IMG/VR virus record: IMGVR_UViG_3300037419_001472
Span: 1-64,000 of that record
Direction: 5' to 3' (one strand)
Origin: a virus
DNA length: 64,000 nucleotides
Shown here: piece after piece, positions 1-64,000 of the stretch
Layout of the letters: each line of letters begins with the position of its first letter
Position numbering within the stretch: position 1 is the first letter of the stretch
Made by a program: the position numbers and the translations under genes
The notes under the pieces: model-generated
The model's database searches: none
Seen by the model: the letters and a program-made list of their open reading frames with translations, nothing else
Told to the model about the DNA's origin: nothing

Positions 1-7832: not shown

Positions 7833-8972
7833 TTACCTATCGCGAGTAAGCGGCATTACCACGTAGGTCCCGCCGTCCTCGACCTTGAAGATCGCGGCGT
7901 TCTTGCCGTCGGTCATCTCCAGCTTGACCTCGGCGTCCTGGGGGACCATCTTGAACCAGTCGCGGAGGTAGCGGGGGTCGAAGGTGATGTCCACCGGGCC
8001 GCCCTGCGTCGCCAGGTCCAGCTCGACCTCGGACTCGCCCACGTCGGCCGCATTCGTCGTGACGACGAGCCGCTCGGGATCGAACCGGAAGTCTGCCCCG
8101 CGAGACTCCTCGCTCGTCGTGATCGCGGCCTGCTCGACGGCCAGGGCGAACGGCTCGACCTGGAACCGGCAGCTCGCCGAGCTGCTGCTGGGGAACACGT
8201 CCTGGTAGCGGGGAAAACGGCCCTCGACGAGCCGCGAGTAGATCTCGGCCCGCTCCGTGCGGACCAGGATGGCCGAGCCATTCGCGACGCCAGCCAGGTG
8301 GACCGGCGGGTCGTCGTCCGTGATCGACTTCAAAATCAACCGCAGTGCCTTGGCCGGGATGACCGGGTTCGGGTTGCCCGAGAAGCCCTTGCCCTCGACC
8401 TCGGCCGGGACGACCTGCAAGGCGAGCCGGCGGCCGTCCGTGCCGACGAGCGATGCCCGCCCCTCGGGGAATTCGAGCAGCGTCCCGCCCAGGGCATAGC
8501 GCGTGCTCTCCACGTCGGTGGCGAACGCGGTCCGGGCGATCAGCTTGCGGACATTGCACGCCATGATGACGTGATAGTCTGCCGCATCGAAGGCCGGGAC
8601 CTCGGGGAAGACGCTCGGGTCCTCGGAGGGAAGCTTGTGCTTGCTCTTGCGGCCCCGGATCGTGAACGCATTCTCGTCTTCCAACGTGAGCGTCATCTCG
8701 TCGTCCTGGCACGTCCGCAGGATCGACGTGAAGCGGGCGGGCAGGACGAGCCGGGCCGGAGCGTCGGCCTTGATGCCGAGCACCAGCTGGCGGATGCCGA
8801 CCTCCAGGTCTGTCGTCTGGAGCAGCGAGCCGCCGTCGGGGTCGACGACGAGCAGGCTGTTCTGCAAGATCGGCTTGGGCGAGCGGGCGGGCACGACGCC
8901 GCTCACGGCGGCGATGGCCTCGAGCATGGGGAGCCGCTCGAATCGGATCGTCTGGGTCGCGGTCGCGGTCAT
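7833..8972 (-). CDS. dnaN: DNA polymerase III beta sliding clamp (DnaN)
   Basis: 379 aa. The N-terminus (FERLPMLEAIAAVSGVVPARSPKPILQNSLL) and overall three-domain length and pattern are typical of DnaN. Confidence 0.85.
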   Translation of the reverse strand: MTATATQTIRFERLPMLEAIAAVSGVVPARSPKPILQNSLLVVDPDGGSLLQTTDLEVGIRQLVLGIKADAPARLVLPARFTSILRTCQDDEMTLTLEDENAFTIRGRKSKHKLPSEDPSVFPEVPAFDAADYHVIMACNVRKLIARTAFATDVESTRYALGGTLLEFPEGRASLVGTDGRRLALQVVPAEVEGKGFSGNPNPVIPAKALRLILKSITDDDPPVHLAGVANGSAILVRTERAEIYSRLVEGRFPRYQDVFPSSSSASCRFQVEPFALAVEQAAITTSEESRGADFRFDPERLVVTTNAADVGESEVELDLATQGGPVDITFDPRYLRDWFKMVPQDAEVKLEMTDGKNAAIFKVEDGGTYVVMPLTRDR

Positions 8973-9009
8973 GGGTCTGGTACCTCTCTCGGGTCGGGAT
9001 GGATAGCAA

Positions 9010-9201
9010 TCAGGCCGTGACCGGCTCCGGGCGGGGCCGGACGGTCATCAGCCGGCGGAATCCCCGGGGCCAGGGCTCGTGCTCGGGCAAGTGCATGAAC
9101 CGGCCCCGGGGCGATTCATAGACGATCACAGGGACCTCGAAGCAATCGGCGGCCCGGATCGCGGCCCGGACCGCCTCGCTGGCACGCTCGCGGCGGCTCA
9201 T
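9010..9201 (-). CDS. hypothetical protein (63 aa)
   Basis: Internal ATG forming an ATGA overlap with the stop of 9198-9575. The upstream part of the track ORF is Arg/Gly-rich junk. Confidence 0.45.
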   Translation of the reverse strand: MSRRERASEAVRAAIRAADCFEVPVIVYESPRGRFMHLPEHEPWPRGFRRLMTVRPRPEPVTA

Positions 9202-9575
9202 GCCCCGGCCCCCTCGAATGCCTCGTGGGCCGCGTCCCGGCAGCCCTCGCAGCCGTTCCCGGCGGCTGACGCGAGCAGCAGCCCGGGCATCTCCTCGACC
9301 GCCATCGCGAGCAGCCGGCGGGCGTCCACCGGCCTCGCGACGCCGTCCAGGATCACGGCCCGGCGGTCGGCCAGCATCCGCGCCGGGATCGAGCACTCGA
9401 CCGCCATGAACGGGGCCGGGCTGCCATCGCATTCGACCTCACCGGGCTCGCCGAGGTCGCACGGCTCGATCGGCGAGAATGAGAAGATCTGGACCCGATG
9501 TCGCCCCGGGGGGAAGGACACCAGGGCCGTCGCCAGGAAGATCGGGAACCGCTGGATAAGTGAAGCATCACGCAT
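9198..9575 (-). CDS. hypothetical protein (125 aa)
   Basis: Protein-like composition and translationally coupled neighbours. Confidence 0.5.
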   Translation of the reverse strand: MRDASLIQRFPIFLATALVSFPPGRHRVQIFSFSPIEPCDLGEPGEVECDGSPAPFMAVECSIPARMLADRRAVILDGVARPVDARRLLAMAVEEMPGLLLASAAGNGCEGCRDAAHEAFEGAGA

Positions 9576-9578
9576 GGG

Positions 9579-9836
9579 TCATCTCCGTGCCTGGGCGTCG
9601 AGGATCGACGCGAGGTCCGTCAGGGTCGAAGTCATGCCGCCGGTCGAGCGGTAGAACGCTTCGAGTTGCGGGGCATCCTTGATCGCATCGTAGGCCGCGT
9701 GGCCGATGACCGCGGGGTCGATCGCATGCCAGATCAGATCGAGCTGGATGCACACGTCCCGCATCCGGTCGGCCAGAAGCCGCGTCGCCTCGGCGTCAGC
9801 CATGCTGGGGATCGGCAGCAGGGGCTGGGTTGCCAT
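9579..9836 (-). CDS. hypothetical protein (85 aa)
   Basis: Internal ATG (MATQPLLPIP...) chosen because the upstream DUF932 gene ends at 9919. Confidence 0.45.
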   Translation of the reverse strand: MATQPLLPIPSMADAEATRLLADRMRDVCIQLDLIWHAIDPAVIGHAAYDAIKDAPQLEAFYRSTGGMTSTLTDLASILDAQARR

Positions 9837-9918
9837 CGCTCGGGCCTCCGTGGTCGGGGGTGAGAGGGAGAAAAAATGCGGGGCCGTCGCCGGCCCCGCG
9901 CCGATTGATCGGATCGGA

Positions 9919-10995
9919 TCAGACACACTCGGCCAACTCGCAGGCATTCGACCAGGCCTCACGCTTGATCTTGGCGCCGCTGCCCCACCACATGCTCTCC
10001 AGCTTGCGGCTCGCAGCCCCCTCGCTCTTGCGGGTCGGGGCATCATGATCGATGAATTCTGTGACCGCGTTGTAGGCACACCAGGCCGTGCCCTTGATGC
10101 CGGGCATGTCGTGGCCAATGCCGCCCTCGAACAGCCCGGTCAGCACGTCGCGGATGCCCTTCGCCGTCTCCGCGGCGCGGGGCGACTTCTCCGGGTCCTC
10201 GGGGTCCGGGTAGATAGCCTCGAAGTAGTTCGCGAGCAGCCGGCTGTTCATCTGGAACCCGGCGAGGGCATCGATCCGCGGCTTGAGGTCGTCGTAGAAC
10301 CGCTCGGCCAGGCCGAGCACGCGCTGGGCCTCGCGGACCTTGCTCACGAGGTCGCCCGAGTGGCGGATCGCGATCCCCTGCCCCTCGCCCCCGGCCAGGG
10401 CGACGGCGAGCGTGTTCTGACACACCACCCTTTGCGGGGTCCACAAGACCCTCAGGGCCGCCGAGCCGTCGTGAGCGTTGCTGAGCAACAGGTAGCGCTC
10501 GACCTCATCGTCCGTGCTCGCCACCTGCATGACGCCAGGCAGCTTCGCCAGCAGCCAGATCCGCTCGCCCGCGCCGAGCGCGCCGGCCGTGTGGTATTCG
10601 ATCTGGCGGTCGGCCGCGATCGAGTCCAAAAAACCGAACGCTTCCTTGTTCTGCACCGGCTTCCACGACCGGCCGACACTCCCCAGCACCGCCCCGGTGT
10701 CGACGCGGACCACAGCGCGGGCCGAGTCCACGCCCCGCCCCTGGAGATGGGCGAACTTCTCGAACTCGACCCCGCCCGGCACCGAGATGGCCAGGGGGAA
10801 GACCCCGACCTCGAAGCCGAGCCCGGCCGCCTCGCTGACCTCGTCCCAGGTCCGCAGCGCCGAGTCGACCCGCTGGCCCAGCTCGTGCCAGGGCAGCTCA
10901 CCCGCGTAAAACATCGAGGCCCGGCCGTCCACGACATTCAGGTTGTGGCGGCGGTTCATGCGCCCGTTGACCAGTTCCGAAGCATCCCAGACCAT
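9919..10995 (-). CDS. DUF932 / phage-plasmid TIGR03299-like protein
   Basis: 358 aa. LPWHELG...YHTAGALGAGERIWLLAKL...LLLSNAHDGSAALRV fits the DUF932 pattern as remembered. Confidence 0.7.
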   Translation of the reverse strand: MVWDASELVNGRMNRRHNLNVVDGRASMFYAGELPWHELGQRVDSALRTWDEVSEAAGLGFEVGVFPLAISVPGGVEFEKFAHLQGRGVDSARAVVRVDTGAVLGSVGRSWKPVQNKEAFGFLDSIAADRQIEYHTAGALGAGERIWLLAKLPGVMQVASTDDEVERYLLLSNAHDGSAALRVLWTPQRVVCQNTLAVALAGGEGQGIAIRHSGDLVSKVREAQRVLGLAERFYDDLKPRIDALAGFQMNSRLLANYFEAIYPDPEDPEKSPRAAETAKGIRDVLTGLFEGGIGHDMPGIKGTAWCAYNAVTEFIDHDAPTRKSEGAASRKLESMWWGSGAKIKREAWSNACELAECV

Positions 10996-11104
10996 GGGTC
11001 TCGTCCTTTCCCGTTGTGATGTCGATCAGTGATCAGAGGTCCCGTTTCGGCCTTGCCAGGCCATCCTCGGGCGGGGGGCATCACCCCGCGACGGTCGGAA
11101 GACA

Positions 11105-11464
11105 TCAGGCGTGGAAATAGATCTCATCGAAGCTGGTGCGGGCCTCGGGGCTGGCCTTCAGCTCGGCCGAGAGACTCTTGAGGCTGGCCGCGTTCGTCCA
11201 GAACCGGACCCTCATCCAGCGGCTCGCGACATGATCGACGATCACCAGCCTGGAGCCGTTCCGCTCGACCGTCTCCAGGATCGTTCTGCCCTTGAGCGTC
11301 TTGAGAATCACAAGGTTCCCCTTGACCGCAAAGCGGGTGAAGGTGTGAGCATCACCCATCACGTCCTCGCGGATCTGGTCGTCACAGGCGCCGCTGGCGT
11401 CAATCGGCTGCTGCATCCAGAGCGCCAGGGCTTCCGCGGATCCGGTCAGGTGGGCAGTGGCCAT
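11105..11464 (-). CDS. hypothetical protein (119 aa)
   Basis: Start moved to the second ATG. The first ATG lies inside the SD of the stereotyped GAGGATGAGACCGATG initiation region. Confidence 0.5.
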   Translation of the reverse strand: MATAHLTGSAEALALWMQQPIDASGACDDQIREDVMGDAHTFTRFAVKGNLVILKTLKGRTILETVERNGSRLVIVDHVASRWMRVRFWTNAASLKSLSAELKASPEARTSFDEIYFHA

Positions 11465-11512
11465 CGGTCTCATCCTCGCGTTCAGGGTCAGGGATCAGTC
11501 ATGTCTAAGGAC

Positions 11513-11541
11513 ATAATATCCCGCTTCTTATCCCGAATCAA
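11513..11541 (-). promoter_or_regulatory. promoter TTGATT-17-TATTAT with upstream GAGAAAAATCCCGATTCGGAT box
   Basis: Minus-strand reading. The upstream 17 nt CTGAGAAAAATCCCGAT is shared with 55754-55770. Confidence 0.55.
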
Positions 11542-11643
11542 GATCCGAATCGGGATTTTTCTCAGATTTCTTCCCGAACCAGAATTGCGGGGGAGGGATG
11601 GGGGCAGGTACGATGGTGAGGTCCATGAAGGGGACGGGGGGAA

Positions 11644-11681
11644 GGGGCCGGGTGTTCGCGTCACGGCGAGCACCCGGCCCC
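11644..11681 (-). terminator. terminator-like hairpin (11-bp stem GGGGCCGGGTG/CACCCGGCCCC) without a clear U-tract
   Basis: Inverted repeat 3 nt downstream of the XRE gene stop. No U-run. Confidence 0.3.
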
Positions 11682-11684
11682 GCG

Positions 11685-12035
11685 TCATTGCGCGGCCTGA
11701 TGGGAGCGGATCCGCTCAGCCGCTTCCAGGATCAGCGCGGCCGGGAAGAACCGTTCCAAGGGTAGGCCCAGGCCGATGATGATCCGGTGGAGGGTCCGCC
11801 ACATCGGCTCGACGTCGCCGGCCTCGAGGTGCCAGTAGTGAGCCGTGGTCATCCCCAGGGCGGTCGCGGCCGCCCGCCCGCTGGGATAGCCGGCCTCGCG
11901 CCTCGCCTCGCGCAGTGCGCTGGCCAGCTCCGTCTTCGGCTCGGCTTTTGTGCTCAGTCTCATCGTCTTCATCGTCTTCATCGTCTTCATCGTCTTCATC
12001 GTCTTCATTGTCTTCATTGTCTTCATTGTCTTCAT
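11685..12035 (-). CDS. XRE-family HTH regulator with N-terminal (MKT)x8 repeat
   Basis: HTH segment LREARREAGYPSGRAAATALGMTTAHYWHLEAGDVEP. The N-terminus is encoded by 8 tandem ATGAAGAC(A/G) units, so the true start could be any of 9 ATGs. Confidence 0.7.
   Translation of the reverse strand: MKTMKTMKTMKTMKTMKTMKTMKTMRLSTKAEPKTELASALREARREAGYPSGRAAATALGMTTAHYWHLEAGDVEPMWRTLHRIIIGLGLPLERFFPAALILEAAERIRSHQAAQ
11961..12035. repeat. 9-bp tandem repeat, 8 copies (5x CATCGTCTT, 3x CATTGTCTT on plus strand)
   Basis: Directly visible in the sequence. Each unit carries an in-frame ATG on the minus strand. Confidence 0.95.
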
Positions 12036-12044
12036 CAATCAACC

Positions 12045-12338
12045 TCATGCGGCCAGCGAATCCGGGTCGCCCAGGCTCAACTCGAACTCAATACAGTCGA
12101 CATCCCGGCCGGCGTCGAAGGCCTCGACAAACTCACCGACCAGGCGCAGGTCCGTGGGATGGAGGATTGCGACCCGCAGCCCCACGGCGATGGTGACGGG
12201 CCGGTCGGAGACAGTGACCGACCGGCCAGGAAAGGCCCTCTTAATGGCCAGGGCCAGCGGGCACTCGGAGCAATGGTGCCGCCGGCCTGATGCGAGATCG
12301 GCCGGCGTCACCCGTATCCAGACCGGCGCCGCGCTCAT
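12045..12338 (-). CDS. hypothetical protein (97 aa)
   Basis: ATG at 12338 forms an ATGA overlap with the stop of 12335-12616. The track start at 12347 is a TTG. Confidence 0.5.
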   Translation of the reverse strand: MSAAPVWIRVTPADLASGRRHHCSECPLALAIKRAFPGRSVTVSDRPVTIAVGLRVAILHPTDLRLVGEFVEAFDAGRDVDCIEFELSLGDPDSLAA

Positions 12339-12616
12339 CGGCCGCAATCCAGGATCGGGTTGCCGGTGAGGCCCTTGGCCTCGGTCGCCGGCCCGAGGGT
12401 GAGCGAATCCGCCCAGTCCAGCACGTCACGGCAGGCAATCAGGACGTTCGTGGAGAGCATCCCGGTCGGGGGCGGGGAGTTGTGCAGGATCCAGCCCCGC
12501 AAGTCCCAGGCGGCCCGGCTTGCCGCTTCCGCATTGCCCTGCATCCGGGCCAGCCGCATCCGGGCCCACATGGCATCCGGGTCCAGGGGGGAATCCAGGT
12601 TGATCTCGCGCATCAT
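12335..12616 (-). CDS. hypothetical protein (93 aa)
   Basis: ATGATG start preceded by GAGGACCCGAGCC. Confidence 0.5.
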   Translation of the reverse strand: MMREINLDSPLDPDAMWARMRLARMQGNAEAASRAAWDLRGWILHNSPPPTGMLSTNVLIACRDVLDWADSLTLGPATEAKGLTGNPILDCGR

Positions 12617-12670
12617 GGCTCGGGTCCTCGGTCTCAAGAGGGTCAGCAGGGCAGGGTCAGCGGGGCAGGG

Positions 12671-13981
12671 TCAGAACAGCGAAGGCTCCGGCTCGAGCGC
12701 AGGGCTGGTCTCAGCCTTCACGCGGCCCTGCTCGATCACGACCCCGGCGCCCACGAGGGAGTCGGCAACGCGCTCGATCAGGACCTGATAGCCGTGCTCC
12801 TCGGCCCACTCGGCCACGAGCCGCAGCGAGTCGTGATCGAGCAGGGAACCCTCCCGGATCACCAGCAGCCGCAGCCGCGGGTTCATTGCGGCCGCCATGG
12901 CCAGGGAGACGCGGATTTGCTGGGCCGAGCTGATCTGGCCGAAGGGGATCCCCTCGAAGGTCACGACCTCACCATCCAGCCCCAGTCCCGCGACCGGCAT
13001 CGGGGCTGCCTGCAACCGCTCGGCCTTCGCCCGGTCCAGGTAAGTGAGCTGGTCAGTCAGGTCCTCAGCGTGCTTGCGGTTGGCGGCCAGGGCCTCGAGC
13101 GCGGCGGCCCGCTCGCGGTAGGCGCGGGCCTGGCGGTTGACCTGCTCGGCCGCCGCGATCCGGTCGAGGATCGGCGTAGGGTCGATCGCCCGCGGGGCGG
13201 AGGCTTCCATCGTCTCGAGCAGCAGCGTCGCGGCCTGGCGCCGCTCGCGGAGATCCTCGGCGTCGGCCTCGAGCTTGGCGATCATCCCGCGGAGCCGCTC
13301 AGCCTCGGAAAGCTGGTGCGTGATCTCGCGGTCCAGGCCAGCGATCTCCGCTCGCTTCTGGTCGAGCCGCCGCTGCTGCAAGTCGACCCCGGCATTGTGC
13401 CTGCTGGCCGCCCTCAGTTCGGCCGTCAGCTCGGCCGCGCTGACCTCCTCGGCCGGCTCGACCTCCGGCATCGCGGCGATCGCCCCTTCCTGCTGCTTGA
13501 TCGCCCGGTTGACCTCGGTGCGCTCGGCGAACGCCGCATCGCGCTGCTGCTCGAGGTCGGCGAAGTCGAGGGCGGCGACCCGCCGCAGCGTCTCGGCCTG
13601 CGCCTCGGGCTTGAGCCGGGTGAATGCCAAGGGATCGAAGGCCAGCCGCTCATAGAGTGAGTCGAGCAGGGTCTGGGGGCTGCTGACGCGTGAGCCATCC
13701 GCATCGGTCACGACCAGCCGCGTCCCGCGTGCATCCCATTCACGCCGCACAGTCATGTCGCCGATCCTGAGAGTCAACGAGGCGGCTCGAGATCCCTCGC
13801 GGATCGGCTTTTCGGGGGCCGCCTTGGCACCTCCGAGGGCGGACCAGATCGCGTCAATCGTCGACGACTTCCCTTGACCATTGCGGCCGGCGATCTCGAA
13901 GGATCCGCCACCAGCGGGGAGCGTCAGGGTCACGGCCGAAACGCGTTTGAAGTTCTCGATGGAAAGCTGGTGCAGGTGCAT
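12671..13981 (-). CDS. SMC/Rad50/SbcC-like ABC ATPase with central coiled coil
   Basis: Walker A GRNGQGKSS, a long Ala/Glu/Arg heptad region, signature-like SSAQQIRVSLAMA, and Walker B LRLLVIREGSLLD. Start at ATG 13981 (MHLHQLSIENFKR). Confidence 0.8.
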   Translation of the reverse strand: MHLHQLSIENFKRVSAVTLTLPAGGGSFEIAGRNGQGKSSTIDAIWSALGGAKAAPEKPIREGSRAASLTLRIGDMTVRREWDARGTRLVVTDADGSRVSSPQTLLDSLYERLAFDPLAFTRLKPEAQAETLRRVAALDFADLEQQRDAAFAERTEVNRAIKQQEGAIAAMPEVEPAEEVSAAELTAELRAASRHNAGVDLQQRRLDQKRAEIAGLDREITHQLSEAERLRGMIAKLEADAEDLRERRQAATLLLETMEASAPRAIDPTPILDRIAAAEQVNRQARAYRERAAALEALAANRKHAEDLTDQLTYLDRAKAERLQAAPMPVAGLGLDGEVVTFEGIPFGQISSAQQIRVSLAMAAAMNPRLRLLVIREGSLLDHDSLRLVAEWAEEHGYQVLIERVADSLVGAGVVIEQGRVKAETSPALEPEPSLF

Positions 13982-14013
13982 GGGTCTCGGTCTCCAGGGG
14001 GATCGGGGATGGA

Positions 14014-14436
14014 TCAACTCTTGCCCTTCGCGGCCAGGATCGCGCGATCCGTATCGGACTGGCGGGCGTAGCCTTCGTGGGTCCGGTCGATGTAGGCCAG
14101 TTTGCGGTTCAGCACCCGCCCGCCGTGCCGCTGGACGCAGCGACGGCAGACGGCGAACCGCCTCCGCTCCTTCGCGTTGCCGTGGTCGGGCTCGCCGATG
14201 ATCGACTCGCTCGTGGCGTGCCCGCAGCAGCCGCAGACGCCCAACTCGACGCCGAATGAGCGTGCCACCCCGGCCGCCACGCCCAGCCGCCGCTCCCACT
14301 CGGCCTCGTCCCGGTCCCGCAGGTCCAGGGCGGGCAGGTGGATCGTCGCGAAGATACTGAACGGCCCCGGCCCGAAGGCGGCCACGAAGGGATGGATCCG
14401 GCTCATCGTCTTGCTTGCGGGAATCGTCGCTTCCAT
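14014..14436 (-). CDS. Cys-rich (zinc-ribbon-like) hypothetical protein
   Basis: CGCCGH...CRRC motifs. Start chosen at the ATG preceded by GCGAGGACGACTGCG. Confidence 0.45.
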   Translation of the reverse strand: MEATIPASKTMSRIHPFVAAFGPGPFSIFATIHLPALDLRDRDEAEWERRLGVAAGVARSFGVELGVCGCCGHATSESIIGEPDHGNAKERRRFAVCRRCVQRHGGRVLNRKLAYIDRTHEGYARQSDTDRAILAAKGKS

Positions 14437-14488
14437 CGCAGTCGTCCTCGCGTTTGGGGCCAAAGCGGTCAAGGGAGAAAGGAAGCTA

Positions 14489-14707
14489 TCAACTCAGGTC
14501 CGCGTCCGGGTCGACGCCCAGATCCCGCAGCCGCTGCTTGCATCTGTCCAGGGCCAGCATCAGCGGCTGTTTCACGAGCGCGTCCGTGATTCCCTGCTTG
14601 GCCAGGTTCAGGATCGCCCTCTGGTAACTGGTCGCCATGCGCCGCTCACAGACAATCAGCACGTCCCGCGCCTGCTCGACCGTCATCACCCGGGTCGGCT
14701 TGCTCAT
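14489..14707 (-). CDS. hypothetical protein (72 aa)
   Basis: First gene after promoter 14756-14783. Second ATG of GAGGATGAGACCGATG chosen. Confidence 0.5.
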   Translation of the reverse strand: MSKPTRVMTVEQARDVLIVCERRMATSYQRAILNLAKQGITDALVKQPLMLALDRCKQRLRDLGVDPDADLS

Positions 14708-14755
14708 CGGTCTCATCCTCGCATCAGGTCCTCGTTATCCCTCACTTACAACCTT

Positions 14756-14783
14756 ATGATATCTCGCGTGATACTGGAGTCAA
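14756..14783 (-). promoter_or_regulatory. promoter TTGACT-16-TATCAT with conserved leader
   Basis: CTTGACT-N16-TATCATAAGGTTGTAAGTGAGGGATAACGA... is nearly identical to the copy at 17112-17139. Confidence 0.65.
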
Positions 14784-14963
14784 GCCCGAATCGGGATAAA
14801 ACCCGGGATTGAACCCAGATTGGGATCAGGCAACGCTAGGGCAACGCGCGGGCAATCTCGGGCAAGAACGAGCCGGATCCACGCGCGGGCGCGCAGGGAG
14901 AGCCGGCGGGACGTATTCTTGGTGATCGGGAGGGGAGAGCCGACGGGAGGGCGTGCAGGAGTG

Positions 14964-15362
14964 TCAGACTGTGACCCGGCCGCCGAAGGTCAGCCAGGTC
15001 AGCCAGTCCATGGTCCCGCCATCCTCGCAGTAGGCGCGGAGCACGAGATAGGCTCGATTCCGCGCCTCGGCCCGCGGAACATGGACCAGCACCGCCAGGG
15101 GGATCACCCGCGGCGCGGCCGCGGCGATCATGTCCACCATCCCGCCCCCCGGCCCGTCAAGCCAGTCATCGATCAGCCGGGTCAACTCAGAGGAAATCTG
15201 ATGCGCTTCCCCTGCCAGGCAAGCGATGAACTCTCCCGAGTATGTTCCATCGAGGGTCTCGATCCCGTCGCAGATGCGCGCCGTCATCCGCACGGCCTCG
15301 CGATACTCTCGCCCGAGCTGGCAGCAGCGCGCGGGCAAGGTGCCAAGGTCCACGTTCATCAT
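14964..15362 (-). CDS. hypothetical protein (132 aa)
   Basis: Clean ORF with GC-rich third positions. Confidence 0.5.
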   Translation of the reverse strand: MMNVDLGTLPARCCQLGREYREAVRMTARICDGIETLDGTYSGEFIACLAGEAHQISSELTRLIDDWLDGPGGGMVDMIAAAAPRVIPLAVLVHVPRAEARNRAYLVLRAYCEDGGTMDWLTWLTFGGRVTV

Positions 15363-15473
15363 CAGTCTCAGGTCTCCGGGTTTGGGGTTCAGAGCGGCTC
15401 GACGGTCACGATCATGGAGATGGCCGGCACGCGGGGAGCGAGGCGAGATGCGAGCGTGGCGCGGGGTGTCGAG

Positions 15474-15902
15474 TCAGGGGGCGGTCTCGCGCCGCTGCTC
15501 GATCCAGGCGGGCATGTCAGGGTGCTCGCCGCACCACTCGGTCTCGAGGGTCACGGGCCAGATGCCGTCCGTGTTCTCCGCGGCCTCGGCATAGGGCATG
15601 GTCGGGGGCTGGCGTCGGCATTCCCCGAGCATGCTGCCCTCATTCTCGGCCCAGAACGGGCAACTCACGCAGGTCGGTCGCTCAGTCATCATCATGGTAT
15701 CGCCCTTGGGGATGTCGGGGATGGCCGACCGGATCATGTCCAGGCAATAGCCGGTCTTCTTCCGCTCGAAGTCCTGGCCTCGCCGGCAAGTGGCCACCAG
15801 CATCGAGCCGGCCCCGCCGTAGGCCTGGAGGATGTGCTCGGGCGTCTCAGCGGGAATCGGGACGAAACACCGCTGATCGCAGAATCGGCAGTAGGGCCCC
15901 AT
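15474..15902 (-). CDS. Cys-rich hypothetical protein (142 aa)
   Basis: CRFCDQRC...CVSCPFW...C motifs. Confidence 0.5.
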   Translation of the reverse strand: MGPYCRFCDQRCFVPIPAETPEHILQAYGGAGSMLVATCRRGQDFERKKTGYCLDMIRSAIPDIPKGDTMMMTERPTCVSCPFWAENEGSMLGECRRQPPTMPYAEAAENTDGIWPVTLETEWCGEHPDMPAWIEQRRETAP

Positions 15903-15906
15903 CAGT

Positions 15907-16200
15907 TTAGCCTCCGGGGAGGGTGGGCGCGCCGACCGGGATCCCGCCCGAGGCCGGCACGAGGTAGAGTTGCACGTCGTAGCCGCTGGCCTTCATGCCG
16001 GCCATCGCGGTGTCGGCGAATGCCTGGGCTGCGGCCTGGCCGGTCCAGCGGGTCGCATTCCTGCGGTCGCTAGTCCAATGCCAGGGCGAGCCGTAGATCG
16101 GCTGGTCGACGATCCAGAGCCAGGCGGTGCGAGGCTTGCCCCGCCTATCCTTCTCGGCCAGGGCCTCGCCGATGATGTAGGGAGTGGTTTTGCGCGCCAT
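15907..16200 (-). CDS. hypothetical protein (97 aa)
   Basis: Start at ATG 16200 preceded by GAGGATGAGAGCG. Confidence 0.5.
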   Translation of the reverse strand: MARKTTPYIIGEALAEKDRRGKPRTAWLWIVDQPIYGSPWHWTSDRRNATRWTGQAAAQAFADTAMAGMKASGYDVQLYLVPASGGIPVGAPTLPGG

Positions 16201-16292
16201 CGCTCTCATCCTCGCGTCTGGGCTTGGGACCAGCCCGGCACTGCGCCGGGGCCGCATTAGGCGGGGCCGAAGCCCCGCCCCCTCTGCGTGGC

Positions 16293-16745
16293 TCAGGCGG
16301 CCGACTCAGCAGCAGGCTGGACGTCCTCGATGATCTCCTTCTTGAGCGTGTGCTCGGCCTTCCGCCCGATCTCGTCCCAGGCATGCAGCTTGGCCTCGCG
16401 CTCGATGCCCTCGCAGAAGTTCGTGATCGGGCAGGTCGACCGCGTCATCAGCGACCCGCGGATGATCGCCCGGACCTCGTGCCGGGCCATCTCCGCGACC
16501 CGCTCGAGCCCGGCCCGGATGGTCGGCGCCTGGGCGGTCGGCGTCATCAGCTTGCGGGCCATCTTCCAGGCGACCATCTTCGCCTGGTACTCGGTCATCC
16601 GCTCCGTGTGGCTCGCAATGGCCCGCCAGCCGGCCATGAGGTTCTCGGCCAGCCGCTTCTTCGCCTGCTCGAACCAGTCCTCGACCAGTTCCAGCTCCAG
16701 GTTCCACTCGGTCACGATCTCGGTTGCCTTCATCGTCTTGCTCAT
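16293..16745 (-). CDS. hypothetical protein (150 aa)
   Basis: Start preceded by GAGGACGAGACCG. Helical, charged composition. Confidence 0.5.
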   Translation of the reverse strand: MSKTMKATEIVTEWNLELELVEDWFEQAKKRLAENLMAGWRAIASHTERMTEYQAKMVAWKMARKLMTPTAQAPTIRAGLERVAEMARHEVRAIIRGSLMTRSTCPITNFCEGIEREAKLHAWDEIGRKAEHTLKKEIIEDVQPAAESAA

Positions 16746-16778
16746 CGGTCTCGTCCTCGTGCCAGTAGTCCAGGGGGA

Positions 16779-17063
16779 TCAGAACCGGATCAGGTTGAAC
16801 GTCGCGCCCATGTGCTCCACGCGCGACCGCTTCACGTCGTAGGGGTCGAAGGCTTCGACCAGATCGCACCGCGAGAGGGAGAGTAGCCCGAGCCGGTTCA
16901 TCTCGACCAGTGCTGCCTTGAAGCCATCCAGGCTGACCTCGAACTGGCCCAGCGCCCATGCCGCGTGGATCCAGATCTTCCGCCCGACCAGGGCCGCCTT
17001 CGGGGCATCAGCAGCAATCAGCCTGATCCGGGCGGCCAGGGCTTCCATCTCGGTCCGGGTCAT
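16779..17063 (-). CDS. hypothetical protein (94 aa)
   Basis: First gene after promoter 17112-17139. Second ATG of GAGGATGAGACCAATG chosen. Confidence 0.5.
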   Translation of the reverse strand: MTRTEMEALAARIRLIAADAPKAALVGRKIWIHAAWALGQFEVSLDGFKAALVEMNRLGLLSLSRCDLVEAFDPYDVKRSRVEHMGATFNLIRF

Positions 17064-17111
17064 TGGTCTCATCCTCAGGTCTTCAGGTCGTCATCCCTCG
17101 CCTACGACCTT

Positions 17112-17139
17112 ATGATATCCTCCCCGATATCACAGTCAA
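17112..17139 (-). promoter_or_regulatory. promoter TTGACT-16-TATCAT with conserved leader
   Basis: CTTGACT-N16-TATCATAAGGTCGTAGGCGAGGGATGACGA. This is a paralogue of the 14756-14783 copy. Confidence 0.65.
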
Positions 17140-17169
17140 GCGTTAATCCCGGAAAAAATCCAGGATCGA

Positions 17170-17184
17170 ATCCCGAAACGGGAT
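17170..17184. promoter_or_regulatory. perfect palindrome ATCCCG-AAA-CGGGAT
   Basis: Self-complementary 15-mer upstream of the leftward promoter, in the divergent control region 17064-17293. Confidence 0.45.
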
Positions 17185-17293
17185 AAGCAGCCTTGTCGTC
17201 GGGACTTGGCGCGGCGTACGATTGATGGCTGGCGGCGTGCGCGCCGGTGGTGGCCGGCGGGTCCGGGGCGGGACATCACAGGGGGATGAGCCG

Positions 17294-17812
17294 ATGAACG
17301 GCGTGGGGATCCATGTGGCGGTCGCGTGCATGAGTCAGGTTCCCGCGGGGCCAGCGCTACCGCTGCCCCCATCCCACATGACGCCGGTCTTGCTGGCCGA
17401 GCAGTCGGCCCGCAAGCTGAGCATCGCGGTCCGCGCGGCTGCCGGCCAGATCCGCGACCGGATCGGCCGGGTCAGGTGGACCCTGATCCTCCCCGTCTGG
17501 CAGGTCATGACCTCGCCCGAGGTCCTGGCCGAACTGGGCAAGCTCGGGATCGAACTGGGCATCAAGGCGGTACAGCCCGAGGTCCTGCCGATCCTCGAGG
17601 CCGCGACCCCACTGGCGACCCGGCTGGTCTCGGACTCGGCCGCACTCCAGCGGTACAGCGATGCCCTGGCCCTGCTTCGCACGACGACGTTCAGTGACGC
17701 CGCCCTGGCCGCCTTCGAGGCGATCGAGGCCCAGGGCTTCTCAGTTCAGACGACCCTCCAACCGGAGACGCCTCCCGATGCCCCCAGCCGAGGACCAATC
17801 CATGTTGGCTGA
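17294..17812 (+). CDS. hypothetical protein (172 aa), first gene of the rightward block
   Basis: ATG preceded by GGGGATGAGCCG, the same stereotyped initiation region. Alternative start at 17378. Confidence 0.45.
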   Translation: MNGVGIHVAVACMSQVPAGPALPLPPSHMTPVLLAEQSARKLSIAVRAAAGQIRDRIGRVRWTLILPVWQVMTSPEVLAELGKLGIELGIKAVQPEVLPILEAATPLATRLVSDSAALQRYSDALALLRTTTFSDAALAAFEAIEAQGFSVQTTLQPETPPDAPSRGPIHVG

Positions 17813-18107
17813 TGTGCTTAGCATCGAGCACGAAGAGAACCAGGCGGATGCGCTCGACCAGGAGTATCAGGCCAGGCGCGCCGCGTTCAATGACACCATC
17901 GCGGCCCGGCGTCAGGCGCTGGCCGACCGCATGGCCGCCGAGGGGACCCAGGCCGCGATGAAGCAGCCGGGCGACCCGGTCGTCGTCATCCAGTGGGAGG
18001 GCCGGCTGCACGTCCTCCCGGTCAAGTACCTGTCGGCCCCGGCCCCGGCGGCTCCCGAGCCGGCCCATGCCGAGGCCGTCGCCCCGAGCATGCCGGCGGC
18101 CCAATGA
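17802..18107 (+). CDS. hypothetical protein (101 aa)
   Basis: ATG preceded by GAGGACCAATCC. Confidence 0.5.
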   Translation: MLADVLSIEHEENQADALDQEYQARRAAFNDTIAARRQALADRMAAEGTQAAMKQPGDPVVVIQWEGRLHVLPVKYLSAPAPAAPEPAHAEAVAPSMPAAQ

Positions 18108-18688
18108 AGCCCGACAAGCCGAGCCTGAAACCGACTCCGACGCCGCCGCCGAACCAGGCTGCGGCGGCCCCGCAATACCAGGCCCAGCCCACCGCGCCGC
18201 CCCGGGTGGTCTCGGGCCATCCCCGGCCGGCGCCGGCCTTCGCTGGCGCCGCGCCGCCGCGGCCGCTGGCCCAACTCGCCAGTCCCAGGGTCCTTGCGAT
18301 TGCCGCGCTGCTGCTGCTCGCGCTGATCGCGGACGTGGCGATCCGGTACCACCGTTCGTCCGGACCGGCTCCCGGTCCCCAGCCCGTCGCGAGCGCGTTC
18401 CGCAAGGGGGGCGATGCGAGGGCGCACAGCCTGCCGGCGATCGAGGCCCGGTCGCTTCGCAAGGCGGCCCAGGAGATCCGCGCGACGGACAAGCCGCTCG
18501 CGGACATCAAGGCCGCGCACTCCCAGGGCTGGGCCGACGCGCGCGAGAAGGATTTTGATGACCTGTTCGTCAAGCTGCTCGACGAAATCATCCCCGAGAA
18601 GGACGACAGGCCCTCGAAGGACCAGCGCGAGCGGTACGCGCAGGCGCTGGAAGAGATCGCGGACGGCGAAGAGGCCGGGGCCAAGTAA
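18104..18688 (+). CDS. membrane-anchored protein (Pro-rich N-terminus, one TM, charged C-terminus)
   Basis: ATGA overlap with the previous gene. TM segment VLAIAALLLLALIADVAI. Confidence 0.55.
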   Translation: MKPDKPSLKPTPTPPPNQAAAAPQYQAQPTAPPRVVSGHPRPAPAFAGAAPPRPLAQLASPRVLAIAALLLLALIADVAIRYHRSSGPAPGPQPVASAFRKGGDARAHSLPAIEARSLRKAAQEIRATDKPLADIKAAHSQGWADAREKDFDDLFVKLLDEIIPEKDDRPSKDQRERYAQALEEIADGEEAGAK

Positions 18689-18744
18689 GGCCCCGGCTTG
18701 CGTCATTTCCTGACCCATTGACTCTCAGACTGGAGTGCGACCTG

Positions 18745-19725
18745 ATGCAACCCGCCGTCCCGGTCGGGCATCCCGATCTCGACCGCCTTGATCTCGGCTA
18801 CCGGCCCAATCCGGCCGGGGTCAAGTTCTTCGAGGACCGCATGCCTCACCCGCCCCGCCTGGCCAATGCCGCCCCGCACTGGATGGGTGACGGCCAGGAG
18901 GGCGACCTGATGCCCTACCTCGCTCTCTACGAGGTTGAGATCCACAACGAGGATGGCTCGGTCTGGAAGCCCAAGGGGGAGGAGCCGCCCTACCGGGCCC
19001 AGACGGGCAACAACTGCACGAGCGAGGGGATGATGCACGTCCTCGACCTCTTGCAGTGTGTCGCGGCCGCCAGGACGGAGTCGCCCGATGGAACAGTCCC
19101 GGTCGTGCACCGGACCTGTGTCGAGTTCACCTACGCCGCGGGTCTGCTCAAGGCCAACATGCGGGGGGACAACGGCTGCTATGGCGCGCCGATGGCGGCC
19201 GGCGCGTGCGAGGTCGGCGCCGTCACCTATGCCACGGTTGGCCAGCCCTACGAGGAGGACCGCTCCCGCCTGCATGCCTTCGCCAACGACCCCTCGGGCA
19301 CGGTCCAGCGGTACCAGGACAAGGCAGTCAAAGCCGGCAAGAAGGTCAAAATCGGCTCATGGGATGAGCTGTGCGCCGCCCTGGCCAACGAGTTGCTCGT
19401 GACCATCGCGTCCAACGTGGGCTATAACACGCCGCGCGACGAGAAGGGGATTTGCCGGCGGGCTGGGTCCTGGGCGCACCAGATGATGTTCGCCGGCATC
19501 ATCCGGAGTGACGGCATCGAGACGGCCGTGCAGTTCCAGAGTTGGGGACCGAACAACCCGCATGGCCCGACCCCGTTCCGGATCCCCACGTTTTCCTTCC
19601 GGACGCACCGCCGCGACGTCGAGGCCCAGCTCGCCGAGGGCGATTGCTGGGGGATCGGCCTGTTCCCCGGGTTCGAGCGGCGGCCCCTGCCGAACCGCTG
19701 GACCAACAAGGGCTGGGGACGATGA
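18745..19725 (+). CDS. papain-fold (C1-like) cysteine peptidase candidate
   Basis: Q-x5-C (QTGNNCTSEG), later SWAHQMMFAG (His), then QFQSWGPNNPHG resembling the NSWG block of papain. Order and spacing fit a Cys-His-Asn/Gln triad. Confidence 0.5.
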   Translation: MQPAVPVGHPDLDRLDLGYRPNPAGVKFFEDRMPHPPRLANAAPHWMGDGQEGDLMPYLALYEVEIHNEDGSVWKPKGEEPPYRAQTGNNCTSEGMMHVLDLLQCVAAARTESPDGTVPVVHRTCVEFTYAAGLLKANMRGDNGCYGAPMAAGACEVGAVTYATVGQPYEEDRSRLHAFANDPSGTVQRYQDKAVKAGKKVKIGSWDELCAALANELLVTIASNVGYNTPRDEKGICRRAGSWAHQMMFAGIIRSDGIETAVQFQSWGPNNPHGPTPFRIPTFSFRTHRRDVEAQLAEGDCWGIGLFPGFERRPLPNRWTNKGWGR

Positions 19726-20567
19726 TGCACAGCCTGGTGCTGCTGGCTGCCATGGGCGGCGGCCCCTGGAGCAACGCGGGCTGGTCGGGGGATGCCCCGG
19801 CCAGCCCGTCACCCATGGTACTCCAGCCCATGGACCCGATCGCGATCCATGTCCCTGACGTTCGCGCGATCCAGCCGCTCGGTCCGGTCCGCAGGAATGC
19901 CGTGGCCGACCCGGGAGGGCCCCCAGCCAGCGCAGCCGAGCCGGGCTGGCCTGAGGACCGCCAGGCCGCGCGGGTGCTTGCCCTGGCGGCCCTGAACGAG
20001 CGGAGGCAGCAGCGCGGAGTATCCCCGGTGGCACTCGATGAGAAGCTGACCGCGGCGGCGCAGGAACATGCTGAGGCGATCGGATCGGGCTCGCCCTGGC
20101 CGCACCCCTGGCCGCATCAGGGGTTTCCCGAGCGGGTCCGCACGCGGGGCTGGACGTTCCGGGATTGCGGGATCCGGAATCGCGGCTTCGGCAACGTCTC
20201 CGAGGGGATCGCCTGGGGTGGTGAGTCACCCGAGGAGGGGATCCTGATCCTGGACGGCGCGAGCGACCCTCATGAGGGGCATCGCGCCGACTTCGAGGAC
20301 CCGGCCTTCACTCACGTCGGGATCGGCATTGCTCCGCATCACCTGTACGGCCATGTGGTCGTGGTCGATTACGGCGCTCAGTGTGCCAGGCTGACCCCGC
20401 CGCCGATCCCTGACCGGCCCACCGCGCCGCCGGCGGCTCAGCCCGCCAGGACGCCAGTTGGGGCGCCCGCGTCGAGGCCGGCCGCGACCCTCCCACTCCA
20501 GCCGCAACCGCCGCCCCGGCGCAGCCCTTACCCGCAGCCGGCGACCCTGCCAATCTATCGTCACTGA
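19722..20567 (+). CDS. secreted CAP/SCP (PR-1-like) domain protein with Pro-rich tail
   Basis: N-terminal hydrophobic signal-like MMHSLVLLAAMGG. ALNERRQQRGVSPVALDEKLTAAAQEHA...GHRADFEDPAFTHVGIG fits the CAP domain. ATGA overlap with the peptidase. Confidence 0.6.
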   Translation: MMHSLVLLAAMGGGPWSNAGWSGDAPASPSPMVLQPMDPIAIHVPDVRAIQPLGPVRRNAVADPGGPPASAAEPGWPEDRQAARVLALAALNERRQQRGVSPVALDEKLTAAAQEHAEAIGSGSPWPHPWPHQGFPERVRTRGWTFRDCGIRNRGFGNVSEGIAWGGESPEEGILILDGASDPHEGHRADFEDPAFTHVGIGIAPHHLYGHVVVVDYGAQCARLTPPPIPDRPTAPPAAQPARTPVGAPASRPAATLPLQPQPPPRRSPYPQPATLPIYRH

Positions 20568-20626
20568 CCCGAACCGAATCCCCGACCGCCGCGATGTCGC
20601 GGCCCCATCCCGAGGGAACCCGAGCG

Positions 20627-21085
20627 ATGTCGCTGATCGAGAGCCCGCACCACCTGCATGCCCTGCACTTCCCAGCCCTGCCGACGCCAGGTGCGATTTT
20701 CGCCGTCGCCGGTGCCGCGGCGACTGCGCTCATGCCCAACGAGCATCTGTCGGCCGGCTACCTGATCGGCGTGATCGGGATGGGGCTGTACTACGGCTGC
20801 CGCGTGCTGGCCGTCTGGCTCGACCGCAAGCATGAGACCTCGGCACTGAAGCGGCAGATTCGGGATAGTGAGGAACGAGGCGAGGACCTCAAGCGGACGA
20901 TCGAGGACCTCCGCGCGGAGCTTCGCGACCAGCGCTCGCGGCATGCGACCGAAATCCAGACGATCCTCGCCGTAGCAATCACGGGCCGGCTCGAGGACCT
21001 GGCCGGGATCGTGCCTCAGCAACAGCCGCCGGCCGCCCTGGAACCCGAGCCGGAGATGGTCGGCGGTCTCGGGACAGATGAGTGA
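20627..21085 (+). CDS. membrane protein with C-terminal coiled coil
   Basis: Two hydrophobic segments, then RQIRDSEERGEDLKRTIEDLRAELRDQ. Start preceded by GAGGGAACCCGAGCG; alternative ATG at 20594. Confidence 0.5.
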   Translation: MSLIESPHHLHALHFPALPTPGAIFAVAGAAATALMPNEHLSAGYLIGVIGMGLYYGCRVLAVWLDRKHETSALKRQIRDSEERGEDLKRTIEDLRAELRDQRSRHATEIQTILAVAITGRLEDLAGIVPQQQPPAALEPEPEMVGGLGTDE

Positions 21086-21198
21086 CGGCGCGCGACAGCG
21101 TGTCCGTTTGCCGAAAAATTCTTCCCTTGTTGGCCTCATGAGTTAGGGCGAAATCGGTTCATTCGATGTCCGCGTCGCATCATAGGAGTGAATCCGCG

Positions 21199-21483
21199 AT
21201 GATGGGGATCCGAACTAGCGGCGAAGCTGCCGAGTGCCATGGACCGATGAGGCTCTCCAGGGGACGAACCCTGAACGATGCCGAGGGGCGTCGCCTGAAT
21301 GACCTGCTTTACGGACTGCTGATCTCAGCCGGCTACTCGCCGGCCGATTCGCATTTCGTGCTGTCGATGAAGCGGGTGCCGCGGCACCGGCGACGGCGAC
21401 AGCGGGAGGTCATGACGCACGCCCCCGACATCCTGGCCGCGATCCGATCCACCTTCGCGGGAGAAATGCCGCATGCCGGCTGA
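21199..21483 (+). CDS. hypothetical protein (94 aa)
   Basis: AGGAG lies 10 nt upstream of ATGATG. Moderate GC3. Confidence 0.35.
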   Translation: MMGIRTSGEAAECHGPMRLSRGRTLNDAEGRRLNDLLYGLLISAGYSPADSHFVLSMKRVPRHRRRRQREVMTHAPDILAAIRSTFAGEMPHAG

Positions 21484-22102
21484 CTGGGGGTCGAAGGTCT
21501 CCATGGCCCTGGGCCGGTACGCGAGGGCGACGGCCGGCGAGGAAGGCAAGCCCGCCCCGGATGTGTGCTCACGCGAGTTCGTTGAGCTGGTCCGGCACGA
21601 GGAGTTCCAGCATCAGATCCGCGACGAGATGCCCTGGCTGCTGGTACCCGAGCGAGAGATCGTCCCCCTGGCCGGCGAGCCTGCATGGGAGCCGGGCCTG
21701 GAAGATCCTGAGGCCGCCCGCTGCCCGCGCTGCCTGGGCCGCTTCGAGCCGATTTCGCGGGAGATCCCGAGGCGTGAGCTGGTCCGGCGCGGCCGGCAAG
21801 TCTCCTTTATCGAGCCGCCCGTGACCATCCATGTCGTGAGGATCGGCGGCCAGTTGCAGCCTGATGGGACGGTCAAGCCTGATGAGGATCGCCGGGAGGG
21901 CTGCCCGGTCTGTCGCGGCAGGATCGCCCGGGGGTCGGCCCTGTACTGTCCCAAGTGCCAGGCCTCGGGCTTCGACGGCAAACTGTACCGTCAGGTCAGG
22001 ATCGCGGGGCTGCCTGCCCCCGAGCAACAGCCTCAGCCATGCAAGGCCAGGAAGCGGGCAAGCCGCAAGGAACGACGCAAGGCCAGGAGTCCGAAATCAT
22101 GA
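21473..22102 (+). CDS. zinc-ribbon protein (209 aa)
   Basis: CPRC...CPVC...CPKC motifs and a basic tail. Confidence 0.5.
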   Translation: MPADWGSKVSMALGRYARATAGEEGKPAPDVCSREFVELVRHEEFQHQIRDEMPWLLVPEREIVPLAGEPAWEPGLEDPEAARCPRCLGRFEPISREIPRRELVRRGRQVSFIEPPVTIHVVRIGGQLQPDGTVKPDEDRREGCPVCRGRIARGSALYCPKCQASGFDGKLYRQVRIAGLPAPEQQPQPCKARKRASRKERRKARSPKS

Positions 22103-22545
22103 GCAGCCCCAAGGAATCCGCCGCCGTCGAGGCCCTGGCTGTCTTCCAGTCACTGGGCGAGGAAGACTACGACCGGATCCAGGAGCGGATCGCCGAGTTG
22201 ACTCGCGAGTTGGACTCGCTTCAGGCGCTGGCCCGGTTCGTCGGCATCAAGGTCGGCCGGGTCCAGGTAAAGCCGCGCGGGCCCGGCTCGAGGGTTTCGG
22301 GCAAGGCGGCGGCCCGGCCGGCCGAGGTCGTCGATGCCAATCTTAAGCTTCAGAGTCGGCGGATCGATGTCGCCCGCTACATCGCCCATGCCGGGATGAC
22401 GAAGCCAGGAACGCTCATCAAGGCACTGTCGATCTCGCCCCGGATCATCGGTGATTTGCTCGACCATCCCTGGTTTGCCCGCGATGGTGAGCGGATCAAA
22501 CTGACCCCCGAAGGCCACCGGGCCGCCACCCAACGGGACGACTGA
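22099..22545 (+). CDS. putative winged-helix DNA-binding protein
   Basis: ATGA overlap with the previous gene. N-terminal coiled coil and a C-terminal wHTH-like segment ARYIAHAGMTKPGTLIKALSISPRIIGDLL. Confidence 0.4.
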   Translation: MSSPKESAAVEALAVFQSLGEEDYDRIQERIAELTRELDSLQALARFVGIKVGRVQVKPRGPGSRVSGKAAARPAEVVDANLKLQSRRIDVARYIAHAGMTKPGTLIKALSISPRIIGDLLDHPWFARDGERIKLTPEGHRAATQRDD

Positions 22546-22554
22546 GGACCGATC

Positions 22555-22842
22555 ATGACCGGTTCGACCATGCCGCGGCGGCGCAAGCGGAAGCAGCCGC
22601 TGACCCAGACCCTGATCGTCAATGCCGGGGCCGTGATGCTGCTCGGCATCGGCGGCCACCAGTGCTACCAGGGCAAGCTGTCCGAGGCCTCGGGAACCGT
22701 CGTGCTCGGATTGGGTTTGATGGGGATCGGGACCGCCCAGAGCGCGGCCCACGGGAAGCTGGATGAGATTTTGGGCCACACACTGGACATCCGGAACAAC
22801 CCCGCCAACGGCGGCACGTCGACCACGCCGCCGGCGAGCTGA
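22555..22842 (+). CDS. small two-TM membrane protein (holin-like topology)
   Basis: Basic N-terminus followed by two Gly-rich hydrophobic segments. Confidence 0.45.
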   Translation: MTGSTMPRRRKRKQPLTQTLIVNAGAVMLLGIGGHQCYQGKLSEASGTVVLGLGLMGIGTAQSAAHGKLDEILGHTLDIRNNPANGGTSTTPPAS

Positions 22843-22946
22843 CCGGACCAGCACCACCAAAACAACCACCGTGAAGGGGCCGCCTCCAGGCTGATTTCTG
22901 GGGGCGGCCCCGCTATGCTTTGCACCCCTGTTCCCTGGAGCGTTCC

Positions 22947-23261
22947 ATGGGCTTCTATCTGAAGGCCGCCAGCATTGGTGCCGACCCGGCCGTGCTCGAG
23001 GGCACGCCGGCCGAGGATGGTCTGGTCCGCGTCACCGGCCCGGCCGAGCATCACCTGTGCGGGTCCAAGGTCGCGCCGCTGTACCTGCACCCGCTGGCCG
23101 ACAATGCCGGTCCGGCCCGGATGATCGAGCATGCCGAGTTCCAGGTCTTGCGCGCGAGCCTGTTGCCGAAGTCAGCCGTGGCCGCGGCCGCGCCCGCTCC
23201 GACCCCGGCACCCGCCGCGGCGGCGATCCCGGCTGAGCCGACCACGATCAAGCCGAGCTGA
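22947..23261 (+). CDS. hypothetical protein (104 aa)
   Basis: GGAG lies 7 nt upstream of the ATG. Confidence 0.4.
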   Translation: MGFYLKAASIGADPAVLEGTPAEDGLVRVTGPAEHHLCGSKVAPLYLHPLADNAGPARMIEHAEFQVLRASLLPKSAVAAAAPAPTPAPAAAAIPAEPTTIKPS

Positions 23262-23358
23262 GCCGGCGCAAGGTCGGGCTGATCCGGGAGACGATCCGGA
23301 CTGTCACCGAGCCTGTTCCCGTTTGACTGACTGACCCGTTCCCCACATGGAGGCCGTC

Positions 23359-23814
23359 ATGGGCCGAGAATTGAAGGCCACTCTGCTTGTCGACGGGGAT
23401 TCCCTGTTCGACATGATCCACGCCCAGAATTGTCTCGAGCATCTTAGCCGGGATCCTATGCTGGGCGGGATCGTTATCTACGTGCTCCCGGACGGCCCCC
23501 GCAAGGGCGAGCCTCGCGCCGCCATCATCAGCCGCGTCTGGCAGCCGGCCGGCCATGAGACAGCCCCGGGGATGTCCAATCTCTGCGTCATCCGCGACCA
23601 GGCTGATGACTTTCCTGTCGGCCTGGAAGGCGCCTACGTCGGGGTTGGCTCCGTCCTCTACGACCCGAGCGGCAAGCCGGGCACCTGGCACTGGTTCTTT
23701 GACGAGCTTGACCAGTCGGCGCCGCCCCTTCCGTTGCCTCTGCCGCCCGCCGAGGAGCCGATCGTCCCGGCCGCGATCCCGACCGAGAGCGCGGGTCCCG
23801 AGAGCTCGAGTTGA
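23359..23814 (+). CDS. hypothetical protein (151 aa)
   Basis: Second ATG of ATGGAGGCCGTCATG chosen (the first lies inside the SD). Confidence 0.45.
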   Translation: MGRELKATLLVDGDSLFDMIHAQNCLEHLSRDPMLGGIVIYVLPDGPRKGEPRAAIISRVWQPAGHETAPGMSNLCVIRDQADDFPVGLEGAYVGVGSVLYDPSGKPGTWHWFFDELDQSAPPLPLPLPPAEEPIVPAAIPTESAGPESSS

Positions 23815-23894
23815 GTCACACCATTCACCCTTGAAGGCTTCGCGCGATTGCTGATTTGGTCGCGCGGAGCCGCCACGTTCCGGGAGCCGCATCC

Positions 23895-24638
23895 GTGGCG
23901 AAGCCAGACAAGCCGGGTCAAGAGATTGCCTGGAAGGGGCCAGACTCGCTCCGGTCCTTCCTCGTGCCCATCGATGAGTTGCATGAGGACCCGGCCAACA
24001 CGAACGACCATGATGACGAGTCGATCCGCCGCATTGCCGCGGCTTATGCCGCCTACGGTCAGCAGCGGTTTGTCGTCGGCGATGCCAGCAAGGTCGTCCG
24101 GGCCGGGAATGGGCAACTCGCGGCGGCGCGGCGGCTAGGGTGGACGCACCTGGCGTACAACGTGTCAGACCTCACCGGCACGGCCCTGACCGGCTTCGCC
24201 ATCGCGGACAACCGCACGGCCGAGTTCAGCAGCCGCAATGAGGAGCGTTTGGCCGAGATGCTCGAGGCGATCGCGACTGACCCCGCGGCGACCCTGGAGG
24301 CGACCGGCTACGAGCGATCCGAGCTGGATGACCTGCTGGAGAGGATCGGGGCCAAGGCCGCCGGCGATGAGGCCTCAGCCGGCGTCGAGGTCGATGACCC
24401 GATGGCTGAATGGCAGGGGATGCCCGAGTGTGAGAATGAGGACCAGAGTCCGTTCCGCACCCTGCGTATCCATTTTCGTTCAGCCGAGGATGTCCAGGAC
24501 TTCGCAAAGCTGCTCGGCCAGAAAATCACGGATGGGATCAAGTTCCTCTGGCACCCGAGGGCCGAGGCAGCCAACTGGAGCGCGAACCCTTACGTCGATG
24601 CCATTGACGAGGATGAACTGGGCGGCGATGAACCCTAG
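23895..24638 (+). CDS. ParB-like N-terminal (nuclease/CTPase fold) domain protein
   Basis: LVPIDELHEDPANTNDH...IAAAYAAYGQQRFVVG...VRAGNGQLAAARRLGW fits the ParB/Srx fold. GTG start is uncertain (the track gives TTG at 23856). Confidence 0.7.
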   Translation: MAKPDKPGQEIAWKGPDSLRSFLVPIDELHEDPANTNDHDDESIRRIAAAYAAYGQQRFVVGDASKVVRAGNGQLAAARRLGWTHLAYNVSDLTGTALTGFAIADNRTAEFSSRNEERLAEMLEAIATDPAATLEATGYERSELDDLLERIGAKAAGDEASAGVEVDDPMAEWQGMPECENEDQSPFRTLRIHFRSAEDVQDFAKLLGQKITDGIKFLWHPRAEAANWSANPYVDAIDEDELGGDEP

Positions 24639-25488
24639 ATACCCGGTTTACGTGATCTCGAAGGGGCGAGCGGATAACCTCATCACGCCCCGCTACCTGG
24701 CCAAGATGTCCGTCCCCTTCAGCCTCGTTATCGAGCCTCAGGAACAGGGCGCGTATGCCAGGGCCATGGCTGGGGCTGGGATCGATCCCGGACACCTGCT
24801 GATCCTACCGTTCCGCAATCTCGGCCAGGGATCGATCCCGGCGCGCAACTGGGTCTGGGACCACGCCCTGGCCGGTGGCCACGCGCGGCACTGGATCCTG
24901 GACGACAACATCCAGGGCTTCTATCGCTACCACGGCAACATCAAGCGCCATGTCTGGACCGGGGCCATCTTCGCAGCGGCTGAGGACTTCACGGACCGCT
25001 ACCTGAACGTCCGGCTGTCCGGGTTCCAGTACGAGATGTTCGTCCCCCGGCGCAAGGCATGGCCGCCCTTCTACGTCAACACTCGCATCTACTCGTGCAT
25101 CCTGATCGACAATGCCTGCCGCCACCGCTGGCGGGGCCGGTACAACGAGGACACCGACCTGTCGATCCGCGTGCTCAAGGACGGGGACTGCACGATCCTG
25201 TTCAATGCCTTCCTGGCAAACAAAATCGCCACGATGACCTGCAAGGGCGGCAACACGGACGAACTGTACCGGCAGGATGACCAGTTTGATGGCCGTCTCG
25301 AGATGGCCCGATCACTCCAGCGCCAGCATCCTGACATCGTCAAGATCACCCGCAAGTGGGGCCGCTGGCAGCACCACGTCGATTACCGACCCTTCAAGGG
25401 CAACAAGCTGATCCGCCGGCCCGACCTGTCGATCCCCCAGGGGATCGACAACTACGGCATGGTCCTGGCCAGGCCCGACGATTCCTGA
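24628..25488 (+). CDS. GT-A-like glycosyltransferase candidate (possibly a DNA-base glycosyltransferase type)
   Basis: VYVISKGRADN...LVIEPQE...WILDDNI (DxD-like)...NEDTDLSIR. Overlaps the ParB gene by 11 nt. Confidence 0.45.
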   Translation: MNPRYPVYVISKGRADNLITPRYLAKMSVPFSLVIEPQEQGAYARAMAGAGIDPGHLLILPFRNLGQGSIPARNWVWDHALAGGHARHWILDDNIQGFYRYHGNIKRHVWTGAIFAAAEDFTDRYLNVRLSGFQYEMFVPRRKAWPPFYVNTRIYSCILIDNACRHRWRGRYNEDTDLSIRVLKDGDCTILFNAFLANKIATMTCKGGNTDELYRQDDQFDGRLEMARSLQRQHPDIVKITRKWGRWQHHVDYRPFKGNKLIRRPDLSIPQGIDNYGMVLARPDDS

Positions 25489-25518
25489 TTGCCCCAGCCG
25501 CCCAGACCCGAGGTCTCG

Positions 25519-25938
25519 ATGGAAAAGGTCACGCGCTGCCTCGTGTTCACGGTGAACCTCATCCTGATCGTTTTGATTGCGCTCTCGCTCTTCAAGGCGG
25601 GGATTCAGTTCCGCCCGCCCAAGCCGAATGCACCGGCCGTCACCCCGACCTGTGGTGGTGACTGCACCATCCCCGGCCAGTGCGGGACGCCGGGTTGCCC
25701 GTGCAAGGTCCACGGTGTGATGAAGCCGGCCGAGGAGTGGCGGTCCTTCGCCGAGAACCCGCGTTACGAGTTGCTCGGGCACTACGAGGGTGACACCTTC
25801 CTCTGGTCCGACTTCCGGCTCGCGAAGCAGCTCCGGGCCATCTCGCCGGGTTCGGCCGGGCCGCTCGGCATGCCGCCGAAGGCCGCGCCGCCGGCCGGGA
25901 CCGAGGTCATCCCCGCGGCCCCGGAGATCCCGCAATGA
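25519..25938 (+). CDS. membrane-anchored Cys-rich protein
   Basis: TM segment LVFTVNLILIVLIALSLF, then CGGDCTIPGQCGTPGCPC. Confidence 0.45.
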   Translation: MEKVTRCLVFTVNLILIVLIALSLFKAGIQFRPPKPNAPAVTPTCGGDCTIPGQCGTPGCPCKVHGVMKPAEEWRSFAENPRYELLGHYEGDTFLWSDFRLAKQLRAISPGSAGPLGMPPKAAPPAGTEVIPAAPEIPQ

Positions 25939-26075
25939 GCCTGCGGCGGCACTCGTTCACGAATGCGCTCATCGCGACTCTTGTTCTGCTCGTCCTGCTG
26001 ATGGCCGCGGGGATCGACCAGGCCCGTGACATTGGCCACTGGATCGGGCGCCAGTTCAAACGACGGCGAGCCTAA
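25935..26075 (+). CDS. small TM protein (46 aa, not in ORF track)
   Basis: ATGA overlap with the previous gene. Translation is MSLRRHSFTNALIATLVLLVLLMAAGIDQARDIGHWIGRQFKRRRA. Confidence 0.35.
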   Translation: MSLRRHSFTNALIATLVLLVLLMAAGIDQARDIGHWIGRQFKRRRA

Positions 26076-26078
26076 GTC

Positions 26079-26780
26079 ATGGAAAAGGTCAACCCCTGGG
26101 ATCAGCAGCGTGGCGAGTCCTCGCAGGCCTTCACGGCCTTCCGCGCCTACCTGGACTCACCCACCCCGCGCACGATCGTCGGCGCCTACCGCAAGTCCTC
26201 GGGCCGCCCGGACGCGGCCCAGGTCCCCGGCGCGTGGAGCCGCTGGAGCGCGAACCACGATTGGGTTGAGCGGGCCCGGCTCTGGGACACGAAACTGGCC
26301 CAGGCAACCCAGGCGGGGATCCTCAAGTCGGCCAAGTCGCGCGGTGAGCGGATGGCCTCGGGCCTAGACCAGGCGATCGAGTCGGCCTACGAGGCAGGTC
26401 TGGAGCTGATTGCCCAGGGCCGGCGGTACATCGCGATGCCAACGACCAGGACCGAACTGACCCGGCCGGCTGATGATGGTTCGCTCGCCCTGTACACGAT
26501 CGAGGCCGCCAACCCCAAGATCCACCGCTATGCCGGGCTGATGGTGCGGGATGGCCTGATGCTGGTCCAGACGGCCTATGAGCGGGTCGTCGCCCAGCAT
26601 CATGACGAGGACCGGAACGACCCTGAGACGGGTGAGGCCTCGGTCTCGCTGGCCAGGGCGGCCAGCGAGCTTGACCAGTTCATCGCCGAACATCGCGCCA
26701 AGATCCTGCAGATTCCCGATGAGCCGCCGGGCCTCGATCCGGACGATCCGGATGAGGACCTGAAGGCCGTGGGGACATGA
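26079..26780 (+). CDS. terminase small subunit
   Basis: ESSQAFTAFRAYLDSPTPRTI...WSRWSANHDWVERARLWD pattern, and position immediately upstream of TerL. Confidence 0.65.
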   Translation: MEKVNPWDQQRGESSQAFTAFRAYLDSPTPRTIVGAYRKSSGRPDAAQVPGAWSRWSANHDWVERARLWDTKLAQATQAGILKSAKSRGERMASGLDQAIESAYEAGLELIAQGRRYIAMPTTRTELTRPADDGSLALYTIEAANPKIHRYAGLMVRDGLMLVQTAYERVVAQHHDEDRNDPETGEASVSLARAASELDQFIAEHRAKILQIPDEPPGLDPDDPDEDLKAVGT

Positions 26781-26783
26781 GCG

Positions 26784-28358
26784 ATGGCAGCCGCGACGCT
26801 CGACCAGACGGATCCCCTGGCCGAGCCGGCGGCCCGCTTCGACCCTGACGCCGAGGTGGCCAAGTGCGCGGCGAACTGCGCCTACTTCATCAATGCCTAT
26901 GGAATTATTGATGATAGTCAGGGCCACGGCGAGAATGCCACCGGCACGATGCCGTTCCAGCTCTGGCCGGCCCAGGTCCGTCTGATCTGGGAGCTGATGG
27001 CGTTCCGCCTGCTCGTGCTGCTCAAGGCCCGCCAGCTCGGCATGAGCTGGGCCGTCTGTGGCTACGTGCTCTGGCGGTGCCTATTCCAGCGCGGGCAACT
27101 GATCTTTTTGCTCTCGAAGGGGCAGAAAGAGGCCAACGAGCTGCTGCGCCGGGTGAAGGCGATCTATCAGCGGCTGCCTCAATGGCTCCGCGACCGGCTG
27201 CCCCGGGTCGATCCGCGCAAGGACAATGCCAGCGAGATCCTCTGGACCAACGGGTCCTCGATCCAGTCGCTGCCCGCGACGCGCAACGCGGGCATCGGCA
27301 ACGCCGCGTCCGTCGTGGTGATGGATGAAGCCGCGCACATGAAGTATGGCGATGAGCTGTACCTCAACATCAAGCCGACGATCGACGCCGGCGGCCAGCT
27401 CATCCTGCTCTCGACGGCCAACGGGATCGGCGGCCTGTTCCACACGATCTGGGAGAAGGCGACCGAGGGGCTGAACGGTTTCCGGACCATCTTCATCCCC
27501 TGGTGGTGCCGGCCCGGCCGGGACCGCAAGTGGTTCCGGGCAAGGGTCGCGGAGTCCAACGACCCCAAGCTGATCCCGCAGAACTACCCGGCCAACCCGG
27601 TCGAGGCGTTCCTGGCCAGCGGCAACATGCGGTTCGATGCCGCATGGATCAATGCCCAGGCCCAGAACCTCCGCGAGCCGCTCGCGCCGGCCGAGTTGCC
27701 GCCCGCGCTGCGTGACATCCCTGGCCTCAAGGTCTGGACGCTGCCCCAGCCGGGGCGGTCCTACATCCTCGGCGGGGACGTGTCGGAGGGGCTGGAGACG
27801 GGCGACTATGATGCCTGCCCCGTGCTGGATGCCGAGACATGGGAACAGGTTGCCGAGATCCATGGGCACTGGGAGCCGGATGAGTACGCGGCCGCGCTCA
27901 TGAAGGTCGCGGACCACTACAACCACGCCTGGGTCGCCATCGAGCGGAACAACCACGGGCATGCGGTGCTGATCGCGTTCGCGCTGGCACGCGACCCGGA
28001 GACGGACGAGCCACGACCCTTCACGCGGGTCTACAACGGTGAGGATGGCCGCCCTGGCTTTTTGACCACGGCCAAGTCCAAGGGTCCGGGCGTGGACCTG
28101 ATCGCCGCGGCCCTGCGGGATGGCCTGGTGACGATCCGCTCGGTGGCGTTGCTGAATGAGCTGCGGCACTTCAAGCGGCTGCGCGGCGGCAAGCTGGGCG
28201 CGACCAAAGGCAAGCATGACGACCGCGTGATGGGTCTGCTGGTCGCTCTCTGCTCGCTGCGTCTCGGGCACCTGCGGCCATCTCAGGGCGCGCCGGCCGC
28301 CGGTGGCGGCGAGCGAAAGCCAACCTCGAAGTACCTGGGGCACCACCATGCCAGATGA
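26784..28358 (+). CDS. terminase large subunit
   Basis: KARQLGMSW ATPase motif, Walker B VVVMDEAAHM, and a C-terminal nuclease-like region. 524 aa. Confidence 0.85.
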   Translation: MAAATLDQTDPLAEPAARFDPDAEVAKCAANCAYFINAYGIIDDSQGHGENATGTMPFQLWPAQVRLIWELMAFRLLVLLKARQLGMSWAVCGYVLWRCLFQRGQLIFLLSKGQKEANELLRRVKAIYQRLPQWLRDRLPRVDPRKDNASEILWTNGSSIQSLPATRNAGIGNAASVVVMDEAAHMKYGDELYLNIKPTIDAGGQLILLSTANGIGGLFHTIWEKATEGLNGFRTIFIPWWCRPGRDRKWFRARVAESNDPKLIPQNYPANPVEAFLASGNMRFDAAWINAQAQNLREPLAPAELPPALRDIPGLKVWTLPQPGRSYILGGDVSEGLETGDYDACPVLDAETWEQVAEIHGHWEPDEYAAALMKVADHYNHAWVAIERNNHGHAVLIAFALARDPETDEPRPFTRVYNGEDGRPGFLTTAKSKGPGVDLIAAALRDGLVTIRSVALLNELRHFKRLRGGKLGATKGKHDDRVMGLLVALCSLRLGHLRPSQGAPAAGGGERKPTSKYLGHHHAR

Positions 28359-29877
28359 GATCCAACTCGCATCGTCGCCCCCGGACGCCGGATCGGCCGC
28401 CATCGTGGATGGGACGACGGTGGTGAACGCGAAGCCCCGATCTGAGGTCATCATCGGTGGCCCCTACGGCGGCCCCGCATTCGGCAAGGTCGGGATCCTG
28501 CTCTCCCGGTCGATCGATCAGGTCGTGCGGCAGTTCGGCCGCCAGGTCTATGAGCTGATGCTCTACGACTCGGCCGTCGTCTGCGCCTTCGAGTTGCTCA
28601 AGGCAGGGATCCTCTCTGATGGCCTCGTGCTCTCCCCGGCGATCAAGATGGACCCGGGTGAGGTCATCAGCAAGCGGAAGCGCAAGGCCGACCTGAAGCT
28701 GGCCAGTGAGATCTGCGAGGCCGGGATCCGCTCGATGAACGGGCTGGATGAGCCGGTTGACGTGATCCTCGACGAGCTGCTTGAGGCCTGCCCCTTCGGC
28801 TGCTCGCTGGGGGAAATCACCTACAAGTGGGGCACGGGTGAGGACAAGGATCGGCAGATGCACGATTCGATCGTGCCCAAGCCGGCCTGGTCCTGGAACT
28901 TCCGGGTCGATGCCTTCATGAAGGTGCGGGCGATCCGGGGCTGGACCGGGGCCGGATGGCAGGACTACGACCCCGAGAAGTTCGCGGTCCTAACCTGGAA
29001 GAAACGGCACCGAGACCCGCGCGGGCAATCGGGCTTCCGCGCCGCCTACAACCCCTGGAACCTCAAGATCCAGCAGTATCCTGAGTTCGGCGAGTTCCTC
29101 CATCACTTCGCTGACCCGACGATCTTCCTGACGGCCGGCGAGTATGCCAAGGCCGATTACGTGGTGGATCCGGTCACGGGCAAGCGGACGGAGCGCTCAG
29201 TCATCCAGCAGTTGCTCGATGCCCTGGAAGGCTACAAGCGCCGGACGGGACTGGCGCTCCCCCATGGGAGCTCGGCAGGCGTGCTGTCTCCGGGGACCGA
29301 GGGCGGCGCCTACCACAACGGCTTCGATCGGTTCGACATGGAGATCTTCCGGTCGATCCTGTTCAGTTCGCGGGCCGTCCAGGAAGCCAAGCACGGCAGC
29401 AAGGCCGACACGGATTCGAGCCAAGACCTGACCGCGATGGCGTTCACCCGGGGCCGGATCCCGGTCCTGGCGATGTGGCGCTGGCAGGTTCTGTACCGCT
29501 GGGTCGCCCTGAACTGGAGCCGCGAGGTGGCTGACCGGCTGACGCCGATCCCCTCACTTGGGTCCCCCGGCCACGTCCAGGGCGAACTGCTCAACGCCTA
29601 TGCAAACGCCTTCGTGAAGGGGTTCGTGGATGAGGCCCAGTTGCCGGCGATCTGGGACCGGCTGGGCCTGCCCCCGGTTGATGAGGCGGCGATGCGGGCG
29701 CGGATCGAGCAGCGCAAGGCCGCCCAGGTGGCCCAGGCGGCCGTCAGGAAGGGCGAGCCGGTCGAGGGGGATGGTTCATCCTCCGACGACCAGTCTGATG
29801 GCTCGGACGACGGCACCGACAACCAGACGAAGCCCAAGGGCAAGACGAAGCGATCCGGGAAAGCCAATGGGGGATAA
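28348..29877 (+). CDS. portal protein
   Basis: 509 aa, directly after TerL, with an acidic/basic C-terminal tail. Resembles Mu-like DUF935 portals. Confidence 0.7.
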   Translation: MPDEIQLASSPPDAGSAAIVDGTTVVNAKPRSEVIIGGPYGGPAFGKVGILLSRSIDQVVRQFGRQVYELMLYDSAVVCAFELLKAGILSDGLVLSPAIKMDPGEVISKRKRKADLKLASEICEAGIRSMNGLDEPVDVILDELLEACPFGCSLGEITYKWGTGEDKDRQMHDSIVPKPAWSWNFRVDAFMKVRAIRGWTGAGWQDYDPEKFAVLTWKKRHRDPRGQSGFRAAYNPWNLKIQQYPEFGEFLHHFADPTIFLTAGEYAKADYVVDPVTGKRTERSVIQQLLDALEGYKRRTGLALPHGSSAGVLSPGTEGGAYHNGFDRFDMEIFRSILFSSRAVQEAKHGSKADTDSSQDLTAMAFTRGRIPVLAMWRWQVLYRWVALNWSREVADRLTPIPSLGSPGHVQGELLNAYANAFVKGFVDEAQLPAIWDRLGLPPVDEAAMRARIEQRKAAQVAQAAVRKGEPVEGDGSSSDDQSDGSDDGTDNQTKPKGKTKRSGKANGG

Positions 29878-31474
29878 GCCGATGCCAGCCATGCCGCTCT
29901 ACAACCAGGACAAGTGCCGCCAGCGGACGCGGCTGGCGGCCCGGCAGGGGTTCGAGGCATTCCCCTTGCGGCTGGCCGGGGCCACGCCGCCGGCCGCTCC
30001 CGAGAAGGGCCGGCTGATCTCGGCCCGGGGGACGATGCCGACCGGGGCCGCCGCGCTCGAGCGAATCAACTCGCTCCAGCTTGCCGCCAACCCGCTGACC
30101 GCGGAACAGGTCCATGTGAAGTACCTTGAGGCGGGCAACACCAACTTCGTCAGCTCGCGATCGATGTTTCTCCATGCCTCGACGCTGAAGAACATCGCCG
30201 GCGCGGCGGATGCCGGCTTCGCCTTCATGAACTCGCACCGGACCGGGGGGCTGAGCTCACCGTCCGAGCTGCCGATGGGGCGGACCTTCGCGGGCCGGTA
30301 TGAGTCCTGGGCCATGGCGGGCGGGCAGGCGTTCAGCCGCGTCGTCCTGGGCATCTACATGCTCGCGGGTGAGTACCCCAACGGGCAGAGCGGCCCGAGC
30401 ACGGATAGTCTCGCGGCCGGGATCGACGCCGGGACCATCTTTGACGTGTCGCTCGGCATCTACGGCGGGCAGGCGATCTGCGATGTGTGCGGCTTCGACT
30501 TCCAGGCCACCGACAACGAGGGCCGCTACCTCTGCCTCCACGTTCCGGGCACGACCCGGCGGATGAGCCGCGATCAGATCCAGGCGCAAAAGGCCAAGGG
30601 GGTCCCGGAGGGGATCGCCACCTACTCGATTCACAACGGCACGGCCGGGGAGATCTCGGCCGTCTTCGATGGCGCCGTGCCGGGAGCGGGCTTTCGCCGG
30701 GCACTGACGGCCATGAAGGGCGGCCTGCTCGACTCGCGTGAGCTGGCCCAGGTCCAGCTTGCCTATGGGCACCTGCTCAACACGAATCACCGGGGCGGGG
30801 TTTCCCGCCGGTTTTTTGACTCCGGCCATGCGGCCGCATTCCACCACGAGGGGAAACCCATGCCTCGCAAGATCTCCCTGTCCGGGCTGCTCGGGCTGCT
30901 CGGCGTCTCCAGTGCCGAGCCCGGCGACGAGTTCGAGCTGGACGATGATGTCAATGCCCTGGCGGCCCGACCGACGCCGTCCCCGTCAGCCCAGTTCTCG
31001 GCCGGCCGGATCGAGCCGGCTCCGGCCGACCCCGAGGTCACGAAGCTGCAAGCCCAACTTGCCGAGACGAACAAGCGGCTCAAGGATGCCGAGGAGGCCC
31101 GCACGGCTGAGCGCCGCGAGGCCAAACTGGCGGCGATCGATGCCGACGTGGACCAGTTCTGCGCCGCTGAGAAGGCCGCCGATCGCGTGACGGCAGCGCA
31201 GCTCACGAGCCTGCGGCCGGCGCTGCGTCAGGCCGCGATCGATGACCTTGACAGCCCCGTGGATGGGTTCAGCCGCCTGTCTGCGCTGAAGTCGCTCCAG
31301 GCTTCGGCCCGGCCGCATGGGCTGACCACGGAAAACGTCGCCAGCGGCAGCAAGCCGGCCAACCTGCAAACGCTCAGCCACAACGGCGACGGACAGCCGA
31401 AGACCGCGCTCGAGCGAGCGCGTGAGCAGAATGACCGGTTCCTCGGCCGCAAGGGCAGCGGGTCGAAGGCCTAA
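29867..31474 (+). CDS. head maturation protease / scaffolding-like protein
   Basis: Positioned between portal and capsid genes. C-terminal coiled coil (TKLQAQLAETNKRLKDAEEARTAERREAKLAA). Start ambiguous (29867, 29882 or 29891). Confidence 0.45.
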   Translation: MGDKPMPAMPLYNQDKCRQRTRLAARQGFEAFPLRLAGATPPAAPEKGRLISARGTMPTGAAALERINSLQLAANPLTAEQVHVKYLEAGNTNFVSSRSMFLHASTLKNIAGAADAGFAFMNSHRTGGLSSPSELPMGRTFAGRYESWAMAGGQAFSRVVLGIYMLAGEYPNGQSGPSTDSLAAGIDAGTIFDVSLGIYGGQAICDVCGFDFQATDNEGRYLCLHVPGTTRRMSRDQIQAQKAKGVPEGIATYSIHNGTAGEISAVFDGAVPGAGFRRALTAMKGGLLDSRELAQVQLAYGHLLNTNHRGGVSRRFFDSGHAAAFHHEGKPMPRKISLSGLLGLLGVSSAEPGDEFELDDDVNALAARPTPSPSAQFSAGRIEPAPADPEVTKLQAQLAETNKRLKDAEEARTAERREAKLAAIDADVDQFCAAEKAADRVTAAQLTSLRPALRQAAIDDLDSPVDGFSRLSALKSLQASARPHGLTTENVASGSKPANLQTLSHNGDGQPKTALERAREQNDRFLGRKGSGSKA

Positions 31475-31555
31475 GCATCGCCTGTTTCCGTCCTTCGCGT
31501 TCTCTCAACCCACCAGCACACACGGGAGGGCGGGGCCAGGCCCCGCGCATGAACC

Positions 31556-32023
31556 ATGTTCGGACGAACGGTCCTCGGCGTCGTCGGGACGTCGATCCAG
31601 CTCCTGGCGGATGGCCGCCAGGGAGACAAGCCGGTCGGCGGCATTACGATCGACTGGAGCACGGTCGCGGCGGTTTCCGGCTCGGATGCCGTGCTCAGTG
31701 ATAGCGTGACTGTCAAGGTCGGCTCGAGCTACCTGCGCTATGGCCAGGTGATCTGCAAGATCACGGCCTCGGGCAAGTATGGCCCATACGACCCGGCCGC
31801 CACGGATGGCCGGCAGACGCTGGCGCGTGGCTCGGCATGGCTGCTCAACCGCACGGTCGTCAACAACGACCCCAAGGCGGATTACCCCGATGTCATCAAC
31901 GGCGGCACGGTCTACAAGGCCCGGCTGATCCAGGCCGGGACCGGCGCCGCTTCGCTCGCGGCCGGCCCGACCCTGGCCAACCTCGAATCGACCTTCCCCA
32001 AGCTCGATTACGCCACCGTCTGA
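31556..32023 (+). CDS. head decoration-like protein
   Basis: Position immediately upstream of the major capsid gene (lambda D/E order). Weak resemblance only. Confidence 0.4.
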   Translation: MFGRTVLGVVGTSIQLLADGRQGDKPVGGITIDWSTVAAVSGSDAVLSDSVTVKVGSSYLRYGQVICKITASGKYGPYDPAATDGRQTLARGSAWLLNRTVVNNDPKADYPDVINGGTVYKARLIQAGTGAASLAAGPTLANLESTFPKLDYATV

Positions 32024-32186
32024 TCTGATCCGCGCTGCCTCAGGCAGCCTGATCGCTCGACACAGCCACGATGCCCCGGAGCCGCGCGACGCCGACCGGG
32101 GCATCGCCATTTCCACGCCACGGGCCAGCTCGATGCCGAGGCTGGCGGGTCCGATCCACTGACCGCACCGATGAGGGTGAAGGCTC

Positions 32187-33290
32187 ATGCTGCTTTCTGA
32201 TGGACAAATTCTCGACTCGGTCAAGTTCAACGCATTGATCCTTGACCAGTACAGCCGCTACCAGCAGTCATTGCCGACGACCTTCCTCAACCGCACCGAG
32301 GAAGTGAACGCCGATGATGACGAGATCACGACCTACTTCACCGGCAAGGTGTTCGCCGCGGACATCATCGCCGACGACTCGAAGGCGGCCGTCTACGAGG
32401 CCGGCCAGCTCGAGTACGTGACCAACACGATCCCGAACCTGAAGGTCGGCCGCCGGTTCAGCCAGGGCATGATCGCCCGCCTCAACCGGATCCGCGCCAA
32501 CCTGACCTCGCCCGGCATCCGCGGCGAGGTCGACATGTTCACCAACTGGGAGACGACCACGGCGCGGGACCTGATCCGGGCGATTCAGGAACGCAAGAAC
32601 GCTCTGATCTGCGCCATGATGCTCGACTCGATCACCTATGATCGGCTCGGCATTAAGATCACCGGATCCTGGGGGATGCCGAGCGATCTCAAGAGCACGC
32701 CCTCGACGGCCTGGACCAGTACCACCGCCACGCCGATCACCGACATCCTGACCCTGAAATCGTACGCGCAGCAGACCTACGGCGAGACGTACGACAAGAT
32801 CACGATGACGACGCCCGACTTCATCAACATGGCGGCGACGACCGAGTTTAAGAATTTGTTGGCGGGTCTGGTCAACGCGCCGCTGGCCTCGACCGCCTGG
32901 AATGCCTACGACCCGCGGATGATCAAGCTCGCCAGCGAGCTGCTCCAGTGCGAGATCGAGCTGGAGAACAAGCTGATCTTTAGCCAGGGCGAGGACGGCA
33001 CCCAGTCGAATGCCCGCGTGCTGCCGCTGGGCAAGGTGCTGCTGTCGAACCGGGCCGACGAGAAGGACCCCACGGCCTACGACTTCGCGAACGCCCTGGT
33101 CATCGAGGCCCAGGTCGCGGGCCTGGTCGGCGACCCTGACAACGTGGCCGGCGGCCAGGTCTTCGGCCCGTTCGGCTACTTCACCGGCAACGCCGACTTG
33201 AATCCCCCCAATCTGACGGCGTGGGGCGTCGCCCGCGGCTTCCCCCGCAAGCATCGCAAGACCTGCACGGCCGTCCTGACTGTCCAGTAA
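32187..33290 (+). CDS. major capsid protein (lambda gpE-like family)
   Basis: 367 aa, correct position, and a C-terminal pattern resembling the Phage_cap_E family. Confidence 0.7.
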   Translation: MLLSDGQILDSVKFNALILDQYSRYQQSLPTTFLNRTEEVNADDDEITTYFTGKVFAADIIADDSKAAVYEAGQLEYVTNTIPNLKVGRRFSQGMIARLNRIRANLTSPGIRGEVDMFTNWETTTARDLIRAIQERKNALICAMMLDSITYDRLGIKITGSWGMPSDLKSTPSTAWTSTTATPITDILTLKSYAQQTYGETYDKITMTTPDFINMAATTEFKNLLAGLVNAPLASTAWNAYDPRMIKLASELLQCEIELENKLIFSQGEDGTQSNARVLPLGKVLLSNRADEKDPTAYDFANALVIEAQVAGLVGDPDNVAGGQVFGPFGYFTGNADLNPPNLTAWGVARGFPRKHRKTCTAVLTVQ

Positions 33291-33405
33291 TCCTCCAGGG
33301 CTGTCTGGCCACAGGGCGGGCAGCCCCCTCGCTTTCCGCTCGTGATGGATCTCGGCTGCCCCTAACGTTCCTGAACTTAACGCATCCAACCCAAAGGAGA
33401 ATTCC

Positions 33406-33783
33406 ATGCGTGTGCTCGTTCTCGGTCTGGCCCTGGTGCTTGCCCTGCTCTGCCTGCTGGCTATCCCGGCCTCGGCCTCGGCCCAGTGCGCCGGCGGCGC
33501 CTGCGTGATCAGTTACGGCGTCTCATCGGCCTTGCCGGGGTACGCCTTGCCAGCCATTGCCTCGCCCGCCGCGTTACCCCAGCCGGTTGCGGGATGCCTG
33601 CCCGGCCAACCCTGCTCACTCCAGTCCTACGCGGTACCAGCCTGCTCGACCGAATCCAGCTACAGCTACAGCTACAGCCATAGCTCCAGTTGCCACGGAC
33701 CGCCGCCGCGAGCGGGGTTGTTCCGGGGATTCGGCCGGGCCGTCCTCGGCCCATTCCGCATCGGCTGGCATGGTTGCCGATGA
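33406..33783 (+). CDS. secreted Cys-rich protein (signal peptide)
   Basis: MRVLVLGLALVLALLCLLAIPASASA-QC signal, multiple Cys, and an SYSYSYSHSSS low-complexity run. Confidence 0.5.
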   Translation: MRVLVLGLALVLALLCLLAIPASASAQCAGGACVISYGVSSALPGYALPAIASPAALPQPVAGCLPGQPCSLQSYAVPACSTESSYSYSYSHSSSCHGPPPRAGLFRGFGRAVLGPFRIGWHGCR

Positions 33784-33853
33784 GATCTGCCCTGGGGCGG
33801 CCGGGAGCGTTCCCGGCCGATCCCGGGCCGCATCCTGACGACCGGAGTCGACC

Positions 33854-33937
33854 ATGACGCCCCGAGGTTTCCTCTGCCTGGCCGCGCTGACCCTGATCCT
33901 GGTCGGCATCGCCGTGGGCGTGTCGATCACACGGTGA
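33854..33937 (+). CDS. tiny TM peptide (27 aa, not in track)
   Basis: Translation is MTPRGFLCLAALTLILVGIAVGVSITR. Speculative. Confidence 0.2.
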   Translation: MTPRGFLCLAALTLILVGIAVGVSITR

Positions 33938-33956
33938 CGCCTGGGAGTCCCCGCCG

Positions 33957-34187
33957 ATGTCGCTGATCCTGCTGATCGTGCTGCTCATCCTCCTGTTCCC
34001 GCTGGGCGGCTGGCACCTGCTGATGTACCTGGCTGCCGCGCTGGCCAACCCGCTCGGGTTTTTGATCCACGACATGATCATGATCCTGGGCGCCCTGCTG
34101 CTCTACCACCTGGGCCTGGTCCTGATTGACCGCTGGAACGTCAGCCATCCCGCGCAGCCGCCCCGGCCGCCGGCCCAGTTGAGCTGA
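33957..34187 (+). CDS. small multi-TM membrane protein
   Basis: 76 aa, almost entirely hydrophobic (LILLIVLLILLFPLGGW...). Confidence 0.45.
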   Translation: MSLILLIVLLILLFPLGGWHLLMYLAAALANPLGFLIHDMIMILGALLLYHLGLVLIDRWNVSHPAQPPRPPAQLS

Positions 34188-34259
34188 TGAGGGTGGGCTG
34201 ACCCCCTGTTCCCTGACTCGAGAACCACTTGATCTACTGACCCGAACCACGAGGCACGC

Positions 34260-34634
34260 ATGGCCATGAAAGCCGCAGCGAAGAAGACCCGCGACCAGCT
34301 CGAGGAAATCATCAAGCGCGGGGAGTCTGTTATTCATAACGGTGAGATCATCACCAAGATCGAGGACCTACCGACCGAGGCCGAGTTGGTGCTGGGCAAC
34401 CCGGCGCTCGAGAAGGTCACGGCCGACGTCCTGGATGCCCAGATCGCCCGCTTGCAGGCCGAGCGGGACAAGCTGACCCAGGCCGCGGCCAACGGGGGCA
34501 AGTTGCCCGAGCCGGCCGGGGCCGACACCGGCAATGCCGCCGATGCGAAGCCGGCCGATGACGGCAAGGCGGCACAGCGTCAGGCGATCCTCGGGGACAC
34601 CACCCCGAAGGCTGACGACAAGCCCGCGAAGTAA
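34260..34634 (+). CDS. hypothetical protein (124 aa), charged/low-complexity C-terminus
   Basis: Clean ORF in the head module. Confidence 0.5.
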   Translation: MAMKAAAKKTRDQLEEIIKRGESVIHNGEIITKIEDLPTEAELVLGNPALEKVTADVLDAQIARLQAERDKLTQAAANGGKLPEPAGADTGNAADAKPADDGKAAQRQAILGDTTPKADDKPAK

Positions 34635-34676
34635 TCCGCAGCCCTTGATCGACGGCCCTTCGAGCCTCGAACCTAT

Positions 34677-34702
34677 GCCGCTCCGGACCCATACGGAGCG
34701 GC
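34677..34702 (+). terminator. hairpin GCCGCTCCG-N8-CGGAGCGGC (attenuator/terminator-like, no U-tract)
   Basis: 9-bp perfect inverted repeat in the 95-nt gap after 34260-34634. Confidence 0.25.
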
Positions 34703-34729
34703 CTCGCCTATTGCCGGGGAGAACCTCTG

Positions 34730-35227
34730 ATGAGCTTGACTCGCGTCGGCGTCGAGAAGGCGATGGTGAGCCGGCTCAAGGAAGTCCTCACGAAGCTCAA
34801 GCGATCCACGGTCACGGATGGTGCGAACCCCGACCTGAATGACCCGGTGGCCTCGGCCCTGGAGTGGTTCGGCATCCTTCCCACTGACCGGACGGCGGTC
34901 GCGGACGCGGACCTGGCCAACCTCGACGATACCCTGCAAGGGCGTTACCTGGATCTCGTTGAGCTTCGCGCCCTGGAGACGTTCGCGGCCAATGCGATCA
35001 GCCTGTCGGCACGGACTCAGCAATGGGAAGACTACCGGATCGACAGGACTGATCAGATGCAGTGGTTGCTTCAGATGATCGAGTTCAAGCAAAAGCAATG
35101 GAATGACCGCTACAACACGCCGAACGCGCCGGCAGCGATCGAGATGGATTCAGGGATCCGGCACAAGTTGCACCTGCACCGGGGCCGCCGCCGACCCGCA
35201 AGTGGCTTTGACGTGTCCGAGCTCTGA
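34730..35227 (+). CDS. head-tail connector/adaptor candidate
   Basis: Called on position and size only. Confidence 0.35.
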   Translation: MSLTRVGVEKAMVSRLKEVLTKLKRSTVTDGANPDLNDPVASALEWFGILPTDRTAVADADLANLDDTLQGRYLDLVELRALETFAANAISLSARTQQWEDYRIDRTDQMQWLLQMIEFKQKQWNDRYNTPNAPAAIEMDSGIRHKLHLHRGRRRPASGFDVSEL

Positions 35228-35366
35228 GTCAGGGTCCCGATACTGCCAGGTCGCAGCAAGGTTGGAGTGCTGACGGTCTGGCTCGAGACCAAGAAGGCCG
35301 AGTCCACTCATGCCCTGCTGATCGCCGAGCGCGACGGCCTGATCCAGGATGCCCCAGGGGGTTACG

Positions 35367-36935
35367 ATGCCCGCGACCACACGCATTGCGCTGACGGATA
35401 CCGCGCTGGACTCGAGTTCCACCGGCCAGGTGGTCGTGTCCGCCGGGCCTGGCCAGGTGCCGACCACGCCAAGCACGCTGCGGTTCGACGCCTCAACGCA
35501 GACCCTCTCGGTCGGCGCGGTGGCGGCCGTGCCGAAACTCAACACGGGGACTCAGACCGGGACGCTCGCCAACCCCAACCCGCAGACGCTGCTCAAGCAC
35601 CAGCCGATCGATCCCGCGCGGGGACGATGGGATTTGCTTTCCTATGGCGGATTTTTTTCCAACGGATCTTCGCTGATCTGGGATCCAGGTCTGTTTATTG
35701 GATATAATCCAAACCGTGATTTTGCGGACCCTGGTCTTAACAGTGAGCCGTCTTTTGCCTACGGCCTCGAGACCTATTATTACGAAGCTTCGTCAGGAAA
35801 AACGACCGCCGAAGCCTACGTCGAGTTCCTCTCGCCGTTCAACGATGGCGTCAACCGCTTCCAGCGCAGGCCCTGGAGCTTCACCCTCGACCGGGCATCG
35901 GGAGCGACACGGTTCGGTATCGAACTCGGCCCCGTAGTGGCTGGATTCGACTCTTCGTTCGCGATCGCCGCAGGCCCAGCAACTGGCGGGTCATTCTCGA
36001 TCGTGAATGTCGTCGCCGGAGCAACCGCAGCGGCCTCGGTGATCCAGTTGCTCTCCCCGACCGTCTCAATCGGATCGCACACGGTCAGCGACGTGGACGC
36101 TGGCTCGTCCGGGACAATCATCTTTGGAAATGACAACCAGCCGACCCGCTCGCTCTTCGGTAACGCTACGACTTTGGAAGTCGGTAGTATGTTCTCCGCG
36201 ATGCGATACAGGAGTCCTGCCGGAGTTGCGATTCAGTCAGACGCACTTGATGAAATTGATGTTTTCACATTCAACGCAAACGTCCTCCATACAAGCCACA
36301 AGATTTTTCAGGTTCAGAACGCCGGAAACACGGTCTTTTCTGTTGATGGGACCAGTCTCACGGCGACGAACCTGGCCAGCAGTGGTACGCTGACCGTCGC
36401 GGCCGATTCGACATTCTCGGGCCTGGTCAACGCGGCGAACTCAGGTGCGGACGGGACCTATAACGAAGTCTTCCGCGCTCAGATCGCGGGCAACCTCGGA
36501 ACCGGCAACTGGCGGAATTCAATCGAGTCGTCATGCTCCTCGGTTCCGGCCGGCTCGGGCATGCGGATCAAGATTGCGACCAGCCAGACCACGCAAGCGG
36601 TCGTCGCCACCCTCAAGGGTGATCTCTCGACGACGCTGGCCGGCTCGCTCTCAGTAGGCGGTGGGGCGAGCCTGAGCAAGATCCTCCCGGCCTCGGCGAT
36701 CCTCGATTTCCCCTCGATCGCGGCGGGCGGCCAGCAGGAGCTCACCATCTCCGTCACCGGCGCGGCCGCCGGTGCGATGGTATCGCTCGGCCCCCCTTCC
36801 GGCCTGGAGGCGGGTGTGATCGTGGCGGCCCGCGTTTCCGCCTCGGGCGTCGTGACGGTGTGCGCCGCCAACATCACCGGATCGCCGATCGACCCCGCCT
36901 CGGCCACCTACAAGGTCGTGGTCTTCAACCCGTGA
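35367..36935 (+). CDS. fibre-like structural protein with C-terminal Ig-like domain
   Basis: Thr/Ser/Gly/Ala-rich beta-type sequence. The C-terminus LDFPSIAAGGQQELTISVTGAAAG...VTVCAANITGSPIDPASATYKVVVFNP looks Ig-like. Alternative ATG at 35349. Confidence 0.55.
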   Translation: MPATTRIALTDTALDSSSTGQVVVSAGPGQVPTTPSTLRFDASTQTLSVGAVAAVPKLNTGTQTGTLANPNPQTLLKHQPIDPARGRWDLLSYGGFFSNGSSLIWDPGLFIGYNPNRDFADPGLNSEPSFAYGLETYYYEASSGKTTAEAYVEFLSPFNDGVNRFQRRPWSFTLDRASGATRFGIELGPVVAGFDSSFAIAAGPATGGSFSIVNVVAGATAAASVIQLLSPTVSIGSHTVSDVDAGSSGTIIFGNDNQPTRSLFGNATTLEVGSMFSAMRYRSPAGVAIQSDALDEIDVFTFNANVLHTSHKIFQVQNAGNTVFSVDGTSLTATNLASSGTLTVAADSTFSGLVNAANSGADGTYNEVFRAQIAGNLGTGNWRNSIESSCSSVPAGSGMRIKIATSQTTQAVVATLKGDLSTTLAGSLSVGGGASLSKILPASAILDFPSIAAGGQQELTISVTGAAAGAMVSLGPPSGLEAGVIVAARVSASGVVTVCAANITGSPIDPASATYKVVVFNP

Positions 36936-36937
36936 GG
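36921..36937 (+). repeat. 17-nt direct repeat GTCTTCAACCCGTGAGG (copy 1)
   Basis: Identical to 37210-37226. Each copy spans a VFNP-stop gene end. Confidence 0.9.
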
Positions 36938-36942
36938 TTTTC

Positions 36943-37224
36943 ATGAGCGAATTCGCATTTTGTCTCGGAATCCTCGTTGGTCTTTGCCTCGGATTGGCCC
37001 ACAAGGTTAGACGATCCATCGCGTCCCGTCTCTGGCCGCGGAGCACATTGCAAGGCCGCTGGGCGCACACGCTGGACTCGTCTTACGCTACGCCAGCTTT
37101 CACGTACACCACCGACGAACACTATATCGAGTCGGGTGATGGAGGCTTCAGTTCGTTCCCCTACGTCGAGATGCTCGCGCCGCCGCTCGACCGGCGTGTT
37201 GCTGGTGACGTCTTCAACCCGTGA
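36943..37224 (+). CDS. small membrane-anchored hypothetical protein in an AT-richer cassette
   Basis: 93 aa with hydrophobic N-terminus FAFCLGILVGLCLGLA. Ends in VFNP like the preceding gene. Confidence 0.4.
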   Translation: MSEFAFCLGILVGLCLGLAHKVRRSIASRLWPRSTLQGRWAHTLDSSYATPAFTYTTDEHYIESGDGGFSSFPYVEMLAPPLDRRVAGDVFNP

Positions 37225-37226
37225 GG
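37210..37226 (+). repeat. 17-nt direct repeat GTCTTCAACCCGTGAGG (copy 2)
   Basis: Identical to 36921-36937. Confidence 0.9.
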
Positions 37227-37231
37227 CGGAC

Positions 37232-37804
37232 ATGCCCGAAGTCAAAGTAATCAATCTTGCCCACGTCACCGTGGACGGCGTGGTTGCCGGCAGCGTGGTG
37301 GACGTGCTCGACAACTATCGCCCGATCGAGGGCATCAAGGATCTCCTGTTCGCGGCGATCCGACGATGGTCCGACGATCGCGAGCAGGCCCACGAGGCGG
37401 CCGTTGCTTCGCTCCACGAGTGTCATTGCAAGGAGTGCGACACCCTGAAGACCGCGCACGCGACGGCCTTGCAGAACGCCCACGGCAAGCATGGGGCGGC
37501 GCTCGACGAAGCGGCGCAGACCCACGCCTCGAACCTCCAGGCGGCGACTGACAACCATGCGAAAGCGATGGCCTCACTGAAGGAGCAACTCCAGGCCGAC
37601 CACCGCTCTGATGCGGACGGGCTGCGTTCGCAAATCGCCGAACTCCGCAAGGTGATCGACGATCAGAAGACCCTGATCGACACGCTCGGTGGCACCAAAC
37701 TTGGGCAGCAACTGGCCCGCGAGCAACGCCGCAAGCATCTGGCCGACCAGATCGCCGGGCTCCAGGCGGAACACGACGCGATGGCCGAACCGGGAGGAGC
37801 CTAA
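37232..37804 (+). CDS. coiled-coil structural/assembly protein
   Basis: 190 aa with a long Ala/Gln/His-rich helical region. Confidence 0.5.
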   Translation: MPEVKVINLAHVTVDGVVAGSVVDVLDNYRPIEGIKDLLFAAIRRWSDDREQAHEAAVASLHECHCKECDTLKTAHATALQNAHGKHGAALDEAAQTHASNLQAATDNHAKAMASLKEQLQADHRSDADGLRSQIAELRKVIDDQKTLIDTLGGTKLGQQLAREQRRKHLADQIAGLQAEHDAMAEPGGA

Positions 37805-37807
37805 TCG

Positions 37808-38320
37808 ATGACCGACACCACCCTCGTCCTCGCGTACCCCACGGGCTCGACCATCGACACCCAGATTGAGGCCCCGGACAACACGGTCTGGAACGGCACG
37901 GCTTATATTCCCCTCTCTGTGGCCTCGTGGGTGAGCTACGCGACCGAGACCCCCGAGACGCCGGCCTCGAGCGGGATCTACGTGTGCCAGTTCCCCATTG
38001 GCTCGCCGCCCGGGAACTACAAGTGGCGGATGTACCTCCGCGCGGGGGCGTCGCCGGCCTCAACCGACGTCTGCGTGGGGATGGGAACCGGCTACTGGAA
38101 CGGGACGACGTTCGGCGCCGCGGCGCTCGATCACACGCAGCCGGTCCCGTCCAGCAACACGGCCGGGACGGTTGGCGATTCGCTCAATGCGGCTCGCGCC
38201 CAGGGATTCGGCAAGTGGGAGATCCAGGGGCTGCAACTCATCCTCTACGGCCCGGACAACGTGACGCCGGTCAAGACCTTCCAGTTGGATTCCCCATCCT
38301 TCCCCACCGTGAGGGCCTGA
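37808..38320 (+). CDS. virion protein, hypothetical
   Basis: 170 aa, beta-rich composition, in the structural block. Confidence 0.5.
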   Translation: MTDTTLVLAYPTGSTIDTQIEAPDNTVWNGTAYIPLSVASWVSYATETPETPASSGIYVCQFPIGSPPGNYKWRMYLRAGASPASTDVCVGMGTGYWNGTTFGAAALDHTQPVPSSNTAGTVGDSLNAARAQGFGKWEIQGLQLILYGPDNVTPVKTFQLDSPSFPTVRA

Positions 38321-38324
38321 TCTG

Positions 38325-38774
38325 ATGGGCATCATCCTTCAGGGGCTCGACCCGAACACGAAGGTGCTGTCCCAGGGGTACTCGGCCGACCCGAACGCCA
38401 ACACTGATCCTGAATTCAATGATGGTCTCAATGCGATCGTGGCCATCGAGATCGACACGAATGCCTCGGGAGTGCAGACGGACGAGGATGGGGACAAGAT
38501 CGAAAACTGGCAACCCATGCTCGGGCTGGGTCTGCTCCCATGCCGCGTCGTCATCAAGCGTCCCAAGGATCCGACCATGGGCGACCGCCGGGGCGGAACT
38601 CTATCCTGGCGGGTCCTGTTCGGGCAGTCAGTCGTCCTCGATCAGCGTCATCGGCTGAAGCTCATCGACCCGGACAATGGGGCCGGTCGCTATGGCTACA
38701 TCATCGGCCGGTGCCGGAATGCGCATCAGATGTCGCATCACTGGGTCGCTGATGCGATCGAATACGTGATGTGA
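38325..38774 (+). CDS. head-tail joining candidate
   Basis: Called on position and size. Confidence 0.4.
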   Translation: MGIILQGLDPNTKVLSQGYSADPNANTDPEFNDGLNAIVAIEIDTNASGVQTDEDGDKIENWQPMLGLGLLPCRVVIKRPKDPTMGDRRGGTLSWRVLFGQSVVLDQRHRLKLIDPDNGAGRYGYIIGRCRNAHQMSHHWVADAIEYVM

Positions 38775-38799
38775 CGCACCCATCAACAGGGAGGCCTAC

Positions 38800-39012
38800 A
38801 TGATTCTCGGCATCGTGCTCTGGGTCCTGGCCATCATGTTCTCGGTCCACGAGGCCAGGGTGATCCGCTGGCCCAGGTGGGTCAAGTATCCAGGGTTGCT
38901 AGGCTTCCTGATCGGGTGCTTCGGGCACCTGCTCGGCGCCTTCATCCTGTTCCTCGTCCGTGAGATTCAGACCGGGGCCATCATGGTCCCGCCGCCCCAG
39001 TCGCAAGCGTGA
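38800..39012 (+). CDS. small two-TM membrane protein
   Basis: ILGIVLWVLAIMF...LLGFLIGCFGHLLGAFILFLV. Confidence 0.45.
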   Translation: MILGIVLWVLAIMFSVHEARVIRWPRWVKYPGLLGFLIGCFGHLLGAFILFLVREIQTGAIMVPPPQSQA

Positions 39013-39018
39013 GGTTCC

Positions 39019-39438
39019 ATGATGGCCGCCAGCCTGCTCGGGGCGCTCAAGGACCTGTTCAACGGGTCGACGAATCTGGTCGCGGCCGCTCCGGGGGGCT
39101 GGCATGTCAACGAGGGGGCGGCGGTTGCGGCATTCCCCTACGTGACCGCGGTTCAGCATGACGGCACGCTGAGCCTCCAGACCTCCAGCTCGAACATCGA
39201 CGATGCCAAGATCCGGGTGCGGGTCTGGGCAGGCAAGCTCGAGTTGGCCCGGCCGGTCGCGGACCTGATCGAGACTGCATTCCTGACCGGCACCGGTCTG
39301 GACTGGACCGGCGGCTGGTCAACGGCCCTGAAGCGGGTCAACCGCACCGAGAACAAAAGCGCGGGCCGCGCGCCGGACGGGACGTTGCTCCGGTCGGTGG
39401 ATCTCGTCTTCCTGGCCCAGTGCCACCGGAGCGCGTAA
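39019..39438 (+). CDS. tail completion/terminator-like protein (DUF3168-like)
   Basis: Size, position and loose pattern (...FPYVT...RVRVWA...). Confidence 0.4.
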   Translation: MMAASLLGALKDLFNGSTNLVAAAPGGWHVNEGAAVAAFPYVTAVQHDGTLSLQTSSSNIDDAKIRVRVWAGKLELARPVADLIETAFLTGTGLDWTGGWSTALKRVNRTENKSAGRAPDGTLLRSVDLVFLAQCHRSA

Positions 39439-39441
39439 CCG

Positions 39442-41640
39442 ATGCCGGACAAGATTTATCAACTGATCTACAGGGGTGACAACTCGGACCTGCTGAGCAA
39501 GAATCAGCAACTCGTCCAGTCGCTCCAGTTACTCGATCAGCTTTGCACCCAGGTCCAGGGTAAGCTGAAGACCTACGCCAGTGGGTCCTCGCGATCAGCG
39601 CAGCAGGCGGCCAAGTCAGCCCTGCAACTGGCACAGGCACTTTCCAAGGTTGAGATTGCCGCCACCAATGCCCGGAGCAAGCTGAATGGCTATGCCACCG
39701 GCGGCGCCCAGGCGGTTGGCCCCTCGGCCCGCGCTGCAGCAATTCTCGAGGCTCAGCTCAAGTCACTGGCACGCCAGGCCAATGCCGTCCGCTCGGCTAT
39801 CGCCCGCGCCGGCGCGGCCAGCCAGACCACGGCCGGCCAGATCGGCAACCTGTCGGCCCAGGCCGCGGCCGCCAACGGCGGCCTCGCCGGCGTCGCCGCG
39901 TCGGCCAAGCAGATCAACCAGAGCGTCAAGGGGCTGAAGGGATCGGTCGACTCGATCGCCGGATCGCTGGCCGCGTTCACGCTGATCCGCCAGGCCTTCC
40001 ACGCGATCATGGAAGCCTCGAAGGAGATCGAGGACCGCTGGCACAAGCTCGCGGGCGAGTCGGCCGAGTTCCGCGACCGGCTCCGCGAGCTGTCGAACAT
40101 CAAGGGGGAATCCGGCCCTACCGACAAGACCTACGCCGAGGTTTTGCAGCTCGCTCTGGAGATGGGCACGACCCCGGAAAAGGCCGAGGAGTTCGCCCGC
40201 AGCTACGAGAACATCGGCCCGACGATCCGGGCCAAGGGGCATTACCAGCCGGCCCAGGGCTCGGCCGAGCAGCTCGAGCGGAGCGTGCAGGTCGAGGCCG
40301 GGATCACGGCCCGGCGGTTCGGGCTGGACGAGGGGGCGGCCGGCGAGGCGATCGGCACAGCCGGCCTGTTCCACACGTTCACGACGACCGAAGACGCCAT
40401 GAACCAGTATGGCATGGCGCTGTCCGGGCTGAGCCAGGGCAAGCTCGATTACAACCGCGGCGTCCGCGCGCTGAACAAGGCCGCTGCGAAACTGGTCGAC
40501 CCCAACGACAACGCCGAGTTCGCGCAGGAGATGGGCCTGGAAGGGCTCGCCCCGTCAGCGCCCGGCCGCGTGCGGTCCTTCGGCGAGGCGGGCATCTATC
40601 TGGGGGCGCTGTCGCTGGGCACAGGCACGGCAGACCAGGCCCACCAGCGGATGATCCAGATCAGCCGCACGCTGAACACGACCGACGAGGACCAGCAGAA
40701 AGTCCTCCAGGCGGCTGGCATCTCCCGCGAGATGGACGACCCGGCCAAACTCTCACAGCTCGGGAAGTACCTCAAGCAACAGGGCGAACGCGACCCGCTC
40801 TCGTGGCTGGCCCGGAACAAGATCGGCTCCCAGGCGACCCGCGAGGCGGTCGTCGCCGGGCTGAAGGTCACGGATGTGCTGGACCAGCGGCTGGCGGCAG
40901 CGCGGGGCGGCGGCGCGAACGCCTTCGGCAAGCAGATCATGGCCGAGAACGCCGCGTTCCGCGCGAGCGACCGGGGGTTCCTCAATGCCGAGGTCGAGGC
41001 AGCCCGGACGGTCGGGGACAAGACCGAGGGCCGGCGGGTCGAGCTGTTCGAGGCCGCGAACAAGTTGGCCGAGGAGCGGATGCGGCTCGGTGACCAGGAC
41101 TACAACACGGCCGGCCGCTCCATCGTGCTGGGGGCATTCTCGCCCGTCACCTATGCCCTGAGCGGCGTGAGCGGGTTCCAGGATGCCCGGGAGCGGCACG
41201 AGCAATTCGGCTCGATCCCGACCCTGCGCCGCGAGGCGAAGCGGCTCGGGATCGACATCGATGCGCAATTCCCCGGGCTGAACTCGGGGGCCTACGAGGC
41301 GCGGGCCCAGGCGTTCGAGGGGGCATACAAGGCCGTCATGGCGAAGGACCCGACCGCCGACCCCCTGGGCCGCGGCGAGGTCCGGGCCAAGGCTCAGCGT
41401 CGCGTCCAGGCCATCGCCGCAGCCGGCAACCCGGGCGGCGTGGATGTGGCCAACGGGATCGTGGCGCCGGGCGCGGCCGGGGGCGCCGGCGACCCTGCCC
41501 TGAAGCAGATCCAGGCCGAGCAGCTCAGGGTCCTCAAGCAGATCAATGACAAGGTCGGCGGCGGCGCACCCGCGCCGGCCCCACTTGCCCCGCTCGGCCC
41601 TGCCCCGGTCCCCGGCGGCCCGCGGCGGATCGGCGGCTAA
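39442..41640 (+). CDS. large alpha-helical virion protein (tape-measure-like or internal protein)
   Basis: 732 aa, Ala/Gln/Leu-rich helical repeats, Gly/Pro-rich tail. Confidence 0.45.
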   Translation: MPDKIYQLIYRGDNSDLLSKNQQLVQSLQLLDQLCTQVQGKLKTYASGSSRSAQQAAKSALQLAQALSKVEIAATNARSKLNGYATGGAQAVGPSARAAAILEAQLKSLARQANAVRSAIARAGAASQTTAGQIGNLSAQAAAANGGLAGVAASAKQINQSVKGLKGSVDSIAGSLAAFTLIRQAFHAIMEASKEIEDRWHKLAGESAEFRDRLRELSNIKGESGPTDKTYAEVLQLALEMGTTPEKAEEFARSYENIGPTIRAKGHYQPAQGSAEQLERSVQVEAGITARRFGLDEGAAGEAIGTAGLFHTFTTTEDAMNQYGMALSGLSQGKLDYNRGVRALNKAAAKLVDPNDNAEFAQEMGLEGLAPSAPGRVRSFGEAGIYLGALSLGTGTADQAHQRMIQISRTLNTTDEDQQKVLQAAGISREMDDPAKLSQLGKYLKQQGERDPLSWLARNKIGSQATREAVVAGLKVTDVLDQRLAAARGGGANAFGKQIMAENAAFRASDRGFLNAEVEAARTVGDKTEGRRVELFEAANKLAEERMRLGDQDYNTAGRSIVLGAFSPVTYALSGVSGFQDARERHEQFGSIPTLRREAKRLGIDIDAQFPGLNSGAYEARAQAFEGAYKAVMAKDPTADPLGRGEVRAKAQRRVQAIAAAGNPGGVDVANGIVAPGAAGGAGDPALKQIQAEQLRVLKQINDKVGGGAPAPAPLAPLGPAPVPGGPRRIGG

Positions 41641-41656
41641 CCCAGGGACATGAATC

Positions 41657-42262
41657 ATGACCGCACCCGAAGCCCTCGCGGCGGGCTGCTCGCCCGAGTC
41701 GCGCCGCCGCGTCACCAACCCCCAGGGCGTCCCCGCCGTGCTCGCGGACGGCCGAACCTGGGTCCTCGCTCATGGCGGGCTCAAGCCGGCGCTGCTGGCC
41801 CTGGCCGACGAGATCTACGATGACGTGACGATCTCGCAGACGTTCCGCGTCGGCGCCGTCATTCAGGCCGCCTGGGTGCTGCTGCTGGCCAATTACGACC
41901 TCCGTGATGAGGAGCTGAGAACGCTGCTGGCCGGCGCGGAGACCTCGACGCTGTCGGCGGCCGTGCTCGAGTCGCTCTTCGGCCCCGAGCGGCCCCGCCG
42001 CACCTACACGTCGTGGGCACTGTCGGCGCTATATGCCAACGGCATCGAGCCGTCGAGCGTCCCGCCCCACCTATTCCCAGAGGTCCTGCACCAGCTCGTC
42101 AGGACGGGCCGGGCGGTTCCCCAGGGCGATTACATCGACTCGGCCTCGGCGATGGCCCAGCGGGCGGCTCTGCTCTCCATGCTACCGCCGCCGAAGCCCG
42201 CGCCGAAGCCGGCCCAGGAGAAGACTGATGCCGTCACGCCAGATGGCCCGGATCCTCGCTGA
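41657..42262 (+). CDS. hypothetical structural-module protein
   Basis: 201 aa clean ORF. Confidence 0.45.
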   Translation: MTAPEALAAGCSPESRRRVTNPQGVPAVLADGRTWVLAHGGLKPALLALADEIYDDVTISQTFRVGAVIQAAWVLLLANYDLRDEELRTLLAGAETSTLSAAVLESLFGPERPRRTYTSWALSALYANGIEPSSVPPHLFPEVLHQLVRTGRAVPQGDYIDSASAMAQRAALLSMLPPPKPAPKPAQEKTDAVTPDGPDPR

Positions 42263-42686
42263 CATCGAGCAGGCCGAGCACGTTTTTGACTTTGACCGGG
42301 ACGGTCTGGGTGATCAGGCGGCCGAGACCACAGCAGCCGCGATCTTCGAGTACATGGATGCCGAGGTTGGTCCCGACAACAACCCGTGGCTTGAACTCTC
42401 GGATCGATACAAGAAGTGGAAAGACACGCACTTCCCCGGTCGCAAGATCGGGGAATTGCATTTGCACATGAAGGATCCGCAGCAACTCCGGGGCACCCTG
42501 CAAATCTCGTCCAACGAGATGATCCAGCAATACGGGGTGGACGAGGAAGCGAGGTTGCTCGCCGAGTGGTTCCAGGAAGGCCATTCCGGGCAGAACCGGC
42601 CGCCCCGCCCGTTCTACGACTTCAACGATCTCGCGCTCGCCGCGCTGGGCGAGTTGTTCGATCACGCGTTCGCGACGATCCGCTAA
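42228..42686 (+). CDS. virion morphogenesis-like protein (Mu G-like?)
   Basis: ...NRPPRPFYDF... and size. Start ambiguous (42228 or 42243). Confidence 0.35.
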   Translation: MPSRQMARILADIEQAEHVFDFDRDGLGDQAAETTAAAIFEYMDAEVGPDNNPWLELSDRYKKWKDTHFPGRKIGELHLHMKDPQQLRGTLQISSNEMIQQYGVDEEARLLAEWFQEGHSGQNRPPRPFYDFNDLALAALGELFDHAFATIR

Positions 42687-42701
42687 CCACCATCGAGGGA
42701 G

Positions 42702-43151
42702 ATGGCTTCAATGGCTGCAACGAATCTCTTTATGTCCTACGTCTCGACGACCTGGACGCCGCTTCCATCGGGGACCGCGATCGCGCTCAACGAGGTCACC
42801 GACATCGACTGGGACCTGGGGGGCGAGCCCGAGGCCTGGTATGCCAACGGCTCGCGGTTCCCGCGGCTGGTGCTCGTGCCGAAGTACAGCCGCAACGTCA
42901 CCGTCTCGGGCGGCGATGTGAACAAGCTGCTGACGGTGCCGCTCGACACGGACGGGACGTTCACGACCACGCTCCGCGACGCCAAGAACGGCATCGGGAC
43001 CGGCGCGCTAACCTTCACGTTGACCCCGTGCAAGGTCGTCCAGCAGCCGAACCAGGGGTCAACGGGCAAGTTCGCCACGGGCAAGATCAGCCTGATGGCG
43101 TACGCATCCGACGGCCAGACTGACCCTCTGACCTTCGCCGTGGCTGTCTGA
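42702..43151 (+). CDS. tail tube-like protein
   Basis: 149 aa, beta-rich with Thr/Gly. Called on position. Confidence 0.4.
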   Translation: MASMAATNLFMSYVSTTWTPLPSGTAIALNEVTDIDWDLGGEPEAWYANGSRFPRLVLVPKYSRNVTVSGGDVNKLLTVPLDTDGTFTTTLRDAKNGIGTGALTFTLTPCKVVQQPNQGSTGKFATGKISLMAYASDGQTDPLTFAVAV

Positions 43152-43219
43152 CCGCCGCCCATCCCTCCCCCCCGGCCATCCCCGCCACGCGAAGCCGAGC
43201 CGCCCCGGAGACCACGCCG

Positions 43220-43603
43220 ATGGCCGTGACCGATGCCTCATTCGACGGCATCTCGCTGGGGCCGGTCTGCATCATGGAGACCGAGCCCAACGAGATCGCC
43301 CGCCAGATCAACGCCTACCCGGGGATCAACGGCCTGGAGGTCCTCACCCTCGGGTCCCGGGGCGGCCGCACGGCCGCCCGCGGGCTGCTTGTTGCCCCGT
43401 CCGAGCCGGCGCTGGCCGCGCTCTTCCAGGTTTTCCGCAATTACGCCCTCGACGGCGGGGCCTACGTCCTGGTCGACCCGGACGGGACCGTCTGGGTCGA
43501 CGTGATCCTGGAGCGGTTCAAGCCGGATGGCGAGACCCGTCCCGGCCCGGGGACCTACTTCAGCCGGCCCTACGTCGCATCCTTCCTTCACATCGACGCC
43601 TGA
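43220..43603 (+). CDS. hypothetical tail-module protein
   Basis: 127 aa clean ORF. Confidence 0.45.
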   Translation: MAVTDASFDGISLGPVCIMETEPNEIARQINAYPGINGLEVLTLGSRGGRTAARGLLVAPSEPALAALFQVFRNYALDGGAYVLVDPDGTVWVDVILERFKPDGETRPGPGTYFSRPYVASFLHIDA

Positions 43604-43619
43604 TCGGAGCCATCCCGCG

Positions 43620-44300
43620 ATGAGTGTCAAGGATCAATTCACATACAAATGGGTCCGCGACAACGGCCAGCTCAGCGTCACGCGGACGATCGTCGGCGAC
43701 GCCGGCGGCGCGCTGGACTTCGCCGTCGCCAACGGCGCGCAGCGCTCGCCCGCCTCGCTCTCGCTGGTCGTCGCCAAGCTGAACTCACTTATCATCCTCT
43801 GCGACCAGGCTGTGACGCTCTACGCCGGCGGCACGAACGCCGCCCAGACGCTCTCGATGACGGGGCCGCCGACTGCCGGCACGTTCACCATCACGCTCGG
43901 GGCCGCGACCTCAGCCGCCATCGCCTACAACGCGACGGCCGCGGCGGTCCAGGCCGCGCTCGAGGCGATGAGCACGATCGGCACGGGGGGCGTGGCCTGC
44001 ACGGGCGGGCCGCTGCCCGGGACCCCGGTCGTCGCGACCTTCCAGGGGGCCAACGCCGTCCAGCCGATCGCGACCATGACGACGACGGACACGCTGACCG
44101 GCGGCTCGTCCTCGTTCGCCAGCACGACCACCGGCGTCGCGCCGGACAAGACGATCTCGATCCTGGCGAATGACCCGCTCGTCTGGGACAGCCAGGGCTA
44201 TTTCGCTTGCCCGTTCACGGTCGACGTCTCGACGATCCGCGTGACGAACGCGAGCGGGTCGAGCTGCACCTTGCAGGTCCGCTCCAACAGCAACGCCTGA
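43620..44300 (+). CDS. hypothetical tail-module protein (Thr/Ala/Gly-rich)
   Basis: 226 aa. ATG at 43620. Confidence 0.45.
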   Translation: MSVKDQFTYKWVRDNGQLSVTRTIVGDAGGALDFAVANGAQRSPASLSLVVAKLNSLIILCDQAVTLYAGGTNAAQTLSMTGPPTAGTFTITLGAATSAAIAYNATAAAVQAALEAMSTIGTGGVACTGGPLPGTPVVATFQGANAVQPIATMTTTDTLTGGSSSFASTTTGVAPDKTISILANDPLVWDSQGYFACPFTVDVSTIRVTNASGSSCTLQVRSNSNA

Positions 44301-44320
44301 TCCGATCCGGGGCCGCAATC

Positions 44321-46537
44321 ATGCCGATCAACGACCCGTACAAGTGGGACAACGTCGCGATCCCCCCGGCCCGCGCGGCGCTGCCGATCAAGGTGTTCCG
44401 CTACAACGGGCCGGGGTCCTACACGTACCTCCCCAATATCGTCTGCCTGACGACCGAGCAGCATGAGGGGCCAGACCCCGGTTCGGCCGTCTTCCGCTAC
44501 GTGATGGACCCGCGAGCTGGCGGCCCCTACGCGTTCGAGCAGGCGCTGTCCACCAGCTACACCGGCCCCTATGTGGTCGAGGTCGGGGACCGGCTCTGCG
44601 TCCAGGTGATGAAGCCGGATGGCTCGACAGAATGGTTCTTCGACGGCTACCCGCTCGGTTGGGGATCGGCCATCTCGGGCGACGCCGAGGGCGTGGCCCT
44701 ACATGCCGTGGGCGTGGCCAAGCGTGCGTTCGACACGACGATCCGCGGGGCCTACATGCGCAATGCCGATGCGCCGACGACGGTCTCGGACGTGCAGACC
44801 GACCTGATCGCCCGGTGCAACCCGCGGGGCAAGCCGAACGCGACGCCCAAGGACGCCGATGCGGGGGAATTCCCCTACCAGTACCCGACGTTTCTGGACC
44901 CGCTGCTGCCGACCGTGCCGCCGGCGACCGACCCGCCCCAGCGGCGCTGGACGCTGGCCATGATCGCCCGGTATCTCCTGTTCCGCGAGAACGCCGACCA
45001 GACCTACGTCAAGAACCCCGTGGGCGGGCAAATCGACAAGGTCCTGGTCTCGCGCGAGCCGATCACCGGCGTGCAACTCGACCCCAACGATGCCTCGACC
45101 TACACGGCCAAGGACATCGCGGCCCCCGACCCGCCCTTGACCGGCTCGCGCTGGCCGACCGCCATCCGACGGCTGACTGAGGACTATGGGTTCGGCATGG
45201 CCTGGAGGCTGACCACGACGGGCTCGGGCGACCCATCGACGGCCCTGGACCTCTTCTACAGCCAGGCCGGCGACGTGAAGTCCATCTACTTGGACGCACG
45301 CGGCTCGGCCTTCGACGCGGCGAAGAACAACATCGGCGCGGCCCAGATGGAGCGGGACATCTCAGGCGTCGTGAACAAGGTCATCACCGAGGGGGGCCTT
45401 GAGCGGTACCAGGCATCCTTCGTCCTCGACTGCGCGTTCCCGAGCAGCTCGAGCGACGCAGCCTCGGCTACCGCCCTGGCCGCCTTCAAGTCGAGTGACC
45501 CGGCCTTTACTACTAGTGATAACTTCAACAAGTATCGCAAGTTTATTTTTGATGAGACGGGCGAGGGGCACTATCACGCCGGGACCACGGCCAAGCTGAC
45601 GACCGTGCCGAGCCTGGACTCCCTGTTCGGCTCGGGGAAGTATGTCAAGCGTCGTCGCCAGCCCATCGGCGACCTGTTCAGCACCGATACCAACGGCAGG
45701 CCGCTGAAGTGGCGGCTGGACATCTCCACGGATTATGCCGGGACCGTGCCAGGTCTCTGGGACGGGACCGGGCACTGGCAGCACGTCGAGGGGGGCGCCG
45801 CGCTCCTGACCGACCAGATCGGCGTGCGGGTCAACGTCCAGGACCCGAACAAGTGGCACATCGGCAGCTCGACCGATACGAACGCGGCCTTTCCTGACGG
45901 CGTGGTCAAGGCCGTGCAGTGCATGGCGGCCCCGGACGCGCAGAATCCCAAGTTCTTTTTGATGTTGACCTGCGTCGTGGAGTCGGATCAGGTCGCCAGC
46001 TACACGGCCGAGCGGCAGGACTCCAGCCCGATCTCCTGGGAGATCGATGAGCGGGTTGATGCGCGGGATCGCCTGGCGACCAAAATCATCGCCGCCTACA
46101 CGCAGCCGGACAACAATGCCTCGACCACGAAGACCGTGCTCAACGATCAGGACTATCTGACGGCCGAGGCGATCTCGGTGCGGCAGAGCAAGGAAGCGGG
46201 TGTCTTCGAGGCTGAGGTCGAGATCCCCTACTTCACCCGGTACTACGAGATCGGCGATCGGATCGACCAAATCGAGGGCCGGAACCTGAATCTGCGAACC
46301 GACGGGGGCGGCTCGGGCGTGATGCCGGTTTACCCGATGGTCGTCTCAGTGCGGCACGACTTCTCGGACGGCCAGAAGACGTACCTGACGCTCAGCGACC
46401 GGGGTATGAACCACGCCCACGTCAAACGGCTGGGGACGCGCTCGAGCCGCTACACGCAGCCCATGCGGCGGCGGACGGCCCCGCTCGACCCCCGCGCGGG
46501 ATTCATCCAGAACCCCAATGGATCGAGGGAACTGTGA
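44321..46537 (+). CDS. large tail/baseplate hub-like protein
   Basis: 738 aa, upstream of the fibre-like genes. Confidence 0.5.
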   Translation: MPINDPYKWDNVAIPPARAALPIKVFRYNGPGSYTYLPNIVCLTTEQHEGPDPGSAVFRYVMDPRAGGPYAFEQALSTSYTGPYVVEVGDRLCVQVMKPDGSTEWFFDGYPLGWGSAISGDAEGVALHAVGVAKRAFDTTIRGAYMRNADAPTTVSDVQTDLIARCNPRGKPNATPKDADAGEFPYQYPTFLDPLLPTVPPATDPPQRRWTLAMIARYLLFRENADQTYVKNPVGGQIDKVLVSREPITGVQLDPNDASTYTAKDIAAPDPPLTGSRWPTAIRRLTEDYGFGMAWRLTTTGSGDPSTALDLFYSQAGDVKSIYLDARGSAFDAAKNNIGAAQMERDISGVVNKVITEGGLERYQASFVLDCAFPSSSSDAASATALAAFKSSDPAFTTSDNFNKYRKFIFDETGEGHYHAGTTAKLTTVPSLDSLFGSGKYVKRRRQPIGDLFSTDTNGRPLKWRLDISTDYAGTVPGLWDGTGHWQHVEGGAALLTDQIGVRVNVQDPNKWHIGSSTDTNAAFPDGVVKAVQCMAAPDAQNPKFFLMLTCVVESDQVASYTAERQDSSPISWEIDERVDARDRLATKIIAAYTQPDNNASTTKTVLNDQDYLTAEAISVRQSKEAGVFEAEVEIPYFTRYYEIGDRIDQIEGRNLNLRTDGGGSGVMPVYPMVVSVRHDFSDGQKTYLTLSDRGMNHAHVKRLGTRSSRYTQPMRRRTAPLDPRAGFIQNPNGSREL

Positions 46538-46866
46538 GCGACGGCTATTCCGAATATGAGCGGCTGCGCGACGACGACGACGGCCAGCGGGACGACATCT
46601 CGGGCTTCGATGGGAGCATTCCCCAGGCCGGCGTGACGTTCATTGCGAAGACGGCGACGAAGACGACCTATCCGACCGTGGCCGGGGCCTTTTTCTGGTG
46701 CACAATCCAGACCGTGACCGGGGCCGAGACCGAGGGCGGGGCGGCCACCTACACGAGCACTGGCAAGAGCGTCATGGCGTTCAACCTGGGCTCATCCGTG
46801 CCGCCCAGCGGGACACCCGTCATTATCGAATTTGTATCAGATCGTTATGTGTTTAGGTATCCATGA
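46534..46866 (+). CDS. small tail protein sharing a domain with the next gene
   Basis: GTGA overlap with the previous gene. FFWCTIQTVTGAETEGGAATYTS aligns with FLSWQPVVLTGSEMEGGASTSS of 46880-47968. Confidence 0.5.
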   Translation: MSDGYSEYERLRDDDDGQRDDISGFDGSIPQAGVTFIAKTATKTTYPTVAGAFFWCTIQTVTGAETEGGAATYTSTGKSVMAFNLGSSVPPSGTPVIIEFVSDRYVFRYP

Positions 46867-46879
46867 CGAGGCCGCGCCG

Positions 46880-47968
46880 ATGAGCCTGGACATCGCCCGG
46901 GACGACCGCAACAACCGCAAGCTGATCCTGCCCAGTTCCTCGCTCGATGGCGCGCCGCGCGTGCTCGGCAAGATCACGACGGCGAGCGGGACGATCGGGG
47001 TTGGTAAGTTCCTCTCCTGGCAGCCCGTCGTCCTGACCGGCTCCGAGATGGAGGGGGGCGCGTCGACCTCGAGCATCAATACCGCGGCGACGCGCAAGGG
47101 CGTGCTGGTCCAGGGGACAGCGTCCCAGAACGACGTTGCCGCGTTCGTCTTCGTCGACTATCGCTGGGTGACGCCGGGGCGGTCGGGCGGCTGCAATCCC
47201 GGTACAACATCGCTTACCTTCCACATTAAGGGCTGTCAGGGTACGGCTCTGTCTGGCGTCCCGGTCAGCGTGACGGAATCAGACGGCACCGTGATCAGCG
47301 GCAGCACCGATGCGTCCGGCACATTCGTTGCCGGGATCTTGGTGCCGGGGGCCTACACCTACACCTACGATCCAGGTCCGGGGCTGGGAGGGCCGGCGTC
47401 GGGTAGTGGCTCAATCTCATGCGGGCAAGCCCTCACCGTCAATGTCGACTATAGCCTAGGTCTGACAGGGAGTTGTTGCTGCAACAACAGGATTCTGCCC
47501 GCTACGCTCTATGCGACAACTTCCCAGGGCACGGTCGCTCTCAATGCCGGTTCAAGCTACACAAATAGCCAGAACTGGAACTACAACCCGGCCTACAAAG
47601 TTAACCCAAGCAATCAATGCTACCCAGATTGCTCTGGGACAGGCGCCTACACGATTCAAGTCGCCTACTCGCTTGGATGCCATGGAGCAACCCCCGGCTT
47701 GCTTGTTAACTGGGCCGCCGGAGAATGTCCGCCGAACGTCCCGCCGAATGGAACCGAGACTTGGTTGCCGGCGCAGGGGATTACCATCGGAGGGCCCTGT
47801 GGATTCCAACCTGCGGCAGATGTCGGCAAAGTAATCCCATTCCCCTTCGACCCGTGCACAGAGCCATTCCCCTGGACGTTCACTTTCCCGGCAACCTCGG
47901 ATGACATTACGGGCTTCGGGCAAACATCCCCATGCCCAGCCACTGGCACCATCGTGATTGCACCTTAA
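46880..47968 (+). CDS. receptor-binding / tail fibre-like protein with CarboxypepD_reg-like and Cys-rich C-terminal domains
   Basis: GVPVSVTESDGTVISGSTDASGTFVAGILVPGAYTYTY, 14 Cys in the C-terminal half, and visibly lower GC. Confidence 0.55.
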   Translation: MSLDIARDDRNNRKLILPSSSLDGAPRVLGKITTASGTIGVGKFLSWQPVVLTGSEMEGGASTSSINTAATRKGVLVQGTASQNDVAAFVFVDYRWVTPGRSGGCNPGTTSLTFHIKGCQGTALSGVPVSVTESDGTVISGSTDASGTFVAGILVPGAYTYTYDPGPGLGGPASGSGSISCGQALTVNVDYSLGLTGSCCCNNRILPATLYATTSQGTVALNAGSSYTNSQNWNYNPAYKVNPSNQCYPDCSGTGAYTIQVAYSLGCHGATPGLLVNWAAGECPPNVPPNGTETWLPAQGITIGGPCGFQPAADVGKVIPFPFDPCTEPFPWTFTFPATSDDITGFGQTSPCPATGTIVIAP

Positions 47969-47969
47969 T

Positions 47970-48398
47970 ATGATATTGCAACGATGCAACCATTGCCCCG
48001 TCGTCCCCGATCGGGAGTGCCTTGGGACCACTGCGGCGTTCGGCTACATGTGCGAATTCGCCCAGAGCGAGGATCCGGTCAAAGTCCGGCATGTCGTCGA
48101 GCGATCGGCGATCGGAGTAGATCCCCAACCGCCTGGGATGATCGCGCGGACGGCATCGCTCGCTGTCGCAGTCGTGGCGCACATCGCAACCGGCATGCAT
48201 CGCGTGGACGACGCAGTTAGGGACGCCCGGCTGGCGATTTGCCAGACGAACGAATGCGGCCACTACCGGACCGAGGAAGGGGCGCCGGCCTGCCTGGCAT
48301 GCGGGTGCGGACGGCGGGGCCTGGAGATCAAGGCCGGGTGGGCCGAGCAGCAGTGCCCGCTCGACCCACCGCGGTGGGGGCCGGTTGAGGTTACTTGA
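47970..48398 (+). CDS. Cys-rich small protein
   Basis: CNHCP...C and ICQTNECGHY...CLACGCG...CP motifs. Start uncertain (47970, 48048 or 48138). Confidence 0.35.
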   Translation: MILQRCNHCPVVPDRECLGTTAAFGYMCEFAQSEDPVKVRHVVERSAIGVDPQPPGMIARTASLAVAVVAHIATGMHRVDDAVRDARLAICQTNECGHYRTEEGAPACLACGCGRRGLEIKAGWAEQQCPLDPPRWGPVEVT

Positions 48399-49968
48399 CC
48401 TCGCGCTGGCCCAGGTGGGCCTTGTAGAACGGCTGATTGACGTCGGTCGTGTTGAAGCCCTCGCTCGGCTGGGGCGAAACGCCCTGGACCGTGTCGAGCG
48501 TGCTGGTCACGACCATGCCGCTCCGGGCGAAAAGCGTCACGAGCCGACGGTCATTTTTGAGCACCGGCGCCGGCGAAGCCGTGGCCGGCGGATAATTCCC
48601 GGGCCCCGGAGTGGTGCCCGCCATCGCGTCGGCGTCCAGCGGCAGCTCGTAGTAAGTCACGCTCGCCGTGTTTGCCGGGTTCGGGTTCGGGACTCCCGCA
48701 GTGGTCCCCCAGACGGCTCCGCGCGCGTAGACGTCCTCGCGGGCCGCGAGCCAGAAGTCCAGGAACGGAATGGGGTTCATCGATGTCGCCGACGAGTACA
48801 TCGTCGTGGGCACGTAACTGCCGTTCGGATTGAGCATCACGTCAACCGAAAGCGATCCAGGGTCGACCGGCAAGCGCGACCGTTCCTGGAGTTTGTTCCA
48901 GGATGTCGCGTCGATCACCACGCCGGCCGGCAGGAGGATCTCACGTCCACCGGGCGTGGGCACAGGCCGTCGTTCGATTGAGTAGGCGGAATCCCAAAAG
49001 TGAGACTTACCGTTGCCGTTGGCCCATGCTGGCGAAGGGCTGAACGCTGAGGGAGCAGAGTCGCGGAGATTCCCAACGTTGAGTCCCACCCAGTCCTCGC
49101 GCTCCGTCCACTCCAGGGCGTCGTCTACGACCCCATCAGCGTTCTGGTCGTATCCATCCCATCCCTGGTCGACATAGCCGTCGTGGTCGTCGTCCTCTCC
49201 GTTGACCAAAAACAGAAACTCGGGCGTCGGCGGATTGGGGATCGGATTGCCAGCGGAGTCGTAGTAGGTCCGGACCAGAGGCGATGGTGTGCCAGGAGGG
49301 CCGACATTGACGAACCACTCGAGATTGCCCTGGTTGATTGCCAGAGGTGCCTTCGGATTGATCGTGCAAGGGCCAACGACCGTGTAAGCGCGGCCCGTGT
49401 CGCCGAACTTGATCTTGTCGCCCACCCTCACATTCCACCACCAGTTGACCGGCTCGTTGGGAATGGCGCCCGGTGTGATGAATCCGCCCACAAAGGGGGA
49501 CTCTTCGATCATGAGCACGTTTGCTGGCGTGCTGGAGTCGGGAAACGGATAGGTCGCGCCGTTGGTGATCGGATGGGCCGGAGGAAAGGTGGCCGTCGCC
49601 CCTCCAGGAGGTAGCTGGGGGCCGACACTGAACTTGCCGGCGGTATAGTCGGCGGCTGGCTCAATCGGGATCAGTCGGTTGTAGGCAAGCTGAAGCGTGC
49701 CGGCACCGACCGTGCCGACCGCCGGAAGCGTGAGCATAGGGTCGGGCATGAGCCGCAGGCCACGCGGCTCATTCTGGCGGATGGCCGCGTCCCTCGCCCC
49801 CGCAATCGCCCCCGTCAAGACCTGAGCCGCGTCGGTTATGCTTCGCCCTGTCAGTGAGTCGCGGATCAGGGGCAGCGCGATAAGCGACGCAATCAGGATG
49901 ATCGCGAGAACCACCAAGATCTCAACGAGCGTAAACCCTGGGCGGCGGTGACGTGATCGGCGGAACAT
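48391..49968 (-). CDS. prepilin-type N-terminal cleavage/methylation domain protein, large minor-(pseudo)pilin-like
   Basis: RRPG/FTLVEILVVLAIILIASLIAL prepilin signal. 525 aa. Acidic Ca-binding-like NGEDDDHDGYVDQGWDGYDQNADGVVDD. Confidence 0.8.
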   Translation of the reverse strand: MFRRSRHRRPGFTLVEILVVLAIILIASLIALPLIRDSLTGRSITDAAQVLTGAIAGARDAAIRQNEPRGLRLMPDPMLTLPAVGTVGAGTLQLAYNRLIPIEPAADYTAGKFSVGPQLPPGGATATFPPAHPITNGATYPFPDSSTPANVLMIEESPFVGGFITPGAIPNEPVNWWWNVRVGDKIKFGDTGRAYTVVGPCTINPKAPLAINQGNLEWFVNVGPPGTPSPLVRTYYDSAGNPIPNPPTPEFLFLVNGEDDDHDGYVDQGWDGYDQNADGVVDDALEWTEREDWVGLNVGNLRDSAPSAFSPSPAWANGNGKSHFWDSAYSIERRPVPTPGGREILLPAGVVIDATSWNKLQERSRLPVDPGSLSVDVMLNPNGSYVPTTMYSSATSMNPIPFLDFWLAAREDVYARGAVWGTTAGVPNPNPANTASVTYYELPLDADAMAGTTPGPGNYPPATASPAPVLKNDRRLVTLFARSGMVVTSTLDTVQGVSPQPSEGFNTTDVNQPFYKAHLGQREVK

Positions 49969-50191
49969 ATCTCACACTCCCCTTACCGTAGGGCGGCCAG
50001 CCGAAACGACGGGCGAAGTATTTGCGCATCGCGTCACGGCCGTCTTGGTGAAAGATTGTCAGGGTTAGGGGGAGCGGCCGGCGCGGAAACTGTCGGCGAT
50101 ATGCCGCGGCGAAGGCCCCCCAAACAACAGCGGTCCCCAAAATCGACAGCAGAATGATCGCTTGCCAGTCGATCCCCTTCTGCTCGCGCAT
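49922..50191 (-). CDS. small TM protein upstream of the pilin-like gene
   Basis: TM segment AIILLSILGTAVVWGAFAAA. Overlaps the pilin start by 47 nt. Confidence 0.35.
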   Translation of the reverse strand: MREQKGIDWQAIILLSILGTAVVWGAFAAAYRRQFPRRPLPLTLTIFHQDGRDAMRKYFARRFGWPPYGKGSVRYVPPITSPPPRVYAR

Positions 50192-50458
50192 TGAAGCCGC
50201 CTGTAAAGAACAAGCCCCCATCCGGGCTCTAACCTCCGGACGGGGGCATCAAATCGGGATGCGGTCCCGGCTCGGTCTGTAGCATGGCCAGAGCACACCA
50301 TTGACGTAACGATAGCCTCACATGGACGCTAAATCAAGCAGTCTCGCCTTCTCCGTCCTCGCGGGCCTGACGTTCAAATGATGAAGGAACTCTAGAACCT
50401 GATTCCATAACAGTCGATCCCCGACCATTGATGTCACCTCAAACGGCCGCGCCTTCTC

Positions 50459-50502
50459 AAAAAAAGTCCTGCATGCGGGCCGTGACGCACCGCATGCAGG
50501 AC
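50459..50502 (-). terminator. Rho-independent terminator (13-bp stem GTCCTGCATGCGG/CCGCATGCAGGAC plus T7 on minus strand)
   Basis: Perfect inverted repeat 50466-50478 / 50490-50502, with an A7 run at 50459-50465 on the plus strand. Confidence 0.8.
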
Positions 50503-50690
50503 ATTGGGCAGGCCCGCGGTCGGGCCCGGTTGCGCTATTGATCTAGAATGCCTTGATGCCCCGGCTGCGGAAACTGGACAGACGCACACCGGCCCGGCAG
50601 GCCGCGATAATCTGGGAGTCCCAAGGTGTTTATGTGGCCCTTTGATCCCGTTTAAGGATTTGATCCGGGATCTTGGACGCTCGTTTTCTC

Positions 50691-50719
50691 ATGATAGGCT
50701 CTTGTCGCAGCAAGTTTAA
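50691..50719 (-). promoter_or_regulatory. candidate promoter TTAAAC-17-TATCAT
   Basis: Same -10 hexamer as the other leftward promoters. Lies about 190 nt upstream of terminator 50459-50502. Confidence 0.35.
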
Positions 50720-50914
50720 GCTAATAAGATCGGCTTAGCTTGACTGCGCCAATGCAGCCCTGCCTTCTCTCCTGACTGTCCTGGCCGGCATTCTCACCGG
50801 GACGTCCAATCCTACTCTCGCTGGTACACACAACTGATGCGAACGCACCGCGACCAGACGGCGAAGACGCCTGCGTGCTCGAGTCCCACCAGCGTCCCCG
50901 GGGGCCTTGAGTTT

Positions 50915-51082
50915 ATGGAGCACGTCCGGTTCAAGCACCAGCTCCCTGGGGGCGAGGTGCTTGAAAGCGACGTGATCGTGACCACGCCCGAGCTCTGGCC
51001 AGAGCTACCCCAGTCCCGATCCGGGAACTGGCAATCGATCATCGCCGGTCCGCTCATGATCGCGCACCGGGCCCTGGCCTGA
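50915..51082 (+). CDS. small hypothetical protein (55 aa), stand-alone transcription unit
   Basis: Very high GC3 in this frame. Followed by a strong terminator. Confidence 0.45.
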   Translation: MEHVRFKHQLPGGEVLESDVIVTTPELWPELPQSRSGNWQSIIAGPLMIAHRALA

Positions 51083-51116
51083 TCCGGATCTGACGTTGAG
51101 CCTCAGCCCCCTCTCA

Positions 51117-51148
51117 CCCCGCGCGACACACCCGCGCGGGGTTTTTTT
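51117..51148 (+). terminator. Rho-independent terminator (CCCCGCGCG-N7-CGCGCGGGG plus T7)
   Basis: Directly visible stem and T-run. Confidence 0.85.
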
Positions 51149-51182
51149 GTGCCTTGCGCCGGCCAGCCATGCGCCCGTCAGC

Positions 51183-51656
51183 TCAATGCCTGCCGCCCTT
51201 GTCCTTGCCGGCATGGTTCCGGGCCGAGGCCTCGGGCATCCGCCGGCCCGGCATCCGGATCGGCTGGCCGACCGGGGGCAGCTCCTGCGGGGCTGAGGCG
51301 GGCTGAGCCGGGGGAGGAACCAGGGGAGCGCCCAGGAGTCGGCGCAGCGATTCATCTGGCCCCAGGCGGCGGATCGCCTCCCAGCACAACTGTTCCTCGG
51401 GCGGCAACCCCTGGGCTAGCTTCGGGGTCTGGACCCCGGCAATCTCGTCCGGGTCATCGACCCGAGGGTCGCAGAGATACTCAACCGGCACGCCCAGGAA
51501 GCGAGCCATGTTAAGTAGATCCTCGGGTGAGGGGTGGCCTGTCCCCTGGACCCACTTCGAGATCCTCGACTGCGCCTTGTGAATGAAGGTGGCCAGGTCA
51601 TTCTGACTCTTGTTCAACTCACCGAGCCGTCTGGTGATCTTTTCACCTAACGTCAT
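51183..51656 (-). CDS. CI-like XRE-family repressor
   Basis: HTH segment LGEKITRRLGELNKSQNDLATFIHKAQSRISKWVQGTGHPSPEDLLNMARFLGV. Divergent from a cro-like gene. Start at internal ATG 51656. Confidence 0.7.
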   Translation of the reverse strand: MTLGEKITRRLGELNKSQNDLATFIHKAQSRISKWVQGTGHPSPEDLLNMARFLGVPVEYLCDPRVDDPDEIAGVQTPKLAQGLPPEEQLCWEAIRRLGPDESLRRLLGAPLVPPPAQPASAPQELPPVGQPIRMPGRRMPEASARNHAGKDKGGRH

Positions 51657-51769
51657 GTCAGCACTGGGGTCTCGGGAAAGAGGCGGTGTCAGTGGAGCCA
51701 CACTCACACTACTTGTTCCGATCAATTTCGTAACCCCCGGCTTTCTGGAAAACCCGCATTTTTTCCGCA

Positions 51770-51832
51770 TCGGGATTGAAACCGGAATTTCAGCGGGCTA
51801 GAATGATCTACGTTCGGGATTGAAAACGGAAT
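51770..51832 (+). promoter_or_regulatory. switch region: two direct repeats TCGGGATTGAAA(A)C(C/G)GAAT and promoter TTGAAA-17-TAGAAT (51776-51804)
   Basis: The repeats begin at 51770 and 51814. The first contains the -35 of a good sigma70-like promoter facing the cro-like gene. Confidence 0.6.
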
Positions 51833-51859
51833 CAACCCGCTCTCCCCCCACGGAGATCC

Positions 51860-52213
51860 ATGATGCCTGAGAACATCGCTGCCCCGCCCCGCCATCTGAG
51901 CGAGAAGTTGCTGACGACCTCGACGGTCGCGGATCAGGTGCGTCAGCCCAAGCTCAAGGTCGAGATCCTGACGCGGATCTGCGGCATCCAGCGGCATGGG
52001 GCGAGTAACTGCAAGCTGTTCGACGCGGCGGCCATCGAGCGTTTGAAGACGACGTTCGAGGTCTACGACCTGGCCAGTGCGCTGATCGCGCAGGGCCATG
52101 CCGAGGAGTTGCAAACGCTCTGGGACCTGTTCGCCTCTGGAGTGCATGACCTCGCCAACGAGGTCCAGGCCCGGTCCGAGGGGGCTGACGCCCCGGCCGT
52201 GGCGATTCGGTGA
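51860..52213 (+). CDS. Cro/excisionase-type (HTH_17-like) small DNA-binding protein
   Basis: LLTTSTVADQVRQPKLKVEILTRICGIQRHG...KLFDAAAIERL, and position opposite the repressor. Confidence 0.45.
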   Translation: MMPENIAAPPRHLSEKLLTTSTVADQVRQPKLKVEILTRICGIQRHGASNCKLFDAAAIERLKTTFEVYDLASALIAQGHAEELQTLWDLFASGVHDLANEVQARSEGADAPAVAIR

Positions 52214-52328
52214 TCACCGCGCAACCATTCTATATGCACCCGTGATGCCGGAAGGCAAGAAAAATTCCCATTTTTCCGGATCCGCCTAAAAACCTTGATC
52301 CGGGATCAACCGAGGAAAGGACTGGACC

Positions 52329-53066
52329 GTGACCCAGACTCCTGACATCTTCGCGGCGCTGGCTGCCCCTTTTTTGGCGGGTGAGGTCAAGACGCGTACC
52401 CAGGGTGGCCGCCAGCTCTCCTACATCACCGCGCGGACGGCGATGAACCGGCTCGATACCGTGCTCGGCCCTGAGAACTGGCGCGACTCCTACCGCTCGG
52501 GGGGCGAAAACTCGATCGTCTGCCGCCTCGAGATCCGCCTCAACAGCGGCGAGTGGCTGGCCAAGGAAGATGCGGGCGGGTTCGCTGGCATGTCCGACTC
52601 GGGTGATGACGACAAGTCCGGGTACTCGGACAGCTTCAAGCGGGCCTGTGTCAAGTTCGGGATCGGCCGGTACCTCTACCGCGACGGCGTCCCGGACTAT
52701 GCCCAGGGTGAGCACGGCGAGGTCCGCGACGAGCCGGCCCGCAGTCAGCCGCAGCCGCCGCGTGACAGCCACCGTGAGGAGCCGCGCGACCACGCGCCGC
52801 GCGGCAATGGGAACGGCGGTGGGTACTCCGGGCCGCCCCGCTCGGGCAAGGCCTTGTTCGCCTGGACCAAGGAACAAGAGCAGCGTCACTCGGTCGGTCT
52901 GCTCAAGTACCTCAACGGCTGGGCCAAGTTGCAGGACTTCCCCGGCCGGATGGTGGACTGGGATGCCGAGCAGGTCGCCCTGGCCCATGCCGAGGCGGTC
53001 CGCAAGCTCCAGTCGGTCCAGGCCGGCGGGTATGAGGAAGCCCACGGCGAGGATGGCACCTACTGA
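52329..53066 (+). CDS. Rad52/Sak-type single-strand annealing protein
   Basis: LSYITARTAMNRLDTVLGPENW...KSGYSDSFKRACVKFGIGRYLY is the Rad52/22 signature. GTG start. Confidence 0.8.
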   Translation: MTQTPDIFAALAAPFLAGEVKTRTQGGRQLSYITARTAMNRLDTVLGPENWRDSYRSGGENSIVCRLEIRLNSGEWLAKEDAGGFAGMSDSGDDDKSGYSDSFKRACVKFGIGRYLYRDGVPDYAQGEHGEVRDEPARSQPQPPRDSHREEPRDHAPRGNGNGGGYSGPPRSGKALFAWTKEQEQRHSVGLLKYLNGWAKLQDFPGRMVDWDAEQVALAHAEAVRKLQSVQAGGYEEAHGEDGTY

Positions 53067-53191
53067 GCGCTGAGGCCTGACGGGTGCCCGGCCCGCGACG
53101 AGGCGGGCCGGGCTTGATCTCCCCATCTGAACCCTGCCGGCCGCCGACCCCGCGCCGGGCCGATCGCCGTGCGCCCACAGGCACCCCACCG

Positions 53192-53272
53192 ATGAAGTGG
53201 TTTACGCTCTACACCGAGATCATCAATGACCTCAAGGTCATGAAATCGCTCGCCAAGCAGGAGGGACGTTGA
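53192..53272 (+). pseudogene. 26-codon stub duplicating the N-terminus of a replisome-organizer gene
   Basis: MKWFTLYTEIINDLKV compared with ALPWFRLYHEARNDAKL of the next gene. AT-richer, and it stops at the next gene's start. Confidence 0.4.
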
Positions 53273-54351
53273 TGGCTCTCCCCTGGTTCCGGCTCTATCA
53301 CGAGGCTCGCAATGACGCCAAGCTGCGTCATCTGACCGACGCGCAGTTCCGTGTCTGGTTCAACCTGCTGTGCCTGGCTTCCGAGCAGCCTGATCGCGGC
53401 ACCATCGCATCGATGAATGTCAAACTGATGGCCCTCGAGGTCGCCGGCGGGGACGTTGATCTTCTCAAGGAAACGCTGGAAACACTGGAAACGTTTCATT
53501 GCGTTTCATTGCGTTTCATCAGCGTTTCCGAGGCCTCGATTTGCTTCATCAATTTCCAGAAGAGACAGTTTCAGGGCGTTTCAGGAAACGGTAAGACCTC
53601 GACGGATCGAGTTCGCAAACATCGTGAAGCCAAGAGGTTGCGTCAACATGAAACAGGTGAAACAAGTGAAACGCCAGTGAAACGCGATGAAACGCTAGTG
53701 AAACGCGATGAAACGCCCCCAGATACAGAGTCAGAGGCAGAAACAGAGTCTCTCGCTCCGCGGGCGCGCGAGACGACGGCCCCCACGGGGGGGATGATCT
53801 GCGTCGATGAGCCGGAGGACTTCGGCGACTCCGGGCTCGGGCTGCCTCCCTTCCCGGCCGATGGCGGGTATGCCCTGGATGGACCTGAGTACCCGTTCAA
53901 GCCGCCGGTCGAGCAGGTCCGGGCGATCTACGACGAGCTCTGGCGGGCCTTCGGCCACCGCCGGCTCTGTGCGGATTACCTCCGCAATCGCGGCCGCTAT
54001 GACTCGCGGGCCTGGCGCTGGGCGATCCAGCGGTGCCAGACGAAGGGGCTGCGGCCTCGCTCGCTCGGCTATCTCGGCAAGATCGCCTCAGACTGGCAAC
54101 CGGGCGATGAACCCGCGCTACCCCGGCCGGCGCCGGCCCCGGTGAAGGTCCATGAGCCGATCCCCCAGCGCGAGCCGCTGACCCCCAGTCAGAAGGCCCG
54201 GTATGCCCCCCTGCCGGGGCATCGGCTAGTCGATCCTGACGCCGGGATCCCGATCGCGGAACGCATGGCCAAACTCGCGCCGAACCATCCCCTCCGGAAA
54301 GCGTGGGAAGCCGGCCATGGACCTGTGGCCGTGGCCAGGGAGGCGCAATGA
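53272..54351 (+). CDS. phage replisome organizer / replication initiator (N-terminal Phage_rep_org_N-like)
   Basis: WFRLYHEARNDAKLRHLTDAQFRVWFNLLCLASE. SD GGAGGGA lies 5 nt upstream. Contains the iteron array. ATGA-coupled to DnaB. Confidence 0.7.
   Translation: MALPWFRLYHEARNDAKLRHLTDAQFRVWFNLLCLASEQPDRGTIASMNVKLMALEVAGGDVDLLKETLETLETFHCVSLRFISVSEASICFINFQKRQFQGVSGNGKTSTDRVRKHREAKRLRQHETGETSETPVKRDETLVKRDETPPDTESEAETESLAPRARETTAPTGGMICVDEPEDFGDSGLGLPPFPADGGYALDGPEYPFKPPVEQVRAIYDELWRAFGHRRLCADYLRNRGRYDSRAWRWAIQRCQTKGLRPRSLGYLGKIASDWQPGDEPALPRPAPAPVKVHEPIPQREPLTPSQKARYAPLPGHRLVDPDAGIPIAERMAKLAPNHPLRKAWEAGHGPVAVAREAQ
53469..53714. repeat. iteron array (origin-like): 17 copies of the GAAAC/GTTTC hexamer core
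   Basis: 3x GGAAAC (9-bp spacing), then inverted 3x GTTTCA plus GTTTCC (10-11 bp). Next come GTTTCA x2 and GGAAAC (53568-53589), then 7x TGAAAC at 9-11 bp spacing (53649-53714). Confidence 0.85.
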
Positions 54352-55757
54352 GCCGCACCCCAGCCCGGAACGGCCAGGGGGGACGGATCCCCGATGCCCC
54401 AGATGTCCAGGAATCCCTCCGGCTCTGGCCGCACTCGGTCGAGGCTGAGAATGGGGTCCTCGGCTCGGTCCTGCTCGATCCCGAGGTCCTGAATGACGTC
54501 GCGGGCCTGCTCAAGCCCGAGGATTTTTTCGGGGCCGCGCGGGGCGAGTGCTGGCAGGTGATCCTGGACCTGTACCAGACCGCCAGGGCGATCGACCCGA
54601 TCACGGTCGGGGACGAGTTGAAGCGGGCGGGCAAGTTCGACGACATCGGGGGTGACTTCGGGCTGTCCCAGATCCTCGGCGCGGTCCCCCATTCCGCCAA
54701 CGCGAAGCACTACGCCGAGGTCGTCCGGGAAAAGTCGGTCGCCCGCCAACTGGCCCATGCGACCCGATCGATCCAGGGCGACATCGCCAGCCAGACCCAC
54801 ACCGCCGATGACCTCCTGGAACGGGCAGAAACGGCCGTCTTCGCGATCGCCGAGAGCCGGACCCAGGAGAGCACGCATCAGGCCAAGGTCGCCGTCTCCG
54901 GCGCCCTGGCCCGGCTGGAGCGGCGCCGCCGCGGCCCATCGGGGATCTCCTGCGGCCTGGATGCCCTGGACCGGATGACTGACGGGTTTCAGCCCGGCCA
55001 ACTCGTGATCCTGGCCGCGCGGCCCAGCATGGGCAAGACCCAGCTCGGCCTGAACGTTTTCGAGTACTGCACGCTGGTCCGGCGCGAGCCGGCCCTATTC
55101 GTGAGCCTTGAGATGAGCAGCAATGAGATCGGCGAGCGGCTGGCGGTTTGCCGGTCAGGCGTCCCGAATTACAAGTTCAAGGATTTTGATTCAATCACGA
55201 CGGACGAGTGGGGCCGGCTGCTCAAGGCGGATACGGACTGGGCCAACGCCCCCGCCATGATTGACGACTCCCCCGCGCTGTCGACGCTCCAGATCACGGC
55301 CCTGACGCGGCGATGGAAGGCTCGTGCCGGGCTCAAGCTGCTGATCGTGGACTATCTGCAACTCGTGACCCCCAGCGAGGGAGAGTCCCGCCAGGAAGAG
55401 GTGGCCTCGATCAGCCGTGGCCTGAAGCGGATCGCCCGTGAGCTGGGCATCGCGGTCGTCTGCCTCAGCCAGCTCAACCGATCCAACGAGCAGCGACAGG
55501 ACAAGAAACCGCGGATGTCCGACCTCCGCGAGTCCGGGGCCATCGAGCAGGATGCCGACGTGGTGCTCCTGATGCACCGGCCTGATTACTACGACCCCAG
55601 CGACAAGCCGGGTTACTGCGAGCTGATCGTGGCGAAGAACCGCAACGGCGCGGTCGGCTCCGTCGACCTGAGGTTCTTCAAGGACCAGGGGCGGTTCGAG
55701 CCCTGGGTTTCCGACGTGGACCCGTCCCGGCCCGAGATCGACCCCTCCCAATTCTGA
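54348..55757 (+). CDS. dnaB: replicative DNA helicase DnaB
   Basis: PHSVEAENGVLGSVLLDP N-domain, Walker A ARPSMGKT, Walker B LLIVDYLQL, and SQLNRS...RESGAIEQDADVV. Confidence 0.9.
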   Translation: MSRTPARNGQGGRIPDAPDVQESLRLWPHSVEAENGVLGSVLLDPEVLNDVAGLLKPEDFFGAARGECWQVILDLYQTARAIDPITVGDELKRAGKFDDIGGDFGLSQILGAVPHSANAKHYAEVVREKSVARQLAHATRSIQGDIASQTHTADDLLERAETAVFAIAESRTQESTHQAKVAVSGALARLERRRRGPSGISCGLDALDRMTDGFQPGQLVILAARPSMGKTQLGLNVFEYCTLVRREPALFVSLEMSSNEIGERLAVCRSGVPNYKFKDFDSITTDEWGRLLKADTDWANAPAMIDDSPALSTLQITALTRRWKARAGLKLLIVDYLQLVTPSEGESRQEEVASISRGLKRIARELGIAVVCLSQLNRSNEQRQDKKPRMSDLRESGAIEQDADVVLLMHRPDYYDPSDKPGYCELIVAKNRNGAVGSVDLRFFKDQGRFEPWVSDVDPSRPEIDPSQF

Positions 55758-55762
55758 GAAAA

Positions 55763-55805
55763 ATCCCGATCCGGGATTGAATTCTGGATTGGGATCAGAT
55801 AAGAA
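55763..55805 (+). promoter_or_regulatory. palindrome ATCCCGATCCGGGAT fused to promoter TTGAAT-17-TAAGAA
   Basis: Immediately after the dnaB stop. The 18-nt ATCCCGATCCGGGATTGA is identical to the minus-strand copy at 7771-7788. Confidence 0.5.
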
Positions 55806-55858
55806 TTCATGCACGCGGATGCCAGGACCGCGACCCATCCGGAGTGAGGCGAGCGACC

Positions 55859-56221
55859 ATGCCCGCGCTGCTGAGCCAGCCCCCGATGCCGCGAGCCAAG
55901 AGCGACCCCGCGGCGTTGTTCGACCCCGAGTGCTGGATCTATGACCCGGTGGCTCGCGTGGGGATCCCCCGGGAGACGATCCGGCCCTGCTCGTGCGGCT
56001 CGACCGGATTCGTGCTGATCCTGAGGGGTGACGGGACGACGACCTTCCCGGTCCATTGCGCGGCGTGCTATGTCGAGCCGCGATTCCGGATGGCTCGCCC
56101 TGATGACCTGGATTACGCGACGCTCGACGTCGGCACCGGCCGCGTGACGTACACGCGGGATGCCGCCGAGATCAACCGACACCGCCGCATGGCGGAAGCG
56201 AGGGCGAAGAGTGGGCGCTAA
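55859..56221 (+). CDS. Cys-containing hypothetical protein (120 aa)
   Basis: Start preceded by GTGAGGCGAGCGACC. CSC...CAAC motifs. Confidence 0.5.
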   Translation: MPALLSQPPMPRAKSDPAALFDPECWIYDPVARVGIPRETIRPCSCGSTGFVLILRGDGTTTFPVHCAACYVEPRFRMARPDDLDYATLDVGTGRVTYTRDAAEINRHRRMAEARAKSGR

Positions 56222-57251
56222 CTCGAAGATCGAATGGACCGACCACACGTTCAACCCCTGGCGGGGCTGTACGAAGGTCAGCCCCGGCTGTGCCAACTGC
56301 TACGCCGACACGCAGAGCAAACGCAACCCGAAGCTGCTCGGCGTCTGGGGCCCGAACGGGACGCGCGTCGTCGCGGCCGACGCGAAGTGGCGCGAGCCGC
56401 TCGCCTGGGACAAGGCCGCGGCCGAGGCGGGCCGGCGGCATCGCGTGTTCTGTGCCAGCCTGGCTGATGTGTTCGAGGATTGGCGGGGGCCGCTCCACGA
56501 CGTGAAGGGCGAACGCCTCTTCAGTTACGTGGACGTGAACGCTTCGGCCATCGACGGCTCGGTGGGCGCGACCCTGGATACTGCCAGGGCGAAGCTCTTC
56601 CAGTTGATCCGGCGGACGCCCTCGCTGGACTGGCTGGTGCTGACGAAGCGGCCGGAGAACGTCCTGCATCATCTCCGGGCCGCCGCCCATTGGGTCGACG
56701 GCGAGGGCGAAGATTGCCGCTGGCTCGACGCCTGGCACCACGGCGACGCCCCCGCGAACGTCCGGCTCGGGACCTCGGTCGAGGACCGCAAGCACGGCCT
56801 GCCCCGCGTGGACGTGCTCCGCAAGATCCCCGCCCAGATCCGGTTCCTCTCGGTCGAGCCGCTGCTGGAAGACCTCGGCGAGATCGACCTGACGGGGATC
56901 CACTGGGTCATCGTCGGGGGCGAGAGCGGCCCGGGCGCGCGGCCCATGCACCCCGATTGGGTCCGCTCGATCCGCGACCAGTGCCTGGCGCAAGGGGTCG
57001 CCTTTTTCTTCAAGCAATGGGGCTGCTGGCGGCCCGACGGCCAGGGGCATCCGTTCCTGAAGGATGCCATCAATTCCCGCGACGCACACCCGGCCGCGGC
57101 GGTCCTGCCCGACGGCCGCGTGCTCCCCGACATCAGCGAGATCGGGGCCAACGGCGACGGGGCCGCCGTCGTGCGCCGCATGGACAAGAAGGACGCCGGC
57201 CGGATGCTGGACGGCATGCTCTGGAGCGAGTTCCCCCAGCCCGTGAGTTGA
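56211..57251 (+). CDS. phage Gp37/Gp68 family protein (DUF5131)
   Basis: SKIEWTDHTFNPWRGCTKVSPGCANCYA is the hallmark N-terminus. GTG start. Confidence 0.85.
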   Translation: MGANSKIEWTDHTFNPWRGCTKVSPGCANCYADTQSKRNPKLLGVWGPNGTRVVAADAKWREPLAWDKAAAEAGRRHRVFCASLADVFEDWRGPLHDVKGERLFSYVDVNASAIDGSVGATLDTARAKLFQLIRRTPSLDWLVLTKRPENVLHHLRAAAHWVDGEGEDCRWLDAWHHGDAPANVRLGTSVEDRKHGLPRVDVLRKIPAQIRFLSVEPLLEDLGEIDLTGIHWVIVGGESGPGARPMHPDWVRSIRDQCLAQGVAFFFKQWGCWRPDGQGHPFLKDAINSRDAHPAAAVLPDGRVLPDISEIGANGDGAAVVRRMDKKDAGRMLDGMLWSEFPQPVS

Positions 57252-57354
57252 TCCGATGAGCAAGTGGCGATTGATCCGCATCGTGGCCGAGGTCGCCGGC
57301 GCCGCGGTGGCGCTGGCGATGCACGGCTGAGCAACCCACCGAGGGAGTCGCATC

Positions 57355-57696
57355 GTGCTTGAGAAGCTGGAGTTAGCCACCCTGAGCAAACTGGACCATG
57401 GCAAGGTTGCCGAGGCATTCCGGATGCACTTGAAGCGGGCTGCCGAGGACTGCACCGACCGGCCCGGCGATGGCAAGACCCGGATGGTCGTCCTCGAGAT
57501 CGGGCTGGTCCCTGTCCTGGATGAGTCGGGCGACTGCTACGAGGTCCAGGCTCAGTGTCAGGTCAAGAGCAAGGTTCCCGCGCACAAGACCAAGGTCCTG
57601 AGCCTCGGCGCCCGGATGAACGGCCTGCTCGTCTTCAACCCCGAGTCGCCCGATGCGGTCGATCAGGGGACGCTCGACCTGCCCGACAACGACTGA
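57355..57696 (+). CDS. hypothetical protein (113 aa)
   Basis: Clean ORF with a GTG start. Confidence 0.45.
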   Translation: MLEKLELATLSKLDHGKVAEAFRMHLKRAAEDCTDRPGDGKTRMVVLEIGLVPVLDESGDCYEVQAQCQVKSKVPAHKTKVLSLGARMNGLLVFNPESPDAVDQGTLDLPDND

Positions 57697-57782
57697 TCCC
57701 GCGCCGGCTCCGCGCCGGCTCCATGCCAGTTTCCCCGGTTTCCCCTGGCCTGATCCATTCCTGATGATTTTGGAGCCTGTTC

Positions 57783-58571
57783 ATGATTTCCGAAGCCCTG
57801 GCTTTCATTGCCGGCCTCGCCACCAAGGCCGAGCATCCCGTCAAGCTGGAGTCCTCCCCCAGGACGTTGCGGTATGCGATCGGCGGCACGATCAGCGAGC
57901 ATGACAAGGCGCCCGAGCCGCGCCGCCATGTCGTCGACACGCTCGAGCAGATCATCAGCCTGGCCAATCGCTTCAGGGATGAGGCTGCGGCTGAGGGCGA
58001 TGATACGGACCTGTCCCCGGTCGTCTGGTATGACGCTGAGCAGGTCGTGCTGGTCATCGACGACGCTGGCCATCGGCTCGAGACGGCCAGATTGACCCTG
58101 GCGACCTCGGATGTCTTCTACCGTCTGAATTCCCTGGATGAGGATCGTCAGACGTTCAACCACAAGCAGTTCATGCGGCTGCTGCGGGTGGACCTGGCCG
58201 GGACGCTCGCTCCCAGTGTGCTGCTCGAGAAGCTCAAGAACCTGCGGATCGAGAATGGCCAGGTGGCCTCGAGCCGCATCGGCCGGGCCGACGAGTCGAT
58301 GGGCCGAACCATCAACGCCAAGGTCGCATCTGAGGCCGGCGAGATCCCCGAGGTCGTCACCCTGGGCGTGCCCGTCTACTCCACCCCTGGCGAGACGGAG
58401 CGGCTGGGCATCTCCTGCGCCGTTGAGATCGACCCCGGAATGGGGACCTTCGAGCTGATCCCCCTCCCCGACGAGATCGAACGCGTGCGTCAGATCGCCG
58501 TCGAGTCGATCGGCGAGCGGCTCAAGGCGGGGCTGCATGACGGGATCCCCTGCTACCAGGGCAAGCCCTGA
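57783..58571 (+). CDS. hypothetical protein (262 aa; possibly DUF2303/YfdQ-like)
   Basis: Called on size and context. The family assignment is tentative. Confidence 0.4.
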   Translation: MISEALAFIAGLATKAEHPVKLESSPRTLRYAIGGTISEHDKAPEPRRHVVDTLEQIISLANRFRDEAAAEGDDTDLSPVVWYDAEQVVLVIDDAGHRLETARLTLATSDVFYRLNSLDEDRQTFNHKQFMRLLRVDLAGTLAPSVLLEKLKNLRIENGQVASSRIGRADESMGRTINAKVASEAGEIPEVVTLGVPVYSTPGETERLGISCAVEIDPGMGTFELIPLPDEIERVRQIAVESIGERLKAGLHDGIPCYQGKP

Positions 58572-58648
58572 TCGCGGCCTGAAGACCGGACGCGGCGCGG
58601 GAGTCACGATCCCGTGCCGCGTATCTCTTTTGCCAGAGGACCTGAGCC

Positions 58649-59128
58649 GTGCGCGGGATCACTCTGCATCAACCCTATGCCTCGCTGATCGCCCTGGGCG
58701 TGAAGACCTACGAGACGAGGTCCTGGGCGACGAAGTACCGCGGCCCGCTGCTGATCCATGCGGGCAAGAAATGGGACTCGGAGGTCATCGCCAACTGCCG
58801 CCGGGCCGCTGCCGCCCTGAGGGCATCGGGGCATGACCTCGACTTCCGGGTGATGCTGGGCAAGGTCGTTTGCCTGGCCCGACTGGACGGCTGCGTGCTC
58901 TCGCGTGGGCCGTCCCACTTCCCCGCAATGGATCAGGTCTTCGGCGACCTGACGACCGGCCGGTATGGCTGGCGGCTGATCGACGTCCACCGGCTCATCC
59001 CGGCCATCCCCTACTCGGGCAGCCAGGGACTCTGGATCCCCTCACCCGCGCTGGTGGCAAGGCTGCATGGGCCGGTCGCCGCGCTCAACCACCCCAAGCT
59101 GTTCCCCGCCAAGGAGTCTGTTCGATGA
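58649..59128 (+). CDS. ASCH (PUA-like) domain protein
   Basis: GITLHQPYASLIALGVKTYETRSW...GLW fits the ASCH pattern. Confidence 0.7.
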   Translation: MRGITLHQPYASLIALGVKTYETRSWATKYRGPLLIHAGKKWDSEVIANCRRAAAALRASGHDLDFRVMLGKVVCLARLDGCVLSRGPSHFPAMDQVFGDLTTGRYGWRLIDVHRLIPAIPYSGSQGLWIPSPALVARLHGPVAALNHPKLFPAKESVR

Positions 59129-59547
59129 CGACCGTCATCAACGTCCGGGGCCGAAAGCGGGCGGAACTCGAGGCTGACCCGGATTTCATCTACGTCGGCC
59201 GCCGCGTCCCCCGCGCCGGCTGGCCTGATTCCCCATGGGGGAACCCATTCAAGGTCGGCATGGACTCGATCGAGGCCGTGAGGCTCTTCGACCATTGGGG
59301 GCAATCCGGGATTGTGGACCGGCAGGTCATCTGCGTAATCGATGAGGCGACCCTCGACGCCGAGGCGGCGGTCGAGTTCTGTCGCCAGTGGGTTGTCTCC
59401 TGCCCAGCGCTCCGGGCCCGGCTCCCCGAGCTGCGGGGCAAGATCCTCGGTTGCTGGTGCTGTGACTGGGATGGGACGGGCGAGCCCTCCAGGCCGTGCC
59501 ATGCCGTGATCCTCGCCCGACTCGCTGATGAGGGTTTGATTCGATGA
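59125..59547 (+). CDS. DUF4326 domain protein
   Basis: FIYVGRR...SPWGNPF...LRGKILGCWCC...CHAVILA. ATGA overlap with the ASCH gene. Confidence 0.75.
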   Translation: MTTVINVRGRKRAELEADPDFIYVGRRVPRAGWPDSPWGNPFKVGMDSIEAVRLFDHWGQSGIVDRQVICVIDEATLDAEAAVEFCRQWVVSCPALRARLPELRGKILGCWCCDWDGTGEPSRPCHAVILARLADEGLIR

Positions 59548-59789
59548 TGAGCGACTATCTGCAACCCTATGACCGCAACCGGATGCTCGTGATCCTGCAC
59601 ATGACAATCGCCGCGGCCGGCGGCGCAGGGTTCCTGGGGACGATCACCGGCGGCTTCGCGATCGGCTTCGTCTGCGCCTGCTACGGCTCGTTGCTTGGCC
59701 TCAGCACCGGCGCGCTCGTGACGGCCTTCGTCAAGGCAGCCGAGGCCGGGAATACCCGGAAGCCGGCCGAGTCCGGGAGTGCCCGATGA
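59544..59789 (+). CDS. small Gly-rich membrane protein
   Basis: Two hydrophobic segments. Overlapping start and stop with neighbours. Confidence 0.45.
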   Translation: MMSDYLQPYDRNRMLVILHMTIAAAGGAGFLGTITGGFAIGFVCACYGSLLGLSTGALVTAFVKAAEAGNTRKPAESGSAR

Positions 59790-60481
59790 CCGCCGTGATC
59801 CATGACCACTGCGAGCAGGCCAAGGCCCGCCGCGACCTGTTCATCCGCCGCGTCCCGCCGATCCTACTCGCCGCGTGTAGCTTGCCCCGGCTCGACCCGG
59901 TGTATGCCTTGCCCTGGGTTGAGGGGCATTACGCCCTGGCCACGGACGGGGCGATCGTGGTGGCCGCCCACAAGTCATCCATGCCTGCCGACGCCTTCCA
60001 CGCCCTGCCCGGTTGGAGTGCCGAGAAGCCCCGCGGGCTGAGGGAATGGATGGAGCAGTTCGGCCCCTTCGGCAAGCGGCCGCTCGAGTTGCCCGGCTTC
60101 GACGAGATGCCCGACCGCGAGCGGCCAGCCTGTGATGAGTGCAAGGCGACCGGCTTGGTGACGGCCGGGGGCGAGGCTTCCAGGCGGCTCATCCCCCGAG
60201 GGACGACCCTCGCCCTCTGCCGCGCGTGTTGCGGCGCCGGCTGCCAACCGCTGACTGGCATTCCGGTCTGGTTCAACGAGTGTCGCGTGCTCGGCTTCCG
60301 GGTCGGGCTCGACGCCTGGTACGTGACGATGCTGCGGCGGCACGTCGCCGTTGTCTATCCGCCGCTCGGCGTGCAGCGGGACCGGGTCGACCCGTTCCAC
60401 TTCCGCGTGGGCGACCAGATCCTCGGGCTGGTGCAGCCCGTGGCCGAGCCAATCGGAGGCCGACCGTGGGAATCCGCCTGA
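59786..60481 (+). CDS. Cys-containing hypothetical protein (231 aa)
   Basis: CDECKATG...CRACCGAGC motifs. Confidence 0.5.
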   Translation: MTAVIHDHCEQAKARRDLFIRRVPPILLAACSLPRLDPVYALPWVEGHYALATDGAIVVAAHKSSMPADAFHALPGWSAEKPRGLREWMEQFGPFGKRPLELPGFDEMPDRERPACDECKATGLVTAGGEASRRLIPRGTTLALCRACCGAGCQPLTGIPVWFNECRVLGFRVGLDAWYVTMLRRHVAVVYPPLGVQRDRVDPFHFRVGDQILGLVQPVAEPIGGRPWESA

Positions 60482-61113
60482 AGGATCAGACGGCACTCGA
60501 TGCCCTGCTCGGGCATCGCCCGTCAGCCAAGCCGGGGCGAGGGAAGCCGGCGCAGTTTTTGACCAAGAAGGCCCCCGCGCCGGTGCGGCTGCTCGAGCCC
60601 GGAACGGTCATCGCGGCCTTCGAGGTCACTGGCCAGCCGGTCCCCTGGCGTGCCCCGCTCCGCGGCCGGGGCAAGCACGTCCGCACCGAGCCGCACGTCA
60701 AGGCGTGGAAGGAGACGGTCGCCCGCGCGGCCGAGGCCGCCGGCCTGGGCGAGTCGGCGGGCATCCCCCCCTACGAGGGGCCGGTCGAGGTCGAGCTGTA
60801 CGCCTGCCGCTCGGCCAAGGCCCGCAAGCCCGGCGAGCGCTGGGTCAGCAAGCCGGACGGCGACAACCTGTTCAAGCTGATCGCCGACGCGATCAGCGGC
60901 AATGTGTTCAAGGCCCCCGGCAAGGACCCGGTCACGGGCAAGCGGATCATTGCGGCCCACATGCCCCCCAGCCCGGTCGGCCGCATCATTGCCGATGACA
61001 AGCTGATCGCCGACCCGATCGTCCACAAGCGTTACTGGACCCGACCCCTGGCCTACATCATCGTCCGCGCTGCCGGCCGGATCGATGCCGGCCCGTACCC
61101 CTTCGCCCCCTGA
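60466..61113 (+). CDS. rusA: RusA-family Holliday junction resolvase (N-terminally extended)
   Basis: ...KPDGDNLFKLIADAISG...IIADDKLI matches the RusA catalytic Asp motifs. GTG start lies 6 nt after GGAGG and is uncertain. Confidence 0.7.
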   Translation: MGIRLKDQTALDALLGHRPSAKPGRGKPAQFLTKKAPAPVRLLEPGTVIAAFEVTGQPVPWRAPLRGRGKHVRTEPHVKAWKETVARAAEAAGLGESAGIPPYEGPVEVELYACRSAKARKPGERWVSKPDGDNLFKLIADAISGNVFKAPGKDPVTGKRIIAAHMPPSPVGRIIADDKLIADPIVHKRYWTRPLAYIIVRAAGRIDAGPYPFAP

Positions 61114-61120
61114 GGTCCTG

Positions 61121-61453
61121 ATGGCCATGACGACGATTCGGCCGAGCACGCTCAAGCACAAGGTTCGCGGGCTGTCAGAGACCTTCACGGTCGAGCATGC
61201 CAGCGCGGAGCTTCGCATCCGGGTCATCAGGGAGCGGGTCGCCGCGCTCGAGCCGGTCCAGGTTTTCATCCAGGCATCCGGCGAATTCCTGGCCGACCGC
61301 CAGGACATCTGGCACCGGATCATCCATCACGGCTCCGTGCTGTTGTTCCGCGCCCGGTATGCCCCCCAGCGGTTTAGCCCCGGCAGCTTCGAGGTCGTGT
61401 TCGTGGCCGAGCGATCCTGGCGGATCCGCTGGGGCCAGCCCAGCCACGACTGA
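61121..61453 (+). CDS. hypothetical protein (110 aa)
   Basis: Clean ORF. Confidence 0.45.
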   Translation: MAMTTIRPSTLKHKVRGLSETFTVEHASAELRIRVIRERVAALEPVQVFIQASGEFLADRQDIWHRIIHHGSVLLFRARYAPQRFSPGSFEVVFVAERSWRIRWGQPSHD

Positions 61454-61501
61454 GCTGCCTTCAATGCCCCCTCATCCTCCGTTTCCCAGGAGACTGAAAC
61501 C

Positions 61502-62410
61502 GTGACGATTCGCGCGACGATCATTGAGGATTCGATCAGCCCCGCTGGCGCCCGGCTGACGACGTTCGAACTGTGCTACCCCAGGGTCATCCACGCCGAG
61601 TTCATGACCCACCGGGTCTTCAGCCGCAATGCCAGCTCGAGCCGGGCCATTCCCTGGGCCCGGATGAAACAGTGGATCCTCGACGACCCCTATGTCCCGA
61701 TCCACTGGGGCAAGAACCAGAAGGGCATGCAAGCGACCGAGGAATTGACGGAGGATGAGCAGAAGGCGGCCCGCAAGTTGTGGCTCGAGGCCAGCTATGA
61801 TGCCGTTGGCCACGCCGACCGCCTCATGTCCCTCGGCATCCACAAGCAGATCGTCAACCGGCTGGTCGAGCCCTTCGGCCACATCAACGTCATCTGCACG
61901 GCGACAGACTTCGCCAACTTCTTCGCCCTGCGGATCCACAAGGCCGCGATGCCCGAGATCCAGTGCCTGACCGTCCGCATGGCCCGCGCCTACGCGGCGA
62001 GCGGGCCCGATCTGCGGCGAATGGATGCCGATGACCCCCATTGCTGGCACCTGCCCTACGTCTCGACGGCCGAGCGCGAGACGTTCTCGCTGAATAACCT
62101 CCTGGCCATGTCCTCAGCCCGCTGCGCCCGCGTCTCCTACCGGACGCACGAGGGCAAGGCCCCGACGCTCGAGGAAGACCTGAAGCTGTTCGAGCAGCTC
62201 GTCGGCGGTGAGCCGAAGCATGCGACGCCGACCGAGCACCAGGCCGTCCCGCTCGCGAGGGTCATCGGGGCCGGCATCGCCTCGAGCATGACCGGGAACC
62301 TCCGCGGCTGGTTCCAGCACCGCAAGCAGATCCAGGGCGAGGCGGCCCGGCCGGACTTCGACTGGCGGGCCCGGCTCGTCGAGTGGGACGGCGTCGATTA
62401 CGTCGTCTGA
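61502..62410 (+). CDS. thyX: ThyX-like flavin-dependent thymidylate synthase
   Basis: FMTHRVFSRNASSSRAIP corresponds to the ThyX RHRxxSxxxxSxR motif with R changed to T. 302 aa, longer than typical ThyX. GTG start. Confidence 0.6.
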   Translation: MTIRATIIEDSISPAGARLTTFELCYPRVIHAEFMTHRVFSRNASSSRAIPWARMKQWILDDPYVPIHWGKNQKGMQATEELTEDEQKAARKLWLEASYDAVGHADRLMSLGIHKQIVNRLVEPFGHINVICTATDFANFFALRIHKAAMPEIQCLTVRMARAYAASGPDLRRMDADDPHCWHLPYVSTAERETFSLNNLLAMSSARCARVSYRTHEGKAPTLEEDLKLFEQLVGGEPKHATPTEHQAVPLARVIGAGIASSMTGNLRGWFQHRKQIQGEAARPDFDWRARLVEWDGVDYVV

Positions 62411-62458
62411 CCGCGATCCATCCATCAACCTTTTCGACGCCGAAATGGAGAGAGCAGC

Positions 62459-64000
62459 ATGAGCATCGCCGACACCAACCGGCCCGCGGCGACCGCGACG
62501 GCCCCCGCCCGGGGGCTGACGATCCAACCCTATTTCTGCCCGCCGGACTGCAACCCCTACGCTCGGATCGGCTGGCGCACCGTGACGGCCCAGATCAAGG
62601 GGGATGACGGCCGGTTGATCTTCGAGCAGCCCAGCGTCGAGGTTCCCGAGGACTGGTCCGACCGGGCCGCCAACATCGTCGCCAGCAAGTATTTTTATGG
62701 CGACCTGTCGAAGGGATTCGACCCCACCCAGGGAGGGCGCGAGCATTCCGTGAGTCAACTCATCGGCCGGGTCTGCAACACGATCGCACACTGGGGCAAA
62801 GTGGATGGATACTTCGCCACGGCCGCGGATGCAGTCCAGTACCGGGAGGAGTTGGCGGCGCTGTGCCTCGGCCAGTATGGCGCATTCAACTCGCCGGTCT
62901 GGTTCAATGTCGGCCTGAGCCAGGAATACCACCTCAAGGGAGCAGCGAATAACTGGCGCTGGCATAAGGGGGAGGGACGGGCGGTCCCGTGCCTGGATGC
63001 CTACGAGTACCCCCAGGGCTCGGCCTGTTTCATCCAGAGCGTCGCGGATGACATGGGATCGATCATGGATCTGGCCCGTTCCGAGGCCATGCTGTTCAAG
63101 TATGGCTCGGGCACCGGGACTGACCTGTCGACGCTCCGCAGCACCAAGGAAAAGCTCCAGGGGGGTGGCAAGCCGAGCGGCCCGGTCAGCTTCATGCGGG
63201 TCTACGATGCGATTGCCGGCGTCGTCAAGTCGGGCGGGAAGTGCCTCGCCCCGGACCAGCCGATCCTGACCGATCGGGGAGTGAAGCCGGTCGGCGACCT
63301 GGCCGACCTCGAAGGCGGGTTCGTCGTGCTGTCCTACTCGCGCCGGCTCGGCCGGGTCGCGGCGAAGCGGGCGCATGCCTGGTGTTCCGGGGTCAAGCCG
63401 GTCATCTCCGTCATCACGGACAAGGGCGAATTCCGGGTTTCTCACGATCACCCGATGATGCTGAAGGATGGCATCTGGAAGCGGGCCGCCGACCTGAAGC
63501 CCGGCATGAGCCTGATGCAGGTCAGCACGGATCGCCACAAGGATGGCTATGTCCGCGTCGGACTCCAGGACGGCATGAAGGGGAAGGCCCTGTTCCATCA
63601 GCTCGTTGCCAAGGACATCCTCCGCTGGGATCTCCAGGGCAAGATCGTCCATCACGAGAACAAGGACAAGGGCGACAACCGGCCGGAAAACCTGCGGCTG
63701 AAGACCCAGGCCGAGCATGCCGCCGATCACGGGCGAGGCCGGGCGTTCTACACCGATGGGCATCCTGGCGAGCGGAACGGTATGCATGCCTCATCCGCGT
63801 TCTGGTCGGACTCCGAGCGGTCCAGCGAGTACCGCCTCAAGCAATCCGCGGTCCTGAAGCGGCGCAACCCAGCCATGCTCCAGAAGGCAGCAGTCCGCAA
63901 GCGGATGCTCAACCTCGGATATTCGCTCATCAACGCGGGGCATGACCTCTCGACGTTCGCCGGTTACGTCCTCGCCCGCAAGGCCGAGGGCCGACGCTGC
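62459..64000 (+). CDS. nrdJ: class II (B12-dependent) ribonucleotide reductase NrdJ, interrupted by an intein; partial (runs off window)
   Basis: Self-translated because the frame is open to the window end and absent from the track. Motifs: VEVPEDWSDRAANIVASKYF, NSPVWFNVG, GSACFIQSV, FKYGSGTGTDLSTLRS, GGGKPSGPVSFMRVYDAIAGVVKSGGK, then Cys. Confidence 0.85.
   Translation, partial: MSIADTNRPAATATAPARGLTIQPYFCPPDCNPYARIGWRTVTAQIKGDDGRLIFEQPSVEVPEDWSDRAANIVASKYFYGDLSKGFDPTQGGREHSVSQLIGRVCNTIAHWGKVDGYFATAADAVQYREELAALCLGQYGAFNSPVWFNVGLSQEYHLKGAANNWRWHKGEGRAVPCLDAYEYPQGSACFIQSVADDMGSIMDLARSEAMLFKYGSGTGTDLSTLRSTKEKLQGGGKPSGPVSFMRVYDAIAGVVKSGGKCLAPDQPILTDRGVKPVGDLADLEGGFVVLSYSRRLGRVAAKRAHAWCSGVKPVISVITDKGEFRVSHDHPMMLKDGIWKRAADLKPGMSLMQVSTDRHKDGYVRVGLQDGMKGKALFHQLVAKDILRWDLQGKIVHHENKDKGDNRPENLRLKTQAEHAADHGRGRAFYTDGHPGERNGMHASSAFWSDSERSSEYRLKQSAVLKRRNPAMLQKAAVRKRMLNLGYSLINAGHDLSTFAGYVLARKAEGRRC
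63242..64000 (+). mobile_element. intein with HNH homing-endonuclease domain inserted after KSGGK of NrdJ (C-terminal end beyond window)
   Basis: Block A CLAPDQPILTDRG, block B-like FRVSHDHPMML, and HNH motif IVHHENKDKGDNRPENLRLKTQAEH. The expected extein continuation TRR.. is absent at the junction. Confidence 0.8.

Follow-up and report, generated by a model that had tools for sequence, protein, structure and literature searches.

A TAGT-family glycosyltransferase gene overlaps a ParB-fold partner gene upstream of a phage terminase: a candidate two-subunit, DNA-directed enzyme

Two overlapping genes lie ahead of the terminase genes in the viral genome recorded as IMGVR_UViG_3300037419_001472 (IMG/VR), of which positions 1 to 64,000, a stretch of 64,000 nucleotides that we will call the window, have been analysed. 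Gene 1 encodes a ParB-fold N-terminal domain (ParB-N) followed by a small module, and gene 2 encodes a glycosyltransferase of the TAGT family. The features of the locus and the other genes that bear on its interpretation are given below.

23895..24638, + strand: gene 1, ParB-N / putative adaptor-module protein, 247 aa from GTG 23895, where the public gene call P0121 also begins
23925..24374, + strand: ParB/Noc/KorB-fold N-terminal domain, aa ~11-160 (pLDDT 92-98, Foldseek, subfamily alignment)
23988-24011, 24054-24065, 24102-24116 and 24204-24215, + strand: signature of the ParB-N subfamily, DPxN..H, YGQQ, AGNGQ and ADNR, respectively (alignment)
24375..24392, + strand: start of the acidic linker that joins ParB-N to the module (low AF2 confidence)
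24393..24596, + strand: TAGT-associated putative adaptor module, aa 167-234 (profile match; homologous to extensions at the N-terminus of TAGTs from Vibrio phages)
24411-24431 and 24543-24557, + strand: module motifs W-Q-G-M-P-E-C and F-L-W-H-P, followed by P-Y-V-D (sequence)
24628..24638, + strand: conserved start/stop overlap ATGAACCCTAG, with the gene 2 ATG inside gene 1, which ends GAT GAA CCC TAG
24628..25488, + strand: gene 2, glycosyltransferase of the TAGT family with a predicted GT-A fold, 286 aa (PF20691, phrog_842, invariant motifs)
24640-25251, 24886-24909 and 25126-25164, + strand: Pfam domain of gene 2, RHWILDDN, and RWRGRYNEDTDLS, respectively (Pfam, alignment)
26079-26780, + strand: TerS (PHROG, Pfam)
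26784-28358, + strand: TerL (PHROG, Pfam), followed by the portal gene
61502-62410: ThyX-family gene (PHROG 85, Pfam Thy1)
1399-2052, - strand: QueE (E=7.8e-70 to PDB 4NJG; weak Pfam score)

An alternative TTG start at 23856 would lengthen the gene 1 product to 260 aa. For gene 2, the comparative data favour ATG 24628 over ATG 24613 of the public gene call P0001. The former start had been chosen in a first-pass annotation made from the sequence alone, whose coordinates for the two ORFs, 286-aa length of the second and 11-nt overlap are all confirmed.

The same annotation assigned a ParB N-terminal domain to gene 1, and this assignment holds. Gene 1 has no Pfam match even at E<=1, PF02195 included; many of its homologues do carry PF02195. 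It matches the ParB-like PHROGs 620, 498 and 723 (E=1e-21 to 3e-16), and its AF2 model (pLDDT 85) retrieves Noc, ParB, KorB and Spo0J in Foldseek at probability 1.0 over ~140-160 residues, including the structures of Noc (7nfu, 6.5e-6), M. xanthus ParB (7bnk), and KorB (8qa9). In Box II, the canonical GERR is replaced by AGNGQ, with A-G-N-G-Q aligned to S-G-E-R-R in the partition ParB that the phage itself encodes, and the AGNG is nearly invariant across the subfamily alignment. Because both phosphate-binding arginines of Box II are lost, the gene 1 ParB-N is, as judged from its sequence, unlikely to be a canonical CTPase. A role as a partition protein (ParABS, TIGR00180-type) is also rejected since profile searches find no HTH_ParB or ParB C-terminal domain (CTD) in gene 1, its neighbours are not ParA, and a genuine ParA/ParB pair is encoded elsewhere in the same genome (L013, 15860-17571). 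Other members of the ParB-N subfamily of gene 1 are joined to N6/N4 DNA methylases in a single protein.

The last ~55 residues of gene 1 form a beta-alpha-beta module with the signature W-x-GMPE...LWHP, whose homologues include the N-terminal extensions seen in TAGTs of Vibrio phages. No Pfam model matches the module, and it is presented as new here. The first-pass annotation overlooked this small C-terminal element, which is the true partner of the TAGT. In the AF2 model of a fusion protein, the beta-alpha-beta structure is predicted at pLDDT ~95; in the ParB-module model the helix alone is visible, and the low-confidence stretch of the linker (aa ~161-190, pLDDT 53-55) overlaps the first residues of the module profile match. 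The module fills the position in gene 1 at which ParB has its C-terminal dimerisation domain.

The module profile matches 3,109 protein clusters. The module occurs as a standalone protein, fused to the TAGT, behind ParB-N, and in ParB-N-module-TAGT triple fusions (L060 and one genomic locus); tandem copies also occur. Module-TAGT fusions are frequent across the loci, and in two of them (L027 and L065) a UDG-superfamily domain is added. A TAGT adjoins the module in 64 of 70 viral and 51 of 59 genomic loci, and a ParB nucleotide-binding domain (NBD) adjoins the TAGT in about 22-31 of the 70 viral and 20 of the 59 genomic loci. Among ParB homologues, the module is confined to the TAGT-linked subset and is absent from the methylase fusions. 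The cassette is spread over phages of many bacterial phyla, with module-bearing TAGTs in the T4-like Aeromonas phage 65 and the Ackermannviridae phage Kuja and a ParB+TAGT cassette in a prophage of Pantoea stewartii ATCC 8199 located near 3.605 Mb of NZ_CP046558.1. Within this TAGT branch, the module is the partner that stays constant, while ParB-N is optional and tied to a terminase-adjacent position.

This position had been pointed out earlier for the window, where TerS and TerL follow the cassette, and Portal_Mu is among the public gene calls downstream of TerL. Across the related loci, TerL lies within 3.5 kb downstream in 29 of 38 ParB-type loci versus 8 of 53 others (Fisher p=4.7e-9). 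The module-alone and module-TAGT forms, for which TerL adjacency is 12-14%, lie mostly away from structural genes, in replication or nucleotide-metabolism regions. In Vibrio phage 1.076.O, the cassette is located between the portal and head-morphogenesis genes.

Gene 2 had been described as a GT-A-type enzyme, and a comparison with TET-associated glycosyltransferases had been suggested; a match to that family is found. Gene 2 matches the Pfam TAGT family (PF20691) at E=4.6e-37 and 128.4 bits (cutoff 27.5) over profile positions 1-205 of 205, as well as phrog_842, and has at least 8,000 homologues, the best of which are 63-77% identical. The acidic motifs ILDDN (aa 90-94) and NEDTD (aa 173-177), already noticed in the first reading, fall into invariant columns of a 12-sequence family alignment, as do R-H-W-I-L-D-D-N and R-Y-N-E-D-T-D-L-S around them. 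The GT-A motif has been described as R...DDD...EDY/F (Pyle et al.), and the T6 TAGT has a GT-A fold (PMC13216743). Foldseek with the model of P0242, a 47%-identical homologue of gene 2, gives weak, generic GT-A/NDP-sugar-transferase matches in the PDB (E of at least 1e-3, TM of at most 0.5), which are too faint to point to a class of acceptor. Even for phage GT-A enzymes proven to glycosylate DNA, the top PDB match is TarP, a teichoic-acid glycosyltransferase (Pyle et al.). Therefore, a polysaccharide or teichoic-type enzyme as the best structural match, which had been put forward as evidence against a DNA substrate, does not discriminate DNA from other acceptors.

The junction of the two genes is conserved to the nucleotide. 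Gene 2 is in the +1 frame relative to gene 1, as is the TAGT in 84 of 105 unfused loci. The stop lies at the identical nucleotide in a class of 68 loci, of which 61 have the exact 11-nt overlap (ATGAAYCCTAR); both counts include the window. All three stop codons occur in this class, and the last sense codon is NCC in 60 of the 68 (TCC 39, CCC 11). The Pro codon is CCT in 60 of the 68 split loci and is unconstrained in fused genes, and an SD-like motif is present in 20 of 60 loci. From these sequence patterns, the overlap is not a chance one, and selection on the stop codon is visible. The overlap is probably a site of translational coupling and possibly a +1 frameshift site. The natural fusions and the conserved junction show that gene 1 and gene 2 are functionally coupled.

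The acceptor was approached through a search for known precursor pathways, carried out at the level of sequence profiles (Pfam on ~55 ORFs, PHROGs on the concatenated unassigned ORFs, and phmmer with the TET of Nonlabens phage P12024L) in the closed genome of ~78 kb, with the Pfam matches of both flanks beyond the window included. These profiles detect no TET/JBP, ThyA-type hydroxymethylase, C5-methylase, or DpdA in the ~78-kb genome, which extends to the whole genome the earlier observation that no TET/JBP or hydroxymethylase could be recognised; Pfam, PHROG and phmmer give no sign of a hidden TET or hydroxymethylase. There is likewise no alpha/beta-GT in the phage genome, and comparison of the largest unassigned ORFs with the PDB brings up no relatives. 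TET lies within the flanks (10 kb at most for the viral loci and 6 kb for the genomic ones) in only 2 of ~141 related loci. Two small complete phages, Vibrio phage 1.124.O, with a module-TAGT fusion and no ParB, and Lactobacillus gasseri phage phi jlb1 (host strain ADH, 38 kb, 54 genes), with a ParB and a distant TAGT but no detectable module, have no TET/JBP or ThyA-type hydroxymethylase annotated.

The first-pass annotation had also suggested that the modified base might be made elsewhere in this genome, in which it noted a ThyX-like enzyme and deazaguanine genes. The ThyX-family gene is present as described, and QueE is genuine, but FolE, QueD, QueC, and DpdA/TGT give no profile match anywhere in the closed genome, so that the deazaguanine genes come down to a lone QueE. 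ThyX, QueE, DUF1643, DUF5131, and NADAR show no co-occurrence with the TAGT in 82 other loci, and a link of the cassette to any of them is rejected. A 7-deazaguanine DNA modification system is rejected as well, given the lone QueE, the absence of a detectable DpdA, and the fact that QueE is not found beside the TAGT elsewhere. The proposed origin of the substrate base in these genes is thus not upheld, while the proposed DNA-directed modification itself agrees with the TAGT family, the coupling of the two genes, and the DNA-related domains fused to them.

Several known systems resemble this cassette in part. The founding characterised TAGT, the T2/T6 beta-glucosyl-HMC-alpha-glucosyltransferase, resembles gene 2 in Pfam family, phage origin, and the GT-A fold class predicted for gene 2, and acts on DNA post-replication (PMC13216743, PMC13390438). 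In T-even phages, whose genomes encode gp42 for 5hmC synthesis as well as an alpha-GT, this enzyme attaches a second glucose to glucosyl-5hmC. Neither a 5hmC pathway nor an alpha-GT is found here, and the T-even enzyme does not have the obligate module and ParB partner of the present cassette. In tblastn searches from the gene 2 protein or the Aeromonas phage 65 protein, the T2/T6 TAGT was not reached. The TET/JBP-linked TAGTs and the kinetoplastid base-J glucosyltransferase (JGT) share with gene 2 the R...DD(D/N)...ED-type motifs and the GT-A class predicted for it. These TAGTs are short (252 aa in Nonlabens phage P12024L, which carries a classic TET-TAGT-methylase cluster), have no module, and are encoded next to the oxygenase supplying their substrate; the P12024L protein is ~23% identical to the gene 2 branch. 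GREB1 of animals, which belongs to the same Pfam family as gene 2, transfers O-GlcNAc to a protein, ER-alpha, in the cytoplasm (PMC7968844). As a result, membership in the TAGT family does not by itself fix the class of acceptor.

For gene 1, the closest parallel is ParB176, the partner of the phage thymine dioxygenase 5mYOX176 (PMC13229309). In both systems, the neighbour of a post-replicative DNA-modifying enzyme is a ParB-fold protein that has no obvious DNA-binding domain. ParB176 and gene 1 have the same nearest structural relatives, the M. xanthus and C. crescentus ParBs, and the NTP-site residues that are lost in gene 1 appear dispensable in ParB176. ParB176 is needed for the action of 5mYOX176 on dsDNA (PMC13229309), and by analogy gene 2 may depend on gene 1. 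The two systems differ in the enzyme, since 5mYOX176 is an Fe/2OG dioxygenase, of which there is none in this genome, and the partner of gene 1 is a glycosyltransferase. They also differ behind the NBD, where ParB176 has a ParB C-terminal dimerisation domain, which activation of its enzyme requires, and gene 1 has the ~55-aa module, which elsewhere is standalone or fused to the enzyme. A second parallel is provided by the phage- and prophage-encoded fusions of ParB-N to N6/N4 methyltransferases (PF02195 + PF01555; Kaljevic et al. preprint), which belong to the same ParB-N subfamily (AGNG/AGHG and ADNR, 44-47% identity over the N-domain). Unlike in gene 1, the effector in these proteins is a methylase fused directly, with no adaptor module.

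Based on these observations, we propose that the cassette encodes a translationally coupled, two-subunit, DNA-directed glycosyltransferase that is made with the packaging genes, a reading to which we assign a probability of about 0.55. Gene 2 would be the late-expressed catalytic subunit, using an NDP-sugar donor and the conserved DDN and NEDTD acidic motifs, and gene 1 would be a non-catalytic adaptor or activator whose beta-alpha-beta module serves as a TAGT-specific docking element. ParB-N may engage DNA or the packaging context and, in analogy to the ParB-like activator of 5mYOX176, may open duplex phage DNA to gene 2. The 11-nt stop/start overlap would couple the translation of the two subunits. 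Since the cassette heads the terminase operon, modification would take place as the DNA is packaged or immediately beforehand, and in the passage quoted in PMC8256090, earlier authors had likewise proposed that ParB directs modification during packaging.

The choice of DNA as the probable acceptor is suggested by the fused domains and by the characterised members of the family. Every recognisable domain fused to the module/TAGT unit is a DNA-handling one, namely ParB-N of the methylase-fused subfamily and the UDG superfamily. The characterised TAGT relatives act on DNA, including the T2/T6 enzyme (PMC13216743), and phage GT-A enzymes act on 5hmC (Pyle et al.), and a ParB-like protein that activates a DNA-modifying phage enzyme on dsDNA is already known (PMC13229309). 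Points that count against the proposed DNA-directed enzyme are that no acceptor pathway is evident, that the ParB-module model shows the helix only, and that the fold matches of P0242 are weak. As a tentative extension, which we regard as unlikely, the sugar might be placed at the terminase hand-over on a canonical base or another universally available DNA position, with no hydroxymethyl-pyrimidine precursor.

Approximately 65% of roughly 25,000 phage glycosyltransferase contigs have no neighbouring 5mYOX or ThyS (Pyle et al.), and "solitary" TAGTs of undefined function have been found in 288 of 753 phage genomes (PMC13216743). The results give this orphan class of phage TAGTs a defined anatomy, with a constant module, an optional terminase-linked ParB-N, and a nucleotide-conserved junction. 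Proteins with a ParB fold have recently been recognised as partners of dioxygenases that modify DNA, and the present results would add glycosyltransferases to these enzymes. If the acceptor is not a hydroxymethyl base, the modification would be of a new kind, which would bear on how phages evade restriction and CRISPR and on artefacts in sequencing. Glycosylation without any hydroxymethyl precursor, if true, would represent a chemically new class of DNA glycosylation and would account for most of the "orphan" phage GT-A contigs.

The same two-subunit enzyme could instead use conventional 5hmC or 5hmU supplied by an unrecognised enzyme, such as a divergent dioxygenase hidden in the unassigned ORFs or ThyX acting as a dUMP hydroxymethylase, or by the host. 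All characterised TAGT and JGT-type enzymes use 5-hydroxymethyl acceptors, and thousands of phage 5mYOX contigs are missed by the Pfam TET_JBP model (PMC13229309). TET lies near the module-TAGT pairs of L023 and L166, and the ThyX of this phage matches Pfam Thy1 weakly and partially (1e-9). However, the Pfam, PHROG, and phage-TET probes were all negative in the closed genome, and in the 54-gene phi jlb1 almost all coding space is assigned. For the ThyX gene itself, the PHROG match is to "thymidylate synthase" (PHROG 85, 5e-80), the HRxxS...SxR motif is retained as judged by eye, and there is no co-occurrence with the TAGT in the 82 loci; we know of no ThyX-type hydroxymethylase. We consider this source of the acceptor unlikely.

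Somewhat less probable is a protein acceptor, either a packaging or virion component encoded downstream or the module itself, through its conserved Q-x-I-T-x-K-T-K-S, with ParB-N as a mere scaffold. Other GT-A enzymes modify proteins or themselves, as NleB/SseK and glycogenin do. The activity of GREB1 (PMC7968844), the terminase and portal genes beside the ParB-type cassettes, the portal/head-morphogenesis flanks in Vibrio phage 1.076.O, and the lack of a DNA acceptor pathway in the genome would all fit such an acceptor. On the other hand, the recognisable domains fused to the unit all handle DNA, and the forms that have no ParB-N mostly lie away from structural genes. There is also no conserved protein target, because TerL, portal, and capsid types vary among the cassette-bearing phages.

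A further proposal, doubtful but compatible with any acceptor, is that the overlap is a programmed +1 frameshift site at which most ribosomes would terminate after the ParB-module protein and a fraction would slip on CCC-U (UCC-U in most relatives) to give a ParB-module-TAGT fusion like that of L060. Ribosomes are known to be prone to +1 shifts at UCC-UGA (antizyme) and CCC-stop. The prevailing +1 register, the fixed position of the stop, the NCC codon, and the scarcity of SD-like motifs agree with this proposal, as does the viability of the natural in-frame fusions, and a slip in the window would yield ...D-E-P-R-Y-P-V-Y-V, restoring the conserved N-terminus of the TAGT. Nevertheless, an in-frame ATG lies exactly 12 nt ahead of the Tyr codon in 61 of the 68 loci, as termination-reinitiation coupling predicts, NCC is also imposed by the Asn-Pro conserved in the TAGT, which is common to the fused genes, and the pattern can be explained by a single ancestral split under purifying selection.

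Finally, an incidental adjacency, with gene 1 as a packaging protein of the YnaK-type ParB/Srx kind that is common upstream of terminases and the TAGT as an independent moron, is strongly disfavoured: ParB/Srx N-domain genes of the same subfamily are widespread without a TAGT (YnaK in 1,594 of 5,426 E. coli genomes, where the search matched the ParB-N part alone), and many standalone ParB-N homologues have other C-terminal tails, but the module is limited to the TAGT-linked ParB homologues, triple fusions exist, and the junction is fixed to the nucleotide.

The two overlapping reading frames described in the first-pass annotation are reproduced, with the same coordinates and the same 11-nt overlap (ATGAACCCTAG), gene 2 lying in the +1 frame.

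23895-24638, + strand: gene 1, GTG to TAG, 247 aa
24628-25488, + strand: gene 2, ATG to TGA, 286 aa

The glycosyltransferase call for gene 2 is borne out by a full-length match to the TET-associated glycosyltransferase family (TAGT; Pfam PF20691, E = 4.6e-37); PHROG 842 is also matched. Both acidic motifs noticed earlier are real and fall in invariant columns of the family alignment (RHW-ILDDN and RWRGRY-NEDTD-LS). Gene 1 has no Pfam match even at E ≤ 1. The ParB N-terminal domain (ParB-N) assigned to it is confirmed by matches to ParB-like PHROGs and by its AlphaFold2 model (mean pLDDT 85; residues 11-160 at 92-98), which resembles Noc, the ParBs of M. xanthus and C. crescentus, KorB, PadC and Spo0J with a Foldseek probability of 1.0.

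The ParB-N subfamily carries the signature DPxN..H, FGQQ, AGNG, ADNR in its alignment. When gene 1 is compared with the partition ParB of the same phage (ParB_N + HTH_ParB), A-G-N-G-Q aligns at the canonical Box II S-G-E-R-R, and gene 1 therefore lacks both phosphate-binding arginines. The Box II arginine is required for NTP binding in ParB-fold proteins (Kaljevic et al.), while NTP-site mutants of the dioxygenase-activating ParB176 are still functional (PMC13229309). Gene 1 is a ParB-fold protein and not a partition ParB; the latter identity was rejected because the Box II arginines are absent and a genuine ParB/ParA pair is encoded elsewhere.

L013 (left flank, outside the window) 15860-17571: canonical ParB (ParB_N + HTH_ParB, GERR Box II) and CbiA-type ParA

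The window and two flanking loci assemble into a closed circle of ~78.2 kb (~78 kb), which together with the ParA/ParB pair suggests a plasmid-prophage lifestyle. Other members of the ParB-N subfamily end in a zinc ribbon or another small domain in place of the gene 1 C-terminus. In E. coli, a DNA-level search finds the ParB-N part alone, annotated as YnaK, in 1,594 of 5,426 complete genomes.

The C-terminal ~50 residues of gene 1 (WQGMPEC...FAKLLGQKITDGIKFLWHP), hereafter the module, align by BLASTP with the N-terminal extension of a 389-aa TAGT from Vibrio phage 1.076.O, which the ParB domain of gene 1 does not match. In Vibrio phage henriette the module forms an ORF of its own (108 aa), with a TAGT ORF just downstream. 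Neither ORF is annotated in the RefSeq record NC_021073, which skips locus tag VPDG_00024, and the frame between the two is apparently interrupted.

L003 (henriette 12B8, NC_021073) 7639-7965 and 8070-8819: module ORF and TAGT ORF

HMMs built for the module, ParB-N and TAGT were run on TAGT loci from two independent sources, IMG/VR (80 loci) and species-representative genomes (76 loci). Where the upstream sequence was long enough, 64 of 70 viral loci have the module directly before the TAGT, and in 51 of 59 genomic loci it adjoins the TAGT. Five arrangements are observed: a stand-alone protein of 70-130 aa; an N-terminal fusion to the TAGT, sometimes as tandem paralogues; the window type, behind ParB-N, which is the largest genomic class (20/59); a position behind divergent ParB-like N-domains; and ParB_N-module-TAGT in one frame (viral locus L060 and one genomic locus). 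The module profile matches 3,109 clusters (1,954 at E ≤ 1e-10) in a set of 1.84 billion representative proteins, and the best 150 of these 3,109 include 95 ParB-module proteins and 30 modules alone. Among the ParB-like homologues of gene 1, the module is confined to the TAGT-linked subset and was never found in the many ParB-N/N6-N4-methylase fusions.

Modeling of a naturally occurring module-module-TAGT protein gives a confident beta-alpha-beta unit for each module (pLDDT ~95), on flexible linkers. Only the helix forms in the model of the window's ParB-module protein, which suggests that strand formation needs a partner. Two module-TAGT fusions add a C-terminal uracil-DNA-glycosylase (UDG)-superfamily domain. 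Such a domain may act as a partner that flips or recognizes bases, and in the phages concerned it could point to an acceptor of the uracil or 5hmU type. Tandem module-TAGT paralogues suggest either two sugars added stepwise or two specificities.

L027 9596-11284 and L065 9280-11019: UDG-superfamily domain fused to module-TAGT
L070 8231-8722: UDG-superfamily domain as a separate upstream ORF
L059 868-3004, L061 8674-10816, L063 9650-12263 and L098 3581-6269 (Vibrio phage Kuja gp033/gp032): tandem module-TAGT paralogues

Locus comparison shows that the junction of genes 1 and 2 is conserved down to single nucleotides. Of 105 unfused loci, 84 have the TAGT in the +1 frame. In 68 loci, including the window, the first base of the upstream stop lies precisely 4 nt ahead of the Tyr codon in P-x-Y-P-V-Y-V, and in 61 of them the TAGT ATG lies 12 nt before that codon, so the same 11-nt overlap results. 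This overlap is a hallmark of the family. Its consensus is G-ATG-AAT-CCT-AA-A, read as D-E-S-stop upstream and M-N-P-K downstream. All three stop codons are used (TAA 36, TAG 20, TGA 12), and 60 of the 68 split loci have CCT as the Pro codon, whereas any of CCA, CCG, CCC and CCT serves in fused genes; the position of the upstream stop is thus maintained by selection. The conserved junction also favors ATG 24628, the start chosen in the first-pass annotation, as the likely true start of gene 2; the public gene call begins at ATG 24613 instead. The simplest reading is that termination-reinitiation couples two subunits. A +1 frameshift on NCC-stop is a speculative alternative, in which a slip on CCC-UAG-A in the window would yield ...DEP-RYPVYV.

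Besides the module, the only recurrent TAGT neighbors are terminase large subunits (TerL), small proteins encoded between the TAGT and TerL genes, portals, replication genes and an NAD-dependent NDP-sugar epimerase/dehydratase, which directly follows the TAGT in six loci (e.g., L050 1886-2815). The TerLs belong to at least three or four unrelated lineages. When loci were split by architecture and adjacency was scored as a TerL start within 3.5 kb downstream, TerL adjoined 29 of 38 loci with a ParB-type N-domain on the module, against 4/28 with the module alone, 2/16 module-TAGT fusions and 2/9 without the module (Fisher's exact test, p = 4.7e-9, odds ratio 18). A pair of SNF2-family helicase and N6/N4 methylase genes lies 18 kb from the TAGT in the window and directly beside it in three unrelated viral contigs.

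Window 3918-6252, - strand; L019 6019-9649; L032 8719-11187; L067 3056-5565: SNF2 helicase and N6/N4 methylase pair

We propose that genes 1 and 2 would form a two-subunit, translationally coupled, DNA-directed glycosyltransferase. The TAGT would be the catalytic subunit and the module its dedicated docking or accessory element. ParB-N would be an optional extension, used where the system heads a packaging operon, and probably assists the enzyme on duplex phage DNA at packaging time. Phage thymine dioxygenases, with their ParB-like activator, would be the parallel case (PMC13229309). Support for a functional coupling of the two genes is very good (probability about 0.85). DNA is the likely acceptor, held at that level because GREB1 shows that the TAGT family can modify proteins (PMC7968844) and because no acceptor pathway is visible.

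The left arm of the genome encodes NADAR, the phrog_15826 gene, QueE, DUF1643, an HTH protein, an N6/N4 methylase, an SNF2 helicase, DnaN and DUF932. The right arm encodes Rad52, a DnaD-like protein, DnaB, DUF5131, ASCH, DUF4326, RusA and a ThyX-family protein, followed by a class II RNR, a second N6/N4 methylase, an HNH protein and a PhoH-like ATPase; ParAB lie beyond both arms. The class II (B12-dependent) RNR (1,703 aa) contains an intein-splicing domain and two HNH_3 homing-endonuclease domains.

233-787, - strand: NADAR-domain protein
800-1399, - strand: phrog_15826 gene
1399-2052, - strand: QueE
2048-2710, - strand: DUF1643 protein
48391-49968, - strand: 525-aa protein with a prepilin-type N-terminal methylation motif, end of the structural region
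56160-57251 and 58649-59547, + strand: DUF5131 (phage Gp37/Gp68 family), ASCH and DUF4326 genes, replication arm
62459-64000, + strand: class II RNR, running off the right end and continuing at 11339-16450 of flanking locus L179

The earlier observation that no TET/JBP or hydroxymethylase is present holds for the whole closed ~78-kb genome, in which searches with Pfam, PHROGs and a phage-TET probe turn up no TET/JBP, ThyA-like hydroxymethylase or C5-methylase. Of the deazaguanine genes, QueE is genuine (B. multivorans QueE, PDB 4NJG, E = 7.8e-70), but Pfam and PHROGs find no FolE, QueD, QueC or TGT/DpdA in that genome. The ThyX-like gene is likewise present (PHROG 85, 5e-80), but neither it nor any other candidate enzyme of the window accompanies a TAGT in 82 other loci, and the suggested link of the TAGT to these enzymes falls. 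DUF5131, ASCH and DUF4326 show no link to TAGT in other loci either. TET occurs near a module-TAGT in two loci only (L023 and L166).

The same situation is found in two complete, annotated phage genomes. Vibrio phage 1.124.O (47.6 kb) carries a module-TAGT fusion and has no annotated hydroxymethylase or oxygenase. The cultured, temperate Lactobacillus gasseri phage phi jlb1 (38 kb) has a ParB-like gene, TAGT, TerS, TerL and portal in that order, and its 54-gene annotation holds no base-modifying precursor gene. Both agree with the window genome in having a TAGT cassette with no visible precursor pathway. The phi jlb1 ParB-N belongs to the window subfamily (E~1e-35), and its C-terminal domain and TAGT are divergent; as this C-terminal domain does not match the module HMM, a second adaptor type may exist. 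The exact cassette architecture of the window, a ParB-module gene and a TAGT gene, recurs in prophages of cultured Enterobacterales.

L178 (phi jlb1, NC_024206) 12746-14321: ParB-like jlb1_024 and TAGT jlb1_025, +1 frame, 11-nt overlap
L151 (Pantoea stewartii ATCC 8199, NZ_CP046558.1) 5316-6870; also L150 and L157: Enterobacterales prophage cassettes

T4-like Aeromonas phages and the Ackermannviridae phage Kuja, where hydroxymethyl-pyrimidines are expected, have module-bearing TAGTs as well. The branch is thus compatible with such acceptors, but the phage need not encode a source of them itself.

Precedents exist for the TAGT family, for ParB-fold proteins that partner DNA-modifying enzymes and for 'orphan' phage GT-A genes. 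ParB, terminase and epimerase are among GT-A gene neighbors (Pyle et al.), solitary TAGTs of undefined function have been described (PMC13216743), and a survey of the ParB fold makes no mention of glycosyltransferases (Kaljevic et al.). In the literature searched, which did not extend to Iyer et al. 2013, there is no description of the module and its near-obligate tie to this TAGT branch, of the ParB-module adaptor architecture and its tie to terminase adjacency, or of the conserved 11-nt junction. The orphan-GT question becomes a defined, testable system with cultivable hosts.

NADAR domains reverse DarT-type DNA ADP-ribosylation, and the window's NADAR-domain protein may be an anti-defence gene. 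The window has a G+C content of 66%, and the 525-aa prepilin-motif protein, which in our view recalls the N_methyl/DUF1559 proteins abundant in planctomycetes, may be a clue to the host.

What the first reader, a model, noticed from the sequence alone, without database searches (positions are those of the whole stretch)
48391..50191. Phage-borne 525-aa prepilin-type protein with calcium-binding-like acidic loops, in antisense orientation at the end of the tail module
Seen:
- canonical prepilin leader and methylation site (..RRPG-FTLVEILVVLAIILIASLIAL);
- a very large globular part;
- two Dx(D/N)xDG-like loops (DDDHDGYVD, DQNADGVVDD);
- a small TM ORF upstream;
- the gene converges on the tail genes and is flanked by terminators and a low-GC spacer.

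Established: minor (pseudo)pilins such as GspK cap type II/type IV filaments.

Inference: lysogenic-conversion or exclusion cargo that remodels or blocks host pili (a likely phage receptor), or hijacks the host pilus or T2SS machinery.
Basis: partly seen in the sequence, partly recalled or inferred. Interest (0 to 1): 0.65.

Follow-up and report, generated by a model that had tools for sequence, protein, structure and literature searches.

The report
Phage copy of host pilus-tip pilin
A virus of planctomycete bacteria carries its own full-length copy of one small-subunit ("minor pilin") gene of its host's type IV pilus, placed next to its tail genes. It most likely uses this copy to re-surface the pilus so that rival viruses cannot land, a trick shown experimentally so far only in Pseudomonas phages.

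Summary
The ORF is real: 48391-49968(-), 525 aa, with a canonical prepilin leader (RRPG|FTLVE) that scores above the Pfam and TIGRFAM cut-offs.

**Phage setting.** Tail genes lie on one side. A cI-like repressor, Rad52 and DnaB lie on the other. The identical arrangement occurs on at least 10 metagenomic contigs.

**What the protein is.** It is not GspK/PilX/PilY-like. It is a 53-58% identical copy of a gene conserved in about 50 Isosphaeraceae pilus operons: PilB-PilT-PilB-PilC, major pilin, this family, then PilV-like, PilW-like and a giant Glu5-less subunit. That is the GspH/FimU position.

**Recurrence.** Homologous copies sit next to distal tail genes in about 12 other viral contigs and prophages. 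One is in the Singulisphaera sp. PoT chromosome and two lie next to integrases. Four of these phages, this one included, share a small transmembrane gene that overlaps the pilin start.

**Sequence state.** The phage copies keep all family-invariant residues and give dN/dS of about 0.27.

**Best reading (about 0.5).** This is receptor mimicry for superinfection exclusion, as shown for P-FimU of Pseudomonas F10-like prophages (PMC12952977). Expression, incorporation into the pilus and exclusion are untested. No integrase was found in the window.

**Verdict.** A new variant of a known kind, of moderate interest.

The parts
48391..49968 (-). Phage-borne prepilin-type minor pilin, 525 aa. It is the GspH/FimU-position family of Isosphaeraceae type IV pilus operons.
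   Evidence: ORF. N_methyl and TIGR02532 score above their cut-offs; the best longer N-terminal match is GspH, TIGR01708, at 36 bits and below cut-off. 468 homologues were found, the named ones from Singulisphaera/Isosphaeraceae. Host operon context.
49936..49968 (-). Class III signal peptide (MFRRSRHRRPG), with predicted prepilin-peptidase cleavage before Phe12. Glu16 is Glu+5 of the mature pilin.
   Evidence: Sequence; Pfam N_methyl matches residues 7-32.
49168..49194 (-). Acidic loop 1, DDDHDGYVD (residues 259-267), fitting DxDxDGxxD. It is conserved across the family and is a putative Ca2+ site.
   Evidence: Alignment A1: D259, D260 and G264 invariant; N256, G257 and D267 at least 90% conserved. 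The motif is present in 33 of 36 members. Metal binding is inferred only.
49123..49149 (-). Acidic loop 2, DQNADGVVD (residues 274-282), fitting DxNxDGxxD. It lies in a variable, insertion-prone segment.
   Evidence: The motif is present in 9 of 36 members. Singulisphaera host copies carry insertions here.
49922..50191 (-). Small single-pass transmembrane protein gene (89 aa). It overlaps the pilin start by 47 nt and is the probable first gene of a two-gene TM-pilin unit.
   Evidence: Called on the metagenomic contig. 70-75% identical in L008 and P0122. Related TM ORFs overlap the pilin start in L006 and L007. Absent from host operons.
50309..50337 (-). Candidate sigma-70-like promoter TTGATT-17 nt-TATCGT for the TM-pilin unit. 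It is weak, matching 8 of 12 positions.
   Evidence: Read from the sequence. It falls below the scan threshold. L008 has a comparable TTGCCT-N17/18-TACACT element after its own terminator. Inference only.
50458..50502 (-). Intrinsic terminator (about a 15-bp stem followed by U7). It insulates the TM-pilin unit from upstream minus-strand transcription, i.e. from the repressor side.
   Evidence: RNA fold -34.6 kcal/mol, z -5.3, 0 of 200 shuffles as good. An analogous hairpin plus T8 lies upstream in L008.
48048..48398 (+). Cys-rich (zinc-ribbon-like) 116-aa protein, the last gene of the tail-strand operon. Its stop overlaps the pilin stop by 8 nt.
   Evidence: Gene call. phrog_13558, function unknown. 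Homologues abut the pilin in L006 (39% identical, the same 8-nt overlap), L008 (50%), L013 and L016.
46847..47968 (+). Distal tail protein (373 aa) with a CarboxypepD_reg-like beta-sandwich domain; a candidate receptor-binding protein.
   Evidence: Pfam match at 23 bits, below cut-off. Homologues lie next to the pilin in L008 (37%) and L007 (30%). The receptor-binding role is inferred from position.
44321..46537 (+). Large tail protein (738 aa).
   Evidence: Gene call. A 34% homologue occurs in viral contig L014, which also carries a pilin.
51183..51656 (-). cI/DicA/RstR-like HTH repressor, on the same strand as the pilin.
   Evidence: Pfam HTH_3, 5.9e-12. NCBIfam DicA and RstR matches, below cut-off. 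PHROG repressor families.
51770..51832 (.). Two 19-nt direct repeats, TCGGGATTGAAA[C/A]CGGAAT, in the divergent repressor/early-gene intergenic region; probable operators.
   Evidence: Repeat family D3. They overlap the promoter-like site at 51776-51804.

Best explanation
**Proposed mechanism.** The gene is a phage-carried, functional copy of the host's GspH/FimU-position minor pilin of the Isosphaeraceae type IV pilus.
1. It is made as a prepilin, inserted in the inner membrane and cleaved by the host prepilin peptidase.
2. It is then built into the host pilus at the junction between the tip (priming) complex and the major-pilin shaft, beside or instead of the host subunit.
3. Its variable surface segments differ from the host's, so the pilus keeps working but no longer offers the surface that pilus-tip-binding phages recognise. 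These are probably this phage and its relatives.
4. The infected or lysogenised cell is thereby protected from superinfection.

This is the P-FimU mechanism of Pseudomonas F10-like prophages.

**Shown here:** prepilin nature; orthology to the host operon gene; phage location; recurrence next to tail genes in unrelated phages; purifying selection; a separate, terminator-insulated transcription unit.

**Inferred:** expression, incorporation into the pilus, that the pilus tip is the receptor, and exclusion.
For: **It is a prepilin.** Canonical prepilin signal, scoring above curated cut-offs.

**It matches a host operon gene.**
- In about 50 Isosphaeraceae genome loci the homologue sits in a fixed operon: PilB, PilT, PilB, PilC, a GspG-like pilin, this family, a PilV-like 476-aa protein, a 666-aa prepilin and a Glu5-less giant of about 2200 aa.
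- The best N-terminal matches are GspH and Verru_Chthon cassette protein D.
- The weak top Foldseek hits are FimU, EpsH and XcpH.

**It is in a phage.** Both flanks are phage DNA, and the arrangement is identical on at least 10 contigs.

**It recurs beside tail genes.**
- Homologous pilins lie against distal tail genes, with no PilB or PilC nearby, in L006, L007, L008, L010, L013, L014, L016, L023 and L074.
- The same holds in the Singulisphaera sp. PoT chromosome, L019.
- L009 and L014 have an integrase within about 1 kb of the pilin.

**The copies are host-matched.** In the tree, phage copies group with the operon copies of particular host clades. The window copy groups with Singulisphaera.

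**The copies look functional.**
- They are full length and keep all invariant residues.
- They vary in the same segments as the host copies.
- dN/dS is about 0.27.

**The adjacent tail protein diverges faster.** It is 37% identical between the window and L008, against 57-63% for the pilin. This matches the P-FimU/PTP4 pattern.

**Precedent.** Prophage FimU is incorporated at the pilus tip, keeps twitching motility and blocks tip-binding phages. Its gene lies inside the tail cluster (PMC12952977).
Against: - There are no expression data.
- No integrase was found in the 64-kb window, so lysogeny of this phage is unproven.
- The receptor of these phages is unknown.
- The globular domain has no significant structural or sequence match to FimU or GspH. 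The 'H position' therefore rests on gene order and a sub-threshold N-terminal match.
- Phage-host divergence (54-64% identity) is only slightly greater than host-host divergence (62-68%). No phage-specific surface loops stand out as they do in P-FimU.
- The conserved small TM partner has no counterpart in the P-FimU system. It could be the real effector.
Confidence: 0.5

Rival explanations
1. Poison subunit. The phage pilin, alone or with the small TM protein, acts as a dominant negative. It jams the priming complex or the platform, so pili are no longer assembled or retracted, and all pilus-dependent phages are excluded at the price of losing pilus function.
For: Over-expression of FimU alone disrupts pilus assembly in P. 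aeruginosa (PMC12952977). Phage proteins that shut down T4P are known: Aqs1 and Zip (abstracts) and Tip (from my own knowledge). A phage-specific TM partner is co-encoded, and it is absent from host operons.
Against: The phage copy is full length and keeps every residue that is invariant in the host family. It is under purifying selection along its whole length. A poison would not need the intact 460-aa globular part. The P-FimU precedent is functional replacement.
Confidence: 0.15
2. Lysogenic conversion for the host's benefit. The variant minor pilin changes adhesion, surface specificity, DNA uptake or motility of the lysogen. FimT/FimU-type subunits can carry such functions. Phage exclusion is not the selected trait.
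For: NCBI names some members 'pilus assembly FimT family protein'. FimT is a DNA receptor of competence pili in other bacteria (my own knowledge). Hosts themselves often carry a second [major pilin + H-like] pair after the operon, which suggests alternative pilus types. The gene sits in a moron-like position next to the immunity region, or next to integrases in L009 and L014.
Against: The tight, recurrent linkage to distal tail and receptor-binding-type genes in otherwise unrelated phages is better explained by phage-versus-phage selection. No adhesin or enzymatic domain was detected.
Confidence: 0.17
3. The phage uses the pilin for its own cycle. It might keep pili extended or retracted to steer adsorption of progeny away from infected cells and debris, or exploit the pilus/T2SS-like machinery for release.
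For: Virulent phages also carry PilA-like genes, as noted in PMC12952977. This phage shows no integrase in the window and has a large replication and nucleotide-metabolism module.
Against: No secretin, ATPase or other machinery genes are carried, and the window holds only one prepilin ORF. The gene is on the strand opposite to all late genes and is insulated by its own terminator. Mechanistically this overlaps with exclusion.
Confidence: 0.08
4. Non-functional passenger or assembly artefact: a piece of host pilus operon picked up or mis-joined, with no role.
For: The gene is clearly of host origin, 53-58% identical to Singulisphaera operon copies.
Against: The locus is identical on at least 10 independent contigs. 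The ORF is intact, with dN/dS of about 0.27. Independent copies sit at the same kind of position in about 12 other phages or prophages. Only this one gene of the operon is ever carried.
Confidence: 0.03

Closest known systems
P-FimU of Pseudomonas aeruginosa F10-like prophages (Sztanko et al., Cell Rep 2026; PMC12952977)
   Same: It is a phage-encoded copy of the host T4P minor pilin that links the tip complex to the shaft (the FimU/GspH position). The gene is embedded in or abutting the tail gene cluster. The copies are diverse among phages, and a neighbouring tail-tip protein is even more variable. The copy appears full length and functional rather than truncated.
   Different: The host phylum is different (Planctomycetota, Isosphaeraceae). 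The protein is 525 aa, against roughly 140 aa for the crystallised FimU chains, and its globular part has no detectable similarity to FimU. It is much closer to the host copy: 53-58% identity against 28%. It lies on the opposite strand from the tail genes, with its own terminator. A conserved small TM gene overlaps its start and a Cys-rich gene abuts its 3' end. Function is untested, and lysogeny of this phage is unproven. The authors found P-FimU homologues only in P. aeruginosa.
GspH / FimU / FimT minor (pseudo)pilins (TIGR01708; PDB 4ipu, 2qv8, XcpH in 9a1f)
   Same: Prepilin leader with Glu+5. In host operons the gene follows the major pilin and precedes the I/V-, J/W- and K/X-like subunits. 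The best, sub-threshold profile match of residues 11-75 is GspH. The top weak Foldseek hits are FimU, EpsH and XcpH.
   Different: It scores 36 bits against an 80-bit cut-off. Foldseek gives E 0.47 or worse and TM 0.37 or lower. The protein is 3-4 times larger, with a family-specific beta-rich body and DxDxDG loops.
Verru_Chthon cassette proteins A-D (TIGR02596/8/9, TIGR02600) of Verrucomicrobia
   Same: This is a PVC-superphylum set of prepilin-type proteins. The host copy's best N-terminal match is cassette protein D, and the next gene matches cassette protein B/PilV.
   Different: All matches are below the curated cut-offs and cover only the N-terminal 60-65 residues.
Phage T4P inhibitors Tip, Aqs1 and Zip, and P-PilA of Xylella prophages
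   Same: They are phage genes that alter T4P, a common phage receptor, to exclude competitors (for Aqs1, Zip and P-PilA; Tip from my own knowledge).
   Different: Tip, Aqs1 and Zip are small cytoplasmic or membrane inhibitors of PilB/PilZ, not pilins. P-PilA copies the major pilin, not a minor one.
PilY1 / integrin-type DxDxDGxxD calcium loops
   Same: Loop 1 (DDDHDGYVD) and loop 2 (DQNADGVVD) fit the 9-residue EF-hand-like motif. That motif controls pilus dynamics in PilY1 (my own knowledge).
   Different: There is no homology to PilY1. Metal binding is not tested. The AF2 confidence in the loops is only 61-79.

Membership tests
Type IV pilin / prepilin (class III signal peptide) superfamily | Short basic leader ending in Gly, Phe/Met at +1, Glu at +5, and a hydrophobic stretch of about 20 residues. 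Scores above the Pfam N_methyl and TIGR02532 cut-offs. | tested here: met
   RRPG|FTLVEILVVLAIILIASLIAL. PF07963 scores 30.1 bits (cut-off 21.2) and TIGR02532 scores 28.1 (cut-off 16.3).
Type IV pilin / prepilin (class III signal peptide) superfamily | Lollipop architecture: an alpha-1 helix of about 50 residues followed by a beta-rich globular domain. | tested here: met
   The AF2 model has helix 14-65 followed by 14 beta strands (interspersed with four short helices); pLDDT 79.4, pTM 0.74.
Type IV pilin / prepilin (class III signal peptide) superfamily | Cleavage and N-methylation by a prepilin peptidase, and assembly into a filament. | not testable with these tools
   Needs biochemistry.
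GspH / FimU / FimT minor pilins | Profile match above the curated cut-off (TIGR01708). | tested here: not met
   36 bits against 80, covering residues 11-75 only. The host copy scores 31.5 bits.
GspH / FimU / FimT minor pilins | Globular fold superposable on FimU, EpsH or XcpH. | tested here: inconclusive
   These are the top pilin hits, but they are not significant: E 0.47-2.4, TM 0.37 or lower. The PDB profile search matches only the N-terminal helix.
GspH / FimU / FimT minor pilins | Gene position after the major (pseudo)pilin and before the I/V-, J/W- and K/X-type subunits. | tested here: met
   This holds for the host orthologues in about 50 loci. The phage copy itself is solitary.
   The query has Glu+5 (E16). 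In the host operon the Glu5-less protein of about 2200 aa is a different gene.
P-FimU-type phage receptor mimic | Encoded by a phage or prophage, and a homologue of the host's own minor pilin. | tested here: met
   Phage flanks. 53-58% identity to Singulisphaera operon copies.
P-FimU-type phage receptor mimic | Gene located within or next to the tail/tail-tip gene cluster. | tested here: met
   This holds in the window and in L006, L007, L008, L010, L016, L019, L023 and L074.
P-FimU-type phage receptor mimic | Expressed from the prophage, incorporated at the pilus tip, and blocks adsorption of tip-binding phages while keeping pilus function. | not testable with these tools
   Experimental. Only an insulated transcription unit on the repressor strand is seen.
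P-FimU-type phage receptor mimic | Sequence homology to P-FimU or FimU. | tested here: not met
   tblastn found no hit in 50,697 GenBank phage records, a collection expected to include JBD68- and F10-type phages though this was not checked. There is no PDB FimU match beyond chance. The resemblance is analogy, not family membership.
EF-hand-like DxDxDGxxD calcium loop | The 9-residue motif with acidic or amide side chains at positions 1, 3, 5 and 9 and Gly at position 6. | tested here: met
   Present at residues 259-267 and 274-282. Loop 1 occurs in 33 of 36 relatives. Ca2+ binding itself is not testable here.
Phage moron (independent transcription unit) | Own promoter and terminator; variable presence among related phages. 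| tested here: inconclusive
   There is a strong terminator upstream, only a weak candidate promoter, and no 3' terminator. Close relatives lacking the gene could not be retrieved.

The most novel reading that the evidence does not exclude
The unit is a mobile, multi-gene 'receptor-mimicry cassette': a small TM protein, then the H-position minor pilin, then a convergent Cys-rich protein. It travels together with the receptor-binding tail gene between unrelated planctomycete phages. The phage-specific TM partner would actively favour the phage pilin over the host subunit at the assembly platform, or displace the host subunit. That would be a mechanism beyond the passive competition described for P-FimU. 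It would also identify the type IV pilus tip as a major phage receptor in Planctomycetota.
Probability: 0.2. Interest if true: 0.72.

Novelty: new variant of a known kind. Interest (0 to 1): 0.55.

Why it matters
Phage-encoded replacement of a receptor subunit was described only recently, and only for Pseudomonas FimU. Its authors found no homologues outside P. aeruginosa.

This case would show three things:
- The same strategy arose independently in phages of a distant, poorly studied phylum.
- It uses a non-homologous giant minor pilin.
- It did so repeatedly, as several host-matched acquisitions.

It also gives practical leads. It points to the type IV pilus tip as a likely phage receptor in Isosphaeraceae. 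It offers a first handle on the function of a conserved but uncharacterised planctomycete pilus operon. It flags a conserved small membrane partner whose role is unknown.

Tried and rejected
- **Fold search.** Foldseek of the AF2 model against PDB and BFVD gave no significant match. The fold of the globular part therefore stays unassigned.
- **PDB profile search.** It matched only the N-terminal helix.
- **GenBank phages.** tblastn of the pilin against 50,697 records found nothing.
- **Related phages via the 776-aa tail protein.** A scan of IMG/VR found nothing, so the presence/absence (moron) test among close relatives could not be done.
- **Exact-sequence look-up of the methylase**, meant to extend the contig leftwards: not on record. 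The ThyX look-up only re-found window DNA plus the RNR gene.
- **Integrase and lysogeny markers.** None turned up in about 45 window ORFs scanned with Pfam, NCBIfam and PHROGs.
- **Rfam scan of 47-52.5 kb.** Nothing above noise.
- **Homologue searches for the two neighbours.** The TM protein gave 2 clusters and the Cys-rich protein gave 4. That is too few to say more.
- **Invertible promoter switch.** I considered this because of the 16-nt inverted repeat at 50154-50169 / 51027-51042. The one other contig spanning the segment (L001) is 100% identical and shows no inversion.
- **GspK/PilX/PilY reading.** Rejected, because Glu+5 is present and the operon position differs.
- **Host-DNA flank.** Rejected.
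Full report
**Observation**

The ORF 48391-49968(-) encodes 525 aa starting MFRRSRHRRPG|FTLVEILVVLAIILIASLIAL.
- It passes the curated cut-offs of Pfam N_methyl (30.1 against 21.2 bits) and TIGR02532 (28.1 against 16.3).
- It is the only prepilin-type ORF in the window.
- An AlphaFold2 model built on 36 homologues (pLDDT 79.4, pTM 0.74) shows the pilin 'lollipop': a 52-residue helix (14-65) followed by a beta-rich body.
- The two acidic loops exist. DDDHDGYVD (259-267) and DQNADGVVD (274-282) both fit DxDxDGxxD. Loop 1 is a family hallmark, found in 33 of 36 relatives with D259, D260 and G264 invariant. Loop 2 is kept in 9 of 36 and lies in an insertion-prone segment.
- The upstream small TM ORF (49922-50191, 89 aa) is a real, conserved gene that overlaps the pilin start by 47 nt.
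- The 50-51 kb spacer is the GC minimum of the window, at 0.59.

'Flanked by terminators' is only half true. A strong hairpin plus U7 lies upstream of the TM-pilin unit (50502-50466, -34.6 kcal/mol, z -5.3), and another lies at 51116-51142. At the 3' end the pilin stop overlaps the stop of a convergent Cys-rich gene by 8 nt, so there is no room for a terminator.

**Is it phage-borne?**

Yes. The window reads as one phage genome.
- Structural genes: TerL 26784-28358, portal, major capsid protein 32187-33290, and a tail module running to 48398.
- On the other side of the pilin: a cI/DicA-like HTH repressor (51183-51656, -), Rad52, a DnaD-like loader, DnaB, DUF5131, RusA, ThyX and a class II RNR with an intein.
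- On the left: a methylase, an SNF2 helicase, the Pol III beta clamp and DUF932.
- The identical pilin is on 11 metagenomic contigs, 9 of them 50-200 kb and the longest 78 kb, with the same neighbours. L001 is 100% identical over 21.6 kb.
- TerL is at most 34% identical to any GenBank phage, so this is an undescribed phage lineage.
- No integrase was found in the 64 kb examined, so temperance of this phage is not established. Two 19-nt direct repeats in the divergent repressor/early-gene region look like operators.

**What the protein is**

There are 468 homologues in the word-indexed search. A full scan of 1.84 billion cluster representatives found 233 at E of 1e-30 or better. The named members are Singulisphaera/Isosphaeraceae 'prepilin-type' or 'pilus assembly FimT family' proteins.

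In Singulisphaera sp. Ch08, GP187, S. acidiphila and about 45 further Isosphaeraceae genomes and MAGs, the homologue occupies one fixed slot in a conserved operon:
1. PilB, PilT, a second PilB and PilC.
2. A 388-aa pilin with a GspG-like N-terminus.
3. This family, about 545 aa.
4. A 476-aa protein (GITLTE...; PilV / cassette-B-like).
5. A 666-aa protein (GVTLVE...).
6. A protein of about 2200 aa whose leader lacks Glu5, the hallmark of GspK/PilX.

The query keeps Glu+5, and its best longer N-terminal profile match is GspH (TIGR01708). For the host copy the best matches are GspH and Verru_Chthon cassette protein D. All are below cut-off. Foldseek finds nothing significant, and the best pilin hits are FimU, EpsH and XcpH (E 0.47 or worse).

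I therefore call it the GspH/FimU-position minor pilin of a planctomycete T4aP-like system.

**Recurrence in phages**

This is the most informative result.
- A profile scan of IMG/VR found nine viral contigs with relatives and no PilB, PilC or other operon genes nearby.
- Context look-ups of two of the closest proteins, P0015 and P0005, also gave phage contexts.
- In L006, L008, L010, L016, L023 and L074, and in the chromosome of the isolate Singulisphaera sp. PoT (L019), the pilin converges on, or is embedded in, a block of shared structural genes. These include Phage_tube_2, a head-tail adaptor and tape-measure-sized proteins.
- L009 and L014 have a tyrosine integrase within about 1 kb of the pilin.
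- The Cys-rich gene (phrog_13558) abuts the pilin 3' end in the window, L006 (with the same 8-nt overlap), L008, L013 and L016.
- A small single-pass TM gene overlaps the pilin start in the window, L008, L006 and L007, with a shared DW[QH]..I motif. Unrelated small TM ORFs sit there in L009, L010 and L015. Host operons have none.
- L008 shares with the window only the four-gene block of TM, pilin, Cys-rich gene and the 373-aa tail protein. The module is therefore mosaic.

**Evolution**

- In an NJ tree the window pilin groups with phage copies L008, L006 and L007 and with the Singulisphaera operon copies. Other phage copies sit beside other host clades. This indicates several host-matched acquisitions or long co-diversification.
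- Identities: host to host 62-68%, phage to host 54-64%, phage to phage 55-63%. The same segments vary in all comparisons: 121-150, 271-330 and 421-510.
- The machinery genes, by contrast, are 95-99% identical among the same hosts.
- Phage copies keep all invariant residues.
- They give dN/dS of about 0.27, against about 0.13 for hosts. dS is near saturation, so these values are rough.
- The neighbouring 373-aa tail protein diverges faster than the pilin: 37% against 57-63% between the window and L008.

**Mechanism**

The closest known system is P-FimU of P. aeruginosa F10-like prophages (PMC12952977).
- It is a prophage copy of the minor pilin FimU, encoded within the tail cluster.
- It is expressed at host-like levels and incorporated at the pilus tip.
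- It supports twitching motility yet blocks adsorption of tip-binding phages.
- A variable tail-tip protein determines sensitivity.
- The authors found homologues only in P. aeruginosa, plus PilA-like genes in Xylella prophages and some virulent phages.

The present gene matches every genomic criterion of that system. It is phage-borne, it copies the host subunit at the same position, it lies next to tail-tip genes, it looks functional rather than crippled, and it is diverse among phages. I therefore favour receptor mimicry for superinfection exclusion, at about 0.5.

The rivals are:
- a dominant-negative block of piliation (0.15);
- conversion of host adhesion or DNA uptake (0.17);
- a role in the phage's own cycle (0.08);
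- a non-functional passenger (0.03).

Expression, processing, incorporation and exclusion are all inferred. The small TM partner has no counterpart in P-FimU and might be essential to the mechanism.

**Novelty and score**

The kind of system is known. This is an independent, non-homologous instance in another phylum, with extra conserved parts, and it is seen repeatedly. I rate it a new variant of a known kind, with interest 0.55.

Noticed in passing
window 49922-50191 (-); L008 9775-10038; L006 8178-8549; L007 2048-2401: A small single-pass TM protein gene overlaps the start of the phage pilin by 38-68 nt in four phages, with a shared DW[QH]..I...LG motif followed by (T)IF..GR...Y. It is more conserved than the pilin between the window and L008, and it is absent from host pilus operons. 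Its function is unknown.
   Followed up: partly
window 48048-48398 (+); L006 10163-10564; L008 11637-12026; L013; L016: A Cys-rich, zinc-ribbon-like protein (phrog_13558, function unknown) always abuts the pilin tail-to-tail. The 8-nt stop-codon overlap is identical in two phages whose pilins are only about 55% identical. This suggests a co-inherited convergent pair or antisense coupling.
   Followed up: partly
window 51770-51788 and 51814-51832: Two 19-nt direct repeats, TCGGGATTGAAA[C/A]CGGAAT, lie between the divergent HTH repressor and a 117-aa early gene. They overlap a promoter-like site and are probably operators of an immunity switch.
   Followed up: no
window 50154-50169 and 51027-51042: A 16-nt inverted repeat (94% complementary) spans 857 nt that include the putative TM-pilin promoter. 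One arm encodes DWQAII in the TM gene, and the other encodes NWQSII in a 55-aa plus-strand ORF (50915-51082). No inversion was seen in the one other contig that spans the segment (L001).
   Followed up: partly
window 62459-64000 (continues in L085 9526-12702): A class II (B12-dependent) ribonucleotide reductase is interrupted by an intein with an HNH endonuclease, next to ThyX, RusA, ASCH and DUF4326 genes.
   Followed up: no
L030, L032, L040, L044, L052, L059, L067 (Isosphaeraceae genomes): Many host genomes carry a second [major-pilin-like + H-position pilin] pair directly after the giant Glu5-less gene of the pilus operon. This looks like an alternative shaft/adaptor cassette. Among Singulisphaera species the major and minor pilins are only about 52-75% identical, while PilB, PilT and PilC are 95-99% identical.
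   Followed up: partly
L019 (Singulisphaera sp. PoT NZ_CP186274, 1738443-1759957): A prophage-like tail block (tape-measure-sized protein, an 1116-aa protein, a glycosyltransferase) converges on a pilin of this family. Upstream lie two further N_methyl proteins (about 575 aa each) and then host-like genes (AhpC/thioredoxin, LRR). The pilin probably sits at a prophage edge in a cultured isolate, which makes this a usable experimental system.
   Followed up: partly
L009 7201-8262 (-) and L014 12274-13290 (+): Tyrosine integrases lie within about 0.3-1 kb of the phage pilin in two other viral contigs. This is the classical position for a lysogenic-conversion gene.
   Followed up: partly
window 7475-7570 (-): ARAGORN calls a 96-nt 'tRNA-Asp' with anticodon ATC. 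The length and anticodon are atypical, so it may be spurious or an intron-containing or degenerate tRNA.
   Followed up: no
window 24238-25488 (+): A 416-aa protein matches PHROG 842, beta-glucosyl-HMC-alpha-glucosyltransferase (1e-33). Together with the ThyX and RNR genes this hints at DNA base hypermodification in this phage.
   Followed up: no

What the first reader, a model, noticed from the sequence alone, without database searches (positions are those of the whole stretch)
53469..53714. Origin-like iteron array embedded inside the replication-initiator gene (lambda O/ori-style)
Seen: 17 copies of the GAAAC/GTTTC core in about 250 bp.
- Left cluster: 3 GGAAAC, then an inverted 3 GTTTCA plus GTTTCC, with a GAAACGTTTC dyad at 53488-53497.
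- Middle trio at 53568-53589.
- Right cluster: 7 direct TGAAAC repeats at 9-11 bp (helical) spacing, four of them as (G/A)TGAAACGC.

The region is the AT-richest part of the gene. It encodes low-complexity linker peptides (ETLETLETFHCVSLRF, HETGETSETPVKRDETLVKRDET).

Established: lambdoid O genes contain their own ori iterons.

Inference: this is the phage origin, bound by the protein that it encodes.
Basis: partly seen in the sequence, partly recalled or inferred. Interest (0 to 1): 0.7.

Follow-up and report, generated by a model that had tools for sequence, protein, structure and literature searches.

The report
Phage replication origin inside initiator gene
A dense array of short DNA repeats inside a phage replication-initiator gene is almost certainly the phage's replication origin, a known arrangement (lambda, SPP1, lactococcal phages) seen here in a large, mostly unannotated protein family.

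Summary
Positions 53469-53714 hold 17 GAAAC/GTTTC cores; no other 250-bp stretch of the window holds more than 3. All eight TGAAACGC in the 64 kb lie here, and this is the least stable 250-mer of the window. Recoding the same peptide with synonymous codons gives 2.8 cores on average (maximum 11), so the repeat is kept at the DNA level.

The host gene (53272-54351) encodes a confidently predicted winged-helix domain, a basic helix, a disordered linker and a possible DnaD-like C-terminal domain. It sits between an Erf/Rad52-type recombinase gene and a translationally coupled DnaB helicase gene, downstream of a cI-like repressor.

In 47 of 54 non-redundant related loci, direct repeats occupy the same place in the gene. 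They are spaced 10 or 11 bp apart (21 bp = 7 codons = 2 helical turns) and are usually followed by the least stable tract of the locus. Repeat sequence differs between relatives and tracks a motif in the basic helix.

SPP1 gene 38 (oriL) and TP901-1 rep, both experimentally shown origins, have the same layout.

Verdict: an intragenic iteron origin, and a new member of a known kind. The protein is not a lambda O homologue. Binding and origin firing are inferred, not shown.

The parts
53272..54351 (+). Replication initiator (replisome-organiser type) gene, 359 aa. Its ATG is preceded by AGGAGGG at 53259-53265.
   Evidence: ORF. PHROG 10469 'DnaD-like helicase loader', E 7e-7. 94 homologues share the N-terminal 110-170 aa. 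15 of 88 relatives hit PF09681 and 11 hit PF07261. The window's own N-domain hits PF09681 below the cut-off, 13.6 bits.
53272..53571 (+). Coding region for the N-terminal winged-helix domain (aa 1-100).
   Evidence: AlphaFold2 pLDDT is 91-98 for aa 11-90. Predicted elements: H4-14, H23-37, E44-49, H50-58, H62-74, E78-82, E87-92, H95-100. Foldseek finds wHTH proteins including plasmid initiators RepA_N and RepE and viral 'replisome organizer' models. All PDB matches have E > 0.01.
53469..53529 (.). Left iteron cluster: 3 x GGAAAC, then the inverted 3 x GTTTCA plus GTTTCC. The GAAACGTTTC dyad is at 53488-53497. It encodes aa 66-86, the end of helix 62-74 and the wing.
   Evidence: Close relatives L065, L066 and L068 keep the same cluster.
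53530..53567 (.). AT-rich spacer between the left and middle clusters. It holds the least stable 40-mer of the gene and is one candidate unwinding site.
   Evidence: The 40-mer at 53535 has dG -50.1 against a window mean of -62.4. Only 0.3% of window 40-mers are less stable.
53568..53589 (.). Middle trio: GTTTCA, GTTTCA, GGAAAC, forming an imperfect dyad GCGTTTCAGGAAACG.
   Evidence: In L065 and L066 the same place holds the perfect palindrome GCGTTTCACGAAACGC, and the distance to the right cluster is a conserved 65 nt.
53602..53652 (+). Coding region for the basic helix aa 111-127 (TDRVRKHREAKRLRQHE), the candidate determinant of iteron specificity.
   Evidence: Helix predicted. The motif R-V-x-x-(H/Y)-R accompanies NAACG iterons in 28 of 29 loci (L012 ends H-F), and R-(K/Q)-x-x-x-R accompanies TCACG iterons in 13 of 13. 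The classes are interspersed on a tree built from the core domain alone.
53649..53716 (.). Right iteron cluster: 7 direct TGAAAC, the last 5 as TGAAACGC. Spacing is 9, 9, 11, 10, 11, 10, and the 21-bp double unit equals 7 codons. It encodes aa 126-148, at the start of the disordered linker.
   Evidence: (TRF period 21, 93% matches). 47 of 54 relatives have at least 4 direct repeats in the same zone, with spacing peaks at 10 and 11 bp.
53720..53750 (.). Purine-rich tract CAGATACAGAGTC...CAGAAACAGAGTC just after the last iteron. It is positionally equivalent to the tract that is the least stable DNA of most related loci, and is the second unwinding-element candidate.
   Evidence: Repeat D5. z = +2.15 at 53720. 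In 20 of 38 non-redundant loci the least stable 40-mer of the whole locus lies at gene +385 to +490.
53908..54096 (+). C-terminal helical domain (aa 213-275), including Y267-x3-I271-x3-W275 (54070-54096). Possibly DnaD-like.
   Evidence: Helices predicted. Weak profile hit to the DnaD-like protein 2zc2, E 0.13. Weak hhalign match to the same motif in TP901-1 Rep, E 0.076. No Pfam hit.
54348..55757 (+). DnaB-type replicative helicase gene. Its ATG overlaps the initiator stop codon (ATGA).
   Evidence: PF03796 1e-86 and PF00772 2e-27. PHROG 19. A DnaB gene directly follows the initiator gene in at least 9 related loci.
51776..51804 (+). Sigma-70-like promoter (TTGAAA-17-TAGAAT), divergent from the repressor gene. 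It probably drives the rightward early operon that contains the origin.
   Evidence: This is a consensus match only.
51183..51770 (-). cI-like HTH repressor gene (context).
   Evidence: PF01381 6e-12. PHROGs list it as a transcriptional repressor.
52329..53066 (+). Rad52/Erf-type single-strand annealing protein gene (context).
   Evidence: PF04098 3e-10. PHROG 1097, 9e-23.

Best explanation
This is the theta-type replication origin of a temperate phage or prophage, embedded in the gene for its own initiator.

Proposed mechanism:
1. The initiator's N-terminal winged-helix domain and the following basic helix (aa 111-127) bind the TGAAACGC iterons.
2. The iterons repeat every 10-11 bp, so the bound protomers line up on one face of the helix. 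The oppositely oriented left and right clusters could allow bending or wrapping into an O-some-like complex.
3. This strains and opens one of the adjacent low-stability tracts, either 53530-53567 or the purine-rich 53720-53750.
4. The C-terminal domain then brings in the phage DnaB helicase encoded by the next, translationally coupled gene. No separate loader gene lies between them.
5. Host primase and polymerase complete the replisome.

Shown here:
- The repeat array, its statistics and its maintenance at the DNA level.
- Helical phasing and local duplex instability.
- The protein's predicted fold and its gene neighbourhood.
- Conservation of the same layout, with changing iteron sequence, across relatives.
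- Association between the basic-helix motif and the iteron class.

Inferred by analogy with SPP1 oriL, TP901-1/Tuc2009 and lambda:
- Binding of the iterons by the encoded protein.
- Which tract melts.
- Helicase recruitment.
- That replication actually starts here.
For: The array is far beyond chance and beyond what the peptide requires. The core is read in all three codon phases and on both strands.

It is the least stable 250-mer of the 64 kb.

The gene looks like an initiator. It matches PHROG 10469, its relatives carry PF09681 and PF07261, and the model is a winged helix followed by a basic helix. Its neighbours are a repressor, a single-strand annealing protein and a coupled DnaB.

Relatives show the same layout:
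- In 39 of 62 loci the top 6-mer cluster of the whole locus lies at gene +100 to +600.
- 47 of 54 non-redundant loci have at least 4 direct repeats at +290 to +520, with spacing modes of 10 bp (71 cases) and 11 bp (46 cases).
- Close relatives keep GAAAC in the same three-cluster layout, while L067 has switched its iteron.
- The least stable 40-mer of the locus follows the iterons in 20 of 38 loci.
- Iteron class co-varies with the basic-helix motif in 42 of 42 classified loci.

Experimentally established origins share the layout. SPP1 gene 38 has GAAACGACA-type repeats plus an AT-rich tract at gene +355 to +470 (PMC5737612, PMC6316719). TP901-1 rep has repeats plus an AT-rich tract between its HTH and DnaD domains (PMC8965321). 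[quoted passage not shown]
Against: - There is no experimental evidence for this element or for any close relative.
- The window protein passes no curated family threshold. Its similarity to SPP1 G38P and TP901-1 Rep is marginal.
- In the window the post-iteron tract is short and only moderately unstable (z about 2), so the unwinding site is uncertain.
- GC skew gives no signal.
- The association between helix motif and iteron class is confounded. The helix is encoded immediately next to the iterons, so the two would be co-inherited in mosaic recombination anyway.
- The contig reaches about 78 kb, so roughly 14 kb outside the window was not examined for a second origin.
Confidence: 0.8

Rival explanations
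1. The repeats are binding sites for the initiator or another DNA-binding protein, but they act in regulation rather than as the origin. Examples would be autorepression, a transcriptional roadblock within the early operon, or copy-number control by handcuffing. The origin would then lie elsewhere.
For: Iterons in plasmids commonly double as autoregulatory or handcuffing sites (established knowledge). The array lies inside the transcribed early operon, downstream of a promoter-like site. Oppositely oriented clusters suit looping.
Against: The array coincides with the least stable DNA of the window. In relatives it is followed by the least stable tract of the locus, which regulation alone does not need. 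Homologous positions in SPP1 and TP901-1 are proven origins (PMC5737612, PMC8965321). No second iteron cluster exists in the 64 kb. The two roles are also not mutually exclusive.
Confidence: 0.08
2. The repeats are binding sites for a different protein, such as a host factor, a partition protein or a phage regulator, and not for the product of the gene that contains them.
For: Binding by the encoded protein has not been tested. Purine-rich GATACA and AGAGAAG repeats beside the iterons in relatives could be sites for a second factor.
Against: Iteron class tracks a motif in the encoded protein in 42 of 42 loci, across a core-domain tree on which the classes are interspersed. The array always travels with this gene in very different genomes, from Brevibacillus to Chloroflexi. 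No ParA- or ParB-like gene lies next to it.
Confidence: 0.06
3. The inverted clusters act as a nucleic-acid structure. This could be a long hairpin in the mRNA that controls initiator translation, or a hairpin in single-stranded DNA that serves as a priming or loading signal. Either way they would not be duplex protein-binding sites.
For: Arms 53501-53528 and 53689-53716 are 89% complementary. The 266-nt strand folds with z = -4.9 against shuffles. The inverted arrangement is kept in L065, L066 and L068.
Against: Only 14 of the 47 relatives with a right-hand array also have the left cluster, so most have direct repeats alone and no arm to pair with. The dominant 10 or 11-bp spacing is a property of duplex DNA. 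No Rfam family matches. Complementary arms follow automatically once the same site is used in both orientations.
Confidence: 0.04
4. The repeats are a by-product of a low-complexity, repetitive linker selected at the protein level, or of replication slippage, and have no DNA-level function.
For: The right cluster encodes a disordered linker with pLDDT about 50. Repetitive acidic linkers are common.
Against: Synonymous recoding of the same peptide yields 2.8 cores (maximum 11 in 20,000) against 17 observed. The core is read in three phases and on both strands, giving unrelated peptides such as ET, VKR, FH, VS and RF. The 10 or 11-bp periods are not multiples of 3. Relatives keep the DNA motif while the peptides differ.
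Confidence: 0.02

Closest known systems
Bacillus phage SPP1 replisome organiser G38P and oriL
   Same: The origin is embedded in the initiator gene and is made of direct repeats bound by the gene's own product, followed by an AT-rich unwinding element (PMC5737612, PMC6316719). In SPP1 gene 38 the repeats (GAAACGACA and GAAAAAGACAC) and the AT-rich tract lie at gene +355 to +470. That is the same relative position as the window's right cluster and purine tract, and they share a GAAACG core. A DnaB-type helicase is encoded downstream. The initiator has no AAA+ domain.
   Different: Protein similarity is marginal (hhalign E 0.015, probability 3%). The G38P C-terminus is PF09524, which is absent here. 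SPP1 has a separate loader gene 39 between the initiator and the helicase; the window has none. SPP1 has a second site, oriR; no second cluster is present in the 64 kb. The window also has left and middle clusters inside the folded-domain coding region.
Lactococcal P335-group replisome organisers (TP901-1 ORF13, Tuc2009 Rep2009, r1t ORF11)
   Same: These proteins bind direct repeats located within their own genes, and those repeats serve as the origin (PMC8965321). TP901-1 Rep has an N-terminal HTH, then repeats plus an AT-rich tract in the middle of the gene, then a DnaD-type C-terminal domain. The window gene has the same order of parts. A single-strand annealing protein gene lies upstream in both.
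   Different: The N-domains belong to different Pfam families: HTH_36 in TP901-1, a sub-threshold PF09681 match here. The C-terminal DnaD similarity of the window protein is only a weak motif-level match. TP901-1 has no DnaB gene downstream. The host genomes are AT-rich Firmicutes, against a 66% GC element here.
Lambda O protein and ori-lambda (and the lambdoid P22 gene 18 / gene 12 module)
   Same: Iterons plus an AT-rich tract lie in the middle of the initiator gene, inside the rightward early operon next to the immunity region (PMC7466680). P22 couples its initiator to its own DnaB-like helicase (my own knowledge, not checked here), as the window does.
   Different: The window protein is not homologous to lambda O; it has no Phage_rep_O hit even at E 10. 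Lambda has four 19-bp palindromic iterons, against 17 short 8-bp cores in three clusters here. Lambda uses the loader P and the host DnaB.
RepA_N plasmid initiators (pSK41 and pTZ2162 RepA; PLE RepA)
   Same: A winged-helix N-terminal domain binds iterons, and the C-terminal domain is host- or partner-specific (PMC7145576). Foldseek places the window's N-domain near these structures (4pql, 4pt7, 5kbj). From my own knowledge, the origin of RepA_N replicons lies within the rep gene.
   Different: The window protein has no PF06970 hit. The fold matches are weak (E 0.03-0.12). [quoted passage not shown]

Membership tests
Iteron-type origin embedded in the initiator gene (functional class) | Three or more repeats of one short sequence, clustered far beyond chance | tested here: met
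   17 cores in 246 bp against at most 3 elsewhere. All 8 TGAAACGC of the window lie here.
Iteron-type origin embedded in the initiator gene (functional class) | Repeats phased with the DNA helix | tested here: met
   Spacing is 9-11 bp in the window. Across the family the modes are 10 and 11 bp, alternating to give 21 bp.
Iteron-type origin embedded in the initiator gene (functional class) | Adjacent easily melted (AT-rich) unwinding element | tested here: inconclusive
   The whole array is the least stable 250-mer of the window. Relatives have a strong tract right after the iterons. In the window the equivalent tract is short (z about 2) and a second candidate exists at 53530-53567.
Iteron-type origin embedded in the initiator gene (functional class) | Located inside the gene of a replication initiator, next to helicase or loader genes | tested here: met
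Iteron-type origin embedded in the initiator gene (functional class) | Initiator binds the repeats and the fragment supports initiation | not testable with these tools
   The only indirect support is the association between iteron class and the basic-helix motif.
Phage_rep_org_N replisome organisers (PF09681 / TIGR01714) | N-terminal domain scores above the curated cut-off | tested here: inconclusive
   The window N-domain scores 13.6 bits (E 0.066) against a cut-off of 23.3, although it aligns to profile positions 24-118 of 121. 15 of 88 relatives match at E < 0.01. NCBIfam gives no hit.
DnaD-domain proteins (PF07261, DDBH2) | C-terminal DnaD domain with the YxxxIxxxW motif | tested here: inconclusive
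   Y267, I271 and W275 are present. There are weak hits to 2zc2 (E 0.13) and to TP901-1 Rep (E 0.076). There is no Pfam hit.
SPP1 G38P family | Phg_2220_C C-terminal domain (PF09524) | tested here: not met
   G38P hits PF09524 at 2e-20; the window protein has no hit.
SPP1 G38P family | N-terminal domain homologous to G38P | tested here: inconclusive
   hhalign gives E 0.015 and probability 3%, with a collinear alignment over 80 columns.
Lambda O family (Phage_rep_O) | Sequence membership in the lambda O N-terminal family | tested here: not met
   There is no Pfam hit at E <= 0.01 for the whole protein, or at E <= 10 for the N-domain.
Lambda O family (Phage_rep_O) | Partner is a P-type loader of the host DnaB | tested here: not met
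   The next gene is itself a DnaB-type helicase.
RepA_N plasmid initiators (PF06970) | Sequence membership in the RepA_N N-terminal family | tested here: not met
   There is no Pfam hit. The only link is weak fold similarity to 4pql, 4pt7 and 5kbj.

The most novel reading that the evidence does not exclude
The family could serve as a natural recognition-code dataset for a replication initiator. The basic helix after the winged-helix domain (window aa 111-127) would read the two variable central bases of a TG-NN-ACGC iteron. R-V-x-x-(H/Y)-R goes with AA or TA, and R-(K/Q)-x-x-x-R goes with TC. This helix and its target DNA, encoded side by side, would swap together as a roughly 150-bp specificity cassette that sets replicon incompatibility among thousands of phages.

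Two further points fit this reading:
- The 10+11 bp unit equals 7 codons and 2 helical turns, which satisfies the reading frame and the helical phase at once.
- In some members, including the window, further iterons sit inside the coding sequence of the winged-helix domain's own third helix and wing.
Probability: 0.3. Interest if true: 0.5.

Novelty: new member of a known kind. Interest (0 to 1): 0.33.

Why it matters
It gives a confident origin annotation for an uncultured, high-GC temperate phage, and by extension for a very large and mostly unannotated initiator family. A profile of the family finds 12,200 cluster representatives at E <= 1e-3, in hosts as far apart as Brevibacillus and Chloroflexi.

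It shows that the SPP1 and lactococcal 'replisome organiser with internal origin' design is not confined to Firmicutes phages.

The family-wide pattern yields concrete, cheap experiments on how initiator specificity evolves while the binding sites are locked inside a coding sequence. The pattern has three parts:
- 21-bp double iterons.
- An unstable purine-rich tract just downstream.
- A basic-helix motif that tracks the iteron class.

It does not reveal a new principle of replication.

Tried and rejected
- tblastn of the initiator against 50,697 phage records found nothing. The more typical relative P0027 reaches Listeria A500 'replisome organizer' and streptococcal 'replication initiation protein' genes at only 22-30% identity.
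- Pfam and NCBIfam gave no above-threshold family for the window protein.
- A sequence search of the PDB gave only a marginal DnaD-like hit. Foldseek matches were generic wHTH, all with E > 0.01.
- Profile comparisons with SPP1 G38P and TP901-1 Rep were too weak to claim homology.
- GC skew and cumulative skew across the window show no switch at the array.
- DnaA boxes: no TTATCCACA with up to 1 mismatch anywhere in the 64 kb, against 3.2 expected. A DnaA-type origin was therefore not pursued.
- Rfam gave nothing meaningful on 52800-54500.
- The protein-level repeat explanation was rejected by the synonymous-recoding test.
- The r1t replisome-organiser paper (PMC136552) is not held.
- I did not resolve which of the two low-stability tracts is the unwinding element. 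I also did not confirm the fold of the C-terminal domain on its own.
Full report
**1. The observation**

The sequence at 53469-53714 is as described. It holds eleven GAAAC and six GTTTC cores.
- Left cluster, 53469-53529: three GGAAAC, then three GTTTCA and one GTTTCC in the opposite orientation, meeting at the dyad GAAACGTTTC.
- Middle trio, 53568-53589.
- Right cluster, 53649-53716: seven direct TGAAAC, spaced 9, 9, 11, 10, 11 and 10 bp.

Tandem Repeats Finder reports a 21-bp unit at 93% matches. No other 250-bp stretch of the window has more than 3 cores. All eight TGAAACGC of the 64 kb lie here, against 1.5 expected. The array is the strongest k-mer cluster of the window for k = 5 to 8.

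Three null models fall far short of the observed 17:
- Mononucleotide shuffles of the region give 0.54 cores.
- Codon-order shuffles give 1.9 (maximum 9).
- Random synonymous recoding of the same peptide gives 2.8 (maximum 11 in 20,000).

The cores are read in all three codon phases and on both strands, which yields the unrelated peptide fragments ET, VKR, FH, VS and RF. The repeat is therefore maintained at the DNA level and is not a by-product of the peptide. GC is 47.6% here, against 66% for the window. The 250-mer starting at 53455 is the least stable of the whole window by nearest-neighbour energy.

**2. The gene and its surroundings**

The array lies in ORF 53272-54351 (359 aa), which has a strong Shine-Dalgarno sequence.

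Pfam and NCBIfam give no above-threshold hit. PHROGs gives 'DnaD-like helicase loader', phrog_10469, at E 7e-7. On its own, the N-terminal 130 aa aligns to almost the full Phage_rep_org_N profile, but below the cut-off (13.6 against 23.3 bits).

Homologues share only the N-terminal 110-170 aa. Of 88 scanned, 15 hit PF09681 and 11 hit the DnaD domain PF07261.

An AlphaFold2 model built with 88 sequences shows:
- a confident winged-helix domain (aa 1-100, pLDDT above 90);
- a basic helix at aa 111-127;
- a disordered stretch at aa 128-212;
- a helical C-terminal domain containing Y267-x3-I271-x3-W275.

That C-terminal motif gives only marginal matches to DnaD-like proteins. Foldseek returns generic wHTH regulators, the plasmid initiators RepA_N and RepE, and viral models named replisome organiser or DnaD-domain protein. 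The scores are weak.

Mapped onto the model, the left cluster encodes the end of helix 62-74 and the wing. The middle trio encodes a loop. The right cluster encodes the start of the disordered linker.

The gene order is as follows:
- a cI-like repressor on the minus strand (51183-51770);
- a divergent sigma-70-like promoter (51776-51804);
- a Rad52/Erf-type annealing protein (52329-53066);
- the initiator;
- a DnaB-type helicase (54348-55757), whose ATG overlaps the initiator's stop codon.

A large terminase lies at 26784-28358. This is the early replication module of a temperate phage or prophage.

**3. Relatives**

I fetched 13 viral, 8 genomic and 43 metagenomic loci that encode relatives, plus four closer relatives by exact protein look-up.

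- In 39 of 62 loci the most clustered 6-mer of the entire locus lies at gene +100 to +600.
- In 47 of 54 non-redundant loci, one 5-mer occurs at least 4 times in direct orientation at +290 to +520. The spacings between copies peak sharply at 10 bp (71 cases) and 11 bp (46 cases), often strictly alternating. The resulting 21-bp unit equals 7 codons and 2 helical turns, so it satisfies the reading frame and the helical phase at once.
- Fourteen loci also carry the same motif in the left zone.
- The close relatives L065, L066 and L068 keep GAAAC/GTTTC in the same three-cluster layout, with 13-17 copies. The middle site is the perfect palindrome GCGTTTCACGAAACGC in L065 and L066, and all four genes including the window's keep a dyad there; the 65-nt distance to the right cluster holds in the window, L065 and L066. 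L067 has switched to GTAACGC- and GGAACGC-type sites.
- Across the family the iteron has the form TG-NN-ACG(C/A). Variants include GTAACG, TAACGA, TAACGC, GAAACG and TCACGC.
- Just after the right cluster most relatives have a purine-rich tract (AGATACAGATACAGA, or GAGAAGAGAAGAG). In 20 of 38 non-redundant loci of at least 3 kb, this is the least stable 40-mer of the whole locus. The window has a shorter version at 53720-53750 (z about 2). Its single least stable 40-mer is instead at 53535, between the left and middle clusters.
- A DnaB gene directly follows the initiator in at least nine relatives.
- A profile of the family finds 12,200 representatives at 50% identity with E <= 1e-3, and 4,574 with E <= 1e-10.
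- Hosts named in genome records include Brevibacillus, Chloroflexi and Thermomicrobiales, Syntrophobacteraceae and Dethiobacter.

**4. Co-variation of iteron and protein**

I sorted the loci by iteron class and looked at the basic helix.
- All 29 loci with NAACG iterons carry R-V there, and 28 carry the full R-V-x-x-(H/Y)-R. L012 ends in H-F.
- All 13 loci with TCACG iterons carry R-(K/Q)-x-x-x-R.
- On a neighbour-joining tree built from the core winged-helix residues alone, the TCACG loci fall in at least five separate places.

This fits the helix reading the variable bases of the iteron. It would also arise if the helix and the adjacent iterons simply move together as one piece of DNA in mosaic recombination, and the tree is not robust. 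I treat the result as suggestive.

**5. Comparison with known systems**

- SPP1: oriL is embedded in gene 38. It consists of repeats bound by G38P plus an AT-rich unwinding element, and a 356-bp fragment is necessary and sufficient in vitro (PMC5737612, PMC6316719). Reading gene 38 directly, GAAACGACA and GAAAAAGACAC repeats followed by an AT-rich tract lie at gene +355 to +470. This is the same relative position as here, with a shared GAAACG core.
- TP901-1 and Tuc2009: their replisome organisers bind direct repeats within their own genes, and those repeats are the origins (PMC8965321). TP901-1 rep shows an HTH, then repeats plus an AT-rich tract, then a DnaD domain.
- RepA_N plasmid initiators bind iterons through a winged-helix N-terminal domain (PMC7145576).

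The window element works like these. By sequence it is not a lambda O, G38P C-terminal or RepA_N family member. Its membership of Phage_rep_org_N and of the DnaD domain family is sub-threshold.

**6. Mechanism and rivals**

The best explanation, at about 0.8 confidence, is an intragenic iteron origin. Phased binding of the initiator to TGAAACGC would open a neighbouring low-stability tract, and the C-terminal domain would recruit the phage DnaB, with no separate loader gene. Binding, melting, recruitment and firing are all inferred.

The rivals are:
- a regulatory-only binding array;
- sites for another protein;
- an RNA or single-stranded DNA hairpin (the strand folds with z = -4.9);
- a protein-level repeat.

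They are less likely, for the reasons given under each. The protein-level repeat is effectively excluded.

**7. Verdict**

The most novel reading not excluded is the specificity-cassette idea: the helix-iteron code, the 7-codon/2-turn unit, and iterons inside the DNA-binding domain's own coding sequence.

Noticed in passing
window 53192-53272 (+); L067 about 36 nt upstream of its gene start at 5001: A 26-codon ORF, MKWFTLYTEIINDLKVMKSLAKQEGR, lies just upstream of the initiator gene. Its first 16 residues mimic the family's N-terminus (MKWFRLYTEARNDAKL), and its TGA overlaps the initiator ATG (TGATG). L067 has a similar truncated duplicate (MKWFRLYS) just upstream of its initiator. These may be recombination scars at the conserved 5' end of the gene, or a translationally coupled leader ORF.
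   Followed up: partly
window 11960-12035: A 9-bp tandem repeat (CATCGTCTT / CATTGTCTT, 8 copies) is the second strongest k-mer cluster of the window. It encodes an N-terminal (MKT)8 run in the minus-strand ORF 11685-12038. It could be a slippage-prone contingency repeat.
   Followed up: no
window 48391-49968 (-), 7833-8972 (-), 4771-6252 (-): The 525-aa protein next to the repressor carries a prepilin-type N-terminal methylation motif, PF07963. The window also encodes a DNA polymerase III beta clamp and a helicase, PHROG 62. The borders between phage and host DNA were not determined.
   Followed up: no
L034 and L035 (contig Ga0209510_1000223, 84 kb): The same relative occurs twice on one contig, about 37.9 kb apart, with identical flanks. 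This probably reflects a concatemeric or doubled assembly of a phage of about 38 kb.
   Followed up: no
L001, L003, L019, L032, L033, L050 at gene +385 to +490; window 53720-53750: Hexamer repeats GATACA or ACAGAT (peptides DTDTDT, TDTESETD) recur just after the iterons in relatives from very different hosts. They are often the least stable DNA of the locus. They could be the unwinding element itself or sites for a second factor.
   Followed up: partly
window 53272-54351, C-terminal half (aa 150-359): The C-terminal half of the initiator has no tblastn match in any of the 71 fetched loci. Only three homologues (P0008, P0012, P0042) align over 80-89% of the query, apart from the identical P0001. 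N-terminal domains in this family are combined with many different C-termini.
   Followed up: partly
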